Shown here: positions 1 to 64,000 of the stretch, in pieces
Numbering within the stretch: the stretch's first letter is position 1
Layout of the letters: each line of letters begins with the position of its first letter
IMG/VR virus record: IMGVR_UViG_3300045988_099631
Span: 32,001-96,000 of that record
DNA: 64,000 nucleotides
Strand: one strand, 5' to 3'
Source of the DNA: a virus
Notes under the pieces: model-generated
What the model saw: the letters and a program-made list of their open reading frames with translations, nothing else
Databases searched by the model: none
Told to the model about the DNA's origin: nothing
Translations under genes and position numbers: made by a program

Positions 1-468
1 CGAAGACGGATTTCTGTAGCCCTTCGAGTCCTCCACGATTGTTTCTCCATCCTTCTCGTAAACGAAATCGGCGATATAAGACACCTTCCGTTCAAGAAGA
101 ATGCGCTTGTCCTTGATTCTCGCTCCATGCTTTCCGTATTGCTCGACGGTTTTATATTGCGCTGGAATCAGGAGGTATTCTTTCTGCCATTCAAGGTTCT
201 GAATAACTCCCTGTTTTTCCAAAAGCACGAGTTCATCGTACCGATCCGCCTCACGCTTGCTGTCGAAGGTCTTGCCTCCGCGAGTAACCTTCTTGTTTCG
301 CAGTTTTGGTGGCTTATCGGTTTTGCCCTTTTTCACAGCTACTTTCCGATTTTCGGCCTTGTCCGAGGACTGTATTGACGCCCTCCGCTGCATTTCTTGT
401 ATGATCTTTTGCTCCGCCTGCCGTCTGTATGGCTCCGGCAAGTCAGATAGGCTAATTCCCTTTCCCAT
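1..468 (-). CDS. DUF1064-type putative Holliday-junction resolvase/nuclease (C-terminal end runs off the window start)
   Basis: Hand translation from ATG at 468 (GAGGA about 8 nt upstream): MGKGISLSDLPEPYRRQAEQ...GKTFDSKREADRYDELVLLEKQGVIQNLEWQ...VSYIADFVYEKDGETIVEDSKG. This fits the FDSK.E..Y..L / ADF.Y / vED.KG pattern of DUF1064. The frame stays open to position 1. Confidence 0.6.
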   Translation of the reverse strand, partial: MGKGISLSDLPEPYRRQAEQKIIQEMQRRASIQSSDKAENRKVAVKKGKTDKPPKLRNKKVTRGGKTFDSKREADRYDELVLLEKQGVIQNLEWQKEYLLIPAQYKTVEQYGKHGARIKDKRILLERKVSYIADFVYEKDGETIVEDSKGYRNPSS

Positions 469-478
469 TGAAAAGTCC

Positions 479-1054
479 TCAAATTGTCAGCTCGTAGTCA
501 TCGCCATCAGCCGCTTCTCCGCCATCCGTTTCCTGTGGTTCTTCTCCCTGCATGGACTGACAAAGTTCCCAAAACGCATCTACGAAGCCGGTGTTGAATG
601 CCCGCATGAATTCTGTCCTGTCGTGCATATATCCTTTTGCCATCGCGTTTGCAAACGCAGTCCAGAGGCAGTCGATCATTTCTTCGCGGTATCCATCGCC
701 CTGAATGGCAATCTGTTCAACCCTCAGTTCAGCCCACGTTTTCTCCTCACCGGCGCTGTTTTTGTATTCTTTGCTTGACCATCTTCCGACGATTAAAACC
801 TGATCGCCCTTCCGAACGCGCTGCGCGATATTGGTTTGAGGAGATTCCCCTAATGCGAGGACGTTCATGAACTTTTTTTCCTCGTATGCTACGCCAAATG
901 TGACCTTTGGCATCGGGGGTTTGTTGTTTGAACCCTTTGTGTATTCGAGCTTTGCGTCCCGCGTAACCTTTCCCCAAATAAGCATGGTTTCGCATGACTG
1001 CCGCTTCGGGTCTTTTGGGTCCTGTGTGACCCCGCCGTTTATGATTGGCCTCAT
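479..1054 (-). CDS. SSB-like OB-fold protein with acidic C-terminal tail
   Basis: 191-aa ORF directly downstream of recT. It has an OB-like core (KGDQVLIVGRWSSKEY...AELRVEQIAI) and an acidic tail (DGDDYELTI). Confidence 0.45.
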   Translation of the reverse strand: MRPIINGGVTQDPKDPKRQSCETMLIWGKVTRDAKLEYTKGSNNKPPMPKVTFGVAYEEKKFMNVLALGESPQTNIAQRVRKGDQVLIVGRWSSKEYKNSAGEEKTWAELRVEQIAIQGDGYREEMIDCLWTAFANAMAKGYMHDRTEFMRAFNTGFVDAFWELCQSMQGEEPQETDGGEAADGDDYELTI

Positions 1055-2091
1055 TATTCACCACCGCCGAAAAAGCCATCGTCCGTGTAGGACGTTCCTA
1101 CTGCTTCCGGCTTGCTTTCGGTTGCTGCCTTTTTCCGCTTGACGGGTTCGGGAGCCTGTACCTCTTCCTGCTTGGCATCATTTCTTCGATCAAGTTCAGC
1201 GCTCACGGCAGTTTCATCGAAGAAGTCATCGTCCGATGCAGCAGTGATAGCAGGAGTTGTCGGAACCGCGCCAGTCACTTCTCCAGTTGACTTGTCAACG
1301 TTGATAATCGGCATATCGGGAATGATGCCTGATTCGGAATCATTGTCCATCGCATAACGAACTTCATTTGAGAGAGGCGCATAGCCAGAGTTCAAAAGGC
1401 TTCGTAGGACTGTTTTCTTGCACATTCTTTCCTGACCGCCGCCAACATCGTACCATGGCGTCGATTTGCGCATCTTTTCTTCCTCTTCCGCCGTCATTTC
1501 ACCAGCGATAAACTGGTCATATTTGTCACGTTTGAACGCCTGCGCGTATTTTTCTGCATGATTCAGGAGTTTTTCCATAGACCAGTATTCACTTCTGAAG
1601 AGTCCGTCCTTCAACTCGAAGTATGCGTAATAGCCGGTGATTTTTGCGCTTTCACGTTCTTCATCCGTGTCGTATACGTTGAAGTCAAACGACGGTTTCC
1701 CAGTTCTGCGGTCACGTCCCTTATATTCACCCTCGCGGATATCGATGCAATCGATATCGTTGTAGACCCCCGTAGAAAGAGCCAGTTGGAGCATGCCTTT
1801 ATAACCAAGGATAAAACTGCACGTCTGTCCATACGGCACAAGATAATATCCCATGCCAAGGGTCAGCCCCATACCTTCACCACGAAGTGCGGCTGCGACG
1901 ATTGTTCCTGGGTCACACATTTTAAGCTGTTCGGATGCGTTGACAGCGGAAATCAGCGTAGATGTGAATCTTGCAGCGACCTTATCGTCTTTCAGCGACT
2001 TCTGAATAAGTCCTTGCATCGCATTGGACGTGATGGCGTTTGAAAACGTCTGCGTCTTTGCAGGCGGCGTAAGTCTAGTTGTTGCGTTCAT
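1054..2091 (-). CDS. recT: RecT-family single-strand annealing recombinase
   Basis: 345 aa. Contains LGMGYYLVPYGQTCSFILGYKGMLQLA and other RecT core motifs. Sits next to a YqaJ-type exonuclease. Confidence 0.85.
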   Translation of the reverse strand: MNATTRLTPPAKTQTFSNAITSNAMQGLIQKSLKDDKVAARFTSTLISAVNASEQLKMCDPGTIVAAALRGEGMGLTLGMGYYLVPYGQTCSFILGYKGMLQLALSTGVYNDIDCIDIREGEYKGRDRRTGKPSFDFNVYDTDEERESAKITGYYAYFELKDGLFRSEYWSMEKLLNHAEKYAQAFKRDKYDQFIAGEMTAEEEEKMRKSTPWYDVGGGQERMCKKTVLRSLLNSGYAPLSNEVRYAMDNDSESGIIPDMPIINVDKSTGEVTGAVPTTPAITAASDDDFFDETAVSAELDRRNDAKQEEVQAPEPVKRKKAATESKPEAVGTSYTDDGFFGGGE

Positions 2092-2112
2092 ATTTCACAT
2101 TCCTTTCGTATA

Positions 2113-3069
2113 TCAGTCTCCGAATTTTGGTACACGGCAGAACCGGATGCCGTTAGCGTTCAGCCAGTCCCGAAGTTTGATTTTCTGTTCATTGGTAACG
2201 TACACTCTGAAATCGAGCACAGAAACCGGTTCCGCTTGCGCGTTTTCCATCCCCTCGACGTGGGAAAGATTTGACGAATTCAGCATTTCTTCCGCCCGGC
2301 GCGCAGTTTCTTCTTCGATTCTCCGTTGTGCGTCCCTTTCGGCCTGCTCGCGCTGTGCCTTTTCCGCAGCAGCTTCGTGCGCCGCAATCGCCTCACGTCT
2401 TGCGCGTTCGGCTGCTTCTTCGGCAGCTCTGCGTGCTTCCCGCTCCTTCTTCAGCCTATTCAGTTCTCCGCCGCGCCGCATGGCCGCTCCAAGGTCAAGC
2501 GTTTTCTGATATTCCAGAAAGATTTCACTCTCAAACTCTCCGCCAGCTTCTGTGATGGTTGCAACGTTCTCTGCAATGGTGCTCACAGTTTGCTGGATGT
2601 CCGCTTTTGCCGTTTCCATGTCATAAGTGACATTCATCCAGCGCGGGTTTTCAATCCGTTCAAATTGAAGCCACGCTTGCTGATTGAGCGATTCAAAGAA
2701 TGCTTTGAGTTCTTCCCGCTTCTCTGTTTTCCGTTTTTCATCAAAAGCCTTGACCTGTACGTCAATGTTCTTCGCAGCCTCGTCGCACATACCGGACAGT
2801 TCTTTCATTTTCGCCTCGAAGTCGTTGTACGGCTCCAGATAGCGTTTCTTGATTGCGATTCGCTGTTCTGATATGGTCTTTGACAGTTTTGAAATTTTGG
2901 CTTTATCAGCCTTTGCCGCTCCAATTTCGTCTTCGGTGACGACCATGCTCTTGTAAGATGCAAGATTCTCGGTCAGCCATGTTTTCACTTCCTCGAAGTT
3001 GAATGCGATACTCTGTGGAAGTGCTTTGTCGAGGTCGGTTATCATCCTGATTTCCGTTGTTTCCATCAA
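2113..3069 (-). CDS. DUF1351-like phage protein (coiled coil)
   Basis: 318 aa. The N-terminus (LPQSIAFNFEEVKTWL...YKSMVVTEDEIGAAKADKAKISKL) and an E/R/A-rich coiled coil are typical of DUF1351 proteins found beside RecT. Confidence 0.55.
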   Translation of the reverse strand: MMETTEIRMITDLDKALPQSIAFNFEEVKTWLTENLASYKSMVVTEDEIGAAKADKAKISKLSKTISEQRIAIKKRYLEPYNDFEAKMKELSGMCDEAAKNIDVQVKAFDEKRKTEKREELKAFFESLNQQAWLQFERIENPRWMNVTYDMETAKADIQQTVSTIAENVATITEAGGEFESEIFLEYQKTLDLGAAMRRGGELNRLKKEREARRAAEEAAERARREAIAAHEAAAEKAQREQAERDAQRRIEEETARRAEEMLNSSNLSHVEGMENAQAEPVSVLDFRVYVTNEQKIKLRDWLNANGIRFCRVPKFGD

Positions 3070-3317
3070 GCGTTCACCTCCGGCATGTCGTATTCCGTAA
3101 TGCGCTTCAATGGGAAGTAATCAGGATTGACGGCAATTCGCGGCACATTCACCGCCACGACTATTGCTCTGTTCTTTCCCTTTCCAGCCGGCACAAGCAC
3201 ACGATCTCCAACGTTCAGTGCCATGTCTGTTTCATAGCTGTACCCGCGTCCGACGTATGCTTTCGCACTTTCTCTGTAAAATTTGACTTCAACGATCAAT
3301 GTGTTCCTTCCTTTCAT
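3066..3317 (-). CDS. hypothetical protein
   Basis: Start trimmed to the ATG at 3317, which forms an ATGA overlap with the exonuclease stop. 83 aa. Confidence 0.4.
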   Translation of the reverse strand: MKGRNTLIVEVKFYRESAKAYVGRGYSYETDMALNVGDRVLVPAGKGKNRAIVVAVNVPRIAVNPDYFPLKRITEYDMPEVNA

Positions 3318-3961
3318 ATTCTCAAAGTCATCGGCGGCATCTGCCGCTTTTGGATGTACCCCCAGAACGTATCTGCTTTGTCCAGCAGCCATGCGAGGTC
3401 TTCTTCGCACTCTGCCCGTTCGATTCGGCGTGTTCGTATTGACCAGTCACCACGGATGTCCTGAAGCGCGGCAAACAGATCAACAAAATCCCATCCAGTA
3501 GCCAATAGCTGCCATTGCGTTTGGGCGAGGTAGTAAATCGGCACATTTCCGTCCGCCCACTTTTCGTAGTCAACTTTCTTCATGGTCTGACCGGTTTTGA
3601 TTTCAAGGATGCCGTGCCGACCGTTTTCGTCGGTAAGTTCTCCGTCAAGGGTCGCCGTCAGCCAGGGCCGCTCACTCTGAGCCAGAATGTCGTATGGGAA
3701 GTGCTCAACCTGCATTTGCGGATTCATGGCTACATACAACTCCCGAAGCGCTGGCTCCATCCGAACGCCGCGTTCAACCGCAGCATTCGCGGATATGTCC
3801 TTTTGCTTTTTTTGCCCCGTTTTTATTTTCCAGAGTTCCACTGGCGACATCCAAGGAGATAGCCCGCATACTGCCGCAGCATCCGAGCCGCCGATTCCGA
3901 GTTCCTGCCGGCCTTCCAGCCAGCTTTCCCGGTCTTCAAAATGTTTCCGGATTAGGCTCAT
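3314..3961 (-). CDS. YqaJ-type viral recombinase exonuclease
   Basis: 215 aa. GIGGSDAAAVCGLSPWMSPVELW plus a PD-(D/E)xK-like core (DGELTDENGRHGILEIKT). Paired with recT. Confidence 0.8.
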   Translation of the reverse strand: MSLIRKHFEDRESWLEGRQELGIGGSDAAAVCGLSPWMSPVELWKIKTGQKKQKDISANAAVERGVRMEPALRELYVAMNPQMQVEHFPYDILAQSERPWLTATLDGELTDENGRHGILEIKTGQTMKKVDYEKWADGNVPIYYLAQTQWQLLATGWDFVDLFAALQDIRGDWSIRTRRIERAECEEDLAWLLDKADTFWGYIQKRQMPPMTLRI

Positions 3962-4179
3962 GGCTTCACCGCCTGATTCATGTCTTCCCAGGGAATATGC
4001 GCCCTCATGGAAATCATCTGTAATTCTCCGAGCGTAAACTGTCGAGGGTCGTTTATCTTTTTGCGTGCAGTTGGTACAGATCTACCAATCATTTCCGCGA
4101 CCTTCGATACAGGCGCATATCCTCTTATCAAACGAGTGACCCTTATGAAGTCAGGCTCTTTCTTCTTCAAGCGTGGCAT
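3958..4179 (-). CDS. hypothetical small protein (possible HTH)
   Basis: 73-aa ORF overlapping its neighbours at start and stop. Confidence 0.4.
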   Translation of the reverse strand: MPRLKKKEPDFIRVTRLIRGYAPVSKVAEMIGRSVPTARKKINDPRQFTLGELQMISMRAHIPWEDMNQAVKP

Positions 4180-4307
4180 ATTTCCTCCTTGCGCTGCGTG
4201 TGCGCCAAAAACTCCTTATGGTGTTGAACTCCGGCGCATTCGGCGATGACTTCCGATGTCGTGAACGAGTCTTCTTTGTTTGGTGCCAAGAATACGAGAC
4301 TGTCCAT
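4170..4307 (-). CDS. hypothetical small protein (45 aa, below the ORF-track cutoff)
   Basis: Hand-found ORF MDSLVFLAPNKEDSFTTSEVIAECAGVQHHKEFL... with a GGTGGAG RBS. Its stop overlaps the next start. Confidence 0.35.
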
Positions 4308-4318
4308 ATGTCTCCACC

Positions 4319-4582
4319 TCACAGTTCGATCTTGAGAACCTTTGCAATAGCCTTCGCCACATTTTCAGACTCTCTGGCACCGGCCATAAACGCATCAATC
4401 GTTTGCCTTTTATAGCCGGTCAGTTTCCCCAAATCCTCGTTCGTCAGTTTCCGTATCCGCTTCTGCTTTACGATTTCCGCTTTGAAAAGTTCGTAAATAG
4501 TTACACCCCCTAAGAAATTCACATAAAATTCATGATTTTCTCGTAAAGTAGGCTTGACAAATGCGGGCAAAAAAATTATCAT
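4319..4582 (-). CDS. Cro-like XRE-family HTH regulator (true start probably near 4500)
   Basis: HTH segment RIRKLTNEDLGKLTGYKRQTIDAFMAG. Divergent from the cI-like gene. There is a GGGGGTG SD near 4505 but no clean ATG after it. Confidence 0.6.
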   Translation of the reverse strand: MIIFLPAFVKPTLRENHEFYVNFLGGVTIYELFKAEIVKQKRIRKLTNEDLGKLTGYKRQTIDAFMAGARESENVAKAIAKVLKIEL

Positions 4583-4660
4583 GCTAGTGTCAAATCACAT
4601 GAAACAGGTGCCGTCTTTTGGTTTCTCATCCCCAAAAGGCTTGGTTTTTTATTGCCTTTC

Positions 4661-4690
4661 TTGTCAACTTTGCTTTACAGGGCATACTAT
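4661..4690 (+). promoter_or_regulatory. sigma-A-like promoter for the cI-like gene (TTGTCA-18-TACTAT)
   Basis: Hexamers read at 4661-4666 and 4685-4690, abutting operator 1. Confidence 0.4.
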
Positions 4691-4714
4691 ATCACATGTT
4701 TTATGTGATTTCAA
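4686..4714 (-). promoter_or_regulatory. sigma-A-like promoter for the cro-like gene (TTGAAA-17-TATAGT)
   Basis: The reverse complement of 4709-4714 and 4686-4691 gives TTGAAA and TATAGT. The spacer is operator 1. Confidence 0.45.
4691..4709. promoter_or_regulatory. operator 1: perfect palindrome ATCACATgttttATGTGAT
   Basis: 7-bp inverted arms separated by 5 nt, lying in the cI/cro intergenic region. Confidence 0.7.
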
Positions 4715-4719
4715 GTAAT

Positions 4720-4738
4720 ATCACATGTTTTATGTGAT
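4720..4738. promoter_or_regulatory. operator 2: identical palindrome ATCACATgttttATGTGAT
   Basis: Exact second copy 29 bp from the first. A half-site AATCACATG also occurs near 4594. Confidence 0.7.
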
Positions 4739-4771
4739 TTTGTATGTCTGCACAAATCTGGAGGTATATTT

Positions 4772-5173
4772 ATGTCTAAAGAGCCAAATATCAAAAGCAG
4801 TTCAGAGGACGAGGTGCTTGAACGCATTCTTTTCCTAATCGGTGACAAGCACGGAGGGGCATTGGAGCTTCTGCGTGCAATCGACGTAAAAGCAAAAAAC
4901 GTGGTAACAGAGTGGAAAGCAGGAAGGTCGAAATCGTACATGAAATACCTTCCGAAGATTGCAGCTTTCTATGGCGTTTCAGCTGACTGGCTTTTGACAG
5001 GCAAGTCCTTTGTTTCTCCTGATGTGCAAAAAAATAGCCCCGGCACCACAAATGATGCCGAGGTTGACGAGCTTGTCTCTTTATTCAATCAGATGTCTGA
5101 ATCCAATCGTTCCAAATTTCTTGAGCTTGGTCGCACCTTTGTAGACGAGCAACGCAAAACCGAAGGAATCTGA
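4772..5173 (+). CDS. CI-like XRE-family repressor
   Basis: 133 aa. HTH segment (KSYMKYLPKIAAFYGVSADWLLTGK). GGAGGT RBS. Divergent from the cro-like gene. Confidence 0.7.
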   Translation: MSKEPNIKSSSEDEVLERILFLIGDKHGGALELLRAIDVKAKNVVTEWKAGRSKSYMKYLPKIAAFYGVSADWLLTGKSFVSPDVQKNSPGTTNDAEVDELVSLFNQMSESNRSKFLELGRTFVDEQRKTEGI

Positions 5174-5303
5174 AGAGTTCTTCTTTATTGTCAGTTTTCC
5201 GCAAGAGATTCTTGGATTCTTTGTCAAGATTGATTGTGTTCTGTACTTTTTTAATTCCATGGAGGTTATTTATTTGGGAAACAATATCAATGAGCGCGAT
5301 CAA
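5085..5303 (-). CDS. possible third member of a small-protein family, antisense to the 3' end of the cI-like gene (TTG start, no clear RBS)
   Basis: The C-terminal 40 aa (EELFRFLRFCVARLQRCDQAQEIWNDWI) align with the ORFs at 32500-32691 and 45053-45217. Confidence 0.3.
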   Translation of the reverse strand: MIALIDIVSQINNLHGIKKVQNTINLDKESKNLLRKTDNKEELFRFLRFCVARLQRCDQAQEIWNDWIQTSD

Positions 5304-5462
5304 GCAGTGCTGGACGCGCTTGATGAAAACATCAAGATTGCTCCAAGCATCGGAGTCTGTGCAGATACTTTTTATGCTTTAAAGCAGGAATTTCTTCGTG
5401 TCATGAAGGAACGTAATGATGCCTTGGAGAAATTGCAGGAGGCATCCCATCATGAAGTGTAA
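5259..5462 (+). CDS. hypothetical protein upstream of the integrase (excisionase role not supported)
   Basis: 67-aa ORF with a GGAGG RBS. It overlaps the integrase start. Confidence 0.35.
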   Translation: MEVIYLGNNINERDQAVLDALDENIKIAPSIGVCADTFYALKQEFLRVMKERNDALEKLQEASHHEV

Positions 5463-6582
5463 ATCCTGTGGCCGTGAAATTGAAGTCAACTCTATGTTCT
5501 GCAACTGGTGTGGAGAAAAACAGATAAAGGAACGGAAGAAAAAGGATGAAATAAAAATACCATCTCCAAGAAAGTTGGCAAGTGGGAACTACCGCATTTA
5601 CCTTGATGCAGAGAAGCAGAGTATCACCGAGCCAACAAAAGCGCTCTGCGTAGCAAGAGCAAAAGCGATTCGGGCTGGTTTCATTGAACAAAAGAAGCAC
5701 TCCACTCGACTGACAGTTGGGGACGCCATTGACAAGATGATTGCTGAACGTGGACCTTCACTTTCCCCTTCAACCCGCCGCAACTATATATCGTATAGGA
5801 AAAACCATTTTCTCAACTTTATGAGTCGAGACATCTCTGGCATTTCAAAGAGCGAGTGGCAGATAGCCATTGGTGAAGAATTGGAAGATTGCGCACCTAA
5901 AACCGTTTGTAATGTATGGGCACTTATTACTGCCACAATGAATTATCTGGATGTTGACGTGCCCACTGTGACTCTCCCGGCATTCAAAAAAGGTGGCCTT
6001 CCGACTCTCGATTTTGAGCAGATTTTGGTCTTTGTTAAGGCTATTCGTGGAAAGCCTATTGAACTTGGTGCCCTTTTAGCGTTGCATTCTTTGCGCCGTT
6101 CTGAAATTATGGCTATTACCCATGACGATTTTCATTTTGATATTAAAGGTTCCGAATATATTTCAGTTGCTGGAGCAATCGTTTATGATGAAAACGGGAA
6201 ACTCGTTCGCAAAGACACTAACAAATCTGAGAAATCTACACGCCCTGTTCCAGTCCTCATTCCAAGGCTTCTTGAAATCATTCCGGATAACGATCCAATA
6301 ATTGATTGCTACCCTAATACGCTTACTCGTAGGATCAATAGCGTTTGTGCAGAAAACACTCTGCCACAGGTTGGTGTTCATGGACTGCGTCGTTCTTTCT
6401 GTTCCCTTGCCTACCATCTCGGTTGGAGTGAGGAGCGCACCATGCGTGTCGGCGGCTGGAATGACATTAAAGTCGTTCATGAGTGTTACCTTCAAGAATC
6501 TGCAAAGGACAAGAATGCTGCGACCGACAAGATGCGACGATTTTATCTTGGTAACTTGATTGAAGACGACCCCAATAAATAG
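5452..6582 (+). CDS. int: tyrosine integrase 1 with N-terminal zinc ribbon
   Basis: AGGAGG RBS before MKCKSCGREIEVNSMFCNWCGEKQ. C-terminal catalytic region HSLRRS...HGLRRSF...GGWNDIKVVHECYL. Confidence 0.85.
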   Translation: MKCKSCGREIEVNSMFCNWCGEKQIKERKKKDEIKIPSPRKLASGNYRIYLDAEKQSITEPTKALCVARAKAIRAGFIEQKKHSTRLTVGDAIDKMIAERGPSLSPSTRRNYISYRKNHFLNFMSRDISGISKSEWQIAIGEELEDCAPKTVCNVWALITATMNYLDVDVPTVTLPAFKKGGLPTLDFEQILVFVKAIRGKPIELGALLALHSLRRSEIMAITHDDFHFDIKGSEYISVAGAIVYDENGKLVRKDTNKSEKSTRPVPVLIPRLLEIIPDNDPIIDCYPNTLTRRINSVCAENTLPQVGVHGLRRSFCSLAYHLGWSEERTMRVGGWNDIKVVHECYLQESAKDKNAATDKMRRFYLGNLIEDDPNK

Positions 6583-6601
6583 ATGCACGCAAAAAGCTGG
6601 C

Positions 6602-6852
6602 AAAATCGGCACAGATTTCTGCACGCTAATTTTTTTCTCATATATATATAACGATTTGCTATGTTGGTAGGGGGTTCGAATCCCGACACTCCGACCAAAT
6701 AAGGAAGCTCGTAATCTTCAATGATTACGGGCTTTTCTTTGTGTGCCAACGGTTTGCGGTCTTTTTCCTTGCAAGCAGTTTTTCATTTACTTGCATTGGT
6801 TTTTTAGTTCTGTAAGCGTTTTTTGCCTCAAAATCGGCACGAAAATCGGCAC
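6602..6852 (+). other. attP-like region: core flanked by three AAAATCGGCAC arm-type repeats (6602-6612, 6830-6840, 6842-6852)
   Basis: The same 11-mer lies on both sides of the tRNA-derived core, immediately 3' of int. Confidence 0.55.
6672..6697 (+). other. tRNA 3'-end fragment (T-loop, 3' T-stem, acceptor and ACCA) = att core
   Basis: The sequence is GGGTTCGAATCCCGACACTCCGACCA. The upstream sequence cannot form the rest of a tRNA. A stem-loop with a T-run follows at about 6710-6745. Confidence 0.6.
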
Positions 6853-6862
6853 GAAATTGAAC

Positions 6863-6893
6863 GCAAAAATGGGACTGCATTAGCAGTCCCATT
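6863..6893 (-). terminator. rho-independent terminator ending the long minus-strand arm
   Basis: AATGGGACTGC atta GCAGTCCCATT followed by TTTTTG on the minus strand. Confidence 0.6.
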
Positions 6894-6896
6894 CAC

Positions 6897-7112
6897 TTAT
6901 TCTGTAGGTGGAATCACCACATCGTAGTCCGTCAACGCCTCTTTCCGAACGTCTTCTTCGTCCTGAAAAACGCCCATTCCGACGAGCTGCCACATGAGGT
7001 CGTGTATTGCTTCTGTGCGAATCACCCGTTTCTTCTCTGCATAGTAGAATTTCGGGATTTCAAAATAGCTCTCGAAAAACGCTGTTACACGTTGAAGGTA
7101 ACTACATTCCAT
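6897..7112 (-). CDS. hypothetical protein
   Basis: 71-aa ORF, last gene of the minus arm. Confidence 0.4.
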   Translation of the reverse strand: MECSYLQRVTAFFESYFEIPKFYYAEKKRVIRTEAIHDLMWQLVGMGVFQDEEDVRKEALTDYDVVIPPTE

Positions 7113-7356
7113 CTATCTTCCCTCCACGAAGCGCGCAAATCAACGACCACTCGCCATCTGGGATGATCTGCATTGTTTTCCCGTATCCGCTGTGAACTTT
7201 GTTGTTGTCGATTGCATCCGGCATCAGAGGTTCGAATACAGTTTGATACTCTGCAAAATCCTCGTTCCACGTTTTCTCAAACGCTTCAAAAAAGAGTTCT
7301 CTCAGGCGTTTGAACTGTCGGCTTCGCTCAAATCCGTCCATTCCCTCCCATTTCAT
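7102..7356 (-). CDS. hypothetical protein
   Basis: 84-aa ORF whose start and stop overlap its neighbours. Confidence 0.4.
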   Translation of the reverse strand: MKWEGMDGFERSRQFKRLRELFFEAFEKTWNEDFAEYQTVFEPLMPDAIDNNKVHSGYGKTMQIIPDGEWSLICALRGGKIDGM

Positions 7357-7961
7357 TTTCCGCTGCTCCCGAAGCCATTGTCTCCGCGTTCTGTCTTTTC
7401 AAGAGATTCGACCTCAACCAGTTCAACACGCTCATATGGAATGATAATCAACTGCGCAATCTTGTCCCCTTCTGAAACGCAGTAAATCTCGTCGCTTGTG
7501 TTTACGAGCGTTACCATGATTTCGCCGGTATATCCCACGTCGATTGTTCCTGAGCATATGATTCCATGATTCCGAAGCAGGCCGCTCTTGGCTCTGATTG
7601 CGCCGAAGTACCCCTTCGGGATTTCGACATGGATGCCGGTGTGGAAAGTGCATCTTCCGCCGGCTGGAATATAATTTCCCTTCGACGCATATAAATCCAT
7701 GCCGGCATCGTCCTGATGCGCATACGTCGGGGTCTTCGCACTTGGTTCTTTCACATAGCGCACACGATTGTCCTCAAATTTTGCGGTTTCAAGAAATCTC
7801 GCCGCAAGCTGTTCTTGAATACCGTGCATGTCTTCGTGCTGCTGCATGAGCGCGCCCTGCAAGAATCCGCGCCAGTACGCGCATCCAGTTCCATTTTGGT
7901 TTGCTTCTGCATCAATTTGTTTCATTGCCGTTTCGACCACTGTTATTTTGTCTTTTTGCAT
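7353..7961 (-). CDS. dut: dUTPase with about 60-aa N-terminal extension
   Basis: DDAGMDLYA, GYTGEIMVTLVN and GDKIAQLIIIPY motifs. Start set at the TAATG overlap at 7961. Confidence 0.8.
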   Translation of the reverse strand: MQKDKITVVETAMKQIDAEANQNGTGCAYWRGFLQGALMQQHEDMHGIQEQLAARFLETAKFEDNRVRYVKEPSAKTPTYAHQDDAGMDLYASKGNYIPAGGRCTFHTGIHVEIPKGYFGAIRAKSGLLRNHGIICSGTIDVGYTGEIMVTLVNTSDEIYCVSEGDKIAQLIIIPYERVELVEVESLEKTERGDNGFGSSGK

Positions 7962-8299
7962 TAACGTTTTCCTTTCCCTGCATAGTTGAATTTCTTTATA
8001 TACGGATTCCGTTCCAAGAACGGGGTGAAATTCTTTCCGTATGCTTTTTTCAAGATACGGTCTATCTGTTCCTGCTTGTAATCTGCTTCCACGCGTCCAG
8101 TCCACGCATCCCCATATTCTTGATCGAGTTCCATAACGCGTCTGGCGATTTTTTCTTGCCGTTGTTCTCCAAACCCTTCTTCATAAAGCGCGATAGAAAA
8201 GAAGTCTGCCGCCTTTTGAAAACCGGTGTCAACACCAATGGTCAGTTCAGTTTGCCTTGCAATCGCAAGTTTCTGCGCGTATGTGAGTCCGTTTCCCAT
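7961..8299 (-). CDS. hypothetical protein
   Basis: ORF 7961-8320 trimmed to MGNGLTY. Confidence 0.4.
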   Translation of the reverse strand: MGNGLTYAQKLAIARQTELTIGVDTGFQKAADFFSIALYEEGFGEQRQEKIARRVMELDQEYGDAWTGRVEADYKQEQIDRILKKAYGKNFTPFLERNPYIKKFNYAGKGKR

Positions 8300-8505
8300 T
8301 ACAATCCCTCCGTATAGCATGAGCGGATTTTACTCCCATTCCAGAGTGAGAATTCCACGGTGTAGAATCTTCTCTTTGGATGAACAAAAATGACCTTTCC
8401 GTAGAGCGTCTTCTTTTCACTGTTGAACTGATTTATATTTCGTTCTGGGGCAAAGCTAACGACCTTTTTTACCGTTTGTCCTAACTGTACCATTTTTTCC
8501 TCCAT
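8299..8505 (-). CDS. hypothetical protein
   Basis: 68-aa ORF in the same-strand array. Confidence 0.35.
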   Translation of the reverse strand: MEEKMVQLGQTVKKVVSFAPERNINQFNSEKKTLYGKVIFVHPKRRFYTVEFSLWNGSKIRSCYTEGL

Positions 8506-8653
8506 CTTTCGGTTTATAAACCCGACCGTCTTTGTATGCCTTATAGCCGGCTTTTATCATGCTGCGGATAGTATCATCCGACGGGATGCAGAATTCATAA
8601 TCCGTCTCCATCATGCCTTTCCCGTCCAACGCTCTTACGATTTCAAACTTCAT
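8456..8653 (-). CDS. hypothetical protein
   Basis: ORF 8456-8677 trimmed to MKFEIVRAL. Confidence 0.35.
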   Translation of the reverse strand: MKFEIVRALDGKGMMETDYEFCIPSDDTIRSMIKAGYKAYKDGRVYKPKDGGKNGTVRTNGKKGR

Positions 8654-8894
8654 GATCTTCCCTCGCCCAGCGGTCATCTATGATCTTCCGCATGGTCGTT
8701 TGCCGGTAATCTTCCCGGATAAACGCAGCTATCGGCGCTTCGTCTGGCATGGCCTCGATTTTTTCAACGCACTCATTGTGAATGTACGTTGCAAAGCCGT
8801 CGTACCAGATATCGTCATCCGGATAGATTTCCGCGCCGCACCATGCACACATACCGGTTGCCGAAGTCTGTTGCTTGTCTTCAAACGCCATCAT
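8643..8894 (-). CDS. hypothetical Cys/His-containing protein
   Basis: Contains CAWCGAEIYPDD...IHNEC. Paralogous in pattern to the next ORF. Confidence 0.4.
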   Translation of the reverse strand: MMAFEDKQQTSATGMCAWCGAEIYPDDDIWYDGFATYIHNECVEKIEAMPDEAPIAAFIREDYRQTTMRKIIDDRWAREDHEV

Positions 8895-9138
8895 TTTTCA
8901 CCGAATCCTTTTCCTGCAGCGGATTTATGAGCGTCATATTTTCACGCATTTCATTCCTGAGTTTTGTATATCCCGGCATATTTGGTGTCTGTTCCTCTGC
9001 GCAAACTTGGTGTATGCAATACCCGCGTATGAAATAGCTGCCATCGTCGAAATAGAACGCTTCTTCGTCCAGTATTTCTTCTCCGCACAGTTGGCAGTGT
9101 GTGCTAAAAGCCTTGTCACGATATTCTTTTAACATCAT
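8881..9138 (-). CDS. hypothetical Cys/His-containing protein (paralogue of 8643-8894)
   Basis: Contains CQLCGEEILDEE...YCIHQVC. Confidence 0.4.
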   Translation of the reverse strand: MMLKEYRDKAFSTHCQLCGEEILDEEAFYFDDGSYFIRGYCIHQVCAEEQTPNMPGYTKLRNEMRENMTLINPLQEKDSVKNDGV

Positions 9139-9685
9139 TCTCTCCTTCCAGATTTCCGGCGCTCCCCATGCGAATCGACTGCAAGAGGGCCTGTACTTCC
9201 TGCGGTAATTTTGTCTGTTCGCGTTCTCTCTGCTGAACCATTCTAAACGACCGTTGGATATTTGATGCTACAACGCTTTGCAGAGAATCAGTATCCAGCA
9301 ATGCCCACTCACTAAGCTGTTGTGGGCTGCCAACAATACGCTGAAGCGTAGGACTCAGTTTGCTGAATTCCTCTTGCGCTCCATATATACCATTCCGGCA
9401 CGCAGCAGATATTTTGGCCCACGCCTCCATTTCGGAAAGGTCATCATCCTGCATCAGTTTTCTCATTTGTTCCTTGATTGTTCCGATATTTGGTGGAAAC
9501 TCTCGGTTGCTTGCTACGATGATAGATTTCACTGCCGCTGCAACAAGCCTTGGGTCATCATCTGTGAACATTGAAGCCCACAAGTTGAGCGTATCGGTTA
9601 CATCTGAATCCGATACATTCCGGTAGAAGTTTGGATAGGCCGTTCGTAGCACAGCAAGGATTTTTCTTGTTTCGTCTCTTGTCAT
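9116..9685 (-). CDS. G39P-like replicative helicase loader
   Basis: The N-terminus (ETRKILAVLRTAYPNFYRNV...LWASMFTDDDPRLVAAAVKSII...FPPNIGTI) fits the SPP1 G39P family pattern. It directly follows the replisome organizer. Confidence 0.55.
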   Translation of the reverse strand: MTRDETRKILAVLRTAYPNFYRNVSDSDVTDTLNLWASMFTDDDPRLVAAAVKSIIVASNREFPPNIGTIKEQMRKLMQDDDLSEMEAWAKISAACRNGIYGAQEEFSKLSPTLQRIVGSPQQLSEWALLDTDSLQSVVASNIQRSFRMVQQREREQTKLPQEVQALLQSIRMGSAGNLEGENDVKRIS

Positions 9686-10575
9686 ATGTCCTCCCGTAAA
9701 AATGGATTGCTGCTGGACGCTTCGCGTGTGGATTGCGTTGCCGGTTGTGCTTTTCGGTCAAGCCATTCCCACACTATTCCTTGATAATTCGACGCCATGG
9801 TGCGTTCAATAACATCATTGACTGCCTGTGCTCCGTACTGGGCTACCTTCTTTTTCACCACCGTCATCAAAGACTGTAAGCCACGAGGGGTGTAGAATTC
9901 TTTGCGCTCGGTTTTGTATTCAAGCCAATTCTGCATTTGTACTTGAACCAGCGAAGGCAGCTTAGACATAGCCGCGCTGATCTCATCGGAAACTGGCTGC
10001 GTTTTTCCTCCCCTTTCCCCCGTACCCCCTTTTCCTTCTTTTTCTTTATTACTAGAAGTAGAACTAGAATTAGAAATAGAATTAGAAATAGAATAAGAGG
10101 GTAGATGTGCTGTAGATGTTCCTGTAGATTCTACATCTGACTTTGCATTATCGCTTGTATCTTCTGATTTCAGTTTCTTTGACAGCCGCCATTTTGCTTG
10201 GCTAATTCTTTTTTGTTCTCGGATTTTTGCCAGTTTATCTTCATTCTGATACATCATCCAATTCGACAGGAGGTATATATCGTCAATGATTTCAACCATG
10301 CCCTCATTGATGAAGAATTTCATACAGAGATCCAATTCTTCCGGTGTTCGATCAATCATGACCGCTATATCGCTGATTGACTGAAACGGAATTTCCCTTG
10401 AATTTATGAGGAATCCGGAGTGATTGCATTTGCCGGCGAAGTCCAGCAACTCAAACCACACAGCCGTCAGTTTATCGCGGAAGCTCTCGCCACCGATTTT
10501 GGCTTTTTTGATTTTCTTGAAGCTCTCACCGTCAAACATTCCGACTTTGAGCTTAATCCATTGAACGTTATCCAT
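9682..10575 (-). CDS. phage replisome organizer (SPP1 G38P-like)
   Basis: WIKLKVGMFDGESFKKIKK...KLTAVWFELLDFAGKCNHSGFL, which is the Phage_rep_org_N pattern. It has a low-complexity S/N/T linker and a C-terminal DnaD-like region. Confidence 0.75.
   Translation of the reverse strand: MDNVQWIKLKVGMFDGESFKKIKKAKIGGESFRDKLTAVWFELLDFAGKCNHSGFLINSREIPFQSISDIAVMIDRTPEELDLCMKFFINEGMVEIIDDIYLLSNWMMYQNEDKLAKIREQKRISQAKWRLSKKLKSEDTSDNAKSDVESTGTSTAHLPSYSISNSISNSSSTSSNKEKEGKGGTGERGGKTQPVSDEISAAMSKLPSLVQVQMQNWLEYKTERKEFYTPRGLQSLMTVVKKKVAQYGAQAVNDVIERTMASNYQGIVWEWLDRKAQPATQSTREASSSNPFLREDI
10022..10140. repeat. origin-like iteron block inside the replisome-organizer gene (copy A)
   Basis: Three GTAGAT boxes at 10101, 10112 and 10124, next to AGAAATAGAATTAGAAATAGAA and a pyrimidine tract. 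The 45-nt core 10091-10135 matches 35807-35851 at 42/45 by my alignment. Confidence 0.6.
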
Positions 10576-10771
10576 AGGTTCGAACTTCCGGCGCAACAAA
10601 TGTGGGCTTTGCCAACACCCAATATCCTTTTCTAGCTGCGATGTCCATGATGCCCCCAAGTTCTTCCTCAGTTAGCATTCCCAAGTCAATCATCGGCGCT
10701 TCTGGATCAGCAAAATTCCCCAAACTTTCATCGGCAAAAATTCTTGTTTCAAACTTCAAAGTCATTTGCAA
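10568..10771 (-). CDS. hypothetical protein
   Basis: 67-aa ORF between ssb and the organizer. Confidence 0.4.
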   Translation of the reverse strand: MQMTLKFETRIFADESLGNFADPEAPMIDLGMLTEEELGGIMDIAARKGYWVLAKPTFVAPEVRTYG

Positions 10772-10777
10772 CCTCCA

Positions 10778-11203
10778 TCAAAATGGCAGATCATCTGCAT
10801 TCTCATCCAGCATCGTGAATCCTTCCGGAACATCAGATGCCGGTGCCGGTACTGTATGGATTGGTTTCGACGTTCCGTCTGCCTGCTTGCTCCCACAGAA
10901 ATAGACTCGTTCAGCTACAATTTCTGCGTTGCGGCGCTTATTACCATCTTTGTCCGTCCAGTTACGGATTTGAAGCTTACCATCAACCACAGCCATGCTT
11001 CCTTTGTCAAGATACTTTCCGACAAACTCTGCCGTCTGATTCCATGCGTTCACATCGAGGAAGTCTGTTTCACGCTCTTGTCCTTGAGTTGCATAGTCGC
11101 GTTCAACAGCAAGCGTAAAACTTGCCACAGACTTTCCGCTCTGTGTCACACGCATTTCTGGCTTCTTTACGATTCTTCCTTGTACAGTGATTCTGTTTAA
11201 CAT
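10778..11203 (-). CDS. ssb: single-stranded DNA-binding protein
   Basis: MLNRITVQGRIVKKPEMRVTQSGKSVASFTLAV...VDGKLQIRNWTDKDGNKRRNAEIV, ending in DDLPF. RBS AGGAGAG. Confidence 0.85.
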   Translation of the reverse strand: MLNRITVQGRIVKKPEMRVTQSGKSVASFTLAVERDYATQGQERETDFLDVNAWNQTAEFVGKYLDKGSMAVVDGKLQIRNWTDKDGNKRRNAEIVAERVYFCGSKQADGTSKPIHTVPAPASDVPEGFTMLDENADDLPF

Positions 11204-11312
11204 TTTCCACTCTCCTATTTCATTTAGATGCGTGCGTCGCGCCCACAGACGCCACACACGCCGTTTGTACGTTCTTTGTGTGTATTTTCACATTCTGGCG
11301 TGAAAATGTCCT

Positions 11313-11522
11313 CTAAGCCGCTCCAAGCGCTTCAAGAACGGTAAGCGCGCAAAGCACAGTTCCCACAAGAACCGCACACACGCCAATCAGGATGTTTCCA
11401 AAGCGCTCCTTTGCTGTCTGCCCAAAGCGCGAAAGCTGAATGAATAGCGTACCACCTGCGATGCTTGCGATTGCGGAAAGTGCTGCAAACAGCAAGTACG
11501 TTTTTCCGTTCATCTGACGCAT
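11313..11522 (-). CDS. small membrane protein
   Basis: 69 aa with two hydrophobic helices. Confidence 0.4.
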   Translation of the reverse strand: MRQMNGKTYLLFAALSAIASIAGGTLFIQLSRFGQTAKERFGNILIGVCAVLVGTVLCALTVLEALGAA

Positions 11523-11719
11523 TTCATCCCCTTTCGGATAAGTTCACGCTGTCTTTTTGTGAATGACTTCGTTGGGGACAGCGACTTTCTGTCGTTTGCG
11601 CTCATTGCCTTGTACATGTTGTTTTCGTCTTGATAGGCCAAATATGCTTTGCACCATCCATGACATCCAATTTCGCGTTTTTCGCACCCTTTACACGGTG
11701 CTTGAATGACTGCGGCCAT
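11510..11719 (-). CDS. hypothetical Cys-rich protein
   Basis: Internal start MAAVIQAPCKGCEKREIGCHGWC with a GGAGGA RBS. The upstream part of the track ORF overlaps the hydrolase gene. Confidence 0.4.
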   Translation of the reverse strand: MAAVIQAPCKGCEKREIGCHGWCKAYLAYQDENNMYKAMSANDRKSLSPTKSFTKRQRELIRKGMKCVR

Positions 11720-11733
11720 ATTTCTACGTCCTC

Positions 11734-12405
11734 CTATCTGCAAAAGTATATCCCGTCCTGATATGCTACAATTTCTGTTCCTTGAATGTTCTCTGACTGA
11801 AACACCACGTCTTCTGGGAGTAGCCGTTCTCCAAGCAGCACACGTTCCGCGCATTTGTACGCCCGCTCTACTGCTTCTTTTTCGCTTGGGTTTGACGCAC
11901 GCTCGTCCCAAATGACGCCAGTCCAGTAGAACGTGTTGTATTGCCTTTTCTGGGTCAGCACCGCTTCCATTGTGTCTGGATACCATTCGCATCGCATCCG
12001 ATTGAGGATAACATTTCCGACCATGATGCGGGTTTCGTCGCTGCAGTCATTCCCGCCAGCCTCGGCGTAAATTGCCCGTGCAAGCAGTTCAAGACATTGC
12101 GGGTCATCTACAATAAATCCGCCGGCTCCGCCGATGCCGTCTTTTGTGTGGGGTGGGTTGCAGAATTGTGAATAGTCAGGTTCTGTTTCGGTATCAGGTT
12201 CCTGCTGTTCCTCTTGTGTCGGCGGTGCAGTGTCCTCTGGGTTTTCCAGATCATTCAGGTTTTCTTGTGCAGTAATAGGCATTTCAGTGTTAATTTTTGA
12301 TTCTGCTTTGTTGGCAAGCGCTTGCTCGATATCGCGCTGAAAAATCATCATTGTGATTGATGTGAGGACGAGGATCACGCAGACACAGAAAAGGAATTTT
12401 CTCAT
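11734..12405 (-). CDS. SleB-like cell-wall hydrolase with N-terminal TM helix
   Basis: LLARAIYAEAGGNDCSDETRIMVGNVILNRM...VLTQKRQY, which is the Hydrolase_2 pattern. Confidence 0.7.
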   Translation of the reverse strand: MRKFLFCVCVILVLTSITMMIFQRDIEQALANKAESKINTEMPITAQENLNDLENPEDTAPPTQEEQQEPDTETEPDYSQFCNPPHTKDGIGGAGGFIVDDPQCLELLARAIYAEAGGNDCSDETRIMVGNVILNRMRCEWYPDTMEAVLTQKRQYNTFYWTGVIWDERASNPSEKEAVERAYKCAERVLLGERLLPEDVVFQSENIQGTEIVAYQDGIYFCR

Positions 12406-12812
12406 GCTACCGGTCCTCCTTCTCTAGCTTCTGCATCAAGAAGCTTTTGCTTCGCTCTGTAATATTGGCTATTTTGAACGGACAGCCCCGGATGCGCTGC
12501 GTAGTACGCTCGTTTCTTGGCTTTGATTTCTTCCGCGTGTTCAGCGTAATAACGACGATTATATTCGCGTCTGTCCCGATTTCTTTCACGTTCCGCGCGG
12601 CGTTCATCAGCTTTTCCGTCGTACCATCCAATGTGTTTGTAGCTTGCTTTGTAGCAGCTTTGGCAGCAATAGTAAGTGACTGCTTCTTTCTTGCCATCTC
12701 GTTCGATCATTCTCAGAAACGGAGAACCCGCGCTTGTAACAACCATCTGTCCGCACGTCCCGCACGGGCGAAGCAATGTCAATCTTCGGTCAGTCTGTCT
12801 TCTTACACTCAT
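12402..12812 (-). CDS. hypothetical zinc-ribbon / basic coiled-coil protein
   Basis: Trimmed to MSVRRQ. Contains CGTCGQ...CCQSC and then an R/E/K-rich tail. Confidence 0.4.
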   Translation of the reverse strand: MSVRRQTDRRLTLLRPCGTCGQMVVTSAGSPFLRMIERDGKKEAVTYYCCQSCYKASYKHIGWYDGKADERRAERERNRDRREYNRRYYAEHAEEIKAKKRAYYAAHPGLSVQNSQYYRAKQKLLDAEAREGGPVA

Positions 12813-13278
12813 ACCGCTGTACCAACCGCTCAAGGTAGAACTGTGCTTTTTTGAGGTCTTCCACCGGCTTTCCCTTGAACGGATGCCGCCAGATGTACTT
12901 GACTGTCTGCCACGCCAATACCGCAGATACCGGGTCGGACCATCCTTCAACCATCGCGTTCAGAGCGTCGATACACTCAATAGAGCCTTGATTGTAATGC
13001 TGGGGATGATCTACGGCATTTTCGGCCGGTTTTTCGTCAGCATCCTGATTCATGAATGCGTTGACCTGCGCCATTGGCTTTTTAGCTGGTGCAGGGAGGA
13101 CCATTTCCTGATTCCAGCATTTCTCACAGAGTTCTGCACTTGCTGTATTTGCATTACACAGGTCAAGCGGGACAGGAAGAATATCTATATAGGCGTGTGG
13201 GCAATAACGTATTCCACCGTAGCAGCTTTTGTTTTCCGCGCCCGGTTCCATTTTCAGCACAAATTCTCTCTGTGTCAT
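12790..13278 (-). CDS. DUF3310-family protein
   Basis: HPQHYNQGSIECIDALNAMV...WQTVKYIWRHPFKGKPVEDLKKAQFYLERL. Confidence 0.65.
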   Translation of the reverse strand: MTQREFVLKMEPGAENKSCYGGIRYCPHAYIDILPVPLDLCNANTASAELCEKCWNQEMVLPAPAKKPMAQVNAFMNQDADEKPAENAVDHPQHYNQGSIECIDALNAMVEGWSDPVSAVLAWQTVKYIWRHPFKGKPVEDLKKAQFYLERLVQRYECKKTD

Positions 13279-13457
13279 TTCTTCACGACCTCCGTCCCGT
13301 AATATCTGCACCCGCAGTCAACTGCTCCGCTGAAGAACTGGCTTGCCGCGTTGAAACAGGTGAATTTATCCCATGAGTCACATCCCATGCAGGTTTTCCG
13401 GTCGATTTCCGGTTCCTCTCGCGCGGTTAATGGCGTTGTTCCTTTTCGTTCTGACAT
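13275..13457 (-). CDS. hypothetical Cys-rich protein
   Basis: 60-aa ORF with an ATGA-type overlap to the next gene. Confidence 0.35.
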   Translation of the reverse strand: MSERKGTTPLTAREEPEIDRKTCMGCDSWDKFTCFNAASQFFSGAVDCGCRYYGTEVVKK

Positions 13458-13588
13458 TTCTTATCGTCCTCTCGTTCAAAATATTTGCATCCACAGTTGA
13501 CGAAATCCGCACAATGGGGGCTGTCTCCGTTGCAGCATACCCAGTTAAACGGCTCCCACCACTTGCATCCTTTGCATGTATCGCTCAT
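13439..13588 (-). CDS. hypothetical Cys-rich protein (49 aa, below the track cutoff)
   Basis: Hand-found MSDTCKGCKWWEPFNWVCCNGDSPHCADFVNCGCKYF. ATGA overlap with the upstream gene. Confidence 0.35.
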
Positions 13589-13806
13589 TGTGTCTTATCC
13601 TTGACGAAGTAACGCTTGTATCGTGTTGGGTCTCCAAAACGGTCTGTGGCCGTTTCCCATATATCTTCAACCTCATAGCCGAATTTGTTTTTCAAGTCCC
13701 AAATGCGTGCTCCAAGTCGCGTGTTGCCCAGTTCTCTGGTTGCTTCCATCTGCGTGATGGAGCCGTGTTCCCTACAATACGCAACGATTCTTTCGCAATC
13801 TGTCAT
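13585..13806 (-). CDS. winged-helix DNA-binding protein
   Basis: Trimmed to MTDCERIVAYCREHGSITQMEATRELGNTRLGARIWDLK. RBS AAAGGAG. Confidence 0.5.
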   Translation of the reverse strand: MTDCERIVAYCREHGSITQMEATRELGNTRLGARIWDLKNKFGYEVEDIWETATDRFGDPTRYKRYFVKDKTQ

Positions 13807-13819
13807 GCTGATCTCCTTT

Positions 13820-14008
13820 CTAAGCGTCCGCCCAATTTCGGCAGAGCATTGCAAGCGAAACGTAGCTAATAGCTTCACTCCCAACCTCTACCCAAAACTT
13901 TCCGTACATGCTGACAATGCTGATTTCATAGACTTTCAAATGCTTTAGCCCATGGTATCCGGTCTTCCCCGTGTACCGCATCCGGACTTTGCTCGTTTTA
14001 TCGTTCAT
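13820..14008 (-). CDS. hypothetical protein, first gene after a 29-mer promoter element
   Basis: 62-aa ORF with a GGAGGGTG RBS. Confidence 0.4.
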   Translation of the reverse strand: MNDKTSKVRMRYTGKTGYHGLKHLKVYEISIVSMYGKFWVEVGSEAISYVSLAMLCRNWADA

Positions 14009-14029
14009 CGCTTCACCCTCCTATTCCTA

Positions 14030-14074
14030 ATTTTAGTCGTGGCTGCAAATGTTTTTTCCCATTCTTATGTCAAC
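14030..14074 (-). promoter_or_regulatory. class-A promoter: conserved 29-mer (14046-14074) plus TAAAAT 32 nt downstream of its TTGACA
   Basis: The minus strand reads GTTGACATAAGAATGGGAAAAAACATTTG. It is identical to the copies at 29941-29969 and 50305-50333. Confidence 0.55.
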
Positions 14075-14087
14075 CGTCAGGGGGGTA

Positions 14088-14116
14088 CAAAAAAAGAGGG
14101 TGTTTATCGCACCCTC
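14088..14116 (-). terminator. rho-independent terminator after the helicase-methylase gene
   Basis: GAGGGTG cgataaa CACCCTC followed by T7 on the minus strand. Confidence 0.65.
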
Positions 14117-14178
14117 AAACAACACTATGCTGTTATGAATTGAAATCAACCAGCGTGATTTGCAGCCTTATACTCAGT

Positions 14179-17100
14179 TCAGATTACATCGAACAGGCAC
14201 AGATTGTCGTTCTGCTGAGACTCGTCAAACTCCTTCAGGTAGCCGACCGCATCGCGGAAGTAGTCATTATTGAGTTCAATGGTGTAGCCATGTCTGCCGG
14301 CCTTGATGGCTTCCAGCGCAACCGTTCCAAGTCCACCAAACGGGTCAAGCACCAAATCCCCCGGATTACTGTACCGGTTGATAAGCCTGTCAACGATGTC
14401 CAGCTGGAGGGGACAATTTTTCACAACGCACCCTTCTGCTGTATAGCTGGCATCGTCAGCAACACGAATGCTCCACGTTTCAGCGGTTCCTGCATCATCC
14501 ACAGATTTCACGCGCTTCCATGCGCCATCGTCAAGAATGCTGCCGAAATGATGTGTGCCGTTCCTCCAGCTTAAAACCCATAGCTGTTTCTGATTGACTT
14601 CGCGGCCAGCAATGGTATGCTTCCCCGCACGTTTCCCTGCAAATACCGAGGGGATAACGCCCAACGCACGCTGCGCAACCATGGCCATTCCAAGCATCAA
14701 GGCTCTCGAAACGGAGCACGCCATCGTTGCATTTCCAGCCTTGCTGCCGTCTCCGGACAGGTATCCATCAAGAAGCGATTTTGCCAACTCTGGATTCAGG
14801 CAAATTCCCTCAATAGGAACTTGCTTGTTTTCTGCTCTACGTCCGCATTTACGCAGGATTCCTTTCATGTTTTCTGACATTGCGCTGGAACGCAATCTGT
14901 ATTGGATGGCATCTCGTACCGCGCAGGAGCCAAAATATCCTTGTGCCATTTCCTCAAACATAGCCGATTTGGCTTTTCCGACGCTGATAAACCAGTCTCC
15001 ATATGTCCCAACATGTCCATCTGCAAGGTAACGGCCAACAATCCACCATTCTTGAGCGGTTAGATTGCTATCCTCGCAGGCAGGAAGTTTCAGGTTGACC
15101 CATCCGCCAGCTGTATCTTTTGCCTCGGTCCATTCTGGTTCTGTCTTAGGCATATAGTCCTTGCTGCGGATGTAATTATTCTTTCTCGTCCAGAGTTTGT
15201 GATTGGGTGTGGTAATCAGATTTGCCACGCCTTGAGCCTTGGTCTGAACAACAGGGTTCACACCGGTGCAGCGCTTTGCGATAACCGGTTTCCAGTTTCC
15301 CGTATGGGTCAGTACCATATCTCCAATTGAAATATCTTCAATTGGCTTATATCCATCCCTGGTCAATACGAGGCTCCCCTTTGCCAAACAAACATGGTTC
15401 TCTTTTCTGCGCTGGCTCTGCGTTGTATTGAGCGTCCGCATTCGGTTGATATCGTCCCATACCTGATCTGTCCAGCTTCCGGGCGCAACTACCATGAACG
15501 TGGCTGGCAGATGCCCGTCCTTGTCAAGCTCTTTCGCCAGTTTTACATGCTCGTCATAGCTGTAAACGGAATCACGGCTGTATTTCCTATAAATTGCTTG
15601 CAACTTTCCCGTGTCGGTATGCAGCAGTTCGTCTTTCGTAATCAGCCGATTTCCGGAACTGCGCCAGAACCCGTGTGCGTCGATCTGCCATTGAGCGCGT
15701 GTGTATTCGTCCTTCGTCTTGGATACGCGCTCATCCGCATATGCTTTGGAGCGGTCGGTTGGAAGCTTCCGGAATAGCAAGATGTACTCCGGGCAGCCGA
15801 CGCCCATTTTTGTCCCGTCCTTGCACTGCTCAGACCATCCGAGCCGGTACGTCTGGTTGTTCTCTCGAACGACGTCCGTAACGACCGTAATCATGCCGAA
15901 ATATGCAAATCCATGCTCCATATAGTGCTTAATGCACATAGCATGAAATGGTTCCATCGTCGGCATACCAGTCCCTGTCGCATTGCCGAAAAGAACACGG
16001 TCTTTCACATGGCAGCAGAATACACGTCCTGGTTTCAGAATTCTTAGAAGGTTCGGCGTCAGATAGTCCATCTGCTCAAAGAACTTTTCCGTATCCTCGT
16101 TGTGTCCGAAATCGTTATAGCTCGGCGTATATTCGTAATGATTGGAAAACGGGATGGACGTAACGATCAGATCTGTGCTGTTGTCTGCCATTTTCGCCGT
16201 TTCCTCGCAGCAGTCGTTGTTGACCGCGATCCAGTTCTTTCCTCTGATCTCCATTCTCTCAACTCCTATGCTTCTGGCCATTTCCTGCTTCATGCGGTCG
16301 CCGGAAAGGCCGTATTTTTTTACGATTTCCCGCATCTGCTCCTGCATATAGTCATGCTGCTTCCATTTTTTCTGCAAAACGTCCCAAATCGGGATCTCTG
16401 CCTCCGTATAGATGATGTCCACAATGACCTTCTCCGTCTGCAAGAAGCGGTAGCAGCGGTGGATCGCCTGAATGAAGTCGTTGAATTCATAGTCAATCCC
16501 GACGAAGATCATTCTGTGGCAATGCCTCTGGAAATTGCAGCCCTGACCAGAAAGCTCTTTCTTCGTAGCGAAGATTCGGATTTTTCCGTCGGAGAAATCA
16601 ATGACGCGCCGTTCGCGCTCGTCATAGTCCATTGTTCCGTAGATCTCTACGGCCTCTGGTATCGCGCGGTGTATCTCATGTCGTTCCGCTTCGAGGTCAT
16701 GCCAGAGGATAAAGCTTGCCTCCGGATCGCTGTCAACGATCTCCTTCGCCATCTGTACGCGTGCAGTAATTGTCTCGCGCTTTTCCCGCGATGCCTCCTG
16801 AAGGTTCGTGGCAGAATCGTTCATCATCTTCACTTGACCATCCCGGTCCGTGATCTTTCCGAATTCGTCGTGAACAACATGCGTTCTAACTTCGAGTCCA
16901 GGAAGTTCATATCCCTCGTCAGAATATCCGAGGTCTGACGGTTTTCCAAGGAACAGCGCCCACGAGCTGACCCACAGCCAGAATTCTTCTTCACGGTGGG
17001 GATAAAGGGTCAGGTTGTTGGCCTTTGTGCTGTCCCGCTTGAAGAACCGTGTAAGGGCCTGTCCGGTGTCCATGACTTCGAGATATCCTGCATAGTGAAT

Positions 17101-17655
17101 GATCTCCTTATACCTGTTCGGAGCCGGTGTGGCCGTTGCGACCATCTTATATTTGACACCCTTGAACTTCTGAAGGAACGTCTGATAGGTCTTGCTTCCG
17201 AATGAGCGAAGTACCGATGCTTCGTCAAGGCTCGTCGCCGCGAAGTACGCCGGGTCGATATCCCCGTCCCGGACACGCTCATAGTTGGTAAGCATGATCT
17301 CCGCTCCGGCGTTCTCGCGTACCTCCTGCATCGTCCGTACATAAACCGGTTCTTCGTATCCCAGAATATTCACGGCGTCCCGTTTGAACTCCTGCCGCAC
17401 GCCGAGTGGCAGCACAATCAACGCTGGCCTTCCTTCATGTTTCGCGGCATGATGGCAGAACTCCAGTTCCTGTACAGTTTTACCTAATCCGAAACTCTCG
17501 AAGAGAGCTCTTCTGCCGCCGCGCAGCGCCCAACGTACCGCATCCCTCTGATGCGGCTTCAGCGCCAGATTGATATCTTCCTCTGGAACGGAAAAGCCGC
17601 TCACCGGAGCCGTCTCGATTTTTGATTTCAGAAATTCCAAGTATTTGCTGTTCAT
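14179..17655 (-). CDS. SNF2-type helicase / N6- or N4-DNA methyltransferase fusion, interrupted by an intein
   Basis: Helicase motifs GLGKT and SLDEAS. Methylase motif IV-like DLIVTSIPFS and motif I DPFGGLGT. 1158 aa including a 325-aa insertion. Confidence 0.8.
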   Translation of the reverse strand: MNSKYLEFLKSKIETAPVSGFSVPEEDINLALKPHQRDAVRWALRGGRRALFESFGLGKTVQELEFCHHAAKHEGRPALIVLPLGVRQEFKRDAVNILGYEEPVYVRTMQEVRENAGAEIMLTNYERVRDGDIDPAYFAATSLDEASVLRSFGSKTYQTFLQKFKGVKYKMVATATPAPNRYKEIIHYAGYLEVMDTGQALTRFFKRDSTKANNLTLYPHREEEFWLWVSSWALFLGKPSDLGYSDEGYELPGLEVRTHVVHDEFGKITDRDGQVKMMNDSATNLQEASREKRETITARVQMAKEIVDSDPEASFILWHDLEAERHEIHRAIPEAVEIYGTMDYDERERRVIDFSDGKIRIFATKKELSGQGCNFQRHCHRMIFVGIDYEFNDFIQAIHRCYRFLQTEKVIVDIIYTEAEIPIWDVLQKKWKQHDYMQEQMREIVKKYGLSGDRMKQEMARSIGVERMEIRGKNWIAVNNDCCEETAKMADNSTDLIVTSIPFSNHYEYTPSYNDFGHNEDTEKFFEQMDYLTPNLLRILKPGRVFCCHVKDRVLFGNATGTGMPTMEPFHAMCIKHYMEHGFAYFGMITVVTDVVRENNQTYRLGWSEQCKDGTKMGVGCPEYILLFRKLPTDRSKAYADERVSKTKDEYTRAQWQIDAHGFWRSSGNRLITKDELLHTDTGKLQAIYRKYSRDSVYSYDEHVKLAKELDKDGHLPATFMVVAPGSWTDQVWDDINRMRTLNTTQSQRRKENHVCLAKGSLVLTRDGYKPIEDISIGDMVLTHTGNWKPVIAKRCTGVNPVVQTKAQGVANLITTPNHKLWTRKNNYIRSKDYMPKTEPEWTEAKDTAGGWVNLKLPACEDSNLTAQEWWIVGRYLADGHVGTYGDWFISVGKAKSAMFEEMAQGYFGSCAVRDAIQYRLRSSAMSENMKGILRKCGRRAENKQVPIEGICLNPELAKSLLDGYLSGDGSKAGNATMACSVSRALMLGMAMVAQRALGVIPSVFAGKRAGKHTIAGREVNQKQLWVLSWRNGTHHFGSILDDGAWKRVKSVDDAGTAETWSIRVADDASYTAEGCVVKNCPLQLDIVDRLINRYSNPGDLVLDPFGGLGTVALEAIKAGRHGYTIELNNDYFRDAVGYLKEFDESQQNDNLCLFDVI
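14416..15390 (-). other. intein (325 aa) with LAGLIDADG homing-endonuclease domain
   Basis: Starts with CLAKGSLVLTRDG (block A). Also has TPNHKLWT (block B), WWIVGRYLADGHV and LLDGYLSGDGS (two LAGLIDADG motifs). Ends in GCVVKN followed by Cys+1. Removing it joins ENHV to CPLQLDIVDRLI just upstream of DPFGGLGT. Confidence 0.8.
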
Positions 17656-17663
17656 CTTATCTC

Positions 17664-18479
17664 CTATACAAACACAGTATCATTCAAGACCTGCGCATTG
17701 TCCGTGATTTTAACTTTCATATCGTCCGTAAGCGTGATAATGACTTCTGCCTTGGACGCTCCAAACGGAAGGAATCCCGATCTATACTCTTTACAGACCA
17801 TCCGTTTTCCGTCTTCCATTGTGAACTTATCCCCGCTTGAATCCTTGTACACGCAGTCTGGATTGCACGTTGCGAGTTTTGCGTATCTTCCGATAAATGT
17901 CGGGGACATCTCTGCATACTTCGGGTACTCTCTCACGAAGCGTTCATATTCCAATGGAAACAGTCTTTTGAATTGGTGCAGGAAATTCGGTACGGTTTCA
18001 TCCGCATATCTCGTGATAATATCTCCGCACATATTTCGTGGGTTATAGCCAAGTACGTTGTCCAAATTGTCCGGTGTCAGCATTGGTCTGTCCACTAGTA
18101 AATGTTGATTTGTGAATATCGCCGTTGCTGCGTTCAGTCGTCTTCCGTCCAATTTGAGGTCAACGTAAGGAAGATTCAGATACGCCATATCTCCAATGCG
18201 AATTACATACCAATAGGATGGGTATCTGAGTTTACGATATTCTGGCGAATGCTGCACTGCGTCTGTCACAGTGTCATAGCGTTTGCTCTGTTTTGTGCCT
18301 CCATCCACTTTTTCAACTCTGCCAAGTTCGCACCTGCGGTTAAACGGTATTGTAACGTTCAGGCATTTCCCCTCGTGGTATGCGGAGCATTCCTGCGCGT
18401 GATCGCAGCAAATGTATTCTGCCCGAAGCCGGTTATTTCGTTTTCCTTCTCCGTATAAAGCAACGTTTATGAGCGGCAT
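17664..18479 (-). CDS. hypothetical protein
   Basis: 271-aa ORF with a Cys-rich N-terminus. Confidence 0.5.
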   Translation of the reverse strand: MPLINVALYGEGKRNNRLRAEYICCDHAQECSAYHEGKCLNVTIPFNRRCELGRVEKVDGGTKQSKRYDTVTDAVQHSPEYRKLRYPSYWYVIRIGDMAYLNLPYVDLKLDGRRLNAATAIFTNQHLLVDRPMLTPDNLDNVLGYNPRNMCGDIITRYADETVPNFLHQFKRLFPLEYERFVREYPKYAEMSPTFIGRYAKLATCNPDCVYKDSSGDKFTMEDGKRMVCKEYRSGFLPFGASKAEVIITLTDDMKVKITDNAQVLNDTVFV

Positions 18480-18737
18480 TTATTGTCCTCCTTTCCCAAA
18501 AGAGCAGAACCCATCTTCCGGCATATTAAGGCCGGTCGCGTCACGAAAGCCGCACCTAACATATGTCCCACACCACGAAATTTCTGCCCAGCGGCCATCA
18601 CAGTCCCTGCAGCGTGTAACCTGTACTGCGTCCACTGCCGGCAGTCGGCTGATCTCAGCAAATGCCGCAGCATAGTCTCCGGATGTCCGGCGCACGATTT
18701 CGAGCGCGTCTTCCTTGTAAATCAGCTGCTTGTCCAT
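18480..18737 (-). CDS. small protein of the P-x-VDA / Cys-cluster paralogue family
   Basis: LPAVDAVQVTRCRDCDGRW... Confidence 0.5.
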   Translation of the reverse strand: MDKQLIYKEDALEIVRRTSGDYAAAFAEISRLPAVDAVQVTRCRDCDGRWAEISWCGTYVRCGFRDATGLNMPEDGFCSFGKGGQ

Positions 18738-19177
18738 CAGGTCTCACCATCCTTGATTTCAGCCAGCCAGAATTCACGTTTGCATTCTTCACAGCTAATT
18801 GACGGATATCTACAGCCGCCCGTTTTCGTTTTTCTTTTTGCGGAAACGATAAGAGCTGGGCAAATATCAATAAACCCATCTGGGTCAGAGATTACTTCTG
18901 GGAACAGCTTGAGCAATTCACTCTGTCTCGTTCTGGCCGGGTGCTCTTTTGCCCACTTCTCGACCGCAGCAACACATTCCTCTGCGTTGTTGGTGAGATC
19001 GTTCATATGGCATCCGCGTCCAATATCGTCAAGTGGACAGCCTACACACGGTCTTCCCGTAATGTTGTGCTTAGAGTCAAAAGAATCGCACATTCTCGCA
19101 TATGCTTTGAAATACGCAACAGCATCCATTTTCCATCCTCCTACATCCAGACCATATCGCATTTGTTGTCCACGCAA
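18737..19177 (-). CDS. hypothetical Cys-rich protein (start possibly 19129)
   Basis: 146-aa ORF. Confidence 0.4.
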   Translation of the reverse strand: MRGQQMRYGLDVGGWKMDAVAYFKAYARMCDSFDSKHNITGRPCVGCPLDDIGRGCHMNDLTNNAEECVAAVEKWAKEHPARTRQSELLKLFPEVISDPDGFIDICPALIVSAKRKTKTGGCRYPSISCEECKREFWLAEIKDGET

Positions 19178-19575
19178 TCCTGCAGGATTGCCTTGAAGTC
19201 TCGGAACATTGCGCAGTCGCTCCGGCCGGCATAGCCGTAGCAGATGTTGTCATCGTAGTCCCCGATGACCTTCAGAATTTCCTTGCAGGCTCCGTACCGG
19301 ATTTTCCCATCACAGGCTCTTTCAAGCAGGAAATTCACAACTTTCACCGGAAGGTCTTTTTCACGGACCATCCTGATTGCTTCCGTGTCCCAATCTTTCC
19401 AAAACTTCTCTTCCACTTCCGGTTGCATGATGATCGGCGCGTTACAAAGCTTCTCGTAGTGACTGTAAAACGGCTCTCCCATGAGTTGAGCCACCTTCCG
19501 CCGCAGATTCATGAATCCGCCGCATCCAAGGTCGATTTCCCGACCGGTTTTCTTGCATTTAATCGTTACGCCCAT
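19141..19575 (-). CDS. hypothetical protein
   Basis: ORF 19141-19620 trimmed to MGVTIKCKK. Confidence 0.4.
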   Translation of the reverse strand: MGVTIKCKKTGREIDLGCGGFMNLRRKVAQLMGEPFYSHYEKLCNAPIIMQPEVEEKFWKDWDTEAIRMVREKDLPVKVVNFLLERACDGKIRYGACKEILKVIGDYDDNICYGYAGRSDCAMFRDFKAILQDCVDNKCDMVWM

Positions 19576-19840
19576 TTTCTTCCCATCCTTCTCCATTTCC
19601 GCTGATTTCAACTGTTCCATCCGCGTTTACAAAAGTGTTGCTGGCGTTCCATGTCACATGGCATGAACCGCAGTATGCTGTTATAATCCCAATTCCTTCT
19701 TCTTCCGCCCGCCTTCCACGCTTCGCCATTTTCCCATTTTTCAAAATCGGGTATTCGCGCGCATATGTATAAAAGCTGGAAAGAGTCATCCGTCCGCCGC
19801 AGTGCGGGCATTTATTTGCCAAGACCCATTCACCGTTCAT
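19559..19840 (-). CDS. hypothetical zinc-ribbon protein
   Basis: CPHCGGRM...CGSCH. Confidence 0.4.
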   Translation of the reverse strand: MNGEWVLANKCPHCGGRMTLSSFYTYAREYPILKNGKMAKRGRRAEEEGIGIITAYCGSCHVTWNASNTFVNADGTVEISGNGEGWEENGRND

Positions 19841-20189
19841 CGCTTACCTCCTTTGGCTTCCCGTAGTTGCAGAACCCGTCTGGCACTGGATCATCTAGGC
19901 CGTGCCTGTTCGTGCAGTACGGGTCATTCTCGTTGTTCTGACGGAAATCTTTACAGTTTTTGCAACGCGTTACCACGACAGCATCCACCGTTGGAGCATT
20001 CTCCAAGATACCCCGTAACCCGTGATAAAACTGCTTTGCACGGGAGAACAGTTCCATGCAGTGGATATAGACGGACAAATCATCATCTATGCTCATGTGT
20101 TTCTTCAATTCTGGGATTGTCGAGCGGTACATTTTCTCCATGATTTCTCGCTGTTCTTTGATAATCGCATCAGCGTCGGTCAATCGCAT
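19830..20189 (-). CDS. P-x-VDA / Cys-cluster family protein
   Basis: MRLTDADAIIKE...APTVDAVVVTRCKNCKDF. RBS AAAGGAGG. Confidence 0.5.
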   Translation of the reverse strand: MRLTDADAIIKEQREIMEKMYRSTIPELKKHMSIDDDLSVYIHCMELFSRAKQFYHGLRGILENAPTVDAVVVTRCKNCKDFRQNNENDPYCTNRHGLDDPVPDGFCNYGKPKEVSDER

Positions 20190-20233
20190 TTGTTGTCCTC
20201 CTTTCATGCTTCCGCGTGCGAAACGCAAGCCTT

Positions 20234-20530
20234 TCATACTATCCGTTTCGCGCAATACGGGCAAAACTTATATTCTGCCGCTTCGATGCAATCCATAAAT
20301 GCACCGCAGGCTGTGCAGCATCCTTCAATGATCTGCGTGGTTTCCGCTTCCAATGCAAGATGGTCAACCCTCCGTTCTCCGTACTTGCAGTTCTTGCGCC
20401 GCGTCACGACCACGGCATCAACGGTGGGTGCGTAATCAAGCACGTCGTTGACACGCTCGAAATCTTCTTCCGTATCAAACATATCTCGGGTGTATGTCCG
20501 CTTCGCATCGTCCGCATCAATCAGGCGCAT
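20234..20530 (-). CDS. P-x-VDA / Cys-cluster family protein
   Basis: MRLIDADDAKR...APTVDAVVVTRRKNCKYG...CCTACG...CPYCAKR. Confidence 0.5.
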   Translation of the reverse strand: MRLIDADDAKRTYTRDMFDTEEDFERVNDVLDYAPTVDAVVVTRRKNCKYGERRVDHLALEAETTQIIEGCCTACGAFMDCIEAAEYKFCPYCAKRIV

Positions 20531-20681
20531 TTCCGTCACCTCCACCATCTGACTTCTTGGTGCTGCTGGAATGGATCATCGTGAATATCGAAAAAAGCGC
20601 GATCCACCAATGACCAAATCGTTCAGCCAGCCAGCACCAGGCCATAATATTGATGATGTTGTAAGTGATGCAAGCTATCAT
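20523..20681 (-). CDS. small membrane protein (52 aa, below the track cutoff)
   Basis: Hand-found MIACITYNIINIMAWCWLAERFGHWWIALFSIFTMI... RBS GGAGGATGGAGGG. ATGA overlap with the upstream reading frame. Confidence 0.4.
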
Positions 20682-20992
20682 TCGTTCCCTCCATCCTCCA
20701 TTTTCGCACCGCAGCTGGGGCAGTATTTCGGCAGCAAATCCGGGTTATCCGTGCCGTCGTCGATGCAGTATCCGCATTGAGAGCAATACCACACATCAAG
20801 CACAATCTCGCCGTCTGCGTATCCGTCTCCCTCACCTTCCTACTGCCCCTGTACCACCTCCGCAACGTTGGCGGCGGGCTGACGCAGCAGGAGCGTTTTC
20901 ACCCGCTGAGGTGTCCAGTTCGGATTTTCCGCGTTGCAGGATTCAAAGTCTTCCAGCGCCTCGGTTCTGCTGATAAATTCTTCAGTCATCAT
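20678..20992 (-). pseudogene. P-x-V / zinc-ribbon family gene interrupted by one in-frame TAG (codon 51, at 20840-20842): pseudogene or read-through
   Basis: MMTEEFISRTEALEDFES...QPAANVAEVVQGQ, then TAG, then EGEGDGYADGEIVLDVWYCSQCGYC...YCPSCGAKMEDGGNE. The final TGA overlaps the next ATG. Confidence 0.55.
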
Positions 20993-21284
20993 GCAATCTC
21001 CTCATTTTTGCTCCGCAATCCTCACAGTAAGATGCACGGTAGTCATCCCATTCGTGTTCTTCACCGCAATTTGAGCAGATCTGCATGCCGTCTTCTTCCA
21101 TCCATGTGCCGTACACAACCGGTGCTGCATCAACAGCAGGGATGGCTTCTATTGCCTCCATTGCGAGGTCGATTGCGCCACTGTGATAGCCAAGCACAGA
21201 TCCTTTTTCGGTTGAAAACCGACGAATCGCGTCCAGTGCTTCTGAGCGACGGATATATTCTTCAGTCACAGCGTTTCCCATCAT
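20982..21284 (-). CDS. P-x-VDA / zinc-ribbon family protein
   Basis: EEYIRRSEALDAIRR...IPAVDAAPVVYGTW...CSNCGEE...CEDCGAKM. Confidence 0.5.
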   Translation of the reverse strand: MMGNAVTEEYIRRSEALDAIRRFSTEKGSVLGYHSGAIDLAMEAIEAIPAVDAAPVVYGTWMEEDGMQICSNCGEEHEWDDYRASYCEDCGAKMRRLHDD

Positions 21285-21528
21285 CGAACTCCTTCCAAGC
21301 GTGATACAGTGCCCATGCCAGTGGGTCACGGATGAACGGCAGCTTTTTCGCTTCCGCGTATTTCTTATCGAGAATGCTCATGGCCTTCTTCCACGCGCGA
21401 TCTCCAACGTGCAGCTCTGTTGGAAAGTAGACTCCCTCAAGTCTGTTGATTTTTGCGGCAGTCAGTATCAATATTCCGTTCTCGTCAAGAAGGTCTAGCA
21501 GATCCTGATTTTTGATGTAATACACCAT
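21262..21528 (-). CDS. hypothetical protein
   Basis: Trimmed to MVYYIKNQDLL with an AGGGGGA RBS. Confidence 0.4.
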   Translation of the reverse strand: MVYYIKNQDLLDLLDENGILILTAAKINRLEGVYFPTELHVGDRAWKKAMSILDKKYAEAKKLPFIRDPLAWALYHAWKEFDDGKRCD

Positions 21529-21629
21529 TTCAAAGTTTCCCCCTCTGGCACGCCGAACATCTCTATGATTTTTTTCATGACCTTCCATCCATTTCCTGCA
21601 GCGCTCGCGCCGCTTCGCGGCTGATATAA

Positions 21630-21830
21630 TCAGTCATAATCCATATACTCCCTTCCGATTCTGTTTTGCATTTCATACGGCAATGCAAGAAGCGGTGTGC
21701 ATCTACTCAGGATTTCCGCTCTCAAGAGCTGCTCCGCCTGCCTCTTGGTCAGCTGCGGCTCTCGCTTCTTCGGCGGCAGCTCACCTTTTGCCGCCGCAAT
21801 AGCGGTCGGGTTGTGCTTATGTTGCCCCAT
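21630..21830 (-). CDS. hypothetical protein
   Basis: Trimmed to MGQHKHNPTAI. Confidence 0.35.
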   Translation of the reverse strand: MGQHKHNPTAIAAAKGELPPKKREPQLTKRQAEQLLRAEILSRCTPLLALPYEMQNRIGREYMDYD

Positions 21831-22050
21831 CGTCCCGCACCTCCACGCCAGCCTCGTCCAGCAGGTCAGAAAGATCGGTGTCCACGCTGCTGCCAATAAA
21901 CTCGCCATTTTCGTCGTAGTGGTTGTACTCCGTGGTCGGCCGGGATTCTATCCCTGCAAACTCTTTTAAAAGCCTCAGATATTCGTCGTTATCGAAGAGC
22001 TGAGCCTGATAGAGTTGTCTCAACTGCGCTTCGGTTATGTGCTTAGCCAT
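21817..22050 (-). CDS. hypothetical protein
   Basis: 77-aa ORF. Confidence 0.4.
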   Translation of the reverse strand: MAKHITEAQLRQLYQAQLFDNDEYLRLLKEFAGIESRPTTEYNHYDENGEFIGSSVDTDLSDLLDEAGVEVRDDGAT

Positions 22051-22195
22051 CCTTCTTGCCCTCCTTTATCCACGTTGGCTTGTTCTCCGTCGATGTTGCC
22101 AGTGTATACGTTTTCTGGGCTGGGCACTCACTGCAAGCCCCAGCGCAGCACTTCCAGTCTCCACCGCAAGGGCGAATCTCCATAGTTCCCGTCAT
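22046..22195 (-). CDS. hypothetical Cys-rich protein (49 aa, below the track cutoff)
   Basis: Hand-found MTGTMEIRPCGGDWKCCAGACSECPAQ. ATGA overlap with the HNH stop. Confidence 0.35.
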
Positions 22196-22545
22196 GCCTT
22201 GTCCTCCATCTCAAAGTAAAACGTGATCGGTTTCTCTTGCTCAATGACATTCCCATAAACGACCCCTACTTTGTAGATGTAGTTTTCTCGGAGCTTTCTG
22301 GGAATTTCCGCGATATAGCGCCGGAACGTTTCCAGAGAATTTGCCCGCTTGTAGTTGTTGCACATTCGGCATGACGGCATAAGGTTGGAAATATCGTCCG
22401 TCCCTGCGTCTTCGGCGTTCCATGCACGTTGCGGCTTGAAATGATCGACTTGCATATCCTTGATGTCGATAGCCCGTCCACAATAGGCACAGTGGCCGTC
22501 ATACTTCGCATAGACCGCTTCCCGTTTTTTCTTACTGAAACTCAT
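22192..22545 (-). CDS. HNH endonuclease
   Basis: CAYCGRAIDIKDMQVDHFKPQ...MPSCRMCNNYK. Confidence 0.8.
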   Translation of the reverse strand: MSFSKKKREAVYAKYDGHCAYCGRAIDIKDMQVDHFKPQRAWNAEDAGTDDISNLMPSCRMCNNYKRANSLETFRRYIAEIPRKLRENYIYKVGVVYGNVIEQEKPITFYFEMEDKA

Positions 22546-22847
22546 ACTCCGTCCACTCCTTCAAAATACCGTGTCCGTTCTTCCTGCGTAGGCCAGTCTG
22601 GGTCGAAGCCACGCTTGCGGCGGTTCCGTTTCCATCCACTGTAAATCTTCGCATCGCGCCCGTCGATGCTGTACCCAACGCCGCGTTCTGCCCGGTTGTG
22701 AACCAGAAGTGGTCGCGGATAATTCGGATTTCGTGCCCTCAGAACCTCGTACTCGCCGACAGGTTCTTCGAGTTTCCAGCCACTTTGCTTCAAGTATGCT
22801 CTGAGGTCGGACAGCATCCCGTGTTTGACCGTCAATCTGTTCTTCAT
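22542..22847 (-). CDS. hypothetical protein
   Basis: 101-aa ORF. Confidence 0.45.
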   Translation of the reverse strand: MKNRLTVKHGMLSDLRAYLKQSGWKLEEPVGEYEVLRARNPNYPRPLLVHNRAERGVGYSIDGRDAKIYSGWKRNRRKRGFDPDWPTQEERTRYFEGVDGV

Positions 22848-22850
22848 CTG

Positions 22851-23333
22851 CTACTCCATTTCCTGCAAAGCCTTCTCGGCTTCGGCGCGGGTCAGAAACA
22901 CCGTCTTACCGATATTACTGATTCGCTCATAATCTCCGCCGTCTTCGCCTTCCAATGCCAAATAAATTGCAACCTCCATAACGTGCAGAGGAATTACAGG
23001 GGCTGATTCTGCAGCATAAAGAACATCACCCACTTTGCACGGCAGCACGACCACGCGCCCGTCCTTGTCGGCCTCGGCAAGCTCGCGGAGGCGGTCAAAC
23101 CCGCCGCACAACTCGGCAATGTCCTCGTAGGCTTTCAGCCGTCCGTACAGATCGCGGGCCATCTTGCGGAAAATATCCTTGCCAAAGCCGTTGCTCGTTG
23201 GGCCGTTGATCAGAACGTTGAGCGTGCTGTCCCGGCTCTGCTTCCAGTCGATTTCCTTGCCGCCGATCGCGGCGTGCAGAAATCGGTCAGTGTCCTGGTC
23301 AATGTTGAGATTGGGTCTTGTCAGTCGTTCCAT
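22851..23333 (-). CDS. hypothetical protein
   Basis: 160-aa ORF. Confidence 0.45.
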   Translation of the reverse strand: MERLTRPNLNIDQDTDRFLHAAIGGKEIDWKQSRDSTLNVLINGPTSNGFGKDIFRKMARDLYGRLKAYEDIAELCGGFDRLRELAEADKDGRVVVLPCKVGDVLYAAESAPVIPLHVMEVAIYLALEGEDGGDYERISNIGKTVFLTRAEAEKALQEME

Positions 23334-23878
23334 AGTTCTTCCTCCACATACCGCCAGCTCTGCGGCGGGCGGGTGATTGGCTTGGGTTTTGCCTTGAGCG
23401 CTACCTCTACCTCATTTGGCACAGCGTAAAATTCCCGCAGTTCGCGCGGGGTGTCGTAAATCTTGAGATTGGAGATGTGCCAGCCGAAGCCGGTGGCAGC
23501 TCCGAGATACTGGTGCAGCTCCGCAGGCTCTAGGCAGGTTGGCCGCGCAGCATCCGACGGTATCCTTCCCGCGCCGTTAATGTTGATGATCTGATCGCAC
23601 AGAAATTCCCCGATAACCTTTTGCCGCTTATCCCATAAGCCAGTGGTCGGCGCTTTTTCCGTCTTTATGAAAACCGGCTTGCCGTGATACGTTTCTCCAT
23701 AATTCTCATCGCCGTCTTTCATAATGGTGAGTAGCTTTTCCTCCGGTTTTGTGCAGTAGATATAGCACTTAAACGGCGTATCCATCTTCGGGCGCGTCTT
23801 GCGCACCTCGATCGTTTTCTCTCCGCTTATGATCTTCTCGCACCACCTTGGTCTGATGCTGATTAAAACAGCTATCAT
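23321..23878 (-). CDS. ASCH-domain protein
   Basis: MIAVLISIRPRWCEKIISGEKTIEVRKTRPK. Confidence 0.65.
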   Translation of the reverse strand: MIAVLISIRPRWCEKIISGEKTIEVRKTRPKMDTPFKCYIYCTKPEEKLLTIMKDGDENYGETYHGKPVFIKTEKAPTTGLWDKRQKVIGEFLCDQIININGAGRIPSDAARPTCLEPAELHQYLGAATGFGWHISNLKIYDTPRELREFYAVPNEVEVALKAKPKPITRPPQSWRYVEEELWND

Positions 23879-24258
23879 GCCTTGTCTCCTTTCTCCGGTG
23901 CTCCCGGCAGCGGCATCCAGTGAGTAATCAAGTTCTGCGGTGCCTCCCAGTTATTGCACGTTCATCCGTCGCTTGGAAAGTATCTGGCCATATCTACAAT
24001 CGAGCCGCCCGCGTCCCGAAAAGCAACGAGATATTTGCTGAGACGGTCTATTGGCAGCCTGTCCTCCACGCTGATCCACTGCGGCACCTTCTCCCGCAGC
24101 GCCGCGTTCTCGGCGGTCAGGCGCTCGATCATGGTGATAGCTTCATCCGCCAGCCGCTCCGTGCAACGCACATACTTCATTTGTGGGCAAAGCCCGCAAC
24201 CCTTCTCTATATGCGTCGCGCAGATACGCAGTACCTGTATAATTTCCTCGTCTGTCAT
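23875..24258 (-). pseudogene. DUF551-like gene interrupted by one in-frame TGA (23962-23964): pseudogene or read-through
   Basis: MTDEEIIQVLRIC...QWISVEDRLP...ARYFPSDG, then TGA, then TCNNWEAPQNLITHWMPLPGAPEKGDKA. The THWMPLP motif lies after the stop. The final TGA overlaps the ASCH ATG. Confidence 0.55.
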
Positions 24259-24605
24259 AGCGCGTTCTCCAATCCTTTCCACTCAAATTTCGGGTGCGAT
24301 AAGCAGTTTGAGCAAGGGCAAACTCTGTATTGATAACAGTCATCGCAGGTGTTCTCGGTACACCGAGCATCGAAACAATACGAATCATTTTTGCAGATCT
24401 CACACAGTTTTCTGGAATTTGCAGCTTCGAGCAAAGCATTCCTTTCCTTTTCCAGCCGCTCAATCAGATCTGCGGCACCAACCATCATGTCGCCCATACA
24501 ATCCTCGCTATCCTCGCTGTCAAACAATGGGCATTCCGCACAAGTTTGTGCGTCTGTTCTGCGGGAGCATATCCGCAGAGCCCGTATAATTTCCCTGTCT
24601 GTCAT
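24255..24605 (-). CDS. hypothetical Cys-rich protein (N-terminus paralogous to 23875-24258)
   Basis: MTDREIIRALRICS... Confidence 0.45.
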   Translation of the reverse strand: MTDREIIRALRICSRRTDAQTCAECPLFDSEDSEDCMGDMMVGAADLIERLEKERNALLEAANSRKLCEICKNDSYCFDARCTENTCDDCYQYRVCPCSNCLSHPKFEWKGLENAL

Positions 24606-25471
24606 ATATCCTCCATTCCTTCAAAAACCATTTGCCCCGGCAAAACGCCGTCCTCCATCCACCAGTGCATCACTTCCTTACCTGTTTGCCAGTCGCAAGG
24701 CAAGCCTCTCTTTTGCCGTTCCGCAAGCATCCTGTCAAACGCCCGGACATACGCCGCTTTGATCTTTGGGTAACGCGCAAACTGCACCTTCCGGTGCTTG
24801 CCTGCCATCGGGCAGCCGATACAACCCACGCGTTCAAAACCGCAGGCGTAAAGTGGATTCATCGAGATCTTTTCTGCCGTGCAGTAATCCCAGATGTCAG
24901 CATCCTGCCAGTCAATGATTGGGTTTACCGTCCGCGTCCCCTTGAGCTGGCAGTTTTCCATCATCATTCGGTTCTCGTCGTTGTCATTCATAAGCGTCAG
25001 CCGCTTGTCCTTGCTCTTATGCAGCGCTTCCATAACGCCGCGAGATTTCCGCTTTTGCGATTCGGCCCAGCGAACGCCGGTCGCAATCCACCTCCCGCGG
25101 CCGCTGGTCTCTTTGAGCGCCGCGCAGCAGTAGCGCGCCAGGCGTGTCGGCGGCATGAGTTTGCGCGGGATTAGGTTCCACATCGTCACGTTTCCGCCGT
25201 CCGGCGTCCGGTGCGTATCGATTGTGCATTTTACGCCAGCCAGCTCCAAGCGGCGGAAGGTGTCCCGCACATGCCAGACAGTCTCCGGCGCGTCCGCCGT
25301 GGTCAGCGAGTGCAAAACCTCATACTGGATACCGGCTTTTCCCGCCAGATGCAAAAGCACGTCCGAGTCCTTGCCGCCCGAGTAGGTAATCACAAGCGGC
25401 TGCTTGTACAGGCGCAAGCTCATCTCCGAGGCCATTTTCAGCCGCTCAATCGCGGTTTGTTCTAAGTCCAT
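24602..25471 (-). CDS. PAPS-reductase-family (PP-loop) protein
   Basis: VITYSGGKDSDVLLHL PP-loop and a C-terminal Cys cluster CGFERVGCIGCP. Confidence 0.8.
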   Translation of the reverse strand: MDLEQTAIERLKMASEMSLRLYKQPLVITYSGGKDSDVLLHLAGKAGIQYEVLHSLTTADAPETVWHVRDTFRRLELAGVKCTIDTHRTPDGGNVTMWNLIPRKLMPPTRLARYCCAALKETSGRGRWIATGVRWAESQKRKSRGVMEALHKSKDKRLTLMNDNDENRMMMENCQLKGTRTVNPIIDWQDADIWDYCTAEKISMNPLYACGFERVGCIGCPMAGKHRKVQFARYPKIKAAYVRAFDRMLAERQKRGLPCDWQTGKEVMHWWMEDGVLPGQMVFEGMEDI

Positions 25472-25486
25472 CAGTATCCCTCCAAT

Positions 25487-25741
25487 TCAATCCGTATCAT
25501 TGCGCTTCCGGAAACAGATCTGCTTCCCAAACGCGAAAATGTCGGCTTCGGCCACTTCATCCGACCGGCAGAATGGCAGTCCGAGTTCGTATGCTTTTAT
25601 CGTTACGAAGAAAGCGCACTCCCGGCAATCTGCCCCAGGTACTTGCTTCAGCAATTCTGGAACCCTGTAGATCTCGACATCCCGGAGTTTTCCATCGATC
25701 ATTAGTTTCTGCGTTTCATAGCGCTTTTTTATTCCATTCAT
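25487..25741 (-). CDS. hypothetical protein
   Basis: Trimmed to MNGIKKRY (ATGA overlap). Confidence 0.4.
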   Translation of the reverse strand: MNGIKKRYETQKLMIDGKLRDVEIYRVPELLKQVPGADCRECAFFVTIKAYELGLPFCRSDEVAEADIFAFGKQICFRKRNDTD

Positions 25742-26157
25742 GTTCCCTCTCCGATTGAAAGCTGGTTCTGCCGGTAGCATTGGAATAGTGTCTCCCCTTT
25801 GTCGTTGAGCATGTACGGCAGGAAGATTTCATCCATCTGCACCATCTCGGATTCCAGAATCGCCATCTGCGCAGCTACCCAGTCCTTCACGATGCGCCAA
25901 GCGACACGCTCGGCCTGATCGCGGTCGCATTTGACCTTCTGTTTCGTGAGCACAGCCCACACCGCATCAACGTTTGCCGGGAGACGGATTCCGCGCGGGC
26001 CATTCGGTGTATCAATCAGGAAGGACAGTGCTGTGATATGCCCGTCATTGTCGTAATCCTGCATGATTTTCTTCGCACCGTGCTTGACGAGCTGCCCCTG
26101 AATCTCACCAAGCGTCGCAAACACATCGACCTTCGTCGTGTAATTCATGATGGGCAT
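25738..26157 (-). CDS. hypothetical protein
   Basis: 139-aa ORF. Confidence 0.45.
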   Translation of the reverse strand: MPIMNYTTKVDVFATLGEIQGQLVKHGAKKIMQDYDNDGHITALSFLIDTPNGPRGIRLPANVDAVWAVLTKQKVKCDRDQAERVAWRIVKDWVAAQMAILESEMVQMDEIFLPYMLNDKGETLFQCYRQNQLSIGEGT

Positions 26158-26160
26158 GGT

Positions 26161-26613
26161 TTAATCCTCCCCGGCCGCAATCGGAAGTGGCATCCAGTGG
26201 GTGACATAATATCCGTTGAGTGGAGCATCTTCGATGCTCAGAAGAGCATTGGCAAGGACTTCACTTGCTTCGTCTCTTCCGATGTGCCATATCTTTTGTT
26301 CGGTGTCAAAAACTGCGGGCGAAACGAACTTCCTGTCATACGGTTCATCTGTGAATGGATTACTTACTGACTCCATGACAGTAACAGTGCAGCTCACCCA
26401 CCCATATGCAGCTTTAGCCTTCGGAAGGTTGTCTTTGACACTGATCCACGCCTGCATGTGGTCCAGCAGATTGTTATATGCCGTTGTCAAGGCACCTAAC
26501 GATTTTTCTAGTTCCGCATTATTAGCCGCAAGCGTCTCAATTTCATTGGCTGCAGCTACTGCCAGCGAGCCGCCATGCCGCCTAAGTTCCTGCAAAATCT
26601 CTTGTTGCTTCAT
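26161..26613 (-). CDS. DUF551-domain protein
   Basis: WISVKDNLPKA...YYVTHWMPLP. Confidence 0.6.
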   Translation of the reverse strand: MKQQEILQELRRHGGSLAVAAANEIETLAANNAELEKSLGALTTAYNNLLDHMQAWISVKDNLPKAKAAYGWVSCTVTVMESVSNPFTDEPYDRKFVSPAVFDTEQKIWHIGRDEASEVLANALLSIEDAPLNGYYVTHWMPLPIAAGED

Positions 26614-26616
26614 ATT

Positions 26617-27129
26617 TCAGTTCCCCTCCGAATAGTACTTCGGCATTTCCGCCCACGCGATTACGCCGTCCCAATCTCCGCGTCCCTCCAATCCAAACGA
26701 ATGGTTTCCCCAATCGTCGGTATCGGCGCAGCACACGTCTTTGTCCACTCCCCACGCGGTTGCGACTAGGATTTCCTGTCCATCATCAGGCATAGGGCAG
26801 TCGAACATATACTCCGGGATTTCAAAATCCGAATAGCCATGCTCGGAAAATTCAGCTTTTTCCGCATCCGTCAGTGGGCGTTCGTTGAGTTTATGCCACA
26901 ATACCGGCTCGACAAGCTCTCCCATTGTTCTGCCTTCCAGCCTCACAGCGTACTGTAGTGCCTTGTGCTTGATTTGAGACAGAAGCAGTTGAATCTGAAG
27001 GTTCATGAACCACTTTCGATTCCAAATTCTCCCGTTCCAATAGATGTTTTCTTGCAGCACCAAATCGTCCAGTGATCGAATGCAATCGCCTTTCATATAT
27101 TTGGGTTTACTCATTTCCTTTTCTCCCAT
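26617..27129 (-). CDS. hypothetical protein
   Basis: 170-aa ORF. Confidence 0.45.
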   Translation of the reverse strand: MGEKEMSKPKYMKGDCIRSLDDLVLQENIYWNGRIWNRKWFMNLQIQLLLSQIKHKALQYAVRLEGRTMGELVEPVLWHKLNERPLTDAEKAEFSEHGYSDFEIPEYMFDCPMPDDGQEILVATAWGVDKDVCCADTDDWGNHSFGLEGRGDWDGVIAWAEMPKYYSEGN

Positions 27130-27374
27130 TCCAATCCGCCGAACATAGTCGTTTGCTCCATGTCCGGTTCCTTTTTCTGCGCCGCCCTCCGTTTTTCAAC
27201 CGGCCTGTACTCCCGTTCTGGGTCAAGAACGTCTATCGAGCAAAATTCGAAGTGTGGGCAGCGGTTCAGCCGCGTTATCTGACGGTCAGTTCGAATTTCG
27301 TCTTTTGGCTCGCACCAAATCATGTCATCACCTTGAAGATAAGCATTTACGCAGTAGCGGCAGTATTGCTTCAT
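27111..27374 (-). CDS. hypothetical Cys-containing protein
   Basis: Trimmed to MKQYCRYCVNAY. Confidence 0.4.
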   Translation of the reverse strand: MKQYCRYCVNAYLQGDDMIWCEPKDEIRTDRQITRLNRCPHFEFCSIDVLDPEREYRPVEKRRAAQKKEPDMEQTTMFGGLEWEKRK

Positions 27375-27379
27375 GATGA

Positions 27380-27556
27380 ATCCCCTCACTTGAAAATGAC
27401 CATTGCGGAGAAGAATTGTGACCATCCGTATCCAGTTTTTGTAGCGCAGTGCTGATATTTGATTTCGACTTCCTCATTGTTGTAGCCCTCAAGCACTGCA
27501 TTTAACTCCCTTGTAAGTTCCCTCTCATCGCTTGCAGTAAAAATTTCAACTTTCAT
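27380..27556 (-). CDS. small protein (58 aa, below the track cutoff), Cse60-like pattern
   Basis: Hand-found MKVEIFTASDERELTRELNAVLEGYNNEEVEIKYQHC. ATGA overlap with the upstream gene. Confidence 0.4.
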
Positions 27557-28032
27557 TTCTTCTCCTTTTTGTTCAGCAGGTAGTCGGCGCGAAGCGCCCG
27601 CGCAAATCCGTTGTCCGGTGCCTTCCCGTTATGGCTTGGTGTTTTGTCAAGTGCCTTTCTACACAATGCCAAACATCGCTCACAGACTGCATAACCTGTG
27701 ACTGGTGGGTTCTTCCCGCACTTTTTGCATAGCGTCACGCCGTCCATAAGAACTTTGGGGGTAGTGCCGTTCCGCCACTTATGTTCGTTCGACGCCCGCC
27801 GTGATTTCATGGCGCATTCGCCGCACGTCCGGTATTCAGGTCGTGGAGGACGCTTCCCGCATTTTGTGCATAGACCTTCAGCAGCTCGACGTTTCGCGCG
27901 CTTCGAAACATACTCAGTTTGGTGTGCTATCCACTGTTTTTTCCTTGGGTATGTTTTCTTCACATAGTCATTGATGCAATCTGGATACGGGCAGTTAAAG
28001 CAGTCATTCTTCTTGCATTCCATGTTGTTCAA
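27553..28032 (-). CDS. hypothetical multi-CxxC zinc-ribbon protein
   Basis: 159 aa with at least 5 CxxC pairs. Confidence 0.45.
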   Translation of the reverse strand: MNNMECKKNDCFNCPYPDCINDYVKKTYPRKKQWIAHQTEYVSKRAKRRAAEGLCTKCGKRPPRPEYRTCGECAMKSRRASNEHKWRNGTTPKVLMDGVTLCKKCGKNPPVTGYAVCERCLALCRKALDKTPSHNGKAPDNGFARALRADYLLNKKEKK

Positions 28033-28432
28033 CCCTTGGTATCACAGTTTGGCCCTTCCATAATGGGATGCCAATCGGTTCTTTACTCCATACAGGGAAT
28101 CGCATGACGGTAAGGCCTCTGCTAAGTTGTTCTGGAACCACACACAAATGTGCCTGAATTTCGAGCCGTACTGTACCGTCTTCATTTTTGGACGTAGATA
28201 CCCAGTCATTTGGAATGTCCCTATTCAGTTCAAATTCACACGTCGCTCCGGTCATGCGTCCGTTGAACGAAGTCGCATCGGTGTTGAACTTTGAAAAGAC
28301 AAGCGCCATGAATCGGGAAGCAGCATAGCGCTGCGGAAGAATATCGCGGCAGTTTTGAACATCTGACCATGCGAAGATTCCAGTTTTGTCTGCAAATGCT
28401 ATCCTGTTCATTTCGTCGTTCCTCCATCCCAC
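28004..28432 (-). CDS. hypothetical protein
   Basis: 142-aa ORF. Confidence 0.4.
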   Translation of the reverse strand: MGWRNDEMNRIAFADKTGIFAWSDVQNCRDILPQRYAASRFMALVFSKFNTDATSFNGRMTGATCEFELNRDIPNDWVSTSKNEDGTVRLEIQAHLCVVPEQLSRGLTVMRFPVWSKEPIGIPLWKGQTVIPRVEQHGMQEE

Positions 28433-28722
28433 AGGAGTGGTTTCCCTTCAGCGTCTACCATTACGCAAGCGCCACCGTAAATGCTCCGAATCAGATACAT
28501 CACGTTTGTTTCAGTATCGACATACACGATAAGAGCGGAATTATCGTCTTTGATGACCCGTTGAAATCGTTGCTGACTGTGCTCCGCTACGGTTTCTGTT
28601 TTGGTGGCATTCTTATCACATTCACCTGCCACCGCAAACGCAACCGAGACCACTAGCATTGCTATAATCAATATCACAAGCAGAGCGACTGTCCTTGTGT
28701 AAATCTTCTCACTGATTTTCAT
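28408..28722 (-). CDS. membrane-anchored protein
   Basis: N-terminal TM helix VALLVILIIAMLVVSVAFAVA. Confidence 0.4.
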   Translation of the reverse strand: MKISEKIYTRTVALLVILIIAMLVVSVAFAVAGECDKNATKTETVAEHSQQRFQRVIKDDNSALIVYVDTETNVMYLIRSIYGGACVMVDAEGKPLLWDGGTTK

Positions 28723-29150
28723 GCGGATTCCTCATGATCGTAGATCGTGCCGCACCGATGAAGTTCATTCTGGTCGTCCACCGTAAGATTCGTGGCGTAC
28801 CGTCTGTCTTTGCAGTTCCGGACTGCAAATGAGGCATCTGCTGTGGTAAACTCAACGGAGTACAGCTGTGGAACGCCTTCGACGCTCAAGATGTCACCCT
28901 CGAAGATTTTCTCGCCATTTCTGTCAACAAGCCCGATGTACTGTCCGACCGTTTCCGGAATGACCTCCACAGCTTTATTGAACGGCTCCCCATTGTCGAT
29001 GAAGAATTTCCCTTCACACGCGCGCCCTGTGTCATTCGCGCGGCCAATCAGATAGCCATATACCCACTCACCATTGTTTACTGACTTGCCTCTGAACGTA
29101 ATTTCTCGCAACTGTTTTTCCTCCCATTGTCGTTTCAAACTTCTACGCAT
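28719..29150 (-). CDS. YopX-family protein
   Basis: FRGKSVNNGEWVYGYL...ETVGQYIGLVDRNGEKIFEGDIL. Confidence 0.7.
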   Translation of the reverse strand: MRRSLKRQWEEKQLREITFRGKSVNNGEWVYGYLIGRANDTGRACEGKFFIDNGEPFNKAVEVIPETVGQYIGLVDRNGEKIFEGDILSVEGVPQLYSVEFTTADASFAVRNCKDRRYATNLTVDDQNELHRCGTIYDHEESA

Positions 29151-29506
29151 TCGTTCTCACGAATGTTGACCCGATGCCCGTTGACCTGAATCACATATCC
29201 GATTTGCTTGATGCCCGCATACCCGGCATACCGTTCCGCACGATACAGCGCCCCAACTTCCGGCCGAAACTCCGGGAACAGGTCAATCTTCTTTGTGATT
29301 TGAATGTCGCAATCCGTGTGCGGCAGCGCCCCTGGCCTTTTGATTTCATTGCTTGACGGCAGCTGGCCGTGACATCCATGCGCTACTCGCCACTTCGCTG
29401 CACACTCGCAGGAACAGAACTTATGTTGGTATCCTTTCGGCCTGTATCTTTGCTTCCGCCGCACTTTCTTCCCGCACCAGTCGCAGTTAAAAAATTCCCA
29501 TGCCAT
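29135..29506 (-). CDS. hypothetical zinc-binding protein
   Basis: CDWCGKK...CSCEC. Confidence 0.4.
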   Translation of the reverse strand: MAWEFFNCDWCGKKVRRKQRYRPKGYQHKFCSCECAAKWRVAHGCHGQLPSSNEIKRPGALPHTDCDIQITKKIDLFPEFRPEVGALYRAERYAGYAGIKQIGYVIQVNGHRVNIRENECVEV

Positions 29507-29509
29507 ATC

Positions 29510-29899
29510 TCACCGCCGCCTTTCCTTTGAGAAAATCTCAAATGATGTCAGCGAATCCCCTGCCTTGATCTGCCCTTTGCAGAATATCCGCAGATACCCG
29601 CACGGCAGACAGTCTATCGACCACGCCGGCAGCGCCATCTTCCGATAATCACACGGTCCCATCCACTCTCCATGTCCGCCATGTCCTTCCAAGTCCAACG
29701 TCTCCGATACTCCAGACAGCCTCACGACCGGCTCAGGTCCCACACATCCTACAAAGTCCATCCGCCCCCATGTTTCACGGCTCAAACTGTCCTCCATTGG
29801 AATGATGACCAGACTATCAAACGCAGGTTCTTTACTGTCAAAACGTTCCCGTTCCGGAACTTTCTCGAAATCTTCCTTGCGCATTTTTCGAATGTCCAT
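29510..29899 (-). CDS. hypothetical protein, first gene after a 29-mer promoter element
   Basis: Start moved to MDIRKMRK (RBS GAGGGGG), because the predicted -10 lies downstream of the track start at 29935. Confidence 0.4.
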   Translation of the reverse strand: MDIRKMRKEDFEKVPERERFDSKEPAFDSLVIIPMEDSLSRETWGRMDFVGCVGPEPVVRLSGVSETLDLEGHGGHGEWMGPCDYRKMALPAWSIDCLPCGYLRIFCKGQIKAGDSLTSFEIFSKERRR

Positions 29900-29924
29900 T
29901 GCTTTATCGCCCCCTCTATTTTTC

Positions 29925-29969
29925 ATCATACTCATGCCAACAAATGTTTTTTCCCATTCTTATGTCAAC
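29925..29969 (-). promoter_or_regulatory. class-A promoter: conserved 29-mer (29941-29969) plus TATGAT 32 nt downstream of its TTGACA
   Basis: The 29-mer is identical to the copies at 14046-14074 and 50305-50333. Confidence 0.55.
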
Positions 29970-31013
29970 TCACCCATGTACGCACACCATCCCGGCGCAC
30001 GCCTCCCATCAGCCGATGCACACTTGATTCATACCTATGCAATATGTGCCCCATGTCCGTAGGACACCCGATATGTTGCCGTAAGGCAACCGCGCAAATT
30101 TTATTTTTGGGGTATGCCCCATATCCGTTCCAAAATTTTAACTCAGGTTTGGGAAATACCCCCTCCCCCATGTCTATTCAGTCAAAAAGAAAGCGCCGAC
30201 CATAGCCGACGTCGCAAAAGCATATTCAGGCGTATATGGAATCCAGTTTATCCAACCGGTCGCACCATTCCACACTTGCATCATGAATGCGGCGATCATC
30301 CATTCAACCACTACGTCCGTTTTTGGTGTCGTTTCGCGGAACATGGTCAGAGGGGGAAGTGCTTAGTGCGTTCTCCGATTTTGGGTGCGTCCTGGTCTTG
30401 TAAAATGGGGGGTGTTCTTTCATTCTGACGTGATTCTTTCATTTTTGGGCGTATGTCGTTTACATTATGCCCTATAAAGTAAACGACATACCATCATTTT
30501 TGCAAGATTTCCGTCAGAATCATGCAGAAGTCCGAACTTTTTCCGGATTTTTGCATGACACGCCCAGTTTGCTGCGGCTTGCCGTTGGTGTGCAATGGGG
30601 CGCGGTTGGAAATTTTGCCGCTTGTTTCCGCCTGAACAGAGCGGAGCCGGGAACACTTTCCCCGCGCGGCTGTTGTGGTGTGCTGTAAGTAGCTGTTGGC
30701 TGGTGTTCGCTTGGGTTGCGGCGCGTTGCCTTCTAGTTGGCAGGGCTGGGCGGCAGGGGCTGGCGGTGAGTTGAACGTTGGTGCGCGGGTATAAAGAATA
30801 TAGTGTAATACTCGCCCGCGCAATCAACACACGCGCACGCACGCGACGCGCACGCATACGCGCATACGCGCGCGATATAATATGGAGTGACTGCGGGAGT
30901 GTGTGCGGGGCGTGTAGGGGCTGCGCTGGGCTGTTGGGTCGGTGTTGGGGCGGTGTTGGGGCTTGTGGTGGCGCTGGTGGTCGGCTAGGGGCTGCGGGGG
31001 CCTTGGCGGGCGG

Positions 31014-31736
31014 TTAAGCCTGCGCAAGGTAGCGGGCGCGTATCTTATCGATTCGGCGTTGAACGGCGCTTTTGCTCATGCCAAGGGCGGCGGCAATGGT
31101 GCGGACGGTGTGCCCGTCGGCAAGTGCTCGGATGATTGCGCGGTCGGTGCTGTCAGTGGCTGCGGCCTCGATGGCGGCGCGGATAATGGCGGCATCTTCG
31201 GGGCTGCTGCTGACGGGGGCGGCTGTGACGCTTGGCAGGTAGTCGAGCGGTGTTTGTGTGCAGTCGTCGCCGTCCGCGTCGGCGGCGCTGGTGAGTTGGC
31301 AGCAGTTGGACGCGTGCCGGTACTCGGCGCGGCTGATGACGTGCGTTGCCTGGGTGCAGGCTGCAAAGAGTATGTGCGTAAGGGTGTGCGGCTCGTCGCT
31401 TTGCTCGTTGCGCGTGAGGGCAGGCGCGACGCGGGGCCATGCCTCGGCTGCGACGGTCTGCGCGTCGTCCGGGGTGCGTATCCATTCTGTATCGATTCCG
31501 CGTCCGGTGGCCTCGGCGCGGTGCTTGACGGTCCACGCCATGCGGATCAGCGCGGTATACTGTTCCTCGCCGCTCATGTTGTCCCACACGCGGCGGGCTG
31601 CTGTGGCGGCTTTGGCGGTTCTGTGCGCCTCTTTCAGGCAGATGGCAAACTGGGCGCGGCTGCGGGTCTCGGGGTACTCTGCGACGGTGGCGCGGTACAG
31701 GCTCCATGCCTGCCGCATGATCTGGGCTTTACTCAT
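31014..31736 (-). CDS. sigma-70 region-4-like HTH protein (candidate phage sigma or transcription factor)
   Basis: The C-terminus (DRAIIRALADGHTVRTIAAALGMSKSAVQRRIDKIRARYL) resembles sigma region 4.2. RBS AAAGGAG. Lies in the GC-rich island. Confidence 0.45.
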   Translation of the reverse strand: MSKAQIMRQAWSLYRATVAEYPETRSRAQFAICLKEAHRTAKAATAARRVWDNMSGEEQYTALIRMAWTVKHRAEATGRGIDTEWIRTPDDAQTVAAEAWPRVAPALTRNEQSDEPHTLTHILFAACTQATHVISRAEYRHASNCCQLTSAADADGDDCTQTPLDYLPSVTAAPVSSSPEDAAIIRAAIEAAATDSTDRAIIRALADGHTVRTIAAALGMSKSAVQRRIDKIRARYLAQA

Positions 31737-31833
31737 GTTGAAGATCTCCTTTATTCGTTTTACTTGATGGGGCGGGGCCGCTTTGGTGCCGGGTGCGGCT
31801 CTGCTAGGGTGTCCGGGGCGGGGGGCTGTGCCC

Positions 31834-32013
31834 TCAGAAGCTCGGCTGTAGCTTGATCTCCCAACGGCCGCAAATGTCGCCTGCGGCGTTTTTCTCGGCC
31901 TTTTTCAGGGCCTTTTCGATTGCTGCCGCTTTGTTGGGTGCGCTCACGGTAAATGCTTGGTGCTTGCCGCCATTATCCACGCAGCGGAAAGCGAACTTGT
32001 AGTTGCTGCTCAT
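31834..32013 (-). CDS. hypothetical protein (59 aa)
   Basis: Trimmed to MSSNYKFAFRCVDNGG with a GGAGGTGAG RBS. Confidence 0.4.
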   Translation of the reverse strand: MSSNYKFAFRCVDNGGKHQAFTVSAPNKAAAIEKALKKAEKNAAGDICGRWEIKLQPSF

Positions 32014-32240
32014 GCTCTCACCTCCCCGGCAACGGTGAACTCTCCGGCCCATGCGCGGATGATTGATCCGGCCTCGGTCACGGCGGTGATCCAGCCGCTG
32101 ACGTTCGCGGCCTTGCGGCAGCGGATGACCTGCCCGCGTCCGGCGTTGTAGTCGATTCGCAGGCCCTCGGCGGCTGCGGCGCGGATCTCGGCGGGCGTGT
32201 GCCACTGCGGGCGATCCGTGGGACTAATGTTGATCTTCAT
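32010..32240 (-). CDS. hypothetical protein (76 aa)
   Basis: Trimmed to MKINISPTDRPQW with an AAAGGAGCC RBS. Confidence 0.4.
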   Translation of the reverse strand: MKINISPTDRPQWHTPAEIRAAAAEGLRIDYNAGRGQVIRCRKAANVSGWITAVTEAGSIIRAWAGEFTVAGEVRA

Positions 32241-32254
32241 GTTGTAGGCTCCTT

Positions 32255-32485
32255 TCAGTTCTCGGTGAAGTACCGGCGCAAGGTGGAATCTTCCGGGCTT
32301 TCTGAATCCAGCCACGCATTAAACGCGCTGGGGTTGCGCTTTTCGAGTTCGTCCATGATCCAGCCGCGCGTGATCGCGGTTTCCGGTGATGTGCTGAGAA
32401 ATTCCGTTGTTTCCCACGCTTTTAAAAGTTGTTCATTCGTCAGTTTGGCGATGATTGCCGGAGCTGGTGCGGTTTCGTGTTTCAC
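32255..32485 (-). CDS. hypothetical protein (GTG start)
   Basis: Has the same AAAGGAGCCTACA leader as the previous gene. Confidence 0.35.
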   Translation of the reverse strand: MKHETAPAPAIIAKLTNEQLLKAWETTEFLSTSPETAITRGWIMDELEKRNPSAFNAWLDSESPEDSTLRRYFTEN

Positions 32486-32499
32486 GGTGTAGGCTCCTT

Positions 32500-32691
32500 T
32501 CAGGTTGTCCCGGCGGCGTGTGCCGCCATGTAAGCCGCTTCCGCGCGTCTTGCGTCCAGCCATGCGGCCCAGATGGTCGCGGTGTCCTGCCCGATCTTCA
32601 AGCGCACGGCGCAGAATTCCAAGAAGCGATTAAACAGCTCCTTGTCTTTCACCTGCTGGTACAGTTTCAAAAATTCCGTTGTCTGGTTCAT
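32500..32691 (-). CDS. small protein, F-x-RF-x-x-FC...IW-x-x-W family member 1
   Basis: ELFNRFLEFCAVRLKIGQDTATIWAAWL. Confidence 0.5.
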   Translation of the reverse strand: MNQTTEFLKLYQQVKDKELFNRFLEFCAVRLKIGQDTATIWAAWLDARRAEAAYMAAHAAGTT

Positions 32692-32727
32692 GCTCTTTTA
32701 TCTCCCTTCGGTTTGTTCTTGCTTCCC

Positions 32728-33093
32728 TTAGATGATATACATTTTTTGATCAATCGTGATCGTTACGGCTTCCTGCTGCATTTCGGCTTTGATCTGCTGG
32801 GCCAGCGTCAGCACGTCCGGCAGGCGATCCCGGAGCTGTTCGGCGGTGCAGGCGGCGTAAACGATCGTCACGGCCTCGCGGACCAGTCCGGCGTTATCGC
32901 TCACCCAATAGCCAGTGCTTTGCTGGGCGGTTGCGCCGCCGAACCAGCCGCAAAACTCGCGGGCGACGCGTTCAACCTGCGCGGCGTTGTCGGTGGCGTG
33001 GTTGATGTCCTGCGTGCCGGGGACGTAGAGCGCGACGCGCTGCGGGAGCGTGATCTGGGCGGCGTTGCTGATGATGTTGTTGATCTCTTCCAT
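32728..33093 (-). CDS. hypothetical protein, first gene of the minus arm
   Basis: 121-aa ORF. Confidence 0.45.
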   Translation of the reverse strand: MEEINNIISNAAQITLPQRVALYVPGTQDINHATDNAAQVERVAREFCGWFGGATAQQSTGYWVSDNAGLVREAVTIVYAACTAEQLRDRLPDVLTLAQQIKAEMQQEAVTITIDQKMYII

Positions 33094-33160
33094 TGTTGTA
33101 TCCTTTCCGGCCTTCGGCCTATGCCCTGCGGGGCGTTCGTTGTTTCATTTGATGGCTTTA

Positions 33161-33246
33161 TTATATATAGTTATTACATATATTTCAATAGGCATATTGT
33201 CTAAATATTAACTAGATTTTTGTGTAAATTATATAGTTATTACATA
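33161..33246. repeat. two direct copies of TTATATAGTTATTACATA in the AT-rich divergent control region
   Basis: Copies at about 33162-33180 and 33229-33246. TAGATTT recurs three times nearby. Confidence 0.5.
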
Positions 33247-33324
33247 GATTTATGCTGGATAGATATTACCTATATAATGTATAGTTGCGCTATAGATTTT
33301 TTTATGCTATATTACATATAGCGC

Positions 33325-33352
33325 GGGACAAAACGCCGCGCGGCGGTAGATT
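33325..33352 (+). promoter_or_regulatory. class-B promoter 1 (GGGACA-16-TAGATT)
   Basis: GCGGGACAAA...CGGTAGATT, 31 nt before the ATG at 33383. Confidence 0.5.
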
Positions 33353-33382
33353 AAAAAATAGAACGGCATGGAGGGTTTGAAA

Positions 33383-34000
33383 ATGGCGAAAACATCAGCC
33401 GCGCAAATTAAAGCGGCGCAAAAATGGCAAGCGGCAAATGTGGATAGATTATCTTTAGTAGTTCCCAAGGGGCAGCGGGACGAGATCAAAACGGCAGCGG
33501 CGGTGGCTGGTGAATCCGTCAACGCCTATATCATCGCGGCCATTCGGGCGCGGATGGGAAACGCGGACGGCGGCGCGGCTCCTGCGGCCGAGATCGTCCA
33601 GGCGGCGCAGCCGGTAGCAGAGGCGCAGCCGGGGCAGGTGCTCGACGGGGCCGCGCTGGAGTCGGCCAAGGTGGCAGCGGCGGCAGCCGGGGAGGATTTG
33701 CCCGCATTTGTGGCGCGGGCCGTCCGGCAGGCGGCGGACGCGGACGCGCGGGAGCGCCTGCTTGCGGTAGCGTGTAAAAATGCAAGTTTGCCGTCGTCAG
33801 CAGACGCAAGCGCGGCGGCTGAATCTTGCGAGACTTCCGCGTGTGATGTCGTGGACTGGGCCGCACGCACGGACCACCTGCGCGCGCTGCGAGAATCCGC
33901 CCGCGCGTCCGCTGGAATTCCAAGCCCTGAACAGACGGCTCCCGGAAATTCTGGGGACTTACCGCCTGAACAGGCAGGGTCGAAAACTCCGGGAGACTGA
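33383..34000 (+). CDS. ribbon-helix-helix (Arc/CopG-like) DNA-binding protein
   Basis: DRLSLVVPKGQRDEIKTAAAVAGESVNAYIIAAIRARM. Start set at MAKTS, after a GGAGGG RBS. Confidence 0.55.
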   Translation: MAKTSAAQIKAAQKWQAANVDRLSLVVPKGQRDEIKTAAAVAGESVNAYIIAAIRARMGNADGGAAPAAEIVQAAQPVAEAQPGQVLDGAALESAKVAAAAAGEDLPAFVARAVRQAADADARERLLAVACKNASLPSSADASAAAESCETSACDVVDWAARTDHLRALRESARASAGIPSPEQTAPGNSGDLPPEQAGSKTPGD

Positions 34001-34090
34001 CGGCCTGAACAGGGACGCCGGAAAACTCTGGGGCTGATGGACGGACACCGAAAAAACTGAACAGAGTGCCCGGAAAACTTCGGGGTATAG
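33925..34090. repeat. four degenerate direct repeats CTGAACAG-N-CCGGAAA-N-GGGG (three at a 39-nt period)
   Basis: Units start at 33927, 33966, 34005 and 34057. They straddle the stop codon at 34000. Confidence 0.5.
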
Positions 34091-34157
34091 CAGCGCTTAG
34101 CGAAAGCCGGGCGCTGCTTTTTCTTTTGCGTTCTCCGAAAATTTTTTGCCGATGGCC

Positions 34158-34184
34158 GGGACAAATTGAAAAATCGCGTAGATA
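34158..34184 (+). promoter_or_regulatory. class-B promoter 2 (GGGACA-15-TAGATA)
   Basis: Motif read upstream of the ATG at 34239. Confidence 0.5.
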
Positions 34185-34238
34185 TAAAGACAGAAAAAGC
34201 CGCGCACGAAGCGCGGCCAATGAAAAGGAGCGAACGAA

Positions 34239-34583
34239 ATGATTATTGATTTGATTCTCGACCGAGTAAACGGCAAGCCCTACGTCCCCGCCGACTTCTA
34301 CCGTAGCGTTGCGGAGTATGGGACGGTCTTCCCGGAGATCGTCTTCCCCATCACGGCGGTGCTCGACGGCGGCGCAGAAGCCGACGTGCGGCGCGTCCTC
34401 TGCGAGTATATCAAGAAAAACGACTACAACCCGGAACTGTGCGGTTACGTCCGCAGCGTGAAGTGGCTGGAGCCTGACGCGCTGCCGTTGAATCCGATCT
34501 GCGTTGACTGCAAACGACGCGGCGCGACCTGCGACGGTACGACTTGCCAATCGTGGACGGGCTGTGTTTACCGCAAAATATGA
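34239..34583 (+). CDS. hypothetical protein
   Basis: 114-aa ORF with an AAAGGAG RBS. Confidence 0.5.
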   Translation: MIIDLILDRVNGKPYVPADFYRSVAEYGTVFPEIVFPITAVLDGGAEADVRRVLCEYIKKNDYNPELCGYVRSVKWLEPDALPLNPICVDCKRRGATCDGTTCQSWTGCVYRKI

Positions 34584-34845
34584 TACGCCCGGCGGCGCGG
34601 TTGTGATTCACTTCCGCGCCTTTTTTATGCGCATAATTATTCACTGCTTTCGATGAACCAAGCAAACCAGAAGAACCGAGAAAACCAGAAAAACCAAAAC
34701 CAAGGGAACAAACAAACGGAGCGAAACCGAGAAAACCAAAAAAATCAGGAATCGGGAGAAAACCAACAAAACCAGCAGATCACCGAAACCAGCTAAACCG
34801 AGAAAACTAGAGATTTCAGAAATTGAAAAATTTTCGCAAAAAGCT

Positions 34846-34873
34846 GGGACAAATCCGAAATACATGGTAGAAT
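34846..34873 (+). promoter_or_regulatory. class-B promoter 3 (GGGACA-16-TAGAAT)
   Basis: Motif read upstream of the ATG at 34928. Confidence 0.5.
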
Positions 34874-34927
34874 ATAAAATAGAACATCAGATGAAGCAAA
34901 ACAAACAGATTATGGAGGTATAACAAA

Positions 34928-35167
34928 ATGAAACTAGCTGGAGAGTGGACAGTTCGCGGAGCTTTGCGCCATGATGGCCTGTTTACACTCAATGGTCCAG
35001 ATGATAGTCAGCTCTATCTGCCCGTTGGGGCGGAGGGCTGGAAGGATGGATGCAACGCCTTCAATCTTTCCACGCAGGAATTTGAGTTGATTCCTGCACA
35101 CGCGGATGTTTTTGAGGTTGACATCCTGCGTAGCCGCGCAAATTGGGAGACCGCCGATGCCGACTGA
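34928..35167 (+). CDS. hypothetical protein
   Basis: 79-aa ORF with a GGAGG RBS. Confidence 0.45.
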   Translation: MKLAGEWTVRGALRHDGLFTLNGPDDSQLYLPVGAEGWKDGCNAFNLSTQEFELIPAHADVFEVDILRSRANWETADAD

Positions 35168-35261
35168 CGTCCGGCGCCGCGCCAACAATAAGTGGGACGC
35201 CGCCATCGCTTGGGCAGTTGAAACAGCCGAAAGTTTTTTGAAATAAGCGCACACAATTACA

Positions 35262-35289
35262 GCGCCGGAAGAAATTCCGGCGTTTTTTC
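35262..35289 (+). terminator. rho-independent terminator
   Basis: GCGCCGGAA gaaa TTCCGGCG followed by TTTTTTC. Confidence 0.6.
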
Positions 35290-35301
35290 TTTATCCAGTG
35301 C

Positions 35302-35328
35302 GGGACAAACGCCGATTTCCGGTAGAAG
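35302..35328 (+). promoter_or_regulatory. class-B promoter 4 (GGGACA-15-TAGAAG)
   Basis: Motif read upstream of the ATG at 35367. Confidence 0.5.
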
Positions 35329-35366
35329 TAAAGATAGAAAGATAAAACAAACGGAGGTACTTACTC

Positions 35367-35705
35367 ATGACAAACGCAGCAATCATTCTGGATGAATCCG
35401 TTCGGTTAATGAACGATGGCATTCTTAAAGGCACGGGCCGATTCCTCGACGTGGTAAACGAGGACGGAAGCACCAAAAAACTCGAAATCCCCGAAGAAAT
35501 CCACACGTTCAACGCTTGGAAGCAGCGTGGCTTCATCGTCCGCAAGGGTGAACACGCCGTCGCGTCTTTCCCGATTTGGAAGTATGTCACCCGTAAGAAT
35601 ACCACTGACGAGCCGCTGGAGGCCGCAGAAGCGGCGAACGGGTTCTGCCGGATGAAACTATCCCATTTCTTCACTGCGCGGCAAGTGGAGTCTCTGAGGG
35701 CGTGA
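35367..35705 (+). CDS. ArdC-N / DUF1738-like small protein (possible ssDNA-binding anti-restriction fold)
   Basis: IHTFNAWKQRGFIVRKGEHAVASFPIW and SHFFTARQVESL resemble the ArdC N-domain motifs (F.QW...G..VRKGEKG and vFN..Qve.L). Confidence 0.4.
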   Translation: MTNAAIILDESVRLMNDGILKGTGRFLDVVNEDGSTKKLEIPEEIHTFNAWKQRGFIVRKGEHAVASFPIWKYVTRKNTTDEPLEAAEAANGFCRMKLSHFFTARQVESLRA

Positions 35706-35724
35706 GAACACAAAAGGGGATTCT

Positions 35725-35860
35725 TCCCCTTTTCCTTTCCCCCATACCCCCTTTCTATTACCCTTTCTTTCCTTAAATATTCTTAGATACAGAAATAAGA
35801 TAATAAGAATAAGAGGGTAGATGTGTTGTAGACGTTCGTGTAGATTCTACAGTGGAGTCT
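35725..35860. repeat. origin-like iteron block, copy B (intergenic)
   Basis: The core 35807-35851 matches 10091-10135 at 42/45. The flanks share a pyrimidine tract and AGAAATAAGA-type AT-rich repeats. Confidence 0.6.
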
Positions 35861-35960
35861 ACAGCAAACAGTGAATATACATCCGCGCATATACAAAAAG
35901 CCGCCCCATTTGGGACGGCTTGCTTTTTACCTTTGTGGCACATATTTTATGTGATTTTCT

Positions 35961-35987
35961 GGGACAAATCCGTTTTTCCGGTAGAAG
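35961..35987 (+). promoter_or_regulatory. class-B promoter 5 (GGGACA-15-TAGAAG)
   Basis: Motif read upstream of the ATG at 36027. Confidence 0.5.
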
Positions 35988-36026
35988 TATAAGTGTAAAG
36001 AAAAAGCAAAAAACGGAGGCGCAAAA

Positions 36027-36140
36027 ATGAAACACTATTACAAATCCAGCGGCTTTCAGATGTTCCTCACGGGCGCAGCCATCGCAGTCATGTTCATCAT
36101 TATCCTGTGCGCGGACTCGCTCATCGAGTTCATTCTGTGA
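36027..36140 (+). CDS. small membrane protein (37 aa, below the track cutoff)
   Basis: Hand-found MKHYYKSSGFQMFLTGAAIAVMFIIILCADSLIEFIL with a GGAGG RBS. Confidence 0.4.
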   Translation: MKHYYKSSGFQMFLTGAAIAVMFIIILCADSLIEFIL

Positions 36141-36153
36141 GGGGGGCGGCATC

Positions 36154-36507
36154 ATGCAATTCATTGCAAACAACGACGCAAAAAACGTCTTCGGCTGTTT
36201 TGAAAACGTCGAGCAGCACGCCCTTGCATTTTCCGAAGAAGCCGCTGCGAAACTGTTTGATTCAGGCATGAAGATCTTCCGGGGCGATGCAAGCACATTG
36301 AACGCCCTAAAGATCTGTTTCACTGGTAGCTTGACGATCTGCATATACCGTGAAATTGCGGACATTGACAACGGCGTTTTTCGCGTCCGTATCTGGGGCC
36401 GACCGAACGGCTACGACGAAAAAACCATGAGCAGGCAAGCGCTCAAAAAAATGGTGCTTTTCAAAATTTCGCAGGAATTTGCAGAGCCTGCCGAGCAGAT
36501 CGCATAG
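36154..36507 (+). CDS. hypothetical protein
   Basis: 117-aa ORF. Confidence 0.45.
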   Translation: MQFIANNDAKNVFGCFENVEQHALAFSEEAAAKLFDSGMKIFRGDASTLNALKICFTGSLTICIYREIADIDNGVFRVRIWGRPNGYDEKTMSRQALKKMVLFKISQEFAEPAEQIA

Positions 36508-36519
36508 GGAGGAATCACC

Positions 36520-36678
36520 ATGAACCAGTACCGCAAAACCTTTGAATTTTTCAGCACAGAACAGCAAGCCGCCGCATTTGTGGCGGCTCGCAAAAAGCAA
36601 CGCCGCAAGGCGCACATGACGCCGTGGCAGTCCGCCGACGGCAGAGAAAACAAGTTCATCGTCTGGTATTACATTTGA
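36520..36678 (+). CDS. hypothetical protein (52 aa, below the track cutoff)
   Basis: Hand-found MNQYRKTFEFFSTEQQAAAFVAARKKQRRKAH... with a GGGAGG RBS. Confidence 0.35.
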   Translation: MNQYRKTFEFFSTEQQAAAFVAARKKQRRKAHMTPWQSADGRENKFIVWYYI

Positions 36679-36692
36679 GGGAGGAAAAAACC

Positions 36693-36959
36693 ATGACCGT
36701 TTTCGTAGCCGTTCACCATTGGGATACGCCAGACAATGAGGGCGTGGAGATTCTGGGCGTTTTTGAAAAGATCGAGAAAGCCCGCGCGCAGATTGTGGCC
36801 GGAGCCGGAGCCATCCGCGCGGAGTACGACGAAGATTTCTGGGACGAGGATATGTCGTGGGACGAACCCATGAGCATTCACCTCGGGCGGTGTGGACGCG
36901 ACTATCTGGAACAGGCCACGGTCTACAGTTGGGAAATCTCCGAGCAGGAAGTTGAATAA
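36693..36959 (+). CDS. hypothetical protein
   Basis: Trimmed to MTVFVAVHHWDTPDNEG with a GAGGGAGG RBS. Confidence 0.45.
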   Translation: MTVFVAVHHWDTPDNEGVEILGVFEKIEKARAQIVAGAGAIRAEYDEDFWDEDMSWDEPMSIHLGRCGRDYLEQATVYSWEISEQEVE

Positions 36960-36975
36960 AAAATACCGGCGCAGC

Positions 36976-37003
36976 GGGACAAATGCCACTGCGCCGGTAG
37001 ATA
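36976..37003 (+). promoter_or_regulatory. class-B promoter 6 (GGGACA-16-TAGATA)
   Basis: Followed by the conserved leader GTAGAGAAAACCAAGAAAAACAGGAGGTTCCCAA. Confidence 0.5.
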
Positions 37004-37045
37004 TATAGGTGTAGAGAAAACCAAGAAAAACAGGAGGTTCCCAAA

Positions 37046-37411
37046 ATGAAAACCGCTGGATACTGGCCTTGCAGAAACGAGATCATCGCCGCGCACCTGT
37101 CCACCCCGCACAAATACGAGCCGTTCACGGAGCTTTTCGACATGGACCAGCTCGACGCCATCCGCGACAAATACGGCGTGGACCTTTACCGCGAGTGCTA
37201 CGCCGACGCGCTGCACGAAGTCATGGAAGCCGCCAACATCACAACATATCTCCGCGCCCTGGGCGTTGAGTGCAAGCCGATCTTCACCCCGGACGACTGC
37301 CACGCGAATTTTATCGCCGTATTTTCCCTCGGCAACACGACCGCCCAACGTATCAACGAGATTGCCAGCAGAGCCGATCTTTGCGTTCTGTTCCAATGTC
37401 CAGTCCACTAA
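37046..37411 (+). CDS. hypothetical protein
   Basis: 121-aa ORF. Confidence 0.5.
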   Translation: MKTAGYWPCRNEIIAAHLSTPHKYEPFTELFDMDQLDAIRDKYGVDLYRECYADALHEVMEAANITTYLRALGVECKPIFTPDDCHANFIAVFSLGNTTAQRINEIASRADLCVLFQCPVH

Positions 37412-37437
37412 CAAAAAACACAAAAATGAATGCAAGT

Positions 37438-37465
37438 GGGACAAAACGCACTTTCCCTGTAGCAA
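37438..37465 (+). promoter_or_regulatory. class-B promoter 7 (GGGACA-16-TAGCAA)
   Basis: Followed by a leader nearly identical to that of promoter 6. Confidence 0.5.
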
Positions 37466-37507
37466 TAAAGGTGTAAAGAAAACCAAGAAAACAGGAGGTT
37501 CCCAATC

Positions 37508-38170
37508 ATGACGCAGTTTGAAATCTATCAGAAAATCGCCGACGCCGTGAACGCAGCATCCGGTTCCAAGAATCCCAAAATGACTATCGTAACCGAAAGT
37601 GAGTTCGGCGGTGTGTACTTTTTGCACATCAACGCACATTCCGCAGATATCAAGCCTTATGCGCAGTACAAAGACGCGCTGACGATCTACTTCAAAAAGC
37701 GCGGCGGCCGCTCAGTCTATGGAATGCGCGTCTATGGTACAAAGCCCGTGGCAATCTTCTCCGGGTGGCAAGAGACAACATGGGAGCAGCCCAGAAGCTT
37801 CCTTTGCTTTGACAAGAATATGTTCTACGGTCTGGTTGATGGATTCCCGCAGGAGCAGAAGATTGCCGAGGAATCCGAGCGCGTTCACCTGTCCGAGATT
37901 CAGCAGAAGGGTAAGGTCTACAAGGTCGTCAGCATGAACCCGGATGACCCGCAGCATCGTATGATTGTCGAAACGTTTGAAACTGCCGAACACTTAAAAA
38001 AAGCATTTGAGACTTCCGGCGAGTTCCGCAGCGTATCGTGCCGGGCAGAATTGCAGGGTGCGCCGAATCTCAAGAACTTCTGCGGGCCGATGTACGATGG
38101 GGAGGACGATCAGGGCCGCGCCGTCATCCGCTACGAAACGCAGGAGGTCTACGACATTCTCAGCGCCTGA
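37508..38170 (+). CDS. hypothetical protein
   Basis: 220-aa ORF. Confidence 0.5.
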   Translation: MTQFEIYQKIADAVNAASGSKNPKMTIVTESEFGGVYFLHINAHSADIKPYAQYKDALTIYFKKRGGRSVYGMRVYGTKPVAIFSGWQETTWEQPRSFLCFDKNMFYGLVDGFPQEQKIAEESERVHLSEIQQKGKVYKVVSMNPDDPQHRMIVETFETAEHLKKAFETSGEFRSVSCRAELQGAPNLKNFCGPMYDGEDDQGRAVIRYETQEVYDILSA

Positions 38171-38183
38171 TTTTAAAAATGGC

Positions 38184-38211
38184 GGGACAATCCCGCCTTT
38201 TCCCGTAGATA
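38184..38211 (+). promoter_or_regulatory. class-B promoter 8 (GGGACA-16-TAGATA)
   Basis: Motif read upstream of the ATG at 38243. Confidence 0.5.
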
Positions 38212-38242
38212 TAAAACCAGAACAGAAACCGGAGGTGCAACC

Positions 38243-38449
38243 ATGAAATACAGCAAAAAAACGGAACGTAAGCTTCTGGAAATTGCCATGCAGCATATGC
38301 CGCCCGTTGCAGATCGTGGAGACTTGAAAACGCGCAACTCAGACAGCGAGGACTTTCTCAATGTTGCTGTTTGGGGACTTCGGGACGCCCTGATGGAAGC
38401 ATACGAACTCGGCAAGGATGAGAAGGGAGAAAACCGCCATGAAAGATGA
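38243..38449 (+). CDS. hypothetical protein
   Basis: 68-aa ORF. Confidence 0.45.
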   Translation: MKYSKKTERKLLEIAMQHMPPVADRGDLKTRNSDSEDFLNVAVWGLRDALMEAYELGKDEKGENRHER

Positions 38450-38648
38450 CTACAGACTCGGCTTTGGGTATCTCGGAAATGGGCTGACGGTATGGAACAG
38501 GGCGAAAGAGGTAAATCACGACTATCAGACGGTCGCCCACATATCCTCTAGCGGAGAAATCACCTACTACAAACAGGATCTTCCGCAGTGTGTCCGGGCG
38601 CACATAGAACAAGTTGCACAAGAAGAACGTGACCATAGAAGACTTTGA
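38439..38648 (+). CDS. hypothetical protein
   Basis: Trimmed to MKDDYRLGFGYLGNG. Confidence 0.4.
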   Translation: MKDDYRLGFGYLGNGLTVWNRAKEVNHDYQTVAHISSSGEITYYKQDLPQCVRAHIEQVAQEERDHRRL

Positions 38649-38682
38649 ATCGCACGATTTTAGATAGGAAGGGAGAAAAACC

Positions 38683-39879
38683 ATGTATTACATCATCAAC
38701 CGAGAAACCGAGAAGCTGGAGCTTCATTTTGATAAATCCGAATACCAGGCGCTTTCTGACGATCAAAAATCCACCATCAAAAGCAACTTCCTCTTTTCAA
38801 GATACGGCGGCTGTTGGGTCAGCCGCGCAAAAATCCCGAACCTCTGGCGCGCAGAACAGGTTGCAAAGAGCCTTGGTGCGGAGAATCAGGGAAAGACGGG
38901 TGAGCTTCTTTCCTTCGAGGAAAAAATGGAGCGCAAAGCAGCCCGCGCGGAAGAACGAGCCGAGCGCATGGACGCGCGCGCCGATGCAGCAGAGCAGCGC
39001 GGCGAACAGCTGCAAAAGCCCATCAACGCCAGGCGCGGCGATATTGCGTTCTTCACCCAGCCCAACATCAACACATCCTCCGGGCGTACCTTCACGCGCC
39101 AGCGTGAAAGAATGTTTGCCGCCTTTGAGCGCGGCATGGACGAGTTCAAGAAATCGGAATACTACGCCGAACGTGCCGAAGCCGCCCGCAGAACAGCAGA
39201 TGCTGCGAAAAAACCGAGCAAGGATTTCTGTTATCGCAGAGTGCAGGACGCAGAAAAGAACATCCGCGCCCAGAATAAAAACATGGACAACTATCGCAAA
39301 TATCTTTCCAAACTCGACGCAGGCGATACGCTCAAACGCTACGACGGAACAGAAATCACACGCGACGAAGTTCTGCAATGGATGGAAAACAGCGCCGAGC
39401 GCATCGAATCCGAAATCTCAAGGGCTTGCTATTATCAGTCCTGCATCGACGAGCATGGCGGCGTGCAGTTCAGCAAAGAGAACATCAAGCCGGGCTATGT
39501 CGTGAAGATCAAGCATTACAACGACTGCACCGTGCTGCGAACTGGCCCGAAGAACTTCACCTATCGAACGCCGAACGGATTCGACTTGACTGCCGCATAC
39601 GCCGAAATTCTGGAAATCGTCAAAGCAGAGGAAACGACAAAGCCGACTCACCCATTCAAGGTTGGAGAAACATTTGAAATCGGCGCATATGTTGATGGAC
39701 ATCGCGTCAAACAGGTATGGGAAATTGTCAAATCGACCGCAACGACCGTCACGCTGAAAAACCAAACGACAGGCGAGAACATCCGAAGAACACCGAAAAT
39801 CCGCTGGACGTGTGAGGGAGACAAGTGGGCGCTCTGCATCGGTGACTACATCGATAGCATGTTCTATCGTTCCATTTGA
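38683..39879 (+). CDS. DUF3560-like protein
   Basis: 398 aa. The central ERKAARAEERAERMDARADAAEQRGEQL...FFTQPNINTSSGR...ERGMDEFKKSEYYAERAEAARRTA resembles DUF3560 proteins of plasmids and ICEs (recalled from memory). Confidence 0.4.
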   Translation: MYYIINRETEKLELHFDKSEYQALSDDQKSTIKSNFLFSRYGGCWVSRAKIPNLWRAEQVAKSLGAENQGKTGELLSFEEKMERKAARAEERAERMDARADAAEQRGEQLQKPINARRGDIAFFTQPNINTSSGRTFTRQRERMFAAFERGMDEFKKSEYYAERAEAARRTADAAKKPSKDFCYRRVQDAEKNIRAQNKNMDNYRKYLSKLDAGDTLKRYDGTEITRDEVLQWMENSAERIESEISRACYYQSCIDEHGGVQFSKENIKPGYVVKIKHYNDCTVLRTGPKNFTYRTPNGFDLTAAYAEILEIVKAEETTKPTHPFKVGETFEIGAYVDGHRVKQVWEIVKSTATTVTLKNQTTGENIRRTPKIRWTCEGDKWALCIGDYIDSMFYRSI

Positions 39880-39898
39880 CAAAAAGTTTGCCGGAGGC

Positions 39899-39926
39899 GG
39901 GACAAAGTTCCCGCTTCCGGTAGATA
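39899..39926 (+). promoter_or_regulatory. class-B promoter 9 (GGGACA-16-TAGATA)
   Basis: Motif read upstream of the ATG at 39971. Confidence 0.5.
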
Positions 39927-39970
39927 CAAAAGCAGAACAGAAAAACCAAGAAAACTGGGAGGTACATAAA

Positions 39971-40558
39971 ATGGGCTGGACTTGGCAGTGTGCGAAATTC
40001 TACGATAGAAAGGGCAACATTGACCGCAAAGCAGAGTGCGACGATCTGTACACATGGATTGAAGAAAACGGAGACAAATGCCGCGTTTTGAAGTCCGCAA
40101 TGGTGGGCGCGACGTGGTATGGCGCTTGTGAGAGAACCAGACCTGGCCAGAATCCATACGTTTTCGCTGGCGTGTGCCTGACGAGCGTAGACAGCCGCGA
40201 ATACTGCAACTTTGGTTACAAGGACATGGATGAATCCATGGGGCCTTGCGAACGGAAATGCCCGATTTCCATTCTGAATCTGCTTTCTCCGCGCGATGAC
40301 GAATGGGCGTTGGAATGGCGAGAGGATTGCCGGAACAATGCGGTGCAAAAGGCTGCTGATAGGAAAAAACCGAACAGTCTGCAAAATCTCCCGCTTGGTG
40401 CGAAAATCACAGTTCAGAAGCGTGGTCAAAACATCGTGCTTGAAAAAGGAAGAATCAGCAACCGCAAGAATCCGGTATGGATTTCGCGGGCTGAGAATCT
40501 GTACTATCCGCTTTCCCACATCAAGCGGTACGGTTATGAACTCTGCAATCCCGCCTAA
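39971..40558 (+). CDS. hypothetical protein
   Basis: Trimmed to MGWTWQCAKFYDRKG with a GGGAGG RBS. Confidence 0.5.
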   Translation: MGWTWQCAKFYDRKGNIDRKAECDDLYTWIEENGDKCRVLKSAMVGATWYGACERTRPGQNPYVFAGVCLTSVDSREYCNFGYKDMDESMGPCERKCPISILNLLSPRDDEWALEWREDCRNNAVQKAADRKKPNSLQNLPLGAKITVQKRGQNIVLEKGRISNRKNPVWISRAENLYYPLSHIKRYGYELCNPA

Positions 40559-40624
40559 ATTTCCGAGTCATGTAGAAATTTCAGAATCCACATGTTAGAA
40601 TGGGATGAGATTGGAGGGATGCCG

Positions 40625-40855
40625 ATGTTCTACAAACCCGGCGAGTACCGGATAAACCAAGAAAACGAATTTATTTCCGCCTCGACTGGATTGCCGCTGA
40701 AACCAGGCAATCTGGCGGCGCTGGAAGCTTTCTGTGACGCGAATGATATTTCCCCTATCGAAACCTACGGGAAGGAAATCGTTTCACAGAACCGCGAAGT
40801 AGTCGTTGTGAACGGTGTGAAGAAACTGTACAAGTCTGCCGTCGTGCGGATTTGA
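40625..40855 (+). CDS. hypothetical protein
   Basis: Trimmed to MFYKPGEYRI with a GGAGGG RBS. Confidence 0.4.
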   Translation: MFYKPGEYRINQENEFISASTGLPLKPGNLAALEAFCDANDISPIETYGKEIVSQNREVVVVNGVKKLYKSAVVRI

Positions 40856-40879
40856 ATCAACTTCGTGAGGTCACGAAAT

Positions 40880-41015
40880 AGATTGCAAGCAGGTCGCAAG
40901 TTGGTCGCAACACTCCATTCAACTATGGGAAAATAGCACGCGAAACGCACGAAAACCGCACGCAAGTTGTAAGCAAGTTATACGCAAGTTGTAAGCAAGT
41001 TATACGCAAGTTACC
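40880..41015. repeat. GCAAGTT iteron array (five contiguous 11-nt units at 40961-41015, plus looser copies at 40880-40915)
   Basis: CGCAAGTTGTA AGCAAGTTATA CGCAAGTTGTA AGCAAGTTATA CGCAAGTTACC. The 22-nt unit is repeated exactly. Confidence 0.7.
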
Positions 41016-41091
41016 ATTTCCGCGAGGCCACGAAAATGGTTGAAAACCAAGAAAACCAGAGCCATCCACGTTCGGACGGTTCTGGTTTTCA

Positions 41092-41119
41092 TTGACACAT
41101 TCAGTTTTTGCGGTATAAT
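41092..41119 (+). promoter_or_regulatory. consensus sigma-A promoter (TTGACA-16-TATAAT) for an antisense RNA
   Basis: Hexamers at 41092-41097 and 41114-41119. There is no ORF downstream on the plus strand. Confidence 0.55.
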
Positions 41120-41125
41120 GAAGGA

Positions 41126-41370
41126 AAAGGGGCGCTGCCACAAGCGGTCAGCCAAGGATGCCTATGGGATTTGACCTAACCTTTATGCTGATGGCGGTCA
41201 TTTCTTTTTGCAGATCTGAACAATCAAACCCGCAAATGCGATGAGTACGGTGGAGAACGAGAAGATCTCAGTCCATGTAGCCATGCGCAACACCTCCTTT
41301 ATAGGAAGTGCCGACCGTCTGCCACCTCCATGCAGCGCCCCGCCCACCGGAAGGTGGGCTTTTTTATTTT
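41126..41370 (+). ncRNA. candidate type I antitoxin RNA (antisense to the toxin ORF)
   Basis: Runs from the consensus promoter to the terminator GCCCACC ggaa GGTGGGC plus T-run (41342-41370). It fully overlaps the minus-strand toxin ORF. Confidence 0.45.
41198..41284 (-). CDS. candidate type I toxin, 28-aa hydrophobic peptide (holin-like-toxin / Fst-like class)
   Basis: MATWTEIFSFSTVLIAFAGLIVQICKKK. RBS AAAGGAGGTG. Own promoter TTGACA-17-TAAAAT on the minus strand at 41366-41394. Confidence 0.5.
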   Translation of the reverse strand: MATWTEIFSFSTVLIAFAGLIVQICKKK

Positions 41371-41420
41371 AACGGTACAATAACATAATGTCAACAAACC
41401 AAGAAAATTTAAGGGCAGGC

Positions 41421-41447
41421 GGGACAAATGCAGATTTTGCGTAGAAG
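41421..41447 (+). promoter_or_regulatory. class-B promoter 10 (GGGACA-15-TAGAAG)
   Basis: Motif read upstream of the ATG at 41490. Confidence 0.5.
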
Positions 41448-41489
41448 AAAAGGTAGAAGCAAACACACAAAATTTAAGGAGGAATTTCT

Positions 41490-42257
41490 ATGAAAAAGAT
41501 TGTTTGCGTACTCGTTTCTTTTGTTCTCGCATTGTCTATGGCTGCTTGTACAGTCAAATCCAAGCCATCTGCCACGCCGCAAGAAGAAAAAGCGCCCCTT
41601 CCAGCACAGGCCGAATCAGACAACAGTCAAAAAGTGAGCGATGAATTGGCCAGTAAGATTGAAATAACGGATTCCTTGTTGGATGAAGCATTGGAAAGTG
41701 TAGACCACAATCACTATTATAACGAAAGAACCGGTGAATACGAATTCAGCGTTCATATTTTTGGTTCCACAGAAATGGCATCTTTAGGAACCCTTCAAAA
41801 TGTGTGCGACGCTCTTGACGGTTCCTCTGCTTCTACGCACGAGTTTCTGGGAATCGACGTTGTAGGGCGCATTTACGATTCTGACGTAGTGGTGTATGAG
41901 TCCAGAAATGGAATTGGAAAATTCATGGTCGATGGAGCTGCTTCAAGTGCGCTATCATCTTCCGGTGCTACGATGGGAGAGCGTAACGCTCTGGAAAGTG
42001 CAAAGTCATACTTGAAGTATTCCGCGTTCTCCTATTCAGGGCTGATCGACCAACTCGAATACGAGGGGTATTCAACGTCAGAAGCAACTTACGCGGTCGA
42101 TCATTGCGGAGCCGACTGGAATGAACAAGCTGTGCTTTCTGCCGCTTCGTATCTCAAATATTCTTCTTTCTCAAAACAAGGGTTAATTGAACAACTGGAA
42201 TACGAAGGATTCACGCATGATCAGGCCGTGTACGGCGTTGAACATAATGGTTACTAA
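41490..42257 (+). CDS. Ltp-family surface lipoprotein (superinfection exclusion)
   Basis: Signal peptide with lipobox (LALSMAAC). Two C-terminal Ltp repeats (AKSYLKYSAFSYSGLIDQLEYEGYSTSEATYAV and ASYLKYSSFSKQGLIEQLEYEGFTHDQAVYGV). Confidence 0.75.
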   Translation: MKKIVCVLVSFVLALSMAACTVKSKPSATPQEEKAPLPAQAESDNSQKVSDELASKIEITDSLLDEALESVDHNHYYNERTGEYEFSVHIFGSTEMASLGTLQNVCDALDGSSASTHEFLGIDVVGRIYDSDVVVYESRNGIGKFMVDGAASSALSSSGATMGERNALESAKSYLKYSAFSYSGLIDQLEYEGYSTSEATYAVDHCGADWNEQAVLSAASYLKYSSFSKQGLIEQLEYEGFTHDQAVYGVEHNGY

Positions 42258-42269
42258 ACATGAAAGAGA

Positions 42270-42297
42270 GCCGCCCATACGGGCGGCTTTTTCTTTT
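42270..42297 (+). terminator. rho-independent terminator
   Basis: GCCGCCC atac GGGCGGC followed by TTTTTCTTTT. Confidence 0.65.
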
Positions 42298-42386
42298 GTA
42301 CGCTATATGTAATTTTCGACGTTTTGCGACACGTTTCGACCGCACATGTGTGCTATTGTGGAAATAGAGTAAATATTAAGCATTCC

Positions 42387-42413
42387 AGGACAAATTCGGT
42401 AGGCGCGTAGGGG
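42387..42413 (+). promoter_or_regulatory. degenerate class-B-like motif (AGGACA-15-TAGGGG) with no plus-strand gene downstream
   Basis: Faces the 3' end of the minus-strand HIRAN gene. Confidence 0.2.
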
Positions 42414-42427
42414 AAAATGTAGGGGCA

Positions 42428-43768
42428 TTATTTTAAAAAAGCGTATAGGATTTCAGCGTGGATATTCTCCCGCCTAACCTTTGCGTGAATTGAACTAGGC
42501 TGTATTTCCACTATTTCAGCATGATATGTCATGCCTGCGTCCATCTTCGGTGCGTAGACAGCCGCCCAATCTCCAGAAATATGACCAACTGGGAATCCAC
42601 AGGAGTTTTTCACTAATATTGCATTTTTGTCGTATTTGTTTTCGGGTTCTCGTTCAAGAATAAGCGAGTCACCGACAGTGAGATTTTTCAAGGTGTCTTT
42701 ACTGGCGCAGAATTTCATTCCTACAATACTCACAGTTTCCACAACCAGTTTCGCCTTTTCATTTCCTTCCCATCCGGCTATTTGTCCAGAGTATTTAGAT
42801 TGGATTGTATAGTACATATCGCTGTCCAGAGGTAGCACCGTTAGCTCCGGGTGATTTTTTTGCAATAACATAACCTTTTTGCGGCTTTCGTTTCCCCAAT
42901 AGCCTTTTACTTCTACAATAACGCTATTCGGCAAGAAAAAATCCGGTGTATAGCATAGTCCTTCCCCAAGATCAAACATTTCTCGTTCATATTCGTATGG
43001 AATATGTTTTGACCTCAAGAGCCTAGCAATATTAGCTTCCCACGAACTGCGCAGCGCTTGATCGAGGTCTATCCGAAAGCCTATGTTATATTTCTGAGAT
43101 TTATAGTCATCATAGCTTGTAGTTACAATCCGGATTTTACCGCGTTCATCTATGACCTCGATGCACGGAACCCCATTCCTGTGTAGAATTTCTTCTACAG
43201 GCTTGTTGTGATTACTATGCTGCACAAACCATCGTGCGAAGCAATCATCCTCTTTTCGGAGAGTATATGACCAATCAGGTGTATTTGGAACCTGAGCAAT
43301 TTCTACATTTTCTCCGCAGTATTTCTTACAAATAGCAGTCACCGTCTGTACATAGTTGCTTGGAAAACATATGTAGTTATATGTTTTCGTCAAATCACAG
43401 ATATAAGGTATTGAATCTATACTTTCCCAAGTGCGGTCCCCCCATAATTTTCTTTTTACGGATACAGAAAATTCATCATGTTCGTGCAGGTAGTTACGGA
43501 AAATGTCTCTATACTCGGCAAAAAACCAATCATCGTTTTCGTTGCGACGACGTATATCGACATACCGAATAATCGATATTCCGTCTTCGCTTCGTATGAC
43601 ATTTAGAAACCTAGCGTTATTTCTATGGAGCAAATCAAGATATCTTGCAAGCAATTCGTTTGGAACTTGGTCTGTATGTTCCCATATAAAATACTGCTCA
43701 GTTTTTACACCATATTCAGATTCAATGCACTGCGCCAGCATTTCTCCAACGTGCGTTTCCTTTTCCAT
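42428..43768 (-). CDS. PD-(D/E)xK nuclease plus C-terminal HIRAN-domain protein (candidate defence moron)
   Basis: SWEANIARLL...IPYEYE...YTPDFFLPNSVIVEVKGYW, which is a D...E-x-K nuclease core. The C-terminus (IVGMKF...LTVGDSLILEREPENKYDKNAILVKN...PVGHISGDWAAVYAPKMDAG) is a HIRAN pattern. Opposite strand and visibly AT-richer than its neighbours. Confidence 0.6.
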   Translation of the reverse strand: MEKETHVGEMLAQCIESEYGVKTEQYFIWEHTDQVPNELLARYLDLLHRNNARFLNVIRSEDGISIIRYVDIRRRNENDDWFFAEYRDIFRNYLHEHDEFSVSVKRKLWGDRTWESIDSIPYICDLTKTYNYICFPSNYVQTVTAICKKYCGENVEIAQVPNTPDWSYTLRKEDDCFARWFVQHSNHNKPVEEILHRNGVPCIEVIDERGKIRIVTTSYDDYKSQKYNIGFRIDLDQALRSSWEANIARLLRSKHIPYEYEREMFDLGEGLCYTPDFFLPNSVIVEVKGYWGNESRKKVMLLQKNHPELTVLPLDSDMYYTIQSKYSGQIAGWEGNEKAKLVVETVSIVGMKFCASKDTLKNLTVGDSLILEREPENKYDKNAILVKNSCGFPVGHISGDWAAVYAPKMDAGMTYHAEIVEIQPSSIHAKVRRENIHAEILYAFLK

Positions 43769-43835
43769 AAAATTTCCTCCGTTCAATGTTCAAACAATTT
43801 TTATCAGCGATAGAATTCGTTCGTATTCTTCGAGC

Positions 43836-43863
43836 GGGACAAATCACATATTTCGTGTAGATA
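43836..43863 (+). promoter_or_regulatory. class-B promoter 12 (GGGACA-16-TAGATA)
   Basis: Followed by a second, sigma-A-like promoter TTGACA-17-TATCAT at 43895-43923. Confidence 0.5.
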
Positions 43864-43946
43864 GAAAAATAGAGAGATTTTCTTGAATCGTGTATTGACA
43901 TTATCGTGCAATCGTGTTATCATGTTTGCGTAAGGAGGTGTGATAA

Positions 43947-44090
43947 GTGGCAGAAAAAAATATCGGCATCAAGGTTGACGCAGAACTGTACAAGAAGATC
44001 AAAATCAAGATTGCGCAAGAGGGAATCACTCTAAAAGAATACATTCTGAAATTGATTCAAAAAGACCTTGAACTCGAATCCGATAAATAA
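43947..44090 (+). CDS. small ribbon-helix-helix protein (47 aa, GTG start, below the track cutoff)
   Basis: Hand-found VAEKNIGIKVDAELYKKIKIKIAQEGITLKEYILKLIQKDL. RBS AAGGAGGTG. Confidence 0.5.
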   Translation: MAEKNIGIKVDAELYKKIKIKIAQEGITLKEYILKLIQKDLELESDK

Positions 44091-44264
44091 AAACACCCCC
44101 TTCTCTGCGGCTAGTTTGCCGACCGGCGCAAAGAAGGGAGCTGCCCGAAAATACCCGCATGACATGGGGATACTTTACGGTTTTTTCATTATACCGTGAT
44201 TACATTCCCCTGTCAATCCAAATTTGATAGGGGGATTTTTATATTTCCCGGAAAGGATTACACG

Positions 44265-45038
44265 ATGAAGCTGCAAGTTACCACGAACAACGGCATTGAG
44301 GTTTTAGACAGCCGAGAAGTCGCACAGGCTATCGAAATCCGGCACGCGGATTTGCTTGAAAAAATCAACACCTACAGCGATTTTTTAGCCAACGGAAAAT
44401 TCCGTTCGCTGGATTTCTTTGTTCCGAGCGACTATGTTGACGCTCAAGGGAAAACTCGCCCGCGATACCTTCTCACGCGCAAGGGCTGCGACATGGTAGC
44501 GAACAAGATGACCGGTGAAAAAGGTGTTCTGTTCACTGCGGCATACGTCACAGCGTTTGAGGAAATGCAGAAGCGCTTGAAAACGTCACCCTCCCCTGCC
44601 GAGCAGTTACTTGCGCAAGCACAGCTTATGGTAGATCAGGAGCGCCGCATCGCCGCTCTTGAAACCGGCCAGACGCAGATGCGCGACACAATGAGCACGG
44701 CGTTCTCCGCACTCGCTTCCCCTACTGTCAGCCGCGACCATTGGCAGGATGAAACGCGACAGAAAATCCGCCGGGTCTGTTTTGAAAACGGCCTGAATTA
44801 TCAGCAGTTTACCGCACAGACCTATGACGAGCTGGAAGCGGATGCGCGTGTAAAGCTCGAAACCCGCGTGAATAATCAGCGGGAGCGGATGAAAGCAGGC
44901 GGTGCGAAGTCCGCCGAAATTCAGGCGGTAAACAAGCTGACCGTTATTGCAGCAGACCCGAAACTTCGTGCAATCTACTCTGCAATCATTCAGCGCCATT
45001 CGGCGCAGTTCTTAACCGAAAGATTTTCTAACATGTGA
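44265..45038 (+). CDS. Rha-family phage regulatory protein / antirepressor
   Basis: IEVLDSREVAQAIEIRHADLLEKI...RPRYLLTRKGCDMVANKMTGEKG...AYVTAFEEM. Confidence 0.7.
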   Translation: MKLQVTTNNGIEVLDSREVAQAIEIRHADLLEKINTYSDFLANGKFRSLDFFVPSDYVDAQGKTRPRYLLTRKGCDMVANKMTGEKGVLFTAAYVTAFEEMQKRLKTSPSPAEQLLAQAQLMVDQERRIAALETGQTQMRDTMSTAFSALASPTVSRDHWQDETRQKIRRVCFENGLNYQQFTAQTYDELEADARVKLETRVNNQRERMKAGGAKSAEIQAVNKLTVIAADPKLRAIYSAIIQRHSAQFLTERFSNM

Positions 45039-45052
45039 GAGGAGAAAATACC

Positions 45053-45217
45053 ATGGAAAACGAATTCAGAAAACTTCTTAGTGAAGTCGATGACATGGAC
45101 GAATTTGTCCGGTTTATGATGTTCTGTTTCAAACGGCTGAATCTCGGCGAAGATGTGCCGGAGATTTGGGCAGCGTGGTGCAGCGAGAAGAATCAAGCAG
45201 TCTTTCCGAGAAGCTGA
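45053..45217 (+). CDS. small protein, F-x-RF-x-x-FC...IW-x-x-W family member 2
   Basis: DEFVRFMMFCFKRLNLGEDVPEIWAAWC. Confidence 0.5.
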   Translation: MENEFRKLLSEVDDMDEFVRFMMFCFKRLNLGEDVPEIWAAWCSEKNQAVFPRS

Positions 45218-45367
45218 ACGAAGAAGTAGATTCTCGGTGGATTCACAAACATCAATCATCAGAAAAATTCAGGGGGAAAATCGAAATGACAAAGAAACAG
45301 CCCACAAGCCCCTGCCTTTAGGCATGGGGTAAAGGGCTGCAAGTCTACTTATTGTTGGAGATGAAAC

Positions 45368-46471
45368 ATGGAATATTCCTACAAATTTAGGCTGTGCCCA
45401 AATGCGGCTCAGAGAAACTTAATACAGCGCACTTTCGGCTGTGCTCGATTTGTGTATAACCACTTTCTTTCTGAACGCATTGCGCAGTATCGAGAAACTG
45501 GGAAATCTCCTACACGATTTCAGCAGGATAAGGAACTCACTGTACTCAAGCAGAAACTCGGATGGCTGCAAGAGCCAGATAAATGCGCCTTGCAAAATGC
45601 TGTGAGGAATTTAGACGCCGCATATAAGAACTTTTTTCGCCGAGTAAAGAACGGTGAGAAGCCCGGTTTTCCAAAGTTCAAAAGCAAGCGCAACCACAGA
45701 CAGAGCTATAAGTCAAATGGTAGCATCAGAGTTTTTGACAATGCAGTTCAACTGCCGAAACTGGGAAAAGTCAAATGCCGTATCAGTCGAAAGGTTGAGG
45801 GTAGAATCCTCTCTGCCACAGTATCACAGAATCCAAGCGGCAAATATTTCGTATCACTCTGCTGCACTGACGTTGAAATCGAGCCATTGCCGAAGACCGG
45901 TGCTGTGATCGGCGTTGATATGGGACTGAAAGCGTTCGCAATCACGTCCGAAGGGATGGAATACCAGAACCAGCGCTATTTAGCCAAGAACCAGAAGAAA
46001 CTTGCCAGATTGCAACGGCAACTCTCCCGAAAATCAAAGGGGAGTAACCGGCGCGAAAAAGCGAGGATTCAGGTGGCACGGCTGCATGAGCATATCACAA
46101 ACCAGCGCAGCGACATGATGCACAAGCTGTCAACACAGCTCATTCGTGAGAATGATGTGATCTGCATCGAAGACTTAGAACCGAAGAACATGGTCAAGAA
46201 CCATAATCTAGCGAAGTCTATCAACGACGCAGCGTGGGGCGAGTTCAGGCGGCAGCTGGAGTACAAGGCCGCGTGGTACGGGAAGAAAGTCATACAGATT
46301 GACCGGTTCTTCCCTTCTAGCCAGTTATGTTCCTGCTGCGGGTATCGGAATACCGATACGAAGAATCTGGCCGTGCGTGAATGGACGTGCCCTGAATGTG
46401 GGATACACCATGACCGGGATGTAAATGCCGCAAAGAACATTTTGAGTGAGGGCTTGCGCCTGTTGGCCTAG
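45368..46471 (+). CDS. tnpB: TnpB RNA-guided endonuclease (OrfB_IS605 plus zinc ribbon)
   Basis: N-terminus [13 protein letters not shown]. RuvC residues in [14 protein letters not shown] and [11 protein letters not shown]. Zinc finger CSCCGY...CPECG. Confidence 0.85.
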
Positions 46472-46596
46472 TCTAAACATACGGTAGGGCGGGACACGCC
46501 CGAACCTATACGCTCGTGGAGACTATGTAAGACGCAACTACGGCGCGGCAGTCGGCGAAACGAGAATCCCCCGGATTTAGCCGTGGGGAGTGTCAC
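46330..46596 (+). ncRNA. expected omega/reRNA of TnpB (3' end of tnpB to the right end); the extent is a guess
   Basis: By analogy with known TnpB systems. The structured GC-rich tail 46472-46596 ends at the inferred right end. Confidence 0.35.
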
Positions 46597-46618
46597 AAAC
46601 ACAGATATTCGGTAGATA
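46592..46618 (+). promoter_or_regulatory. class-B promoter 13 with its -35 replaced by the IS right end (GTCACA-15-TAGATA)
   Basis: Joining the left flank ...ATGAC to AAACACAG... would restore GACAAA-N-CGGTAGATA. Confidence 0.35.
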
Positions 46619-46668
46619 GCAAACTGTAGAAATACGCATAAATAGAAAGAGAAAGGACGTAAAATTCA

Positions 46669-46905
46669 ATGAAAAGCAAAAAATCAACCGATCTGGTCTA
46701 TGTGCCGGAACTCACCCCAGAAGATGTTTTCAGCCACTTGGTATGTCACCACGCAGACGTTGTGCGCGCCAGAAACGCGCAGCGGGCGTACAAACGGTAT
46801 TTGGAGCGCAAGCGTCGCTGTGTTGCTTCCATCGTGATTATCGTATCCTCGCTTGCCGCAGCCGCTACGCTACTCATCACAAGCGGTGTGCTTGCGATGG
46901 TTTGA
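46669..46905 (+). CDS. membrane-anchored hypothetical protein
   Basis: 78 aa with a C-terminal TM helix. Confidence 0.45.
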   Translation: MKSKKSTDLVYVPELTPEDVFSHLVCHHADVVRARNAQRAYKRYLERKRRCVASIVIIVSSLAAAATLLITSGVLAMV

Positions 46906-46919
46906 ATGGAGGTGCGCGC

Positions 46920-47087
46920 GTGTACAAGTTGTATGACAGCTATCCGGACTCCCCTGCCCTTGTCGGTACGTTTGACAGCGTTGACGAGGCGCGGGAGGCC
47001 GCGAAGAAAATGGATGAGGCAACTGGCGGAAAATTCTTTCCGAGGCTCGTCAAAGATGGAAAGGTCATTCAAGATTGGGGGTACTAA
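46920..47087 (+). CDS. hypothetical protein (GTG start)
   Basis: VYKLYDSYPDSPALVGTFDSVDEAREAAKKMD with a GGAGGTG RBS. Confidence 0.35.
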   Translation: MYKLYDSYPDSPALVGTFDSVDEAREAAKKMDEATGGKFFPRLVKDGKVIQDWGY

Positions 47088-47090
47088 AAC

Positions 47091-47336
47091 ATGACATACG
47101 CAACGCTTTTGACCATCGCTTCTCTGCTTGAGAAGGAGAAAAACATCCGGGAAAAGGAATGCGAGCTCCTGCGTGAGAAATTGAATTCTGCGCGTGACAC
47201 AGCGGACTTTTCTCCGGAAGATAGCGAACTTTCTCGTGAAGTAGAGTTTACCAGAGCCTTATACGAAAAGTCCAGAGAAGGGCTTCTCAAACATGAACGC
47301 GCTTGTGAAGACTTCTTTGAGCATGATTTCCGGTAA
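47091..47336 (+). CDS. hypothetical coiled-coil protein
   Basis: 81-aa ORF. Confidence 0.45.
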   Translation: MTYATLLTIASLLEKEKNIREKECELLREKLNSARDTADFSPEDSELSREVEFTRALYEKSREGLLKHERACEDFFEHDFR

Positions 47337-47353
47337 GAAATTCATTTGGAAGT

Positions 47354-47380
47354 GGGACAAATCCATTTTTTCGGTAGAAA
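47354..47380 (+). promoter_or_regulatory. class-B promoter 14 (GGGACA-15-TAGAAA)
   Basis: Motif read upstream of the ATG at 47422. Confidence 0.5.
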
Positions 47381-47421
47381 CATAGGTGTAAGACAAAACA
47401 CCATACAGGAGGCCAAAAACA

Positions 47422-47601
47422 ATGAAGAAAGTCAAGGAATTATGGAACGAGTTCGGCGATGTGCCGATGAACCCAGAAACACAGTGCATCGAGGAAGCAT
47501 GGCACGGGTTCCCGGCCGGAACAAATCGGGAGGAAATTTGGCACTGGTTCGAGGAAACGTTCGACGTTCGCGTCGCTGATCTGATGTACGGAGGTATCTG
47601 A
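47422..47601 (+). CDS. hypothetical protein (59 aa, below the track cutoff)
   Basis: Hand-found MKKVKELWNEFGDVPMNPETQCIEEAWHGF with an AGGAGG RBS. Confidence 0.4.
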   Translation: MKKVKELWNEFGDVPMNPETQCIEEAWHGFPAGTNREEIWHWFEETFDVRVADLMYGGI

Positions 47602-47602
47602 A

Positions 47603-48193
47603 ATGGGACAGCGTTCACAGATCTATGTCCGCGCGTCCGGGCAGCTCATCGTCGCAAACTACTATCAATGGAACTATGCCGAGCGAATGATTTCGCGTGC
47701 TAGATACGGTATTGAGTACATCGATTCGGTCAAGGACTACAGCAACTGGATTTTTCTCCGCGACGTGAACGTCGAACATTTGCGCCGCATCCTGGACGTA
47801 AACTTCGACCTCAAGGACTACCAGATTTCGATCAAGATCATCGAAGAATGGAAGGACGTTTTTCCAGACAAGCCTTTCAATGATGTTGTGTTTGACTGGC
47901 AGGACAACAACGACGGCCAGCTGTTCATCGACTTCACGAAAGACGGAAAGATTTCTTATGCGTTCCGGAAAACGGAAGACATGACGTGCGAAAGCCCGAT
48001 GTCTGCTGCCGAATACATGGAATGGGATCGTCGGAACTGGCTGGATTGCGAGTCCATGACGAAGGCTGAGAAAGCCACCTGCCGCCGCAACATTGCAGCT
48101 ATCGATAAGATGGCAAGACTTATGACCGCAGAGGAATTGAAAGAGTTCGTCCATCATGACTACGGGTACAAATCCGTTCAGGAGGCAGACTGA
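47603..48193 (+). CDS. hypothetical protein
   Basis: 196-aa ORF. Confidence 0.5.
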   Translation: MGQRSQIYVRASGQLIVANYYQWNYAERMISRARYGIEYIDSVKDYSNWIFLRDVNVEHLRRILDVNFDLKDYQISIKIIEEWKDVFPDKPFNDVVFDWQDNNDGQLFIDFTKDGKISYAFRKTEDMTCESPMSAAEYMEWDRRNWLDCESMTKAEKATCRRNIAAIDKMARLMTAEELKEFVHHDYGYKSVQEAD

Positions 48194-48194
48194 C

Positions 48195-48467
48195 ATGACC
48201 TTTAGAGATTTCTGTACAGGCTTCCGCGATTACTGGCCGAACTTCGTTGCAAAGCACTGGAACTTCTCACAGTGCAGAAACGGATACAGTGCCGGGTACA
48301 CGCCGAAATATCCAGAAAAGACAGCAGCGGATTTCGACGTATTTTATAACACTTGCGACGGCTCATGGACACTCTACGCCGAAACAGCGTGCGTCCCGAT
48401 TATAAGAAGGTTTGAATCCTTCGACAAACTTGCGAAGCAGGCTTGTGAACCCGCAAAATGCCCGTAA
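48195..48467 (+). CDS. hypothetical protein
   Basis: Trimmed to MTFRDFCTGF. Confidence 0.4.
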   Translation: MTFRDFCTGFRDYWPNFVAKHWNFSQCRNGYSAGYTPKYPEKTAADFDVFYNTCDGSWTLYAETACVPIIRRFESFDKLAKQACEPAKCP

Positions 48468-48504
48468 GTTCCCGCAAGATACCCGCAAAAAGCGTAGATT
48501 TTCC

Positions 48505-48531
48505 GGGACAAAACCAGAATCCCGGTAGAAC
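48505..48531 (+). promoter_or_regulatory. class-B promoter 15 (GGGACA-15-TAGAAC)
   Basis: Motif read upstream of the ATG at 48584. Confidence 0.5.
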
Positions 48532-48583
48532 AGTAAATGTAAGCAATCACACAAACAACAATTATTTTATGGAGGTAAAAACA

Positions 48584-49297
48584 ATGGCAAAGGCAACTAA
48601 GGAAGCACAGGAGACCAAGGCGATCAGACGGTACATCAAGCTCACGTTCATTGAGCCGGTGCTGGGCACCTGGCCGAGTAACGAGAATGTGGCGCGTGAC
48701 TTCATCGCGTCCAAGTCTCCGGACGCAAACACAATCGAAGATGAGGTCGCAGCGATTGGTGCGGAAGCTGTGGCTGATAAGGCAATGACGGTATTCCCCC
48801 GTGTCGATGGCAAGCCCGTATTCTGGGATTACCAGATTAAAGGATTTTTCAAAGACACTTGCAGCGCCCTCGCCCGTGCCAAGTACACAAAGTCCAGCGG
48901 CCTGAAAGCATTCAAGAAGGTCATCGACGGTATGATCTTCCCCTTCCCCCGCGCAATTTCCATCAACGTCAACGGAGAAATCGGCGAATGCCAGCGGCCG
49001 CTCCGTGCGCAGACTGCGCAGGGTGAGCGTGTGAGCCTCGCAAACTCCGAGGAAATCCCGGCTGGAAGCACGATTCAGTTCGGCGTAACACTCGCAGACC
49101 CGGCGCACGAAGCACTGCTGATGGAGTGGCTGGACAATGGGTTCTTCCGTGGTCTCGGTCAGTGGCGTAACTCTGGCAAGGGCCGATTCGTCTACAAGAT
49201 GCTCGACGAGGAAGGCAACAACCTCGGCGGCACAGCAGAGAAATTCGGTTACATGATGCAGGAGGCGAACTTCTTCCCGGAGGAAAAGGCGGGCTGA
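48584..49297 (+). CDS. hypothetical protein with a RAMP-like glycine-rich loop
   Basis: 237 aa. Has an N-terminal beta-like YIKLTFIEPVLGT and a C-terminal FFRGLGQWRNSGKGRF. Family not recognised. Confidence 0.5.
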   Translation: MAKATKEAQETKAIRRYIKLTFIEPVLGTWPSNENVARDFIASKSPDANTIEDEVAAIGAEAVADKAMTVFPRVDGKPVFWDYQIKGFFKDTCSALARAKYTKSSGLKAFKKVIDGMIFPFPRAISINVNGEIGECQRPLRAQTAQGERVSLANSEEIPAGSTIQFGVTLADPAHEALLMEWLDNGFFRGLGQWRNSGKGRFVYKMLDEEGNNLGGTAEKFGYMMQEANFFPEEKAG

Positions 49298-49339
49298 TAG
49301 GCCCGCCGAACGGGGCGATGGAAACGCGTCGAGCGGCAT

Positions 49340-50300
49340 GGCCTAGATTGGCATCGCAAAGGAGCAGCAATGCTCAGCAATGCTCAGCACAGCAAAGGAA
49401 AAGCGGAGTGAGGCAGCGCCGGGCGGAGTGGGGCCAGGCATAGCAGCGGAGAGGTGGAGCGCCGCACAGTCAAGAACTGCATAGGGCAGGCTGAGTTCTG
49501 TTTTGGAACCAGAAGAACAGCAGAGGCTTTGCGGGGCGATGCGTATCTCGGCAACGCAATGGCTTAGTGGGGTGTCGCAATGCGCAGCGGAGGCGAGGCA
49601 AAGTACGGTCTAGCAAGGTATAGCAAAGGAATGGCAAAGTAAAGAGTCGCCGCGCACAGAAACGCAAGGGCGATGTGGGGGTTAGCGACGGGAAGCAAAG
49701 GACTTGCTCAGCCTCGCACTGCCCGGCAATGGAACAGCAAAGAAATGCGCTGGTTAGCAACGGAAACGCGAAGCGCTGTCTTGCGTTGAAATGGCGTTGA
49801 AATGGCGATGGAATTGCACGGATTCGCATGGCACAGCAATGGAAGTGTACCGACCAGATAATCATAGCGACGGTGAGGATAAGAACGGCTTAGAAACGCA
49901 TCGGAAGTGTATCGCGCAGTCAAGCAGAGCGGCGGATTAGTTGAGCAACGGGTAGCCATGGAACAGCGGATCGGAGTTTAGTAGAGCTATGGAAAGGCAA
50001 GGTGAGGTCTGGCCAGGGAATGCAATGGCAAAGCGCGGTGACGGCATAGCGTGGTTTTGATTAGCAACGGCTGGGCGGCGATACGGATTGAGTCGTTACG
50101 CGGTGAAACGGCATGGCAAGGAATGGAAGTGTTTGGAGTTGTGCAGCATTGGAGTGGTGCAGGTTGGCTACGTCTAGCAGTGAAATGCAAAGGAAAAGCA
50201 ATGTTCTGAGGGGCCGTGAAAAGGATATGCGTTGCGAATCAAAGCGGAGCAAAGCAAAGGATATGCGCAGCGCGGAAATGCGTGGCAAAGCAAAGGAGAG
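49340..50300 (+). repeat. ORF-free purine-rich tract with 14 same-strand copies of GCAA[A/T/C]GG
   Basis: Copies counted by eye at 49356, 49392, 49556, 49623, 49695, 49726, 49757, 49836, 49945, 50022, 50064, 50187, 50254 and 50290. AGCGG occurs 6 times. Confidence 0.7.
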
Positions 50301-50304
50301 GCAG

Positions 50305-50349
50305 GTTGACATAAGAATGGGAAAAAACATTTGCCCCTTGGAGTATAAT
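50305..50349 (+). promoter_or_regulatory. class-A promoter: conserved 29-mer (50305-50333) plus TATAAT 32 nt downstream of its TTGACA
   Basis: GTTGACATAAGAATGGGAAAAAACATTTG, then TATAAT at 50344-50349, an AAGGAGG RBS and the ATG at 50373. Confidence 0.55.
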
Positions 50350-50372
50350 GAAAAATGTAAGGAGGATTTCAT

Positions 50373-51461
50373 ATGGGATTTCCAAGCGCCTATGAAAAAT
50401 TCCGGTCAGCAATGATTGCATACGAAGAAAACCTTCGAGCGATAGGCCGTTCTGAAACAACAATTCAAAACGAAGAGTTTGTGTTCAAAATGTTTTCCGA
50501 TTTCATGCTGGAAAACAAATTGTGGGACAGACGCGAAGAAAGCTTCACGGACATTCAAGCATGGCGAGATCAGCTGCGTAGGGATGGCAAGAAACCAACT
50601 ACAATCAGGCAATACCTGACGGTTCTTTCCGCACTCTACAATTTCGCTTCATCTGACGAATTGGGGGAAAACCGATGGTATGACAGAAATCCAGTTTCAA
50701 AACTCCTGATGCCAGACACAAGGAAATTGGAGAAACGCCCGTATGATCAGCTTCTGACCGACGAACAGGTTTTGCTGCTATGGAGGAATAATCCACCGAA
50801 AGGACTCAAGCGTCCATATCTCTGGCCGAGAAACTACGCCATTGTTATTTTGCTTCTGACAACAGAAATCAGAAACAGTGAACTTCTGGTGCTCACGCCG
50901 AACGACTTGGATTGGGAAAACTCGGAGCTGACCGTTGAGCACGGAAAGGGAGACAAGTTCCGCCCAGTTGACTTCCCTATTCTTGCGCAGACAGCCGTTC
51001 GTATGTACTTAAATAGCGGAATCCGGCCTGAGACCGCTGGAAATAGCGGCCCACTTTTCGGGACAGAAGCAACCTTCGAGTTTAAGGGTGACAATAAGGG
51101 TGAGGAATGGCACGCAGGGACTCGGCAATGGCTGTCAGACGTCGTTCGGAGGCATGTAAAGGCTGTCACTGGTGTAGACATGATTCGTTCCCACGATCTG
51201 CGGCATGTCGGAGCAAGGCTCGATCTGAACAGTGGAATGACTTTTGAGGAACTGCAAGCAAAGCTTGGACATGAGTCAGTTTCAACTACGCAGATCTATT
51301 CAGGCAAGCTGACAAGCCGCAAGAACAGACGCATGACCAAGGCGGTACAAGAAGAAAAAGAACGTCAGGCGCAGAGAAATATAGACCGTTTGGAGGCAGC
51401 GGGAGATAATTTTTTCGGAAATCTCCGGTTGAAACAGATTCCCCAGCCGGAGATAGCCTAA
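50373..51461 (+). CDS. tyrosine recombinase / integrase 2 (XerC/D-like)
   Basis: SAM-like N-domain. Catalytic RNSEL...HGKGDKFR...HDLRHVGA...LGHESVSTTQIYSG. Confidence 0.8.
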   Translation: MGFPSAYEKFRSAMIAYEENLRAIGRSETTIQNEEFVFKMFSDFMLENKLWDRREESFTDIQAWRDQLRRDGKKPTTIRQYLTVLSALYNFASSDELGENRWYDRNPVSKLLMPDTRKLEKRPYDQLLTDEQVLLLWRNNPPKGLKRPYLWPRNYAIVILLLTTEIRNSELLVLTPNDLDWENSELTVEHGKGDKFRPVDFPILAQTAVRMYLNSGIRPETAGNSGPLFGTEATFEFKGDNKGEEWHAGTRQWLSDVVRRHVKAVTGVDMIRSHDLRHVGARLDLNSGMTFEELQAKLGHESVSTTQIYSGKLTSRKNRRMTKAVQEEKERQAQRNIDRLEAAGDNFFGNLRLKQIPQPEIA

Positions 51462-51558
51462 ACAAGACCAAGAAAACTACAGATTCCAGCAGTGGGAAGG
51501 TCAGCAAGAAAAACCAAGAAAATTAAAACCATCCGGGTTTCTTTCAAGCCCGGTGCAT

Positions 51559-51625
51559 GGTGGAACAATGGCGCACTGATTGGTTCATAGTCCACTCGGT
51601 ATCGGTTCAAATCCGATTTCCACCA
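51559..51625 (+). pseudogene. aberrant 67-nt tRNA-like element (perfect acceptor and T-arm, CAT in a loop-like context, D-arm region about 6 nt short)
   Basis: GGTGGAA...ATCGG TTCAAAT CCGAT TTCCACC A. I could not fold a canonical D-arm or anticodon stem. Confidence 0.35.
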
Positions 51626-51775
51626 CAATGCCGCAGTTTTTTCGATTTTTCTGCGGCACGGCATATGGCCTCCTTTCTAATGAAGAAAAGCGTCACCCAT
51701 GTAAGCGCAGGCGCTCGCCGGAACATATTAGAGATTCCGGTGCTCCAAGCTGGGAAGCTTGGCTGTGGGAAACAT

Positions 51776-51849
51776 GTGCGTGTAGTTTAATGGCAGAACC
51801 TCAGACTTCCAATCTGATGGTGGGAGTTCGATTCTCCTCACGCACTCCA
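51776..51849 (+). tRNA. tRNA-Gly (anticodon TCC), CCA encoded
   Basis: Hand fold: acceptor GTGCGTG/CACGCAC, anticodon arm TCAGA-CTTCCAA-TCTGA, T-arm GGGAG-TTCGATT-CTCCT. Confidence 0.8.
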
Positions 51850-52215
51850 CATGGGTGTTGCGGCGGGCTCAGGGAAAGTTTTGAATTTCCAAAGGCTTTG
51901 GTGAAACGATATATCCGGCCATCCGCTCAATCTGTAGGTAGTGCAAGTACGACAGATTGCGAATTTAATTAGCTGGCTCCGGCTTAATGTTTGAAAAAAC
52001 GGATGCGACCGATGCACCGGCGCAGGGTTGAAAAGTTCCGTGGTCAATCCCCTCTTGGCTTCCAGACGGTTCGCTGTGAGGCGTGAAAGATGGAAGAAAA
52101 ACTGGTGTGGCGACGCAGACCAACGGCGCAATGCCGCGTCTAGGCGTTGAGTAATGGCGGCTCTGGGACCAAGAGTGGATGACTGTGAAAAATGGGTGGG
52201 AAGTGAGTAAAAACG

Positions 52216-52473
52216 ATGGACGAAAACAATACTGCGTACTGCATCAGGTGCGGTAAGACGACAGATTATTCGATAAAACTTCAGCGCGTGAGAGTGAATG
52301 TTTGTGGGGTGCGTTTCAGCTATATTGAGAATAGACCATGTTGTATAAGTTGCGGAGAAGAAGTCTACGTTCCAAAACTTGAAGACCGAAATTCTGCTGC
52401 TAGGAAGTTTGCGTTCAACCAATCGCTGGAAAAGATCAGAAACAAATTTGATTCAAACGGAGGTAAAACATGA
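52216..52473 (+). CDS. YgiT/MqsA-type zinc-ribbon protein
   Basis: CIRCGKT...VRFSYIENRPCCISCGEEVY. Confidence 0.45.
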   Translation: MDENNTAYCIRCGKTTDYSIKLQRVRVNVCGVRFSYIENRPCCISCGEEVYVPKLEDRNSAARKFAFNQSLEKIRNKFDSNGGKT

Positions 52474-52793
52474 GTCTTGAGATTCGTTACTTAACCAACG
52501 GCACAAAAAACGTCTACGTTGTTGTAGACAGTGCATCGCGCCCGGTTTCTGTCAACTACTACGAAACGCGGGATGAGATTCCGGTTCAGATTCGGCACTA
52601 TGCTCCCGAAGGAAAACCGATGTTCGTCGGTCCTGACGGAGCGCGGCTCTTTTTCGCAATGAAGGTGCTGTATCCAGAGCTGATGTGCGAATACTGCGGA
52701 AAGCCCGGATATTCAGGTGCTGTTTGCATATTTGAATCGTGCGTCGAGCCGTGGAAAACGTGCAAGTACAGGTACACGGGGGCAGGAGCATGA
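52470..52793 (+). CDS. hypothetical protein
   Basis: 107-aa ORF with an ATGA overlap. Confidence 0.45.
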   Translation: MSLEIRYLTNGTKNVYVVVDSASRPVSVNYYETRDEIPVQIRHYAPEGKPMFVGPDGARLFFAMKVLYPELMCEYCGKPGYSGAVCIFESCVEPWKTCKYRYTGAGA

Positions 52794-53113
52794 ACGATAT
52801 CAGGTCGGTTGATTTCAGCGACGCGCAGCTTAAATCGCTCCTGTTTGAGGTGTACAGTGCAGGCTTTGAAGCCGGATATTCCCGATGTACAGACATACGC
52901 ACTGGTTTCAACACATGGTATCATGATGTAATTCAGAAAGACAATCTGCCGATCTACGCGGTACTTGACAGTACCGACAAGGACGTGCGGGATGCAATCG
53001 ATAGCGTCTGCTGTATCAAAACGATCTTGTATTCAGGCCACTATGAACACATCCGGCCGCAGTTTGAATATGCGGTCAAAGTATTAAAAGATTTCATCGC
53101 TGAAAGGTGTTGA
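52790..53113 (+). CDS. hypothetical protein
   Basis: Trimmed to MNDIRSVDFSD (ATGA overlap). Confidence 0.45.
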   Translation: MNDIRSVDFSDAQLKSLLFEVYSAGFEAGYSRCTDIRTGFNTWYHDVIQKDNLPIYAVLDSTDKDVRDAIDSVCCIKTILYSGHYEHIRPQFEYAVKVLKDFIAERC

Positions 53114-53729
53114 GATACCATCTGAGTTTGGCTAGTTCGCACAAGCGTTCCGCTGTGTAGAAAATCGGAACCCATGAAAGTCCTCGTTGCGCTGATACGC
53201 CAAACACAACAGCGCGGGCAAAAATCGTTGGTGAATATCGCGCGTAACACGCAACGTTGACTGCTGTTCAATAATTCGGGAAACAGACAAAGAGCAGGCT
53301 TGGTTAAAGGCTCATGGTGCGGTGACGAAACCAATTCCGCGCAATATAGGGTGGCGGTCATCCTTGGAGGTGCAGCGGGGTCCGAGTCCCCAAACGGTCA
53401 GGTTCGACTCCTGATCGTGCAAGGTGCAAAACCTCCAGCCTATGTGGCAGATGAATTCGAGCGGCCTCGGAGCCTGTCTTGAAAACAGTGCGCGGTGAAA
53501 GCCGTGGGGTTCGGCACCTCCATCTGCCGCCAGTTGCTGGGTCGCTCCCAGCTGATGTGGGCGGTTCCCGTCTCACCCCACAAAGAATGAAAATGCTCGC
53601 TGAAAACTGCACGGTAGGTGGATCGAGGTTCAAAAGAACGTAGAGCCCACAACGTAATGGTTCTGTTGAGGATGCCCGTGATGTGACAATCTAAGCGAGA
53701 AGACGGCCAAAAAGGAAAGGAGAACGCTG
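53114..53729 (+). ncRNA. ORF-free segment of about 615 nt with many local helices and a T-loop hairpin: candidate large structured RNA
   Basis: TGGAGGT...ACCTCCA closes a junction that contains GGGGtccgagtCCCC and TCAGG-TTCGACT-CCTGA. No ORF of 60 aa or more has an RBS here. Confidence 0.3.
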
Positions 53730-53987
53730 GTGTTTGACTACAATCCAAGTAAAAAGAAAGCCGCAGAAGAACTGGACAAATACGACTTCACAAAGCTCCT
53801 GAAACAGTGCTGCAAAATCGGATGGCGCGACCCGCTTTCGATTGGACTAAAGGGAATTGTCGGGAGGTTTCCAGAACTTGAAGACTCGGTGAGGCAGATA
53901 GGCCCAGACGACCTCGTTCACTATCTTATGGCAAAATACCCTGTCTTTTTCAGGCCAAAGGTATCGGTGGAGATGTATTTTCTTTAG
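53730..53987 (+). CDS. hypothetical protein (GTG start)
   Basis: 85-aa ORF with an AAAGGAGAA RBS. Confidence 0.4.
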   Translation: MFDYNPSKKKAAEELDKYDFTKLLKQCCKIGWRDPLSIGLKGIVGRFPELEDSVRQIGPDDLVHYLMAKYPVFFRPKVSVEMYFL

Positions 53988-53997
53988 AATTGTATAC

Positions 53998-54155
53998 GGA
54001 TGCGTGGCCGAGTGGAAAGGCAGCAAGGGTATGCGGTGCAGGAAAGCGCGACACACTCAAACCTATTGGGGTTGAAGAAGCCACCTCGGACGGGAACAAA
54101 GCTCGTCGCATACTGCCTGCACCATGCTGGGTTCAAATCCCAGCCGCATCCACCA
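53998..54155 (+). ncRNA. 158-nt tRNA-like gene: class-II-type D-arm, canonical T-arm, acceptor and CCA, but about 85 extra nt in the middle
   Basis: GGATGCG TG GCCGAGTGGAAAGGC ... GCTGGG TTCAAAT CCCAGC CGCATCC A CCA. The internal helix GGTGCAGG/CCTGCACC encloses the insertion. No standard anticodon arm was found. Confidence 0.4.
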
Positions 54156-54407
54156 TGCCCGCCAACATACGAGGTGGTTACTCGTTAAATCGTAGTTGGA
54201 ATGAAACCTCCGCATCTGGCAGCGGTGTCGTCGGGTTGATATAGCCGATAGCGAAGTTTGGGAGTAAACAAGCGAAATGGGAACTCCCCACTCAGAAGGA
54301 ATCATCAAATCATGCTTTAAGCGGAAATGCCGCTTACTTGACCGGAGCCTGCTCTGGTCAAGGTTTCAGGTTGGTTCGGCGGGACGCCGCTGCATGAGCC
54401 TGCATAC

Positions 54408-54484
54408 AGGGGTATCGCCAAGCGGTCTAAGGCATGGGACTTTGACTCCCATATTCGCAGGTTCAAATCCTGCTACCCCTGCCA
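54408..54484 (+). tRNA. tRNA-Gln (anticodon TTG), CCA encoded
   Basis: Hand fold: acceptor AGGGGTA/TACCCCT, anticodon arm TGGGA-CTTTGAC-TCCCA, T-arm GCAGG-TTCAAAT-CCTGC. Confidence 0.8.
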
Positions 54485-54754
54485 TAGCCGCCCGTTGGGG
54501 TTCTCCGCGCGACTACATTTAACATGGGGAAAAATACGGCTATCCATTCATGCACGCAATAGCGTGATCGTGAAGTGTAGCGGCCCCGGCTAAAGGCGCT
54601 GACCCACAGCGTCCAAGGAGAACGAGGCAAAAATGCAGCTATAGGGGCCAGAAAGCGGGATAGTCGCCACGCTGCAATATATGATGGTGCTATAATAAAT
54701 ATTCTTATCATGTAATTTTAACAATGTATTTGTAGCTTATAATAGGAGGACGGC

Positions 54755-54976
54755 ATGGAGGAACTTACTTTTAAGGTGTGCGATCACTGCCACGGGAAGA
54801 TGTTGCCGCAGACGACGAGCCAAACATTTCGATTTAACGGAAAAGAAATAGAAATTAAAGGTATCCAAGGTTACAGATGTGAAAGCTGCGGAAATGAAGT
54901 CTATGAAGCAAAAGAAATCCGAATGATTGATAAAATCATTCGGGCCATGAATGATAAACCGGCTGTGACATCTTAA
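54755..54976 (+). CDS. YgiT/MqsA-type zinc-ribbon protein
   Basis: CDHCHGKM...FRFNGKEIEIKGIQGYRCESCGNEVY. Confidence 0.5.
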   Translation: MEELTFKVCDHCHGKMLPQTTSQTFRFNGKEIEIKGIQGYRCESCGNEVYEAKEIRMIDKIIRAMNDKPAVTS

Positions 54977-55465
54977 ATCTGGATGAAACAGCAGACTATC
55001 TGCGTGTTAGTAATACGAAGCTGTAGACGATGAACGCCTGGTAATACAGGACGGCTCAGCCGATAATGAATGAGTAAGATAGCGTCTACGGAAATAGGAG
55101 CTGTAGTAAACGGAGTGAAATTAGCAGCCATCATATCCCCCGCGCTTGATGCGTGGGGTGCCGAAACCAATGTGTGCTTCGGCCTAAAAGGTAAAGGTCA
55201 AGCGGATATAGACCTTCGTAGAGACGGCACAAGTCTATTTTGGAACGTCCCGTTCAGCTTGCCGGGAAAGACTCACTAGTGGTCGAACCGGATGAATCCG
55301 CACTTGTTCGTAATGCTTGGGGCGAACCGAAATCCGCCAAGCTAGGCAGCACCTTTGAGGACGCTTTCAGGACTGCTGATAAACAAGCGCCGGTGTGCAA
55401 TCACCTGATTTGCCGTTGGTTTGCGCGCAAAACCTCACGTCCGGTACGTTAAGCCGGTCATAGAT

Positions 55466-55540
55466 GGGCCGTTAGCTCAACGGTAGAGCAAGCCGCTCAT
55501 AACGGCTCGGTCGTAGGTTCGACACCTACACGGCCCACCA
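55466..55540 (+). tRNA. tRNA-Met/Ile2-type (anticodon CAT), CCA encoded
   Basis: Hand fold: acceptor GGGCCGT/ACGGCCC, D-arm GCTC-AACGGTA-GAGC, anticodon arm AGCCG-CTCATAA-CGGCT, T-arm GTAGG-TTCGACA-CCTAC. Confidence 0.85.
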
Positions 55541-55567
55541 TTCATTCTTGAGAAAGGAGGATTACAC

Positions 55568-55843
55568 ATGAACAAGGAAGAACTCGTTCAGGCAGTTTCC
55601 AGCATTACCAATATGCCGAAGAACGCCAGCCTTGAAGCTGTCGATGCTGTTTTTGAAGCGATTGAAGAATCTCTTATTTCGCACGAAGATGTCACTATCG
55701 CAGGCTTCGGTAAGTTTGTTGCGAAGTACCAGAAGGCCAGAGATGCGCGGAATCCGAAGACCGGTGAAAACATCAAGGTTCCAGCCCGTTTTTCGGTCAA
55801 ATTCTCGCCGAGCAGCATTCTGAAAAACGCAGTTGCAAAGTAA
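55568..55843 (+). CDS. HU/IHF-family DNA-binding protein
   Basis: MNKEELVQAV...FGKFVAKYQKARDARNPKTGENIKVPARFSVKFSPS. Confidence 0.85.
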   Translation: MNKEELVQAVSSITNMPKNASLEAVDAVFEAIEESLISHEDVTIAGFGKFVAKYQKARDARNPKTGENIKVPARFSVKFSPSSILKNAVAK

Positions 55844-55899
55844 TTCATGGGGCTTCACAGCCCCTATACATATAAAAAATACAGAAAGGATATACTTCT

Positions 55900-56445
55900 A
55901 TGCAGGATATAAGAATCCATCGGGGCGACATTTTCTGGGTTCGTCAGGACTATGCTGCTGTCGGTTCAGAAACGAGAAAGAATCGCCCAGCAATCATTGT
56001 CAGCAACGATAAGAACAATACATATTCCGAAACTGTAGAAATAGTTTATCTTACAACTGCCGAGAAAAAGCCGATGCCTACACACGTTTCCATTGAAACG
56101 ATGGGCAAGCAATCTACTGCGCTTTGTGAGGCTGTCTACACAGTTGACAAGGAACGTTTGGAAAACTATTTTTGCACGCTGACAGCTGACGAAATGAAAC
56201 TTGTTGACCAGGCTGTTCTTGTCTCCCTAGGGCTTACCGCCACTCCGACCTGCATCGTAGGTGTATCCCAATCGTTGGAATCAGAAAAGGTACGCGTTCC
56301 GCTCAACGAGCCATTCGGATTAGAAGACGCATATCGTGTGATTCAGAAGGAACGCGATACGTTGCTTGCACAGAAAGAAATCTATGAGAAGATCTGCGCC
56401 GCTACGCTGCCGTGTTGGCCGAAGGAGGGTGAGTTGGGCGTATGA
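55900..56445 (+). CDS. MazF/PemK-family toxin domain with about 65-aa C-terminal extension
   Basis: RGDIFWV...GSETRKNRPAIIVSND...PTHVSI...ALCEAVYTVDKERL. No upstream antitoxin-like ORF. Confidence 0.7.
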   Translation: MQDIRIHRGDIFWVRQDYAAVGSETRKNRPAIIVSNDKNNTYSETVEIVYLTTAEKKPMPTHVSIETMGKQSTALCEAVYTVDKERLENYFCTLTADEMKLVDQAVLVSLGLTATPTCIVGVSQSLESEKVRVPLNEPFGLEDAYRVIQKERDTLLAQKEIYEKICAATLPCWPKEGELGV

Positions 56446-57542
56446 TTTATCTCGATCATGCTGCTACTTCGCCCCCACTTCAATGCGCAAAGATCGCCTT
56501 CAATGCAGCATCAACGGCAGCGTGGGGGAATCCAAACTCTTTACATTCTTTTGGGCAAAGTGCCAGAAATGCGTTGGAAGCTTCCCGTGAAGCTGTAGCG
56601 CAGTGCTTAAAGTGCGACTCAGATCAAGTGTTCTTCGTTTCCTCTGCAACAGAAGCTTGCAGGATTGCAATCACGAGAATGACGGAAGCATGTAAAAAAA
56701 TCTATGTAACGAAAATAGAACATGCAGCCGTAACCAGCATAACAGACCGCAAGGTATATAGTGACCGCCGGGATGGTAATCGTGGTTTCGTGCATATTCA
56801 CACCAACAACGAAACCGGTGAAATCTATGATTTGAGAAGTGCCTTTTCAGGGTATGATTTGACGTTCTCCGACTGTACCGCAGCCATGGGGAAGCAAAAA
56901 ATCAACTTCCGTGAAAGCGGAATAGACTTCATTTGCGGAGGTGGTCACAAGTTTGGTGCTCCGATTGGAATCGGCGTGTTGATCGCGCGAAATCCGGAAG
57001 CAATCACAACGAATTTTCATTTTGGAACGCCTTCTGCTCCACTCGCAGCCGCATTTGCAGAAGCGTTAGTGTTCAGGACAGACCATATAGAAGAGTTCAA
57101 AAATGCAGCAGCCACCTTGCATGACCGCCTGATTGATGGTATCATGAACGAAGTACCGGACGCACAGCTTAATGGGCTGCTTTACAAGGGAAATGAAATC
57201 ATGCAATCTCCGTACATTGCAAACGTTTCCTTCCCGAACATCGAGAACCACGCACTTGTCCTGCGTCTTGCGGCTGACGGATTGATGGTTTCATCCGGTG
57301 CGGCGTGTTCTAGCGGAGATAACGCCCCGTCCCGTGTGCTTCTCGCTTCCGGATATTCTGAGGAACGCGCACGTTCGGCCATCCGGTTCAGTTTCGATTA
57401 CAAACTCGACCCGAATGCAAATGATATGGGCTATAACTGCGGGCTGAACCTCGAACGATATATCAAAATCGTTGATGACGCAGTAAAAATCGTGGCACGG
57501 AATGTGCGGGAAATGCGGGAAATCGTATCATGCAGAGGCTAA
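56442..57542 (+). CDS. class-V aminotransferase / cysteine desulfurase (NifS/IscS/DndA-like)
   Basis: IYLDHAATSPP, GGHKFGAPIGIGVL (PLP lysine) and SSGAACSSG (catalytic Cys). ATGA overlap with the MazF-like gene. Confidence 0.8.
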   Translation: MIYLDHAATSPPLQCAKIAFNAASTAAWGNPNSLHSFGQSARNALEASREAVAQCLKCDSDQVFFVSSATEACRIAITRMTEACKKIYVTKIEHAAVTSITDRKVYSDRRDGNRGFVHIHTNNETGEIYDLRSAFSGYDLTFSDCTAAMGKQKINFRESGIDFICGGGHKFGAPIGIGVLIARNPEAITTNFHFGTPSAPLAAAFAEALVFRTDHIEEFKNAAATLHDRLIDGIMNEVPDAQLNGLLYKGNEIMQSPYIANVSFPNIENHALVLRLAADGLMVSSGAACSSGDNAPSRVLLASGYSEERARSAIRFSFDYKLDPNANDMGYNCGLNLERYIKIVDDAVKIVARNVREMREIVSCRG

Positions 57543-57555
57543 AATAGGAGGAGCT

Positions 57556-57837
57556 ATGAGAACAGAAGCAGAATACGCAGAGATTGAAAAACTTGCCGGC
57601 AAAGAAACCGTAGAAGCATTAAAAGAGAGTGATGCGGAACGTGACGAAAAACTCAAAGAGATTCGCAGTTTGAAAGAAACTCTTCTCCAAATGAACGCAG
57701 CAGATGTTGGCAACGCTTTTAAGCAGGTTCTTGCAGATGACTTGAACATTAGTCGTGATATAAGGCCACAATCTGATGCCGAACTGGACGCGCTCTGTGC
57801 AATTACAAAAATTCAGCTTCTTGAGCTTGAAACGTAA
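57556..57837 (+). CDS. hypothetical coiled-coil protein
   Basis: Trimmed to MRTEAEYAEIEK with a GGAGGAG RBS. Confidence 0.4.
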   Translation: MRTEAEYAEIEKLAGKETVEALKESDAERDEKLKEIRSLKETLLQMNAADVGNAFKQVLADDLNISRDIRPQSDAELDALCAITKIQLLELET

Positions 57838-57856
57838 AAATATTTTTCATCTGCGC

Positions 57857-57883
57857 GGGACAAAACTGATTTCCCGGTAGAAT
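57857..57883 (+). promoter_or_regulatory. class-B promoter 16 (GGGACA-15-TAGAAT)
   Basis: Motif read upstream of the ATG at 57935. Confidence 0.5.
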
Positions 57884-57934
57884 CATAACTGTAAGCCCTC
57901 ACGGGCACATCAAAAATTATAGGAGGCAAACACA

Positions 57935-58279
57935 ATGGCAATGGATATTCAGGATATGGTGGCTGCAATGGCAGCGAAGAATGAGGCATTCCGTGGGACC
58001 GAGATGGTTCCTGAGAAGGTCGAGGTATACAGCAAACTCAAGGAACACGCGGCAGCGATTTCCAAGGCAATGCGTACCCCGTGGCACGCGGATAATTTGG
58101 GACTGCGTGAGCAGAACACGTTCGTCTACGTTGACTTCCCGCTTCCAGTCAGTATTCTCAATGACAGCATCCGCAATCGCATTTCAGAAATGTACAAGCT
58201 GGCAGATATGGTGACGCTCGCCGATGTCAACTGTCGGCTGCGCATGACATTCACTGTCGCAAATGTTTGGAAGGAATGA
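57935..58279 (+). CDS. hypothetical protein
   Basis: 114-aa ORF with an AGGAGG RBS. Confidence 0.45.
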   Translation: MAMDIQDMVAAMAAKNEAFRGTEMVPEKVEVYSKLKEHAAAISKAMRTPWHADNLGLREQNTFVYVDFPLPVSILNDSIRNRISEMYKLADMVTLADVNCRLRMTFTVANVWKE

Positions 58280-58285
58280 GTGCGC

Positions 58286-58465
58286 ATGGAAGGTAAACTC
58301 CGCACGAACGTAATCAACAAGCGCTATACATTCCATGTGATGTACCGGGAAAAAGATGCTGAGTTCATTACTGTCGAGGCAGAAAGCGTAGATGCAGCAG
58401 CGTTAAAGCTTCCAGAAGACAGATTCTGTTCCGTACTGATGTCAGAGGAAGACTGCGCAGGCTGA
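58286..58465 (+). CDS. hypothetical protein
   Basis: Trimmed to MEGKLRTNV. Confidence 0.4.
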   Translation: MEGKLRTNVINKRYTFHVMYREKDAEFITVEAESVDAAALKLPEDRFCSVLMSEEDCAG

Positions 58466-58486
58466 GTTTTTTTGGGAGGGATTGCG

Positions 58487-58786
58487 ATGAGGAAAATTTT
58501 CGTTGGGAAGCCAAACGGACAGATTCTGGCAAGAGGAAGAGGAACCCCAATGACACCAACGTATGCTGTCGCTAGGGAGCTTTGTCAGCTATGCGGAGGA
58601 AACAGCATCGGCCCAATTCACACAACGCCAAACACACTCCGGTGGCTTGAAGAAAATCATGGTTTGTTTGGTATATTATGCGGCCCAGACTGGGATCACC
58701 AAAAAGAAATCGTCTACATGGGATACAGAATAATCTTCGATTCCGTTGAAGATGGTGTCATGTATTTTGATGACGAACACGACTAA
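58487..58786 (+). CDS. hypothetical protein
   Basis: Trimmed to MRKIFVGKPNG with a GGGAGGG RBS. Confidence 0.4.
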   Translation: MRKIFVGKPNGQILARGRGTPMTPTYAVARELCQLCGGNSIGPIHTTPNTLRWLEENHGLFGILCGPDWDHQKEIVYMGYRIIFDSVEDGVMYFDDEHD

Positions 58787-58794
58787 TATGCAAA

Positions 58795-58831
58795 GAACCG
58801 AGGGAGTCAATTATCCCTCGGTTCTCTTTTG
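58795..58831. terminator. bidirectional terminator at the convergence of the plus and minus arms
   Basis: GAACCGAGGGA gtcaattat CCCTCGGTTC with T-rich flanks on both strands. Confidence 0.6.
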
Positions 58832-58832
58832 C

Positions 58833-59762
58833 TCAGAAACAGAACGCAAAGCTCACGCCGTACAGTCCTGTGATTTCACCGCCGTTTGCAGATCCGGAAG
58901 ACCCTACAAAGCCAAAGCCACCCGCACCTGCAAAGTTTAGTGACCGCTCCCACCATATTGTTGCGGTTCCGTTCTTTGTCTTCACTCTATTTGCGGTGGT
59001 GTAATAGCTGTACTTTGTCCCCTCGCCTGCAGCGGAAACGACTCGGCTGCCAAAAATCTCAATTTCCGAGAGCAGAAACAGTTTATCCGCCGAAGTTGCA
59101 ATAGAATATGATGTTGCCGCGCTCTTTTTGCTGACCTCCCGGACACCGTTTTTAACGCTCTGGGGCATAAGTGCCAGAATGGACGGCAGATATTCTGTTC
59201 GCATTTTACTGCTCTGCCAGCCGCCAACAACTGTTTCTGTATCATTCATGCCGTAACCCGTATCATAGCAGTCATGTAACTGGAACGTCAGCGGAGCTTT
59301 TCCAGAACCATCAGCGTAATCATCATGGCTCTTACCGATGATGTCCACCTGATAATTTGTGCCCCCGATAAGCATTGGCAAACTGTCCCCAACAGACCAT
59401 GTACTTGGAACCTGCCCAGATTGGCAAGCCGAAATGACTTGTCCCCATGTATTGTTGGAAAAAACCGCGTCTGGTGCGAAAGAAATTTGGAGAGATTGTG
59501 TTCCAACTTCGATTTCTTTTGATATGCTAGAATCACCTTTTACAACTGTGATTGTCCATTGGCCCGGTTCATAGACTGTCAGTGTGCAATTCCCACCAGT
59601 GTCTGCTGTTCCAGAAACCGTTGTTGTTCCCTTTGTTGCCGTGACGGTCGCACCTGCGCTCGTTTCCACTGCAATTTGATATACTCCGCCAGATGAGTCT
59701 GGTATTTCGATGGCCTTTCCGCCGACCGAAACTACCTTCCCTCCAACTGTCAATAATCTCAT
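58833..59762 (-). CDS. tail-associated / receptor-binding candidate (Ig-like N-terminus, DUF6273-like C-terminus)
   Basis: 309 aa. The FLLSEIEIFG...WWERS pattern. Follows the tail fibre gene. Confidence 0.45.
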   Translation of the reverse strand: MRLLTVGGKVVSVGGKAIEIPDSSGGVYQIAVETSAGATVTATKGTTTVSGTADTGGNCTLTVYEPGQWTITVVKGDSSISKEIEVGTQSLQISFAPDAVFSNNTWGQVISACQSGQVPSTWSVGDSLPMLIGGTNYQVDIIGKSHDDYADGSGKAPLTFQLHDCYDTGYGMNDTETVVGGWQSSKMRTEYLPSILALMPQSVKNGVREVSKKSAATSYSIATSADKLFLLSEIEIFGSRVVSAAGEGTKYSYYTTANRVKTKNGTATIWWERSLNFAGAGGFGFVGSSGSANGGEITGLYGVSFAFCF

Positions 59763-59779
59763 GGTTATTCATTCCTCCA

Positions 59780-61564
59780 TCAATTTGATGCCGCCCATAC
59801 ACCATTGACGACTTTCAACGTTTTTCCATTGTCTGATGCGGTAACTGGGACAGCCGGCATATAGTCCGTCCCTGGAATCGCCGCAGCAAGTGCGGTCGGT
59901 TTTCCATCTGCGTCAATAGCTGTCACTTTCAGCAAAGACCCAGCTGTCATTGCTGACTGAATGTTGATATAACTACCTGCTACTGTGTCATTTACGCTCA
60001 AGAAGTTTTCGTTGCCTGACAACGTATATCGTGTACCCCAGTAGCCCTCTGCGCTGCCTTCCGAGTCAATATGGACGTAATAAATCATTAATTCTTCCGG
60101 TGTGTTACCCTGTGTCATCTTTGTTAGAGCGAAATCGACATACCCAAACGCTTCATCAAAATCTGCAAGTGGAAGAAGCACGATTTCTGTATTGGATGCC
60201 CCAAAGAGTTTCACTCTCGCGTAACACGAGTGCCCAGCCTTGTAAGCGGCAAGGATTTCGTCATACGTCTTTGTGTGTGTGACACTCTCATCATAGGTAT
60301 TCTCAGAATGAATGCCACAGCCGACAAAGAATGGTGTAGGAAGTTCTGTATCCGATGGCAATGCGCCAACATCGGACGCAGTGAGTTCGACATCTCCGGT
60401 TTTACCATTAACACTTGTAACAGCACCGGAAGTTCCGCCACCGCCACTTCCCGGTGATGTATAGAGTTTTCCGTTCTCATCAACACCGACGCTTTGTGTC
60501 ATGCTGTCTGTCTTAGAAACAGGTTTAACGCCTCCTAAAGTGGTGCTATTTGCAACAGGCAGTGTATATGGGTCAGGTGTATTGCTCAAATCATTATACG
60601 AACCGCTAAAGTTCGACGTGCCAGCCCCGATATTCGTCCGGGCTTGTTCCTTCTGATTAGCAGTAAGATTCTGGATTGTTATCTTGACCGCATTTGTAAC
60701 CACTGCACCGGTTGCTCCGTCAACGGATTTTACTGGGTATGGCGGCGCATTTTCCGTACCATACAAGCTCAACTCAGATGATGTCTTGTTCCCTTCAAGT
60801 GTAACACCATTTATCTGCGGTCTGTTTTCTAGTCCGTTATAATCCGTCGTGCCACCTCCGCCACCAGAATACTCAACCAGAGTTCCTTCTAGGGTCGTAG
60901 CAGCTTGAACATTTCCACTCCCGTCACCTTCCAGAATACCATCGACCATGATTTTCTGCTGCTTCTCTGCAAGCTGAGTCGGGGTTGCATAGGACTTAGA
61001 CAGGTCAACAGCACCCGTCTCCCCATCAACAGAGGTAACAGGCGCGCTTTGAAGATAATCTGCTCCGGGAACAGCGGCTGTTACACCGCCGTTCCCGTCC
61101 CCTTTCAGAAGCCCAGCTACTTCAATCGCGTCTTGTTTTCCAGAAAGTTCATCAGCAGAAATTGCGCCGATGTTGTTTCTTGCCTGCGATTGTTGTGCCG
61201 CACTCAGTATTTGTGCGACATAGAGAACGGCGTTTTCGGCACTGCCGCCTCCGCCGCCAGACGATGGGCTACCGCCAAGAATGCTCAATGAACCATTTCC
61301 ACAAATGACAGCGTTTGTCATGCTGGAACCAAACACAAACACAGTGACCTGGCTTCCAACAGCGGCATTTGCCATGCTTGATACATACGGGAGCGCAATT
61401 TCCCCATCGAACGGACGTTGCACCGTGATTTTTCCATCCAGCGCCGGTTTCGTAACTTGAGCGCGGAAGTACCACACATTGGAACGTGTCAGTTCTTCAA
61501 TTTTAGGTTTGAAATATTCCCATAGTCTGTCCGCAAACCGTTTCATTTCCTGATTTTCGTCCAT
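59780..61564 (-). CDS. tail fibre protein
   Basis: 594 aa. Repeated Q(A/S)RxNIGA and VTSV(D/N)G.TGAV motifs and Gly-rich linkers. Confidence 0.65.
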   Translation of the reverse strand: MDENQEMKRFADRLWEYFKPKIEELTRSNVWYFRAQVTKPALDGKITVQRPFDGEIALPYVSSMANAAVGSQVTVFVFGSSMTNAVICGNGSLSILGGSPSSGGGGGSAENAVLYVAQILSAAQQSQARNNIGAISADELSGKQDAIEVAGLLKGDGNGGVTAAVPGADYLQSAPVTSVDGETGAVDLSKSYATPTQLAEKQQKIMVDGILEGDGSGNVQAATTLEGTLVEYSGGGGGTTDYNGLENRPQINGVTLEGNKTSSELSLYGTENAPPYPVKSVDGATGAVVTNAVKITIQNLTANQKEQARTNIGAGTSNFSGSYNDLSNTPDPYTLPVANSTTLGGVKPVSKTDSMTQSVGVDENGKLYTSPGSGGGGTSGAVTSVNGKTGDVELTASDVGALPSDTELPTPFFVGCGIHSENTYDESVTHTKTYDEILAAYKAGHSCYARVKLFGASNTEIVLLPLADFDEAFGYVDFALTKMTQGNTPEELMIYYVHIDSEGSAEGYWGTRYTLSGNENFLSVNDTVAGSYINIQSAMTAGSLLKVTAIDADGKPTALAAAIPGTDYMPAVPVTASDNGKTLKVVNGVWAASN

Positions 61565-61582
61565 TGTGTGTTCCCTCCGCTA

Positions 61583-63100
61583 TCACAGTTTCCTGACGTA
61601 TTTTTTGCTGACGTATCCTTCTTTTCCACTGGCTGTTCGCACATAGTACCAGTTCTTCGTCTGATACCCATACCATGTGACCAGTTCACCAAAATTGAGT
61701 ACGAATCGGATTTCGCTGCTAGTAGTAGCGGCAGCGCGAAGGTTCAGTCCATTCGCCATGACTTTCAGTTTGACACCTTTCGATGCTGTTTTGTCCGTTT
61801 CTATCCAGGCTTCCGACTTTATCGGCTTCGTCTGCGCGTAATAGTTTCCGTATTGCCGCTTGCTCAAGTAGTTTCCGCTTCCGCCCTTCAACCAGATTGC
61901 AACGAATCCACGCAGTTTGTTCGGACGCGCCCACACCTTTGTAGGTGTTACATAACTGCTGGAAGCACCACCATCAAGATTGATTGCGAAATCGTACTTC
62001 TCATTGACGAACTTATTTGCAACAACGTCCATGGGGACTTGCTTTTCAGTGACAATAATCCCAAGGGTCTTCCCGCGCAGTCCCATCGCCGTCCGGTACT
62101 TGTTGCCCTCCAGCCCTCTGGGGACGCTAAAATCCTTCGTGCCGTTTTGAACCATAGCAGGATAGCCACCAACTGCATCTGGTGATGTGACGGCTCCACG
62201 CGGTTCCTGAATGGGTGTTTTGTAATCCTTGAAGCCAATGAACGGTTGCCACCCCTGATATTCCATGGTTCCCTTGTGCTTGACGCCAGAGGCCGGCGTG
62301 TATTTTCCGTAATTGAACAGCTCGGCGTTGATAACGATGTCTGGATACCGGCCATTCCATTGTGCGCGAATTGCTACGCTGCCAGTCGTCTCGCCTCTTG
62401 CGTCGCTCATTTTGACGTGTTCGATGCAGTCAATGCAGGAGAATGGGATTTCTGCAAAAATGCCGCCTTGGAACTCTGCGTAGGTCACAGACGTAGATTT
62501 CGGTTTTGACGATGGTGTCACGCTCTGTGGAGTGTTTGTGACGAGTTCCCATTTGGGCCTTCCAACGCCGCCGATAGCCGAAGAATTGCGGAAATACCAC
62601 TTCTTGAATACTCCACCGCCATTCGCAATCACAACATTGCTTCCAGCTCCTGTGTTTCCTTCAATGGTATAGATTTTCGCGCTATCCACCTTGTACACAA
62701 GTCCGGTATGTGTCATGTTTCCGGGCTTCCCGAAGAAGAGCTGGTCGCATTCCTGGACATCTGCAATGGATACGGTCTGTCCGGCAGTTTTGTAATAGTT
62801 GTACGATTCCGTACAACCAGCACCATAGCCGCCCTTTGGCTGACACGTCAGCTTCATGCCAAGGTCGAATCCAAATGCCGTGATGAAGCACCAGTCAACG
62901 AACATATCGCACCATGGAAGCCCCTGCTTGGGGGACTGATAAGTCCCCCATTTCGCATGATCGCGGGCGTACTTTGTGTAGTTGTTTCGGCCGACGTTTG
63001 CAGTTTTGCTGTCGAGCTGTGCATTCGTTGCTTTTTCCAAATACCCTTCTTCAGCCTCTGCTACGGAGATAAGTTTCTTTTGTGCATCCTGAATCGTCAT
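61583..63100 (-). CDS. multidomain endolysin: CHAP/NlpC-like, phosphodiester-glycosidase (NAGPA)-like and SH3b domains
   Basis: LPWCDMFVDWCF...HTGLVY (CHAP), AINLDGGASSS (NAGPA), LNLRAAATTSSE...WYYVRTASGKEGYVSKKYV (SH3b). RBS GGAAGGAGG. Confidence 0.75.
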   Translation of the reverse strand: MTIQDAQKKLISVAEAEEGYLEKATNAQLDSKTANVGRNNYTKYARDHAKWGTYQSPKQGLPWCDMFVDWCFITAFGFDLGMKLTCQPKGGYGAGCTESYNYYKTAGQTVSIADVQECDQLFFGKPGNMTHTGLVYKVDSAKIYTIEGNTGAGSNVVIANGGGVFKKWYFRNSSAIGGVGRPKWELVTNTPQSVTPSSKPKSTSVTYAEFQGGIFAEIPFSCIDCIEHVKMSDARGETTGSVAIRAQWNGRYPDIVINAELFNYGKYTPASGVKHKGTMEYQGWQPFIGFKDYKTPIQEPRGAVTSPDAVGGYPAMVQNGTKDFSVPRGLEGNKYRTAMGLRGKTLGIIVTEKQVPMDVVANKFVNEKYDFAINLDGGASSSYVTPTKVWARPNKLRGFVAIWLKGGSGNYLSKRQYGNYYAQTKPIKSEAWIETDKTASKGVKLKVMANGLNLRAAATTSSEIRFVLNFGELVTWYGYQTKNWYYVRTASGKEGYVSKKYVRKL

Positions 63101-63133
63101 TTTAACGTTCCTCCTTCCATACGGATGCAATGA

Positions 63134-63355
63134 TTATTCTTGGTCATCGTGTGTTGGCTTGTTCTTGTCTTCGCCCTTTGCGCTTTGGTATCCAAAGTAG
63201 AACGTGAGTACCATAACGATGATAGAATAGAAATCTTTCGGTTCCACTCCGCCCTTGAGCGCCATCACGACGAATGCTGTGGTAAGCAAGATTGTAACGA
63301 GAGATTTGACCTTGAATAAGTTTTCGACGACAGTTTGCCACCAGTTGTTGTTCAT
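63134..63355 (-). CDS. holin-like membrane protein
   Basis: 73 aa, two TM helices and a charged C-terminus. Immediately upstream of the endolysin. Confidence 0.55.
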   Translation of the reverse strand: MNNNWWQTVVENLFKVKSLVTILLTTAFVVMALKGGVEPKDFYSIIVMVLTFYFGYQSAKGEDKNKPTHDDQE

Positions 63356-63369
63356 AATAGTTTCCTTTC

Positions 63370-63636
63370 TCAGTCTTTAAGAACTGACTCAATAATTCGT
63401 GCCGTTGCGTCGAGGCCGTACTTGTCGGCCAGTTCCCGGACGAATTTTAATGCGTACTTGCTCCGGTTTTCGTTCTTTGCTTTCCAGAAGTAGAACGCAG
63501 TAGCACCACCGCATTCTACAATCCAACCACAAAGAACAGTTGCAGCAGCTGTTTTGTCTTCAACAGCCAAAAAGATGATTATGAAGACACCCAGCATCAG
63601 GTATGAGAAAATTAAGATTTTTTTGCTCCACTCCAT
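63370..63636 (-). CDS. membrane protein (possible holin/antiholin)
   Basis: 88 aa with 2-3 TM helices. Confidence 0.45.
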   Translation of the reverse strand: MEWSKKILIFSYLMLGVFIIIFLAVEDKTAAATVLCGWIVECGGATAFYFWKAKNENRSKYALKFVRELADKYGLDATARIIESVLKD

Positions 63637-63637
63637 G

Positions 63638-63943
63638 TCACGTCACCACTTCCCACTCGTCCACTTCCTTCTTGATCTTGTCGATGAATGAATTTCCCTT
63701 CAAGGCTTTATAGGCTTTGTACGAATACTCGAAGTTTTCGGCTTCATACTGCCGGATTTTCTGTGCATCCTTGTTCTTATAATAGGTGTGCAGCATATCC
63801 GCACGAAGCTGACACTTCATCCCGGCTTTGACTGCGCTATCTCCCATGACCCACTCTCGGATTGGCCGGACAAGAATCACCAGTACAGTGCCAATCGTAG
63901 TAATACCACCGAAGACGGTCACGATGTCTTTGAAAATATCCAT
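63638..63943 (-). CDS. membrane-anchored protein
   Basis: 101 aa with an N-terminal TM helix. Confidence 0.4.
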   Translation of the reverse strand: MDIFKDIVTVFGGITTIGTVLVILVRPIREWVMGDSAVKAGMKCQLRADMLHTYYKNKDAQKIRQYEAENFEYSYKAYKALKGNSFIDKIKKEVDEWEVVT

Positions 63944-64000
63944 TGTTTTTCTCCAATCGTTTTGTCTGTATAGGCAAAGAGAAAGAGGACAGTGAACGTA

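Follow-up and report, generated by a model that had tools for sequence, protein, structure and literature searches.

The gene is located at positions 42428–43768 (minus strand) of a 64,000 nt window, which is the whole stretch of viral DNA that was analyzed (positions 32,001–96,000 of IMG/VR record IMGVR_UViG_3300045988_099631). It is a complete coding sequence of 446 aa, here termed endoI-HIRAN. The ATG start at 43768 is preceded by GGAGGA with a spacing of 7 nt. An in-frame TTG upstream at 43786, which would give an ORF at 42428–43786 on the same strand, is a less likely start. Proteins of equal length that are 98–100% identical are present in other samples. The GC content of the gene is 40.6%, compared with 48.5% in the 4-kb flanks and 49.6% in the whole window, and it drops to 0.38–0.42 across the gene when calculated in 500-nt windows; the initial annotation was correct in calling the gene AT-richer than its surroundings. 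The AT skew is positive from ~34 to 52 kb, which represents plus-strand coding, and is negative at 42–44 kb only; endoI-HIRAN is therefore the only sizeable minus-strand gene of the plus arm. It had been described as the sole minus-strand protein gene in a 25-kb plus arm; this is retained with respect to sizeable genes, but the arm is ~18 kb and not 25 kb. Competing minus-strand ORFs in the plus arm show no Pfam matches. The single Pfam match among the scanned minus-strand ORFs is an HTH protein at 31014–31736, outside the plus arm. The endoI-HIRAN gene is itself outside the replication arm and is on the strand opposite to that of the flanking phage genes.

Two flanking genes that had been named earlier are placed as follows: an Ltp lipoprotein gene at 41490–42257 (plus strand; Pfam, 7.7e-31), which is in the PHROG category 'superinfection exclusion', and a small RHH gene of 47 aa at 43947–44090 (plus strand). 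The RHH gene is followed by a Rha/anti-repressor gene at 44196–45038 (plus strand), and a sar-like antisense RNA is probable between the two. A type I toxin-like small ORF with consensus promoters on both strands is found at 41198–41347 (minus strand), and TnpB is also counted among the neighbours. Between the convergent Ltp and endoI-HIRAN genes there is a terminator-like bidirectional hairpin (positions 42265–42292), which has a 12-bp stem (7 G-C pairs), shows a T-run on the plus strand and is called on the minus strand as well.

The divergent control region between endoI-HIRAN and RHH (positions 43769–43946) contains the RHH promoter, detected by a promoter scan. It consists of TTGACA at 43895, a 17 nt spacer and TATCAT ending at 43923, with a TG before the TATCAT. 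Two AATCGTGT repeats (at 43886 and 43910) flank this promoter. The scan shows no good consensus match for the endoI-HIRAN gene, and its expression in the lysogen is therefore an assumption, but the region must also carry a weak promoter on the minus strand. The extended -10 element TGATAAAAA, ~30 nt upstream of the ATG, is perhaps this promoter. A minus-strand promoter at 44216–44188 scores 12/12 but was rejected for this gene, as its transcript folds into a terminator short of the RHH gene. With a terminator of its own, the endoI-HIRAN cassette may be transcribed autonomously.

The central part of the protein (aa 236–330; positions 42779–43063, minus strand) is a PD-(D/E)xK nuclease of the T7 endonuclease I type. 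Pfam Phage_endo_I (PF05367) matches aa 236–311 with an E value of 3.1e-14 and 53.3 bits against a cut-off of 29.1. The match spans profile positions 12–90 of 149 and leaves the C-terminal third of the T7 protein unmatched. PHROG 945 ('endonuclease') is matched at 3.8e-18, and PHROG families 945 and 9019 carry the annotations endonuclease and Holliday junction resolvase. A PDB sequence search identifies T7 endonuclease I (1m0d, E 7.5e-13), and in this alignment SWE(244), YTPD(276)F and VE(286)VK(288)G fall on T7 residues E20, D55, E65 and K67. Because the alignment places it on the T7 catalytic residues, the YTPDF...VEVKG nuclease core proposed in the initial annotation is real, and it can now be assigned to the T7 endonuclease I family. 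E244, D276, E286 and K288 are invariant across 16 full-length homologues (alignment A1); in a 19-member core alignment the catalytic E, D and K do not vary, and E286 is almost invariant. T7 endonuclease I forms a domain-swapped dimer and cleaves four-way junctions as well as any other branched DNA, in principle also host forks, a property that was counted against a defence role. As a homologue of this enzyme (gp3; 1m0d, 1fzr, 2pfj) with equivalents of E20/D55/E65/K67, the endoI-HIRAN nuclease is predicted to be of the branched-DNA-selective type. The context differs, however. T7 gp3 is a 149-aa stand-alone enzyme of a lytic phage, encoded adjacent to the SSB gene, whereas the endoI-HIRAN nuclease does not have the T7 C-terminal part, is set between a 232-aa orphan region and a HIRAN domain, and is encoded in a prophage accessory slot where it is dispensable for the phage.

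The C-terminal HIRAN pattern noted previously is borne out by both sequence and fold. Pfam HIRAN (PF08797) matches aa 346–428 (positions 42485–42733, minus strand) with an E value of 1.4e-15 and 57.3 bits against a cut-off of 24.7. Foldseek with the model of this domain finds 3k2y (E 7e-6, TMt 0.85) and HLTF (4xzg; TMt 0.65, rmsd 1.6 Å). The fold is thus common to human HLTF HIRAN (4xzg, 4s0n), the bacterial stand-alone protein lp_0118 (3k2y) and endoI-HIRAN, with E values of 7e-6 to 1e-4 and rmsd of 1.5–3.9 Å. In HLTF, the HIRAN pocket recognizes the nascent-strand 3'-OH end at a stalled fork, and the domain in endoI-HIRAN is proposed to bind 3'-OH DNA ends. The motif EREPENKYDKNAI aligns with QRDPNNPYDKNAI of HLTF, and within it KYDKNAI is aligned to PYDKNAI, which contains the 3'-end pocket residues Y93 and D94 of HLTF. 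The pocket motif PxNxYDxNAI is common to HLTF-type HIRAN and endoI-HIRAN, and alignment A1 shows no variation at D380, N382, G395 and H396. In HLTF, HIRAN guides an SNF2 fork-remodelling motor, whereas here it is located behind a nuclease. The HIRAN domains of prokaryotes are still termed uncharacterised (PMC11090510).

The N-terminal region (aa 1–232; positions 43073–43768, minus strand) is an orphan. An AF2 monomer model (pLDDT ~90) displays two tandem beta-alpha-beta-beta-alpha-beta units. No Pfam, NCBIfam, PHROG or PADLOC model matches aa 1–232, in agreement with the earlier remark that the first ~250 aa are unrecognized, and an NCBIfam search with the protein has no match. Foldseek searches of PDB and BFVD yield no specific structural relative, only generic tandem ferredoxin/ACT/BMC-T-like folds with TM of 0.2–0.3 and rmsd of 13–20 Å; an ACT-domain identity is not claimed, and a DNA-binding regulator fold is not among the Foldseek matches. 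Comparison by hhalign detects neither an internal duplication (probability 2.6) nor a relationship to DUF4041 of SNIPE (probability 0.1). A widespread sensor shared with other effectors was rejected as well, as the profile of the region finds 8 representatives in 1.84 billion proteins, all in the endoI-HIRAN family. The protein from the window has no membrane anchor, hydrophobic segment or coiled coil. The median pairwise identity is 28.8% in the N-terminal half versus 57.5% in the C-terminal half, so that the N-terminal half diverges about twice as fast overall; it is the faster half in 117 of 120 pairs. The N-terminal region is proposed to be a specificity or regulatory module.

A comparison of 32 sibling phage contigs indicates that the site of the gene is a variable defence slot in a temperate phage family of uncultured gut Clostridia/Oscillospiraceae. 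endoI-HIRAN is present in 10 of the 32 contigs, PD-Lambda-1/SNIPE is present in nine, in the identical slot and orientation, at least seven have neither, and the two co-occur in none (0/32); 30 of the 32 contigs are from a single metagenome study, so that the alleles counted do not represent independent natural samples. The identity of the alternative allele is established by PADLOC PD-Lambda-1 (E 1.9e-150 and 1.1e-154) and by Pfam DUF4041 and T5orf172. Both alleles are on the minus strand and have a low GC content. endoI-HIRAN is a positional allele of PD-Lambda-1/SNIPE and is interchangeable with that proven defence nuclease. The boundaries of the cassette are sharp: the sibling pair L041/L042 has 95% identity as far as the stop codon of the cassette, and the pair L056/L051 differs by a 1.4-kb indel made up of the ORF and a further 33 and 68 bp, i.e., essentially endoI-HIRAN alone. 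The slot arrangement recurs in other samples. It is just upstream of the Arc/Ant-like anti-repressor operon, and its occupants replace one another: SNIPE, endoI-HIRAN, and membrane or Zn-ribbon genes. Such replacement makes the slot minable for further systems. The small RHH gene is part of the adjacent anti-repressor operon and not a partner or antitoxin of endoI-HIRAN, since it accompanies the slot with endoI-HIRAN, with SNIPE or with neither, and endoI-HIRAN is also seen with no detectable RHH.

SNIPE/PD-Lambda-1 is an experimentally demonstrated single-gene defence nuclease (Saxton et al., Nature 2026, PMC13190303). It cleaves incoming DNA directly and does not act via abortive infection, and its N-terminus is the least conserved part (PMC13190303). 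Both SNIPE and endoI-HIRAN are single genes with a variable N-terminal region, a DNA-binding part and a conserved nuclease. They differ in the nuclease fold, which is GIY-YIG in SNIPE and T7 endonuclease I-type PD-(D/E)xK in endoI-HIRAN, and in the DNA-binding part, which is DUF4041 and HIRAN, respectively. No PADLOC PD-Lambda-1, Pfam DUF4041 or Pfam T5orf172 match indicates SNIPE homology of endoI-HIRAN. The N-terminal membrane-targeting region of the SNIPE type is absent from the protein of the window, and with neither a membrane anchor nor a coiled coil a SNIPE-like action at the entry site is not transferable to it. In a 547-aa variant (P0007/L053), the N-terminal coiled coil shares 33% identity (E 1e-13) with the coiled coil of the SNIPE allele. 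This SNIPE/endoI-HIRAN chimera shows that an N-terminal adaptor region can be transferred from one nuclease effector to an unrelated one.

In Firmicutes, at least 13 different types of N-terminal region, which include TM helices and Zn-ribbons, precede a conserved endoI+HIRAN core. TM helices are found in 2 of ~49 representatives (P0025, P0036), and membrane anchoring was rejected as a family trait. A consistent location of homologues in DNA-repair operons had been named as grounds against a defence role. In the contexts examined, which do not include that of Clostridium formicaceticum (P0091), homologues are exclusively on phages, plasmids and islands and none is in a repair operon. Several times they are beside known or candidate defence genes; distant members adjoin a NucC-like effector, a type II R-M system, PDC-M11A and, on a conjugative plasmid, a Fic gene. 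Among 50,697 sequenced phage records there are no full-length relatives, only T7-like endonuclease I matches that cover 22–30% of the query.

PADLOC (PADLOC-DB 2023) has no defence model that fits the whole endoI-HIRAN protein, consistent with the earlier statement that this architecture is not a named system. The only significant match is PDC-M03B (E 7.6e-9, aa 346–429), and PDC-S68 is marginal. The PDC-M03B match is confined to the HIRAN domain. In PADLOC, PDC-M03 is a candidate defence pair of two genes, for a HipA kinase and a HIRAN protein, whereas endoI-HIRAN is a single ORF and has no HipA gene among its neighbours. Shedu (SduA, DUF4263) is also a single-protein PD-(D/E)xK nuclease with diverse N-terminal domains, and its distinction of self from non-self is considered to depend on the sensing of free DNA ends. 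The comparison with Shedu is a working analogy only, as the nuclease subfamily differs and no Shedu model is found among PADLOC matches up to E 1. In endoI-HIRAN, recognition of ends would fall to the C-terminal HIRAN domain, unlike in Shedu where the N-terminal domains would be responsible.

The gene is accessory, is compositionally distinct, has its own terminator, occupies the slot of SNIPE and has homologues on mobile elements. These properties are characteristic of a defence moron, and comparative genomics thus supports the initial proposal of a candidate anti-phage defence gene; the annotation of the adjacent Ltp as 'superinfection exclusion' was also counted in its favor. We consider endoI-HIRAN to be a single-gene, prophage-borne nuclease for anti-phage (superinfection) immunity that is guided by 3' ends or branches, with a probability of about 0.6 for the statement as a whole, weighted to the role. 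A role in defence or in conflict between elements is, by itself, probable. The specific 3'-end/branch-guided cleavage is a tentative proposal and would proceed as follows. endoI-HIRAN would be expressed at a low level in the lysogen from its own promoter, and its nuclease domain, judging from the T7 enzyme, would dimerise like T7 gp3. HIRAN domains would capture free 3'-OH ends of invader DNA. Candidate targets are ends or 3' overhangs of the injected linear genome or, once the phage replicates, nascent 3' ends located at its forks, D-loops and concatemer branches. Binding would position the structure-selective nuclease, and the invader DNA would be cut. The orphan N-terminal domain may restrain the enzyme or guide it towards a partner from the phage or the host. 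Such a function would account for the fast evolution of this domain and for the different modules that relatives have in its place.

The slot position and the accessory nature of the gene are just as compatible with abortive infection, where a nuclease restrained by the N-terminal domain and triggered by phage would cut forks and junctions of both cell and phage, such that the cell dies before progeny are made. It is not evident how a structure-selective nuclease joined to a domain that binds 3' ends at forks would discriminate between branched DNA of host and phage, a fast-evolving N-terminal domain suits a trigger sensor, and a weak promoter suits a toxic product. However, there is no antitoxin or partner gene in the cassette, the indel being the ORF alone, and the allelic SNIPE works by direct cleavage of incoming DNA (PMC13190303); we regard this explanation as unlikely. 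Less likely still is a selfish, free-standing homing-type endonuclease gene, whose product would cleave the unoccupied site of a related phage in a co-infected cell so that the gene is copied into it. Homing would explain presence and absence with no benefit to the host, and clean presence/absence of an ORF at one intergenic position with conserved genes on either side, as seen in L056/L051, also fits a selfish nuclease gene. In these phages a single nuclease ORF is precisely present or absent between genes, at a point where homology among the phages breaks off; nuclease genes are known at boundaries of phage genetic exchange (PMC10448857). In relatives with endonuclease I only (P0053, P0128, P0145 and others), there is a fusion to NUMOD3, which is typically found in homing endonucleases, and T5orf172, the nuclease domain of the alternative allele, occurs also in phage homing-type nucleases. 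Against homing, HIRAN and T7 endonuclease I read DNA structure and not sequence, and a Pfam search finds no NUMOD, HTH or other sequence-reading module in endoI-HIRAN. The gene also opposes the phage genes around it, carries a terminator of its own and is beside lysogenic-conversion genes; its slot has a proven defence gene as an allele; and the core is found next to defence genes on plasmids and islands, with TM helices and Zn-ribbons among the N-termini of relatives.

A nuclease domain that is homologous to T7 endonuclease I and retains every catalytic residue, together with the endonuclease and Holliday junction resolvase annotations of PHROG 945/9019, would also suit a gp3-like role in the phage's own DNA processing, i.e., resolution of concatemer branches before packaging or degradation of host DNA in lytic growth. 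The prophage uses recombination functions such as RecT. Yet at least 16 sibling phages with matching flanks have SNIPE or unrelated genes in place of endoI-HIRAN, which is therefore dispensable for this phage type. Together with the position outside the replication arm, the opposite strand, the low GC content and the count of 0 full-length relatives in the sequenced phage records, this makes such a role very improbable. Least credible, to the point of being nearly dismissed, is control of lysogeny. The immI region of P22 consists of a divergent gene, Mnt, the small RHH protein Arc and an anti-repressor. The locus has a similar layout, with a divergent gene, a small RHH gene, an anti-repressor (Rha/ORF6N/P22_AR_N) and the probable sar-like antisense RNA, and endoI-HIRAN in the Mnt position could repress the anti-repressor operon. 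An Mnt-like regulator is largely refuted by the independence of the RHH/anti-repressor unit from the content of the slot, and by the Foldseek searches, which find no regulator fold in the N-terminal domain; the conserved parts of the protein are the nuclease and HIRAN.

If endoI-HIRAN is protective, it would be a defence system with a domain combination that is absent from PADLOC-DB 2023 and would offer a first way into the function of prokaryotic HIRAN domains. A broader proposal is that it represents a new class of immune nuclease, in which self and invader are told apart by DNA structure, and not by sequence or modification, through HIRAN capture of free 3'-OH ends or of nascent strands at branches, and N-terminal modules are swapped, even with SNIPE, for retargeting. 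We hold this to be somewhat doubtful. If true, it would give the first function for prokaryotic HIRAN domains and would trace the HIRAN module of eukaryotic fork remodelling back to conflict between phages and their hosts. A nuclease that is compact and directed to 3' ends in branched DNA could also be of use as a reagent. Homologues are found in cultured Paenibacillus, Lysinibacillus, Ornithinibacillus, Neobacillus and Clostridium formicaceticum, and the idea is therefore directly testable.

The gene at window positions 42428–43768 on the minus strand encodes a T7 endonuclease I-type nuclease and a HIRAN domain behind a separate N-terminal region, and is referred to here as endoI-HIRAN. Translation from the ATG at 43768, which has a Shine-Dalgarno sequence (GGAGGA) 7 nt before it, gives 446 aa; counted from a TTG, the ORF covers 42428–43786. 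The length is identical in homologues of 98–100% identity from other samples. A promoter scan finds no good consensus match for the gene, whose promoter is presumably weak. Pfam places Phage_endo_I (PF05367) at aa 236–311 with an E value of 3.1e-14 and HIRAN (PF08797) at aa 346–428 with an E value of 1.4e-15, both well over the curated thresholds; by sequence, the protein contains a member of each family. PHROGs matches to the central portion are labelled "endonuclease" or "Holliday junction resolvase". In a PDB sequence search the protein matches T7 endonuclease I (1m0d, E 7.5e-13), and E244, D276, E286 and K288 align with the T7 catalytic residues E20, D55, E65 and K67. These four residues are invariant in 16 full-length homologues. 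The HIRAN part is similar to lp_0118 (3k2y) and to the HIRAN domain of human HLTF, both by sequence and by fold, and retains the PxNxYDxNAI pocket motif. The nuclease and HIRAN domains named in the initial annotation are therefore borne out by Pfam and by the catalytic alignment to 1m0d. The same is true of its N-terminal part without a recognizable match, as aa 1–232 have no match in Pfam, NCBIfam, PHROGs or PADLOC.

An AlphaFold2 model made with an alignment of the 16 homologues has high confidence (mean pLDDT 83, and approximately 90 across the N-terminal region). The N-terminal region is modeled as two consecutive beta-alpha-beta-beta-alpha-beta units, and no internal duplication is detectable in it. 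Foldseek searches of PDB and BFVD, which included a separate model of the N-domain only, give only generic tandem ferredoxin/ACT/BMC-T-like matches (TM 0.2–0.3, rmsd 13–20 Å). The predicted fold is treated as alpha/beta without an identifiable relative in these two databases. No relation was found between the N-region and DUF4041 of SNIPE, a known single-gene defence nuclease. A profile of the N-region against 1.84 billion representative proteins yields eight matches. A role as a shared sensor module is rejected because all eight belong to the endoI-HIRAN family.

The gene has a GC content of 40.6%, compared with 48.5% in the 4-kb flanks, in keeping with the AT-richness noted earlier. Coding is on the plus strand from approximately 34 to 52 kb, and the AT skew reverses only at 42–44 kb, which confirms a single sizeable reversed gene in the plus arm. 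The neighborhood consists of an Ltp lipoprotein and a 47-aa RHH protein, both as initially named, a Rha-type anti-repressor and then TnpB. The prophage end is marked by an integrase gene (50373–51461) together with tRNA-Gly(TCC) at 51776, 315 nt past it, which is the probable attachment site; tRNA-Gln (54408) and tRNA-Met (55466) follow downstream (51776–55540). Homologues of 35–76% identity from other samples likewise stand alone on the opposite strand, each diverging from a small gene of RHH type. In these loci an anti-repressor (P22_AR_N, ORF6N or Rha) comes after the RHH-type gene and an integrase lies 3–6 kb beyond; gene content varies on the side away from RHH.

The position is a variable slot in sibling phages. 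A conserved DUF3560 gene 3 kb away was used to collect 32 phage contigs, 30 of them from one metagenome study, and the slot was scored from DUF3560 to Rha. EndoI-HIRAN is present in 10 of the 32. In nine others it is replaced by a minus-strand gene of 438–507 aa, identified as PD-Lambda-1, i.e., SNIPE (PADLOC E 1.9e-150 and 1.1e-154; Pfam DUF4041 and T5orf172/MUG113). The two genes share strand and position, each is below its flanks in GC, and they do not co-occur in any of the 32 contigs. Contigs L041 (endoI-HIRAN) and L042 (SNIPE) are approximately 95% identical as far as the cassette gene's stop codon, with homology returning at Rha. An indel between L056 and L051 contains the ORF and a further 33 and 68 bp. 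EndoI-HIRAN is thus an autonomous accessory cassette in a defence slot, and its dispensability among siblings contradicts a function as the phage's own resolvase. The small RHH gene borders the slot with endoI-HIRAN, with SNIPE and with neither, and some endoI-HIRAN loci have no detectable RHH. It is therefore rejected as part of the cassette, and an Mnt-like regulatory role for endoI-HIRAN is likewise contradicted.

Most other sibling contigs have Ltp only, or a plus-strand Zn-ribbon protein and membrane protein. This gene pair is a third allele (9409–10991 (+) in L026; also in L027, L028, L031, L033 and L051). The Zn-ribbon protein, encoded by the first gene, is 228 aa long and also has a TM segment and a serine-rich linker; the membrane protein, encoded by the second, is 291 aa long and contains a Cu_amine_oxidN1-like domain. 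PADLOC matches neither of them, and the pair may represent another exclusion or defence module. In a sibling prophage (L003) an AcrVA2-like gene (PF26125, 13255–14313 (-)) is 2 kb from endoI-HIRAN, and the accessory arm therefore houses both defence and anti-defence genes.

In a collection of 5.8 billion proteins, the endonuclease I and HIRAN core (approximately 215 aa) is conserved at 35–65% identity across roughly 100 clusters, which come exclusively from Firmicutes (Clostridia and Bacilli). Cultured carriers include Paenibacillus, Lysinibacillus, Ornithinibacillus, Neobacillus and Clostridium formicaceticum. Existing annotations are only "HIRAN domain-containing", "DUF790 family" or "topoisomerase zinc finger". 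The nuclease and HIRAN motifs are intact and conserved, and the N-terminus is variable. All full-length members examined carry 110–384 aa of N-terminal sequence ahead of the core. These regions form at least 13 BLAST clusters, four of them remotely related to the window type (hhalign probability 48–91%) and the others with no relation detectable by hhalign; variants include TM helices (P0025, P0036), Zn-ribbons (P0041) and coiled coils. Within the window subfamily, median identity is 28.8% in the N-half and 57.5% in the C-half, and is lower in the N-half in 117 of 120 pairs, i.e., the N-half evolves about twice as fast. P0007 (L053 9054–10697 (-), 547 aa) begins with a coiled coil of about 100 aa that is homologous to the SNIPE allele's N-terminus (33% identity, E 1e-13), and P0006 retains a short remnant of this leader (MELSDLFH...). 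Judged from these homologies, P0007 is a natural chimera of two unrelated defence nucleases, and recombination of the alleles has carried an N-terminal module across from one to the other.

Distant members are found on other mobile elements. In L012 the element has a serine recombinase and also carries a type II R-M system, in L014 it is a Mob_Pre island that includes PDC-M11A, and in L019 a NucC-like effector is present. A further member is on a 58.6-kb conjugative Paenibacillus plasmid, where the lone opposite-strand gene is between a relaxase operon and a Fic gene. None of the distant members examined is in a repair operon, the location that the initial annotation held would argue against defence. 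Its reading of a candidate anti-phage defence gene gains support from the accessory slot, from SNIPE as positional allele and from relatives beside defence genes on mobile elements. We put the probability of a role in defence or inter-element conflict at about 0.7. A selfish nuclease of the homing type is a genuine alternative, though a weaker one. It agrees with the presence/absence pattern, and NUMOD3 is fused to many endo I-only relatives without HIRAN (P0053, P0128, P0145, P0150, P0151, P0156, P0169), which suggests that one T7 endonuclease I branch consists of homing-type endonucleases. However, Pfam finds no sequence-reading module (NUMOD or HTH) in endoI-HIRAN, transcription of the gene opposes the phage genes, and its relatives adjoin defence genes on plasmids and islands.

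EndoI-HIRAN is accordingly a candidate single-gene defence nuclease and positional allele of SNIPE in a prophage hotspot, with a domain architecture that is new relative to the 2023 release of PADLOC-DB; newer catalogues could already list it. The domains that define SNIPE/PD-Lambda-1 were looked for and are absent, which excludes the protein from that family. Membership in PDC-M03 (no HipA) and Shedu (no DUF4263) is also rejected. A literature search found no endonuclease I-HIRAN fusion described as a defence gene, and prokaryotic HIRAN domains were still called uncharacterised in 2024 (eLife, PMC11090510). SNIPE is a nuclease localised to the membrane, where it cleaves phage DNA as this is injected, and the N-terminus of its homologues likewise diverges faster and has been read as a specificity adaptor (PMC13190303). 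The window subfamily has this same faster N-terminal divergence. By analogy, endoI-HIRAN probably works most like SNIPE or Shedu, as one protein that joins a nuclease to a variable adaptor.

T7 endonuclease I acts as a dimer and cuts branched DNA selectively; in HLTF, the HIRAN domain binds DNA strands at their 3'-OH end. A mechanism that combines HIRAN docking on 3' ends with a dimeric nuclease cut is offered tentatively. The lysogen would make the protein at a low level (expression is assumed), and HIRAN would dock on free 3' ends, either those of an incoming linear genome or those of nascent strands at phage forks, D-loops and concatemer branches. The dimeric nuclease would cut where HIRAN has docked, and the N-domain may restrain or target the enzyme. 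The main mechanistic rival is abortive infection, where host forks would also be cut.

Several other features were observed in the window. The minus arm (1–30 kb) holds RecT, a replisome organiser and an SNF2-helicase/N6_N4 DNA-methylase fusion (14179–17655 (-), 1158 aa) that is interrupted by a Hint (intein) domain at about aa 755–799. A TnpB gene (IS605 OrfB/Cas12f-like TNB, 45368–46471 (+)) is directly 3' of the Rha gene, with no TnpA noticed, and is at the same place in siblings L026–L028 and L031 (96–98%) and L046 and L047 (79%). A 49-aa ORF (41198–41347 (-)) has a hydrophobic, K-rich C-terminal half. Around it (41062–41400) are an 11/12 promoter at 41394–41366 (-), a 12/12 promoter at 41092–41119 (+) and a terminator at 41342–41359 (+), an arrangement that fits the type I toxin/antisense RNA pair initially suspected.

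Positions 43886–43923 have exact direct repeats, AATCGTGT, at 43886 and 43910, with a third ATCGTG in between. The repeats flank the RHH promoter elements (-35 and -10) and are probably operators through which the RHH protein regulates its own gene. A 12/12 sigma-70 promoter (TTGACA, 17 nt, TATAAT; 44216–44188 (-)) in the interval from RHH to Rha points backwards. The predicted minus-strand transcript of approximately 95 nt (within 44085–44216) folds into two hairpins (-43.2 kcal/mol, z -3.8), and its end, a strong stem followed by a U-tract, falls immediately ahead of the stop codon of RHH. It appears to be an antisense RNA of the sar type, directed at the leader of the anti-repressor; if so, the RHH-sRNA-Rha unit would resemble P22 immI (arc-sar-ant).

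What the first reader, a model, noticed from the sequence alone, without database searches (positions are those of the whole stretch)
49340..50300. A 1-kb ORF-free, strongly purine-skewed tract packed with same-strand GCAA[A/T/C]GG motifs
The tract lies between the last class-B gene and the integrase-2 promoter and has no credible ORF. The + strand is mostly G and A. I count 14 copies of GCAA(A/T/C)GG, all in one orientation, where far fewer than one would be expected by chance. There are also recurring AATGGAAGTGT and AGCAACGG words and six AGCGG pentamers, which is the B. subtilis Chi sequence. It is not a CRISPR array because there are no regular repeats or spacers. Candidate roles are a protein-binding array (centromere, iteron or regulator sink), a Chi-like anti-AddAB/RecBCD decoy cluster, an R-loop-type origin, or a long purine-rich ncRNA.
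Basis: seen in the sequence. Interest (0 to 1): 0.72.

Follow-up and report, generated by a model that had tools for sequence, protein, structure and literature searches.

The report
Phage VIPR guide-RNA array (pentamer repeats)
The purine-rich "ORF-free" kilobase is a long array of 5-base repeats sitting right behind a small Cas7-like gene. This matches the VIPR RNA-guided DNA-silencing systems of phages first described in 2026 preprints, so it is real and interesting but no longer unexplained.

Summary
There are 14 same-strand GCAA[A/T/C]GG copies and none on the other strand, against 0.4-1.2 expected, and the tract is 64% purine.

The motif is only the most visible part of a stricter grammar. 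From the stop codon of ORF 48584-49297 to the integrase promoter (49298-50303), the DNA parses without a break into 167 pentamers and 32 hexamers. G sits at a fixed position in 95% of units. The period is 5.14 nt. One xxGCAA hexamer occurs every 4-7 pentamers, and GCAA|HGG marks those boundaries.

The upstream ORF folds as a single-domain Cas7-like RAMP with a G-rich loop. In at least 131 of 144 related loci, from gut phages and prophages of several phyla, the same kind of periodic tract lies next to this gene on the same strand. Unit content turns over even between phages with identical protein.

This is the anatomy of VIPR systems (bioRxiv 10.64898/2026.04.26.720920 and .720927). In those systems a Vipr RAMP polymerises one protomer per pentamer on a vrRNA and reads target DNA to silence competing phages. 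This locus fits the YNNNG-repeat, "staggered array" variant.

Transcription, processing and targets were not shown here, and my target searches were uninformative. The Chi, centromere and origin readings are not supported. Verdict: a new member of a known kind.

The parts
48584..49297 (+). vipr-like gene: a 237-aa single-domain Cas7-like RAMP protein with the C-terminal G-rich loop GLGQWRNSGKGRF.
   Evidence: Start and annotation: ATG preceded by GGAGG. No Pfam, PHROG, NCBIfam or PADLOC family.

Sequence: the profile hits the G-loop of Csm4 and type VII Cas7, E 3e-3.

Structure: AF2 model pLDDT 80, pTM 0.77. Foldseek vs PDB gives type VII Cas7, Csm3/Cmr4 and Cas7-11, E 1e-7 to 1e-5, prob 1.0. 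The BFVD top hit is named 'Cas system-associated RAMP superfamily protein'.

Relatives: more than 7,800 homologous 90%-identity clusters.

Homology to a validated Vipr: HHalign to the phage SUSP1 Vipr family gives prob 26-53%, E 1e-4 to 7e-4. It is colinear over 172-181 columns when the alignment threshold is relaxed.
49288..49307 (.). GC-rich stem-loop (GGCGGGC-tgatag-GCCCGCC) that spans the vipr stop codon. No T-run follows on the + strand, so it would not terminate read-through into the array. On the - strand it looks like an intrinsic terminator.
   Evidence: Read directly from the sequence. Listed as a - strand terminator-like site. No + strand terminator lies between the gene and the integrase. 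The hairpin is present only in the long-C-terminus clade.
49298..50303 (+). vrRNA-like array: 167 pentamers plus 32 hexamers in one unbroken register. The unit consensus is N-N-G-(C/A)-N, which is YNNNG in the register of the VIPR paper. An xxGCAA hexamer occurs every 4-7 pentamers, giving about 31 guide-like units of mostly 31, 36 or 41 nt. Each unit begins HGG after GCAA.
   Evidence: Viterbi parse: only 5- and 6-nt units are needed. G is at position 3 in 95% of units (dinucleotide shuffles 68%, max 74%). Score is +0.22/nt vs -0.135 +/- 0.014 in shuffles; the flanking coding sequences score -0.17 to -0.20.

Model-free check: in 19 non-redundant tracts, GCA-GCA distances are almost only 5/6, 10/11 ... 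31, 36, 41. The Fourier peak is at 5.14 nt.

Uniqueness: it is the only such array in the window.

Other tests: no Rfam family. The RNA folds no better than shuffles, z = +0.72.

Positive control: the same scan recovers the published SUSP1 vrRNAs as the top windows of 50 kb.
49352..49362 (+). First strict boundary motif, TCGCAA|AGGAG (hexamer followed by HGG). The other 13 strict GCAA[ATC]GG copies start at 49392, 49556, 49623, 49695, 49726, 49757, 49836, 49945, 50022, 50064, 50187, 50254 and 50290. Degenerate boundaries (GCAG, GCAT, GCGA, GAAA) make up the remaining hexamers.
   Evidence: Across relatives the boundary G..GG positions are almost invariant: substitution rates are 0.003-0.018 vs about 0.10 at the N positions. 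Nearest-neighbour spacings of the motif are 26, 31, 36 and 41 nt.
49396..49446 (+). Longest single guide-like unit of the window: 9 pentamers plus hexamer (AGGAA AAGCG GAGTG AGGCA GCGCC GGGCG GAGTG GGGCC AGGCA TAGCAG).
49447..49559 (+). Three units that are conserved almost base for base among close relatives, while the flanking units are gained, lost or replaced. This block includes the only T-rich stretch of the array (GAGTT CTGTT TTGGA ACCAG AAGAA).
   Evidence: Alignment of 16 related arrays. The block still parses in register.

Best explanation
ORF 48584-49297 and the tract 49298-50303 together form a VIPR (Viral Interference Programmable Repeat) locus.

The ORF encodes a Vipr-type RAMP protein. 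The tract is its array of vrRNA guides, built of tandem pentanucleotide repeats.

How it most likely works, by analogy with the characterised phage SUSP1 system:
1. The array is transcribed together with vipr from the early operon.
2. Vipr protomers polymerise on the RNA, one protomer per pentamer. Each protomer clamps the invariant G (and the following C/A) in its G-loop/thumb pocket and exposes the variable bases.
3. The exposed bases of consecutive repeats read a gapped sequence in double-stranded DNA.
4. Binding silences genes of competing phages or prophages.

Features specific to this family:
- The repeat is the relaxed YNNNG form rather than YNNGG.
- The array is continuous. It is punctuated every 4-7 pentamers by an xxGCAA hexamer followed by HGG. 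I read these points as the boundaries of about 31 short guides of 26-41 nt (the 'staggered array' layout).

Shown here: the repeat grammar, the RAMP fold, the conserved adjacency and co-orientation, and the rapid turnover of units.

Taken from the two preprints: the filament, the reading of DNA and the inter-phage role.

Inferred only: transcription, processing at the hexamers, the exact reading rule and the targets.
For: (1) Repeat grammar. The period is 5.14 nt, with G fixed in 92-95% of units. Only 5- and 6-nt units are needed over 1 kb. The same scan finds the published SUSP1 vrRNAs.

(2) Partner protein. It is a small single-RRM Cas7-like RAMP with thumb and G-loop. It is weakly but colinearly related to SUSP1 Vipr.

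(3) Match between protein and RNA. In the G-loop alignment GLGQWR vs GVGDWR, the SUSP1 residues that hold G2 and Y3 (W178, R179) are kept as W194 and R195. The two that read G1 (H17, D177; paper .720927) are T29 and Q193 here. This fits an RNA consensus in which the first G is relaxed (41% G) and the second is near-invariant.

(4) Linkage. Of the neighbouring genes, only the RAMP gene is shared across all loci. A strong periodic tract lies next to it on the same strand in 131 of 144 loci: 125 downstream and 6 upstream. These include relatives down to 45% identity, from contigs labelled Oscillospiraceae, Faecalibacterium, Eggerthella, Synergistota and Acidobacteriota, most of them binned metagenome assemblies.

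(5) Guide-like evolution. Arrays range from about 160 to 1630 nt. They differ by whole units between phages with 100% identical protein. N positions change about 5 times faster than the G. The number of pentamers per hexamer peaks at 5 rather than following a geometric distribution (n = 2307).

(6) Context. Phage early/lysogeny region, with no cas genes, no CRISPR repeats and no Rfam family. This matches the paper's description of VIPR loci. The paper also lists YNNNG/NNNNG repeat variants and staggered arrays.
Against: - No expression or binding data exist for this locus or its clade.
- Sequence homology to a validated Vipr is marginal (HHalign prob 26-53%).
- The repeat is not the canonical GGY/NN.
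- Guide units are shorter than the characterised ones (5-8 repeats vs 9-16), and there is no 3' tail or pseudoknot.
- No vap accessory gene could be identified.
- No targets were found. In 1.5 Mb of flanks from related phages, no skip rule beat its controls. Two IMG/VR scans gave 2 and 0 hits, which I estimate to be about chance level (roughly 2-3 hits for 18 specified bases, the collection size being my assumption).
- The staggered layout is itself not experimentally confirmed in the paper.
- I could not see the paper's data tables, so I cannot say which of the seven types this is, or whether this clade is already in their set.
Confidence: 0.85

Rival explanations
1. The Cas7-like protein coats the periodic RNA, but the complex does not guide anything. 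Instead it could act as a decoy or sponge (for example against host type III CRISPR complexes or an RNA-binding protein), as a regulatory RNP, or as a protective scaffold.
For: The same anatomy fits this reading: RAMP fold, 5-nt phased G, co-orientation. The RNA is unstructured. The locus sits at the head of an early operon, where anti-defence genes often lie. No targets were found.
Against: The variable positions change fast and whole units turn over while the scaffold positions are held. That is the signature of specificity-bearing guides, not of a uniform sponge. The one experimentally studied relative of this architecture is a programmable DNA binder.
Confidence: 0.08
2. The tract acts as DNA: a Chi-like anti-AddAB/RecBCD decoy cluster, a centromere or iteron array, or a transcription-primed R-loop origin.
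For: There is strong strand asymmetry and G-richness on the non-template strand. The 5.14-nt period is half of about 10.3 bp, close to a helical repeat. Recombination and replication genes (SSB, Rad52-like) lie a few kb downstream in many relatives.
Against: AGCGG is not enriched. The tract always keeps the strand of the RAMP gene, whether it lies after or before it. The downstream genes differ between clades. 5 bp is too short a unit for a duplex-binding protein array. No par or rep gene is linked. Length and content vary freely between near-identical phages.
Confidence: 0.04
3. It is a decaying pentanucleotide microsatellite or a composition artefact with no function. Alternatively, it is a protein-coding region read with a reassigned TAG codon.
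For: Short 10-11-nt tandem duplications occur inside it. One + strand frame contains only TAG stops for about 700 nt.
Against: The register is held over 1 kb and in about 18,000 units from 145 loci, with only about 2% of units of another length in the 19 non-redundant tracts. The hexamer spacing is non-random. The tract is conserved next to one gene family across phyla. The period is 5.14 nt, not 3. The motif copies fall in all three frames (positions). Every frame has TGA or TAA stops as well. No suppressor tRNA is present.
Confidence: 0.02

Closest known systems
VIPR systems, type II prototype of Escherichia phage SUSP1 and the Pseudomonas fulva prophage (bioRxiv 10.64898/2026.04.26.720920 and 10.64898/2026.04.26.720927)
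   Same: - Phage-encoded small RAMP with one RRM, a thumb and the G-loop G-h-G-x-W-R...G-R-F.
- The adjacent non-coding DNA is made of tandem pentanucleotide repeats with fixed G and variable N positions.
- No cas genes and no CRISPR array.
- Variable positions and unit content evolve fast.
- The locus sits in a phage regulatory/early region.
   Different: - The repeat consensus is YNNNG (first G only 41%) rather than YNNGG. The two SUSP1 residues that read that G are replaced.
- There is one continuous array of about 1 kb (up to 1.6 kb in relatives) with about 31 units, instead of 1-4 discrete vrRNAs of about 100 nt.
- Units have 5-8 repeats, not 9-16.
- There is no 3' tail or pseudoknot. Instead a 1-nt register shift occurs at an xxGCAA|HGG boundary (period 5.14 vs 5.00).
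- No recognisable vap gene.
- The protein is only marginally similar in sequence.
VIPR 'staggered arrays' and YNNNG/NNNNG repeat variants, mentioned but not experimentally tested in the same preprint (fig. S17, S18; methods)
   Same: A continuous array in which the end of one unit is the start of the next, with a 1-nt offset. The repeat consensus is relaxed.
   Different: I could not view the figures or data tables. Identity with that class is therefore inferred from the legend text only.
Class 1 CRISPR-Cas backbone (Cas7/Csm3/Cmr4, type VII Cas7) on crRNA
   Same: The best structural matches of the protein. One RAMP subunit binds per short RNA segment, and a thumb flips bases at a fixed period.
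   Different: - The period is 6 nt in CRISPR complexes and 5 nt here.
- There are no repeat-spacer units, no Cas5/Cas6/Cas10/Cas1-2 and no acquired spacers.
- Specificity sits in interspersed positions of the repeats themselves.
TRAP-trp leader and TMV origin of assembly (periodic-G RNAs read by protein oligomers)
   Same: A base recurs at the spacing of one protein subunit (5-6 nt for TRAP, 3 nt for TMV coat protein).
   Different: The protein folds are unrelated, and those RNAs are single short sites, not arrays. This was only a conceptual lead that I considered before finding the VIPR papers.

Membership tests
VIPR system | A small (~20 kDa) stand-alone RAMP protein (Vipr) with a single RRM core, a thumb and a glycine-rich loop | tested here: met
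   237 aa here; most relatives are 194-209 aa. In the AF2 model, Foldseek prob 1.0 to Cas7-type RAMPs. G-loop GLGQWRNSGKGRF.
VIPR system | Sequence homology to an experimentally validated Vipr (SUSP1) | tested here: inconclusive
   HHalign of family profiles gives prob 26-53%, E 1e-4 to 7e-4. It is strongest over the last strand, helix and G-loop, and colinear over 172-181 columns only with a relaxed threshold. tblastn finds no SUSP1-type hit. The paper itself says RAMPs share little sequence similarity.
VIPR system | Adjacent non-coding region made of tandem pentanucleotide repeats on the strand of the gene | tested here: met
   (window). (131 of 144 loci). Positive control on SUSP1.
VIPR system | Repeat consensus GGY/NN (YNNGG) or one of the listed variants (NNNGG, YNNNG, NNNNG) | tested here: met
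   Canonical GGY is not met: the first G is only 41%. The variant YNNNG is met: G 92-95%; the next base is C 55%, T 12%, A 28%. The variants are listed in the paper's methods.
VIPR system | vrRNA of 9-16 repeats followed by a conserved structured 3' tail (type II) | tested here: not met
   Units have 4-7 pentamers plus one hexamer. There is no tail, no Rfam match and no excess structure. The paper allows other array layouts: staggered, ribozyme-separated or single.
VIPR system | vipr-accessory (vap) gene in the operon | tested here: inconclusive
   No neighbouring gene family is shared across clades. The upstream ORFs have no Pfam, NCBIfam, PHROG or PADLOC hit. SUSP1 vap1 also has no Pfam hit, so absence cannot be judged by profiles.
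VIPR system | Encoded by a phage or prophage, without cas genes or a CRISPR array | tested here: met
   IMG/VR viral contigs and prophage-like contexts, with CI-like repressor, integrase, Rha, SSB and Rad52-like genes. No Cas profile in the neighbours. No CRISPR-type repeats.
VIPR system | The repeat RNA is expressed and co-purifies with Vipr as a filament, one protomer per repeat | not testable with these tools
   Needs RNA-seq, pull-down or cryo-EM. The only indirect support is co-orientation, the absence of a + strand terminator and the residue/consensus match.
VIPR system | Variable bases match targets in competing phages under a gapped (1-nt skip) rule | tested here: inconclusive
   No enrichment over order-shuffled or reversed controls for any tested rule in 1.5 Mb of related-phage flanks. 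Two exact IMG/VR scans gave 2 and 0 hits, about the 2-3 I estimate for chance. The searches were exact-match only and the database was small.
CRISPR-Cas (type III / VII-like) | Array of identical 24-40-nt repeats separated by unique spacers, with Cas5, Cas6, Cas10 or adaptation genes | tested here: not met
   TRF finds only 10-11-nt micro-duplications. The only repeated element is a 7-nt boundary. No other cas-like gene is present.
Chi-site cluster (B. subtilis-type AGCGG) | Significant over-representation of the Chi word in one orientation | tested here: not met
   6 copies vs 2.3 expected, max 9 in 500 shuffles.
Known structured RNA families (Rfam 15: ROOL, GOLLD, ribozymes, group I/II introns) | Covariance-model match | tested here: not met
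   No hit at the gathering threshold in the window. No hit at E <= 5 in 49200-50420.

The most novel reading that the evidence does not exclude
This very abundant gut-phage clade may be a distinct VIPR type with its own code. It would have three variable bases per pentamer (YNNNG, with the first-G pocket lost through H->T and D->Q changes). Guides would be only about six repeats long, roughly one turn of the published six-subunit filament. They would be chained by a GCAA|HGG +1 boundary into arrays of 30 or more guides. If so, the published 'NN plus one skipped base' rule would not apply unchanged. The array would then be a phage-borne, rapidly reshuffled repertoire directed against rival gut phages.
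Probability: 0.3. Interest if true: 0.7.

Novelty: new member of a known kind. Interest (0 to 1): 0.5.

Why it matters
VIPR was described only in 2026, from NCBI records and two Proteobacteria-infecting model systems. This locus shows that the same logic is widespread in phages of human-gut Oscillospiraceae, Faecalibacterium and relatives.

- The arrays are much longer (about 31 guide-like units here, up to 1.6 kb in relatives) than in the characterised systems.
- It gives a concrete, sequence-defined example of the untested 'staggered' layout and of the relaxed YNNNG repeat.
- It supplies a testable structural reason for the relaxed repeat: the two residues that read the first G are replaced.

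If the guides can be decoded, they would map who fights whom among gut phages. The short one-protein system is also a candidate programmable DNA binder.

Tried and rejected
- TAG-recoded gene. One frame has only TAG stops for about 700 nt, but all frames also carry TGA/TAA stops. The motif falls in all three frames, the period is 5.14 not 3, and no suppressor tRNA is present.
- Known RNA families. No Rfam hit at gathering or at E <= 5. None in the L021 array either.
- Structured ncRNA. The fold z-score is +0.72.
- CsrA/GGA sponge, GNRA-tetraloop array and TRAP-like leader. I considered these from memory and dropped them once the RAMP partner and the VIPR papers were found.
- Degenerate CRISPR array. 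There is no repeat longer than the 7-nt boundary.
- Chi cluster. AGCGG is not enriched.
- Conserved accessory gene. All-vs-all clustering of neighbouring ORFs found only generic phage early genes: CI-like repressors, SSB and a family whose one tested member has a marginal Rad52/22 Pfam hit.
- Cultured phage carrying the family. None in INPHARED: four uncultured faecal records only.
- Target decoding in 1.5 Mb of related-phage flanks. I tried exact spaced-word searches for NN, NNN and NNNN read-outs with 0-3 skipped bases. The only enrichment was for the trivial period-5 patterns, which reflects residual array-array homology. The few period-3 and period-4 seeds did not extend.
- IMG/VR scans. 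Two scans with 18-specified-base NNx patterns gave 2 and 0 hits. The two hits share a peptide only because the pattern fixes the first two codon positions, and they lie in unrelated contexts.
- Supplementary tables of the VIPR paper are not held.
Full report
**1. Observation**

In 49340-50300 the + strand carries 14 GCAA[A/T/C]GG copies and the - strand none. Mononucleotide shuffles give 0.44 on average. Dinucleotide-preserving shuffles give 1.17, with a maximum of 7 in 2000. The other 63 kb of the window hold 14 + and 20 - copies.

The tract is 64.4% purine, the highest value of any kilobase in the window. AATGGAAGTGT (2), GGAAGTGT (3) and AGCAACGG (3) are + strand only. The six AGCGG copies are unremarkable: 2.3 expected, up to 9 in shuffles.

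All six reading frames are broken by stop codons. There is no tRNA and no Rfam family in the tract. The Chi part of it does not.

**2. What the motif really is**

I measured distances between GCA (or G, or GCAA) occurrences in 19 non-redundant homologous tracts (12.4 kb). They fall almost only on 5/6, 10/11, 15/16, 20/21, 25/26, 31, 36, 41, 46/47 and so on. The Fourier peak is at 5.14 nt. Nearest-neighbour spacings of GCAA.GG are 26, 31, 36 and 41 nt, then 62, 67, 72 and 77 nt.

A Viterbi parse that allows units of 4-7 nt splits those tracts as follows:

| Unit length | Count |
|---|---|
| 5 nt | 1979 |
| 6 nt | 372 |
| other | 50 |

Unit consensus:

| Position | Base frequencies |
|---|---|
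| 1 | any base |
| 2 | G 41% |
| 3 | G 92% |
| 4 | C 55%, A 28%, T 12% |
| 5 | any base |

The hexamers are NNGCAA.

In the window, the whole stretch from the stop codon of the upstream ORF (49298) to the integrase promoter (about 50303) parses as 167 pentamers plus 32 hexamers, with no other unit length:
- G is at position 3 in 95% of units. Dinucleotide shuffles give 68%, with a maximum of 74%.
- The score is +0.22/nt, against -0.135 +/- 0.014 for shuffles.
- The flanking coding sequences score -0.17 to -0.20.

GCAA|HGG is simply the junction of a hexamer with the next unit.

Across about 18,000 units from 145 loci, the number of pentamers between hexamers peaks at 5 and mostly lies in 4-7 (n = 2307). 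This is far from a geometric distribution. The array is therefore a chain of units of about 26-41 nt.

It is the only period-5 array in the window. As RNA it is no more structured than shuffled sequence (z = +0.72).

**3. The partner gene**

ORF 48584-49297 (237 aa, good RBS) has no Pfam, PHROG, NCBIfam or PADLOC family.

A profile of its homologues matches the glycine-rich loop of Csm4 and of type VII Cas7. An AlphaFold model (pLDDT 80, pTM 0.77) matches type VII Cas7, Csm3/Cmr4 and the Cas7 domains of Cas7-11, with Foldseek probability 1.0. In BFVD its closest relative is already labelled 'Cas system-associated RAMP superfamily protein'.

7,815 of the 8,000 scored candidates matched, in a capped search. 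Most are 194-209 aa.

**4. Linkage**

I fetched 80 IMG/VR loci (61-100% protein identity) and 80 loci from bacterial genomes and MAGs (45-70% identity). The contigs are labelled Oscillospiraceae, Faecalibacterium, other Clostridia, Eggerthella/Olsenella, Synergistota and even a Bryobacteraceae MAG; most are binned metagenome assemblies, so the labels are tentative.

- The RAMP gene is the only neighbourhood gene shared by all loci.
- A strong period-5 tract lies next to it on the same strand in 131 of 144 loci where I could call the ORF. It is downstream in 125 and directly upstream in 6.
- Most of the remaining loci have short or weak tracts, or too little flank.
- The genes beyond the tract differ between clades: integrase here, small membrane proteins, an SSB family and one with a marginal Rad52/22 hit elsewhere.

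Arrays run from about 160 to 1630 nt. They differ by whole units between phages whose protein is 100% identical (971-1481 nt).

Between homologous units the substitution rates are as follows:

| Position class | Substitution rate |
|---|---|
| Three N positions | 0.085-0.104 |
| C/A position | 0.068 |
| Phased G | 0.018 |
| Boundary G..GG | 0.003-0.018 |

**5. Identification**

A literature search found two 2026 bioRxiv preprints from one group.

[quoted passage not shown] It describes VIPR systems:
- They are mostly phage-encoded and have no cas genes or CRISPR array.
- Each has a ~20-kDa stand-alone RAMP (Vipr), usually one accessory gene, and flanking vrRNAs.
- The vrRNAs are made of 9-16 YNNGG pentanucleotide repeats.
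- The NN dinucleotides read double-stranded DNA with one skipped base per repeat.
- Binding represses competing phages and prophages.
- The methods list the repeat variants NNNGG, YNNNG and NNNNG.
[quoted passage not shown] This layout was not confirmed experimentally.

The second, companion structural paper (10.64898/2026.04.26.720927) shows:
- One Vipr protomer binds per repeat in a right-handed filament of six subunits per turn.
- G1 is read by H17 and D177.
- G2 is held by R138 and W178.
- Y3 sits in a pocket that includes R179.

The window's locus has this anatomy.

**6. Direct comparison with the prototype**

I fetched phage SUSP1 (KT454805). Its vipr gene (195 aa) and vrRNAs (GGYNN x11-12 plus a tail) are plain in the sequence. 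My period scan ranks them as the top windows in 50 kb, at a period of 5.00.

Profile-profile comparison of the two protein families is weak but consistent:
- Probability is 26-53%, and E is 1e-4 to 7e-4.
- The best-aligned part runs from the last beta-strand to the G-loop.
- The alignment is colinear over 172-181 columns with a relaxed alignment threshold.

In that alignment GLGQWRNSGKGRF pairs with GVGDWRPR-FGRF. W178 and R179 are kept as W194 and R195, both invariant. The two G1 readers are replaced: H17 by T29 and D177 by Q193. This matches the RNA consensus here, where the first G is relaxed and the second is nearly invariant. It is an inference from a low-confidence alignment.

**7. Differences from the characterised systems**

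| Feature | SUSP1 type II (published) | This locus |
|---|---|---|
| Repeat consensus | YNNGG | YNNNG |
| Repeats per unit | 9-16 | 5-8 |
| 3' tail or pseudoknot | present | absent |
| Array layout | discrete vrRNAs of ~100 nt | one continuous ~1-kb array with a +1 register shift at each xxGCAA\|HGG |
| Period | 5.00 nt | 5.14 nt |
| vap gene | vap1 present | none recognisable |

The modal unit here (five pentamers plus a hexamer, six repeats) equals one turn of the published binary filament. I note this only as a coincidence worth testing.

**8. What I could not show**

- **Transcription.** There is no + strand terminator between the gene and the integrase, but I have no RNA data.
- **Processing at the hexamers.** This is inferred only.
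- **Targets.** In 1.5 Mb of related-phage flanks, no read-out rule (NN, NNN or NNNN with 0-3 skipped bases) beat its controls, apart from the trivial period-5 self-similarity. The few seeds did not extend. Two exact IMG/VR scans returned 2 and 0 hits, about the 2-3 I estimate for chance. These searches were exact-match only and used a small database, so the result is uninformative rather than negative.

**9. Verdict**

The finding is real and highly non-random. It is best explained as a VIPR locus: a Vipr-like RAMP gene plus a staggered YNNNG vrRNA array (confidence about 0.85).

Rival readings are much less likely:
- A non-guiding RAMP-RNA complex.
- A DNA-level element (Chi decoy, centromere or origin).
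- Junk or a recoded gene.

The kind of system has been known since 2026, so I rate this as a new member of a known kind. There is a moderate chance (about 0.3) that this abundant gut clade uses a variant of the published code.

Noticed in passing
window 45368-46471 (+), right end to about 46650; L021 6029-6196: An IS605-family TnpB gene (HTH_OrfB_IS605 + OrfB_IS605 + Cas12f1-like TNB) lies 2 kb upstream of the VIPR locus. In relative L021, a ~168-nt insert inside the repeat array matches the region just downstream of the window's tnpB stop (46568-46590, 2 mismatches in 23). This looks like a TnpB-less right-end/omega-RNA fragment that has landed in the array.
   Followed up: partly
window 48450-48492 (+): Four direct CCCG(C/T)AA repeats at 11, 10 and 11-nt spacing sit about 90 nt upstream of the vipr start codon. 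They could be an operator or promoter-proximal site controlling the locus. I did not check them in relatives.
   Followed up: no
L067 5668-6195 (also L066, L068, L069, L074, L075): In one clade, a 175-aa ORF that looks by eye like an HNH/AP2-type homing endonuclease (no domain search was run on it) is inserted between an intact vipr gene and the array. It is followed by a duplicated remnant of the vipr 3' end (…SGKGRFSYEILN*).
   Followed up: partly
window 50373-51461, 51776-51849, 54408-54484, 55466-55540: A tyrosine integrase is followed within 315 nt by tRNA-Gly(TCC), then tRNA-Gln(TTG) and tRNA-Met(CAT). This could be a prophage/host junction at a tRNA gene, or a phage tRNA cluster. I did not resolve which.
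   Followed up: no
window 55900-56445 and 56442-57542 (+): A PemK/MazF-like toxin gene overlaps by 4 nt the start of a class-V aminotransferase-like gene. This is an unusual pairing.
   Followed up: no
window 42428-43786 (-): A 452-aa protein fuses a phage endonuclease I domain with a C-terminal HIRAN domain. The HIRAN part also matches the PADLOC candidate defence family PDC-M03B (E 8e-9).
   Followed up: no
window 50306-50372 (+): A perfect TTGACA and a perfect TATAAT lie ahead of the integrase but are 32 nt apart, too far for a standard sigma-70 promoter. The block is conserved in close relatives.
   Followed up: no
window 49288-49307: A 7-bp all-GC hairpin encloses the vipr stop codon. Read on the - strand it is followed by TTTTCC and scores as an intrinsic terminator. 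It could stop antisense transcription coming through the array.
   Followed up: no
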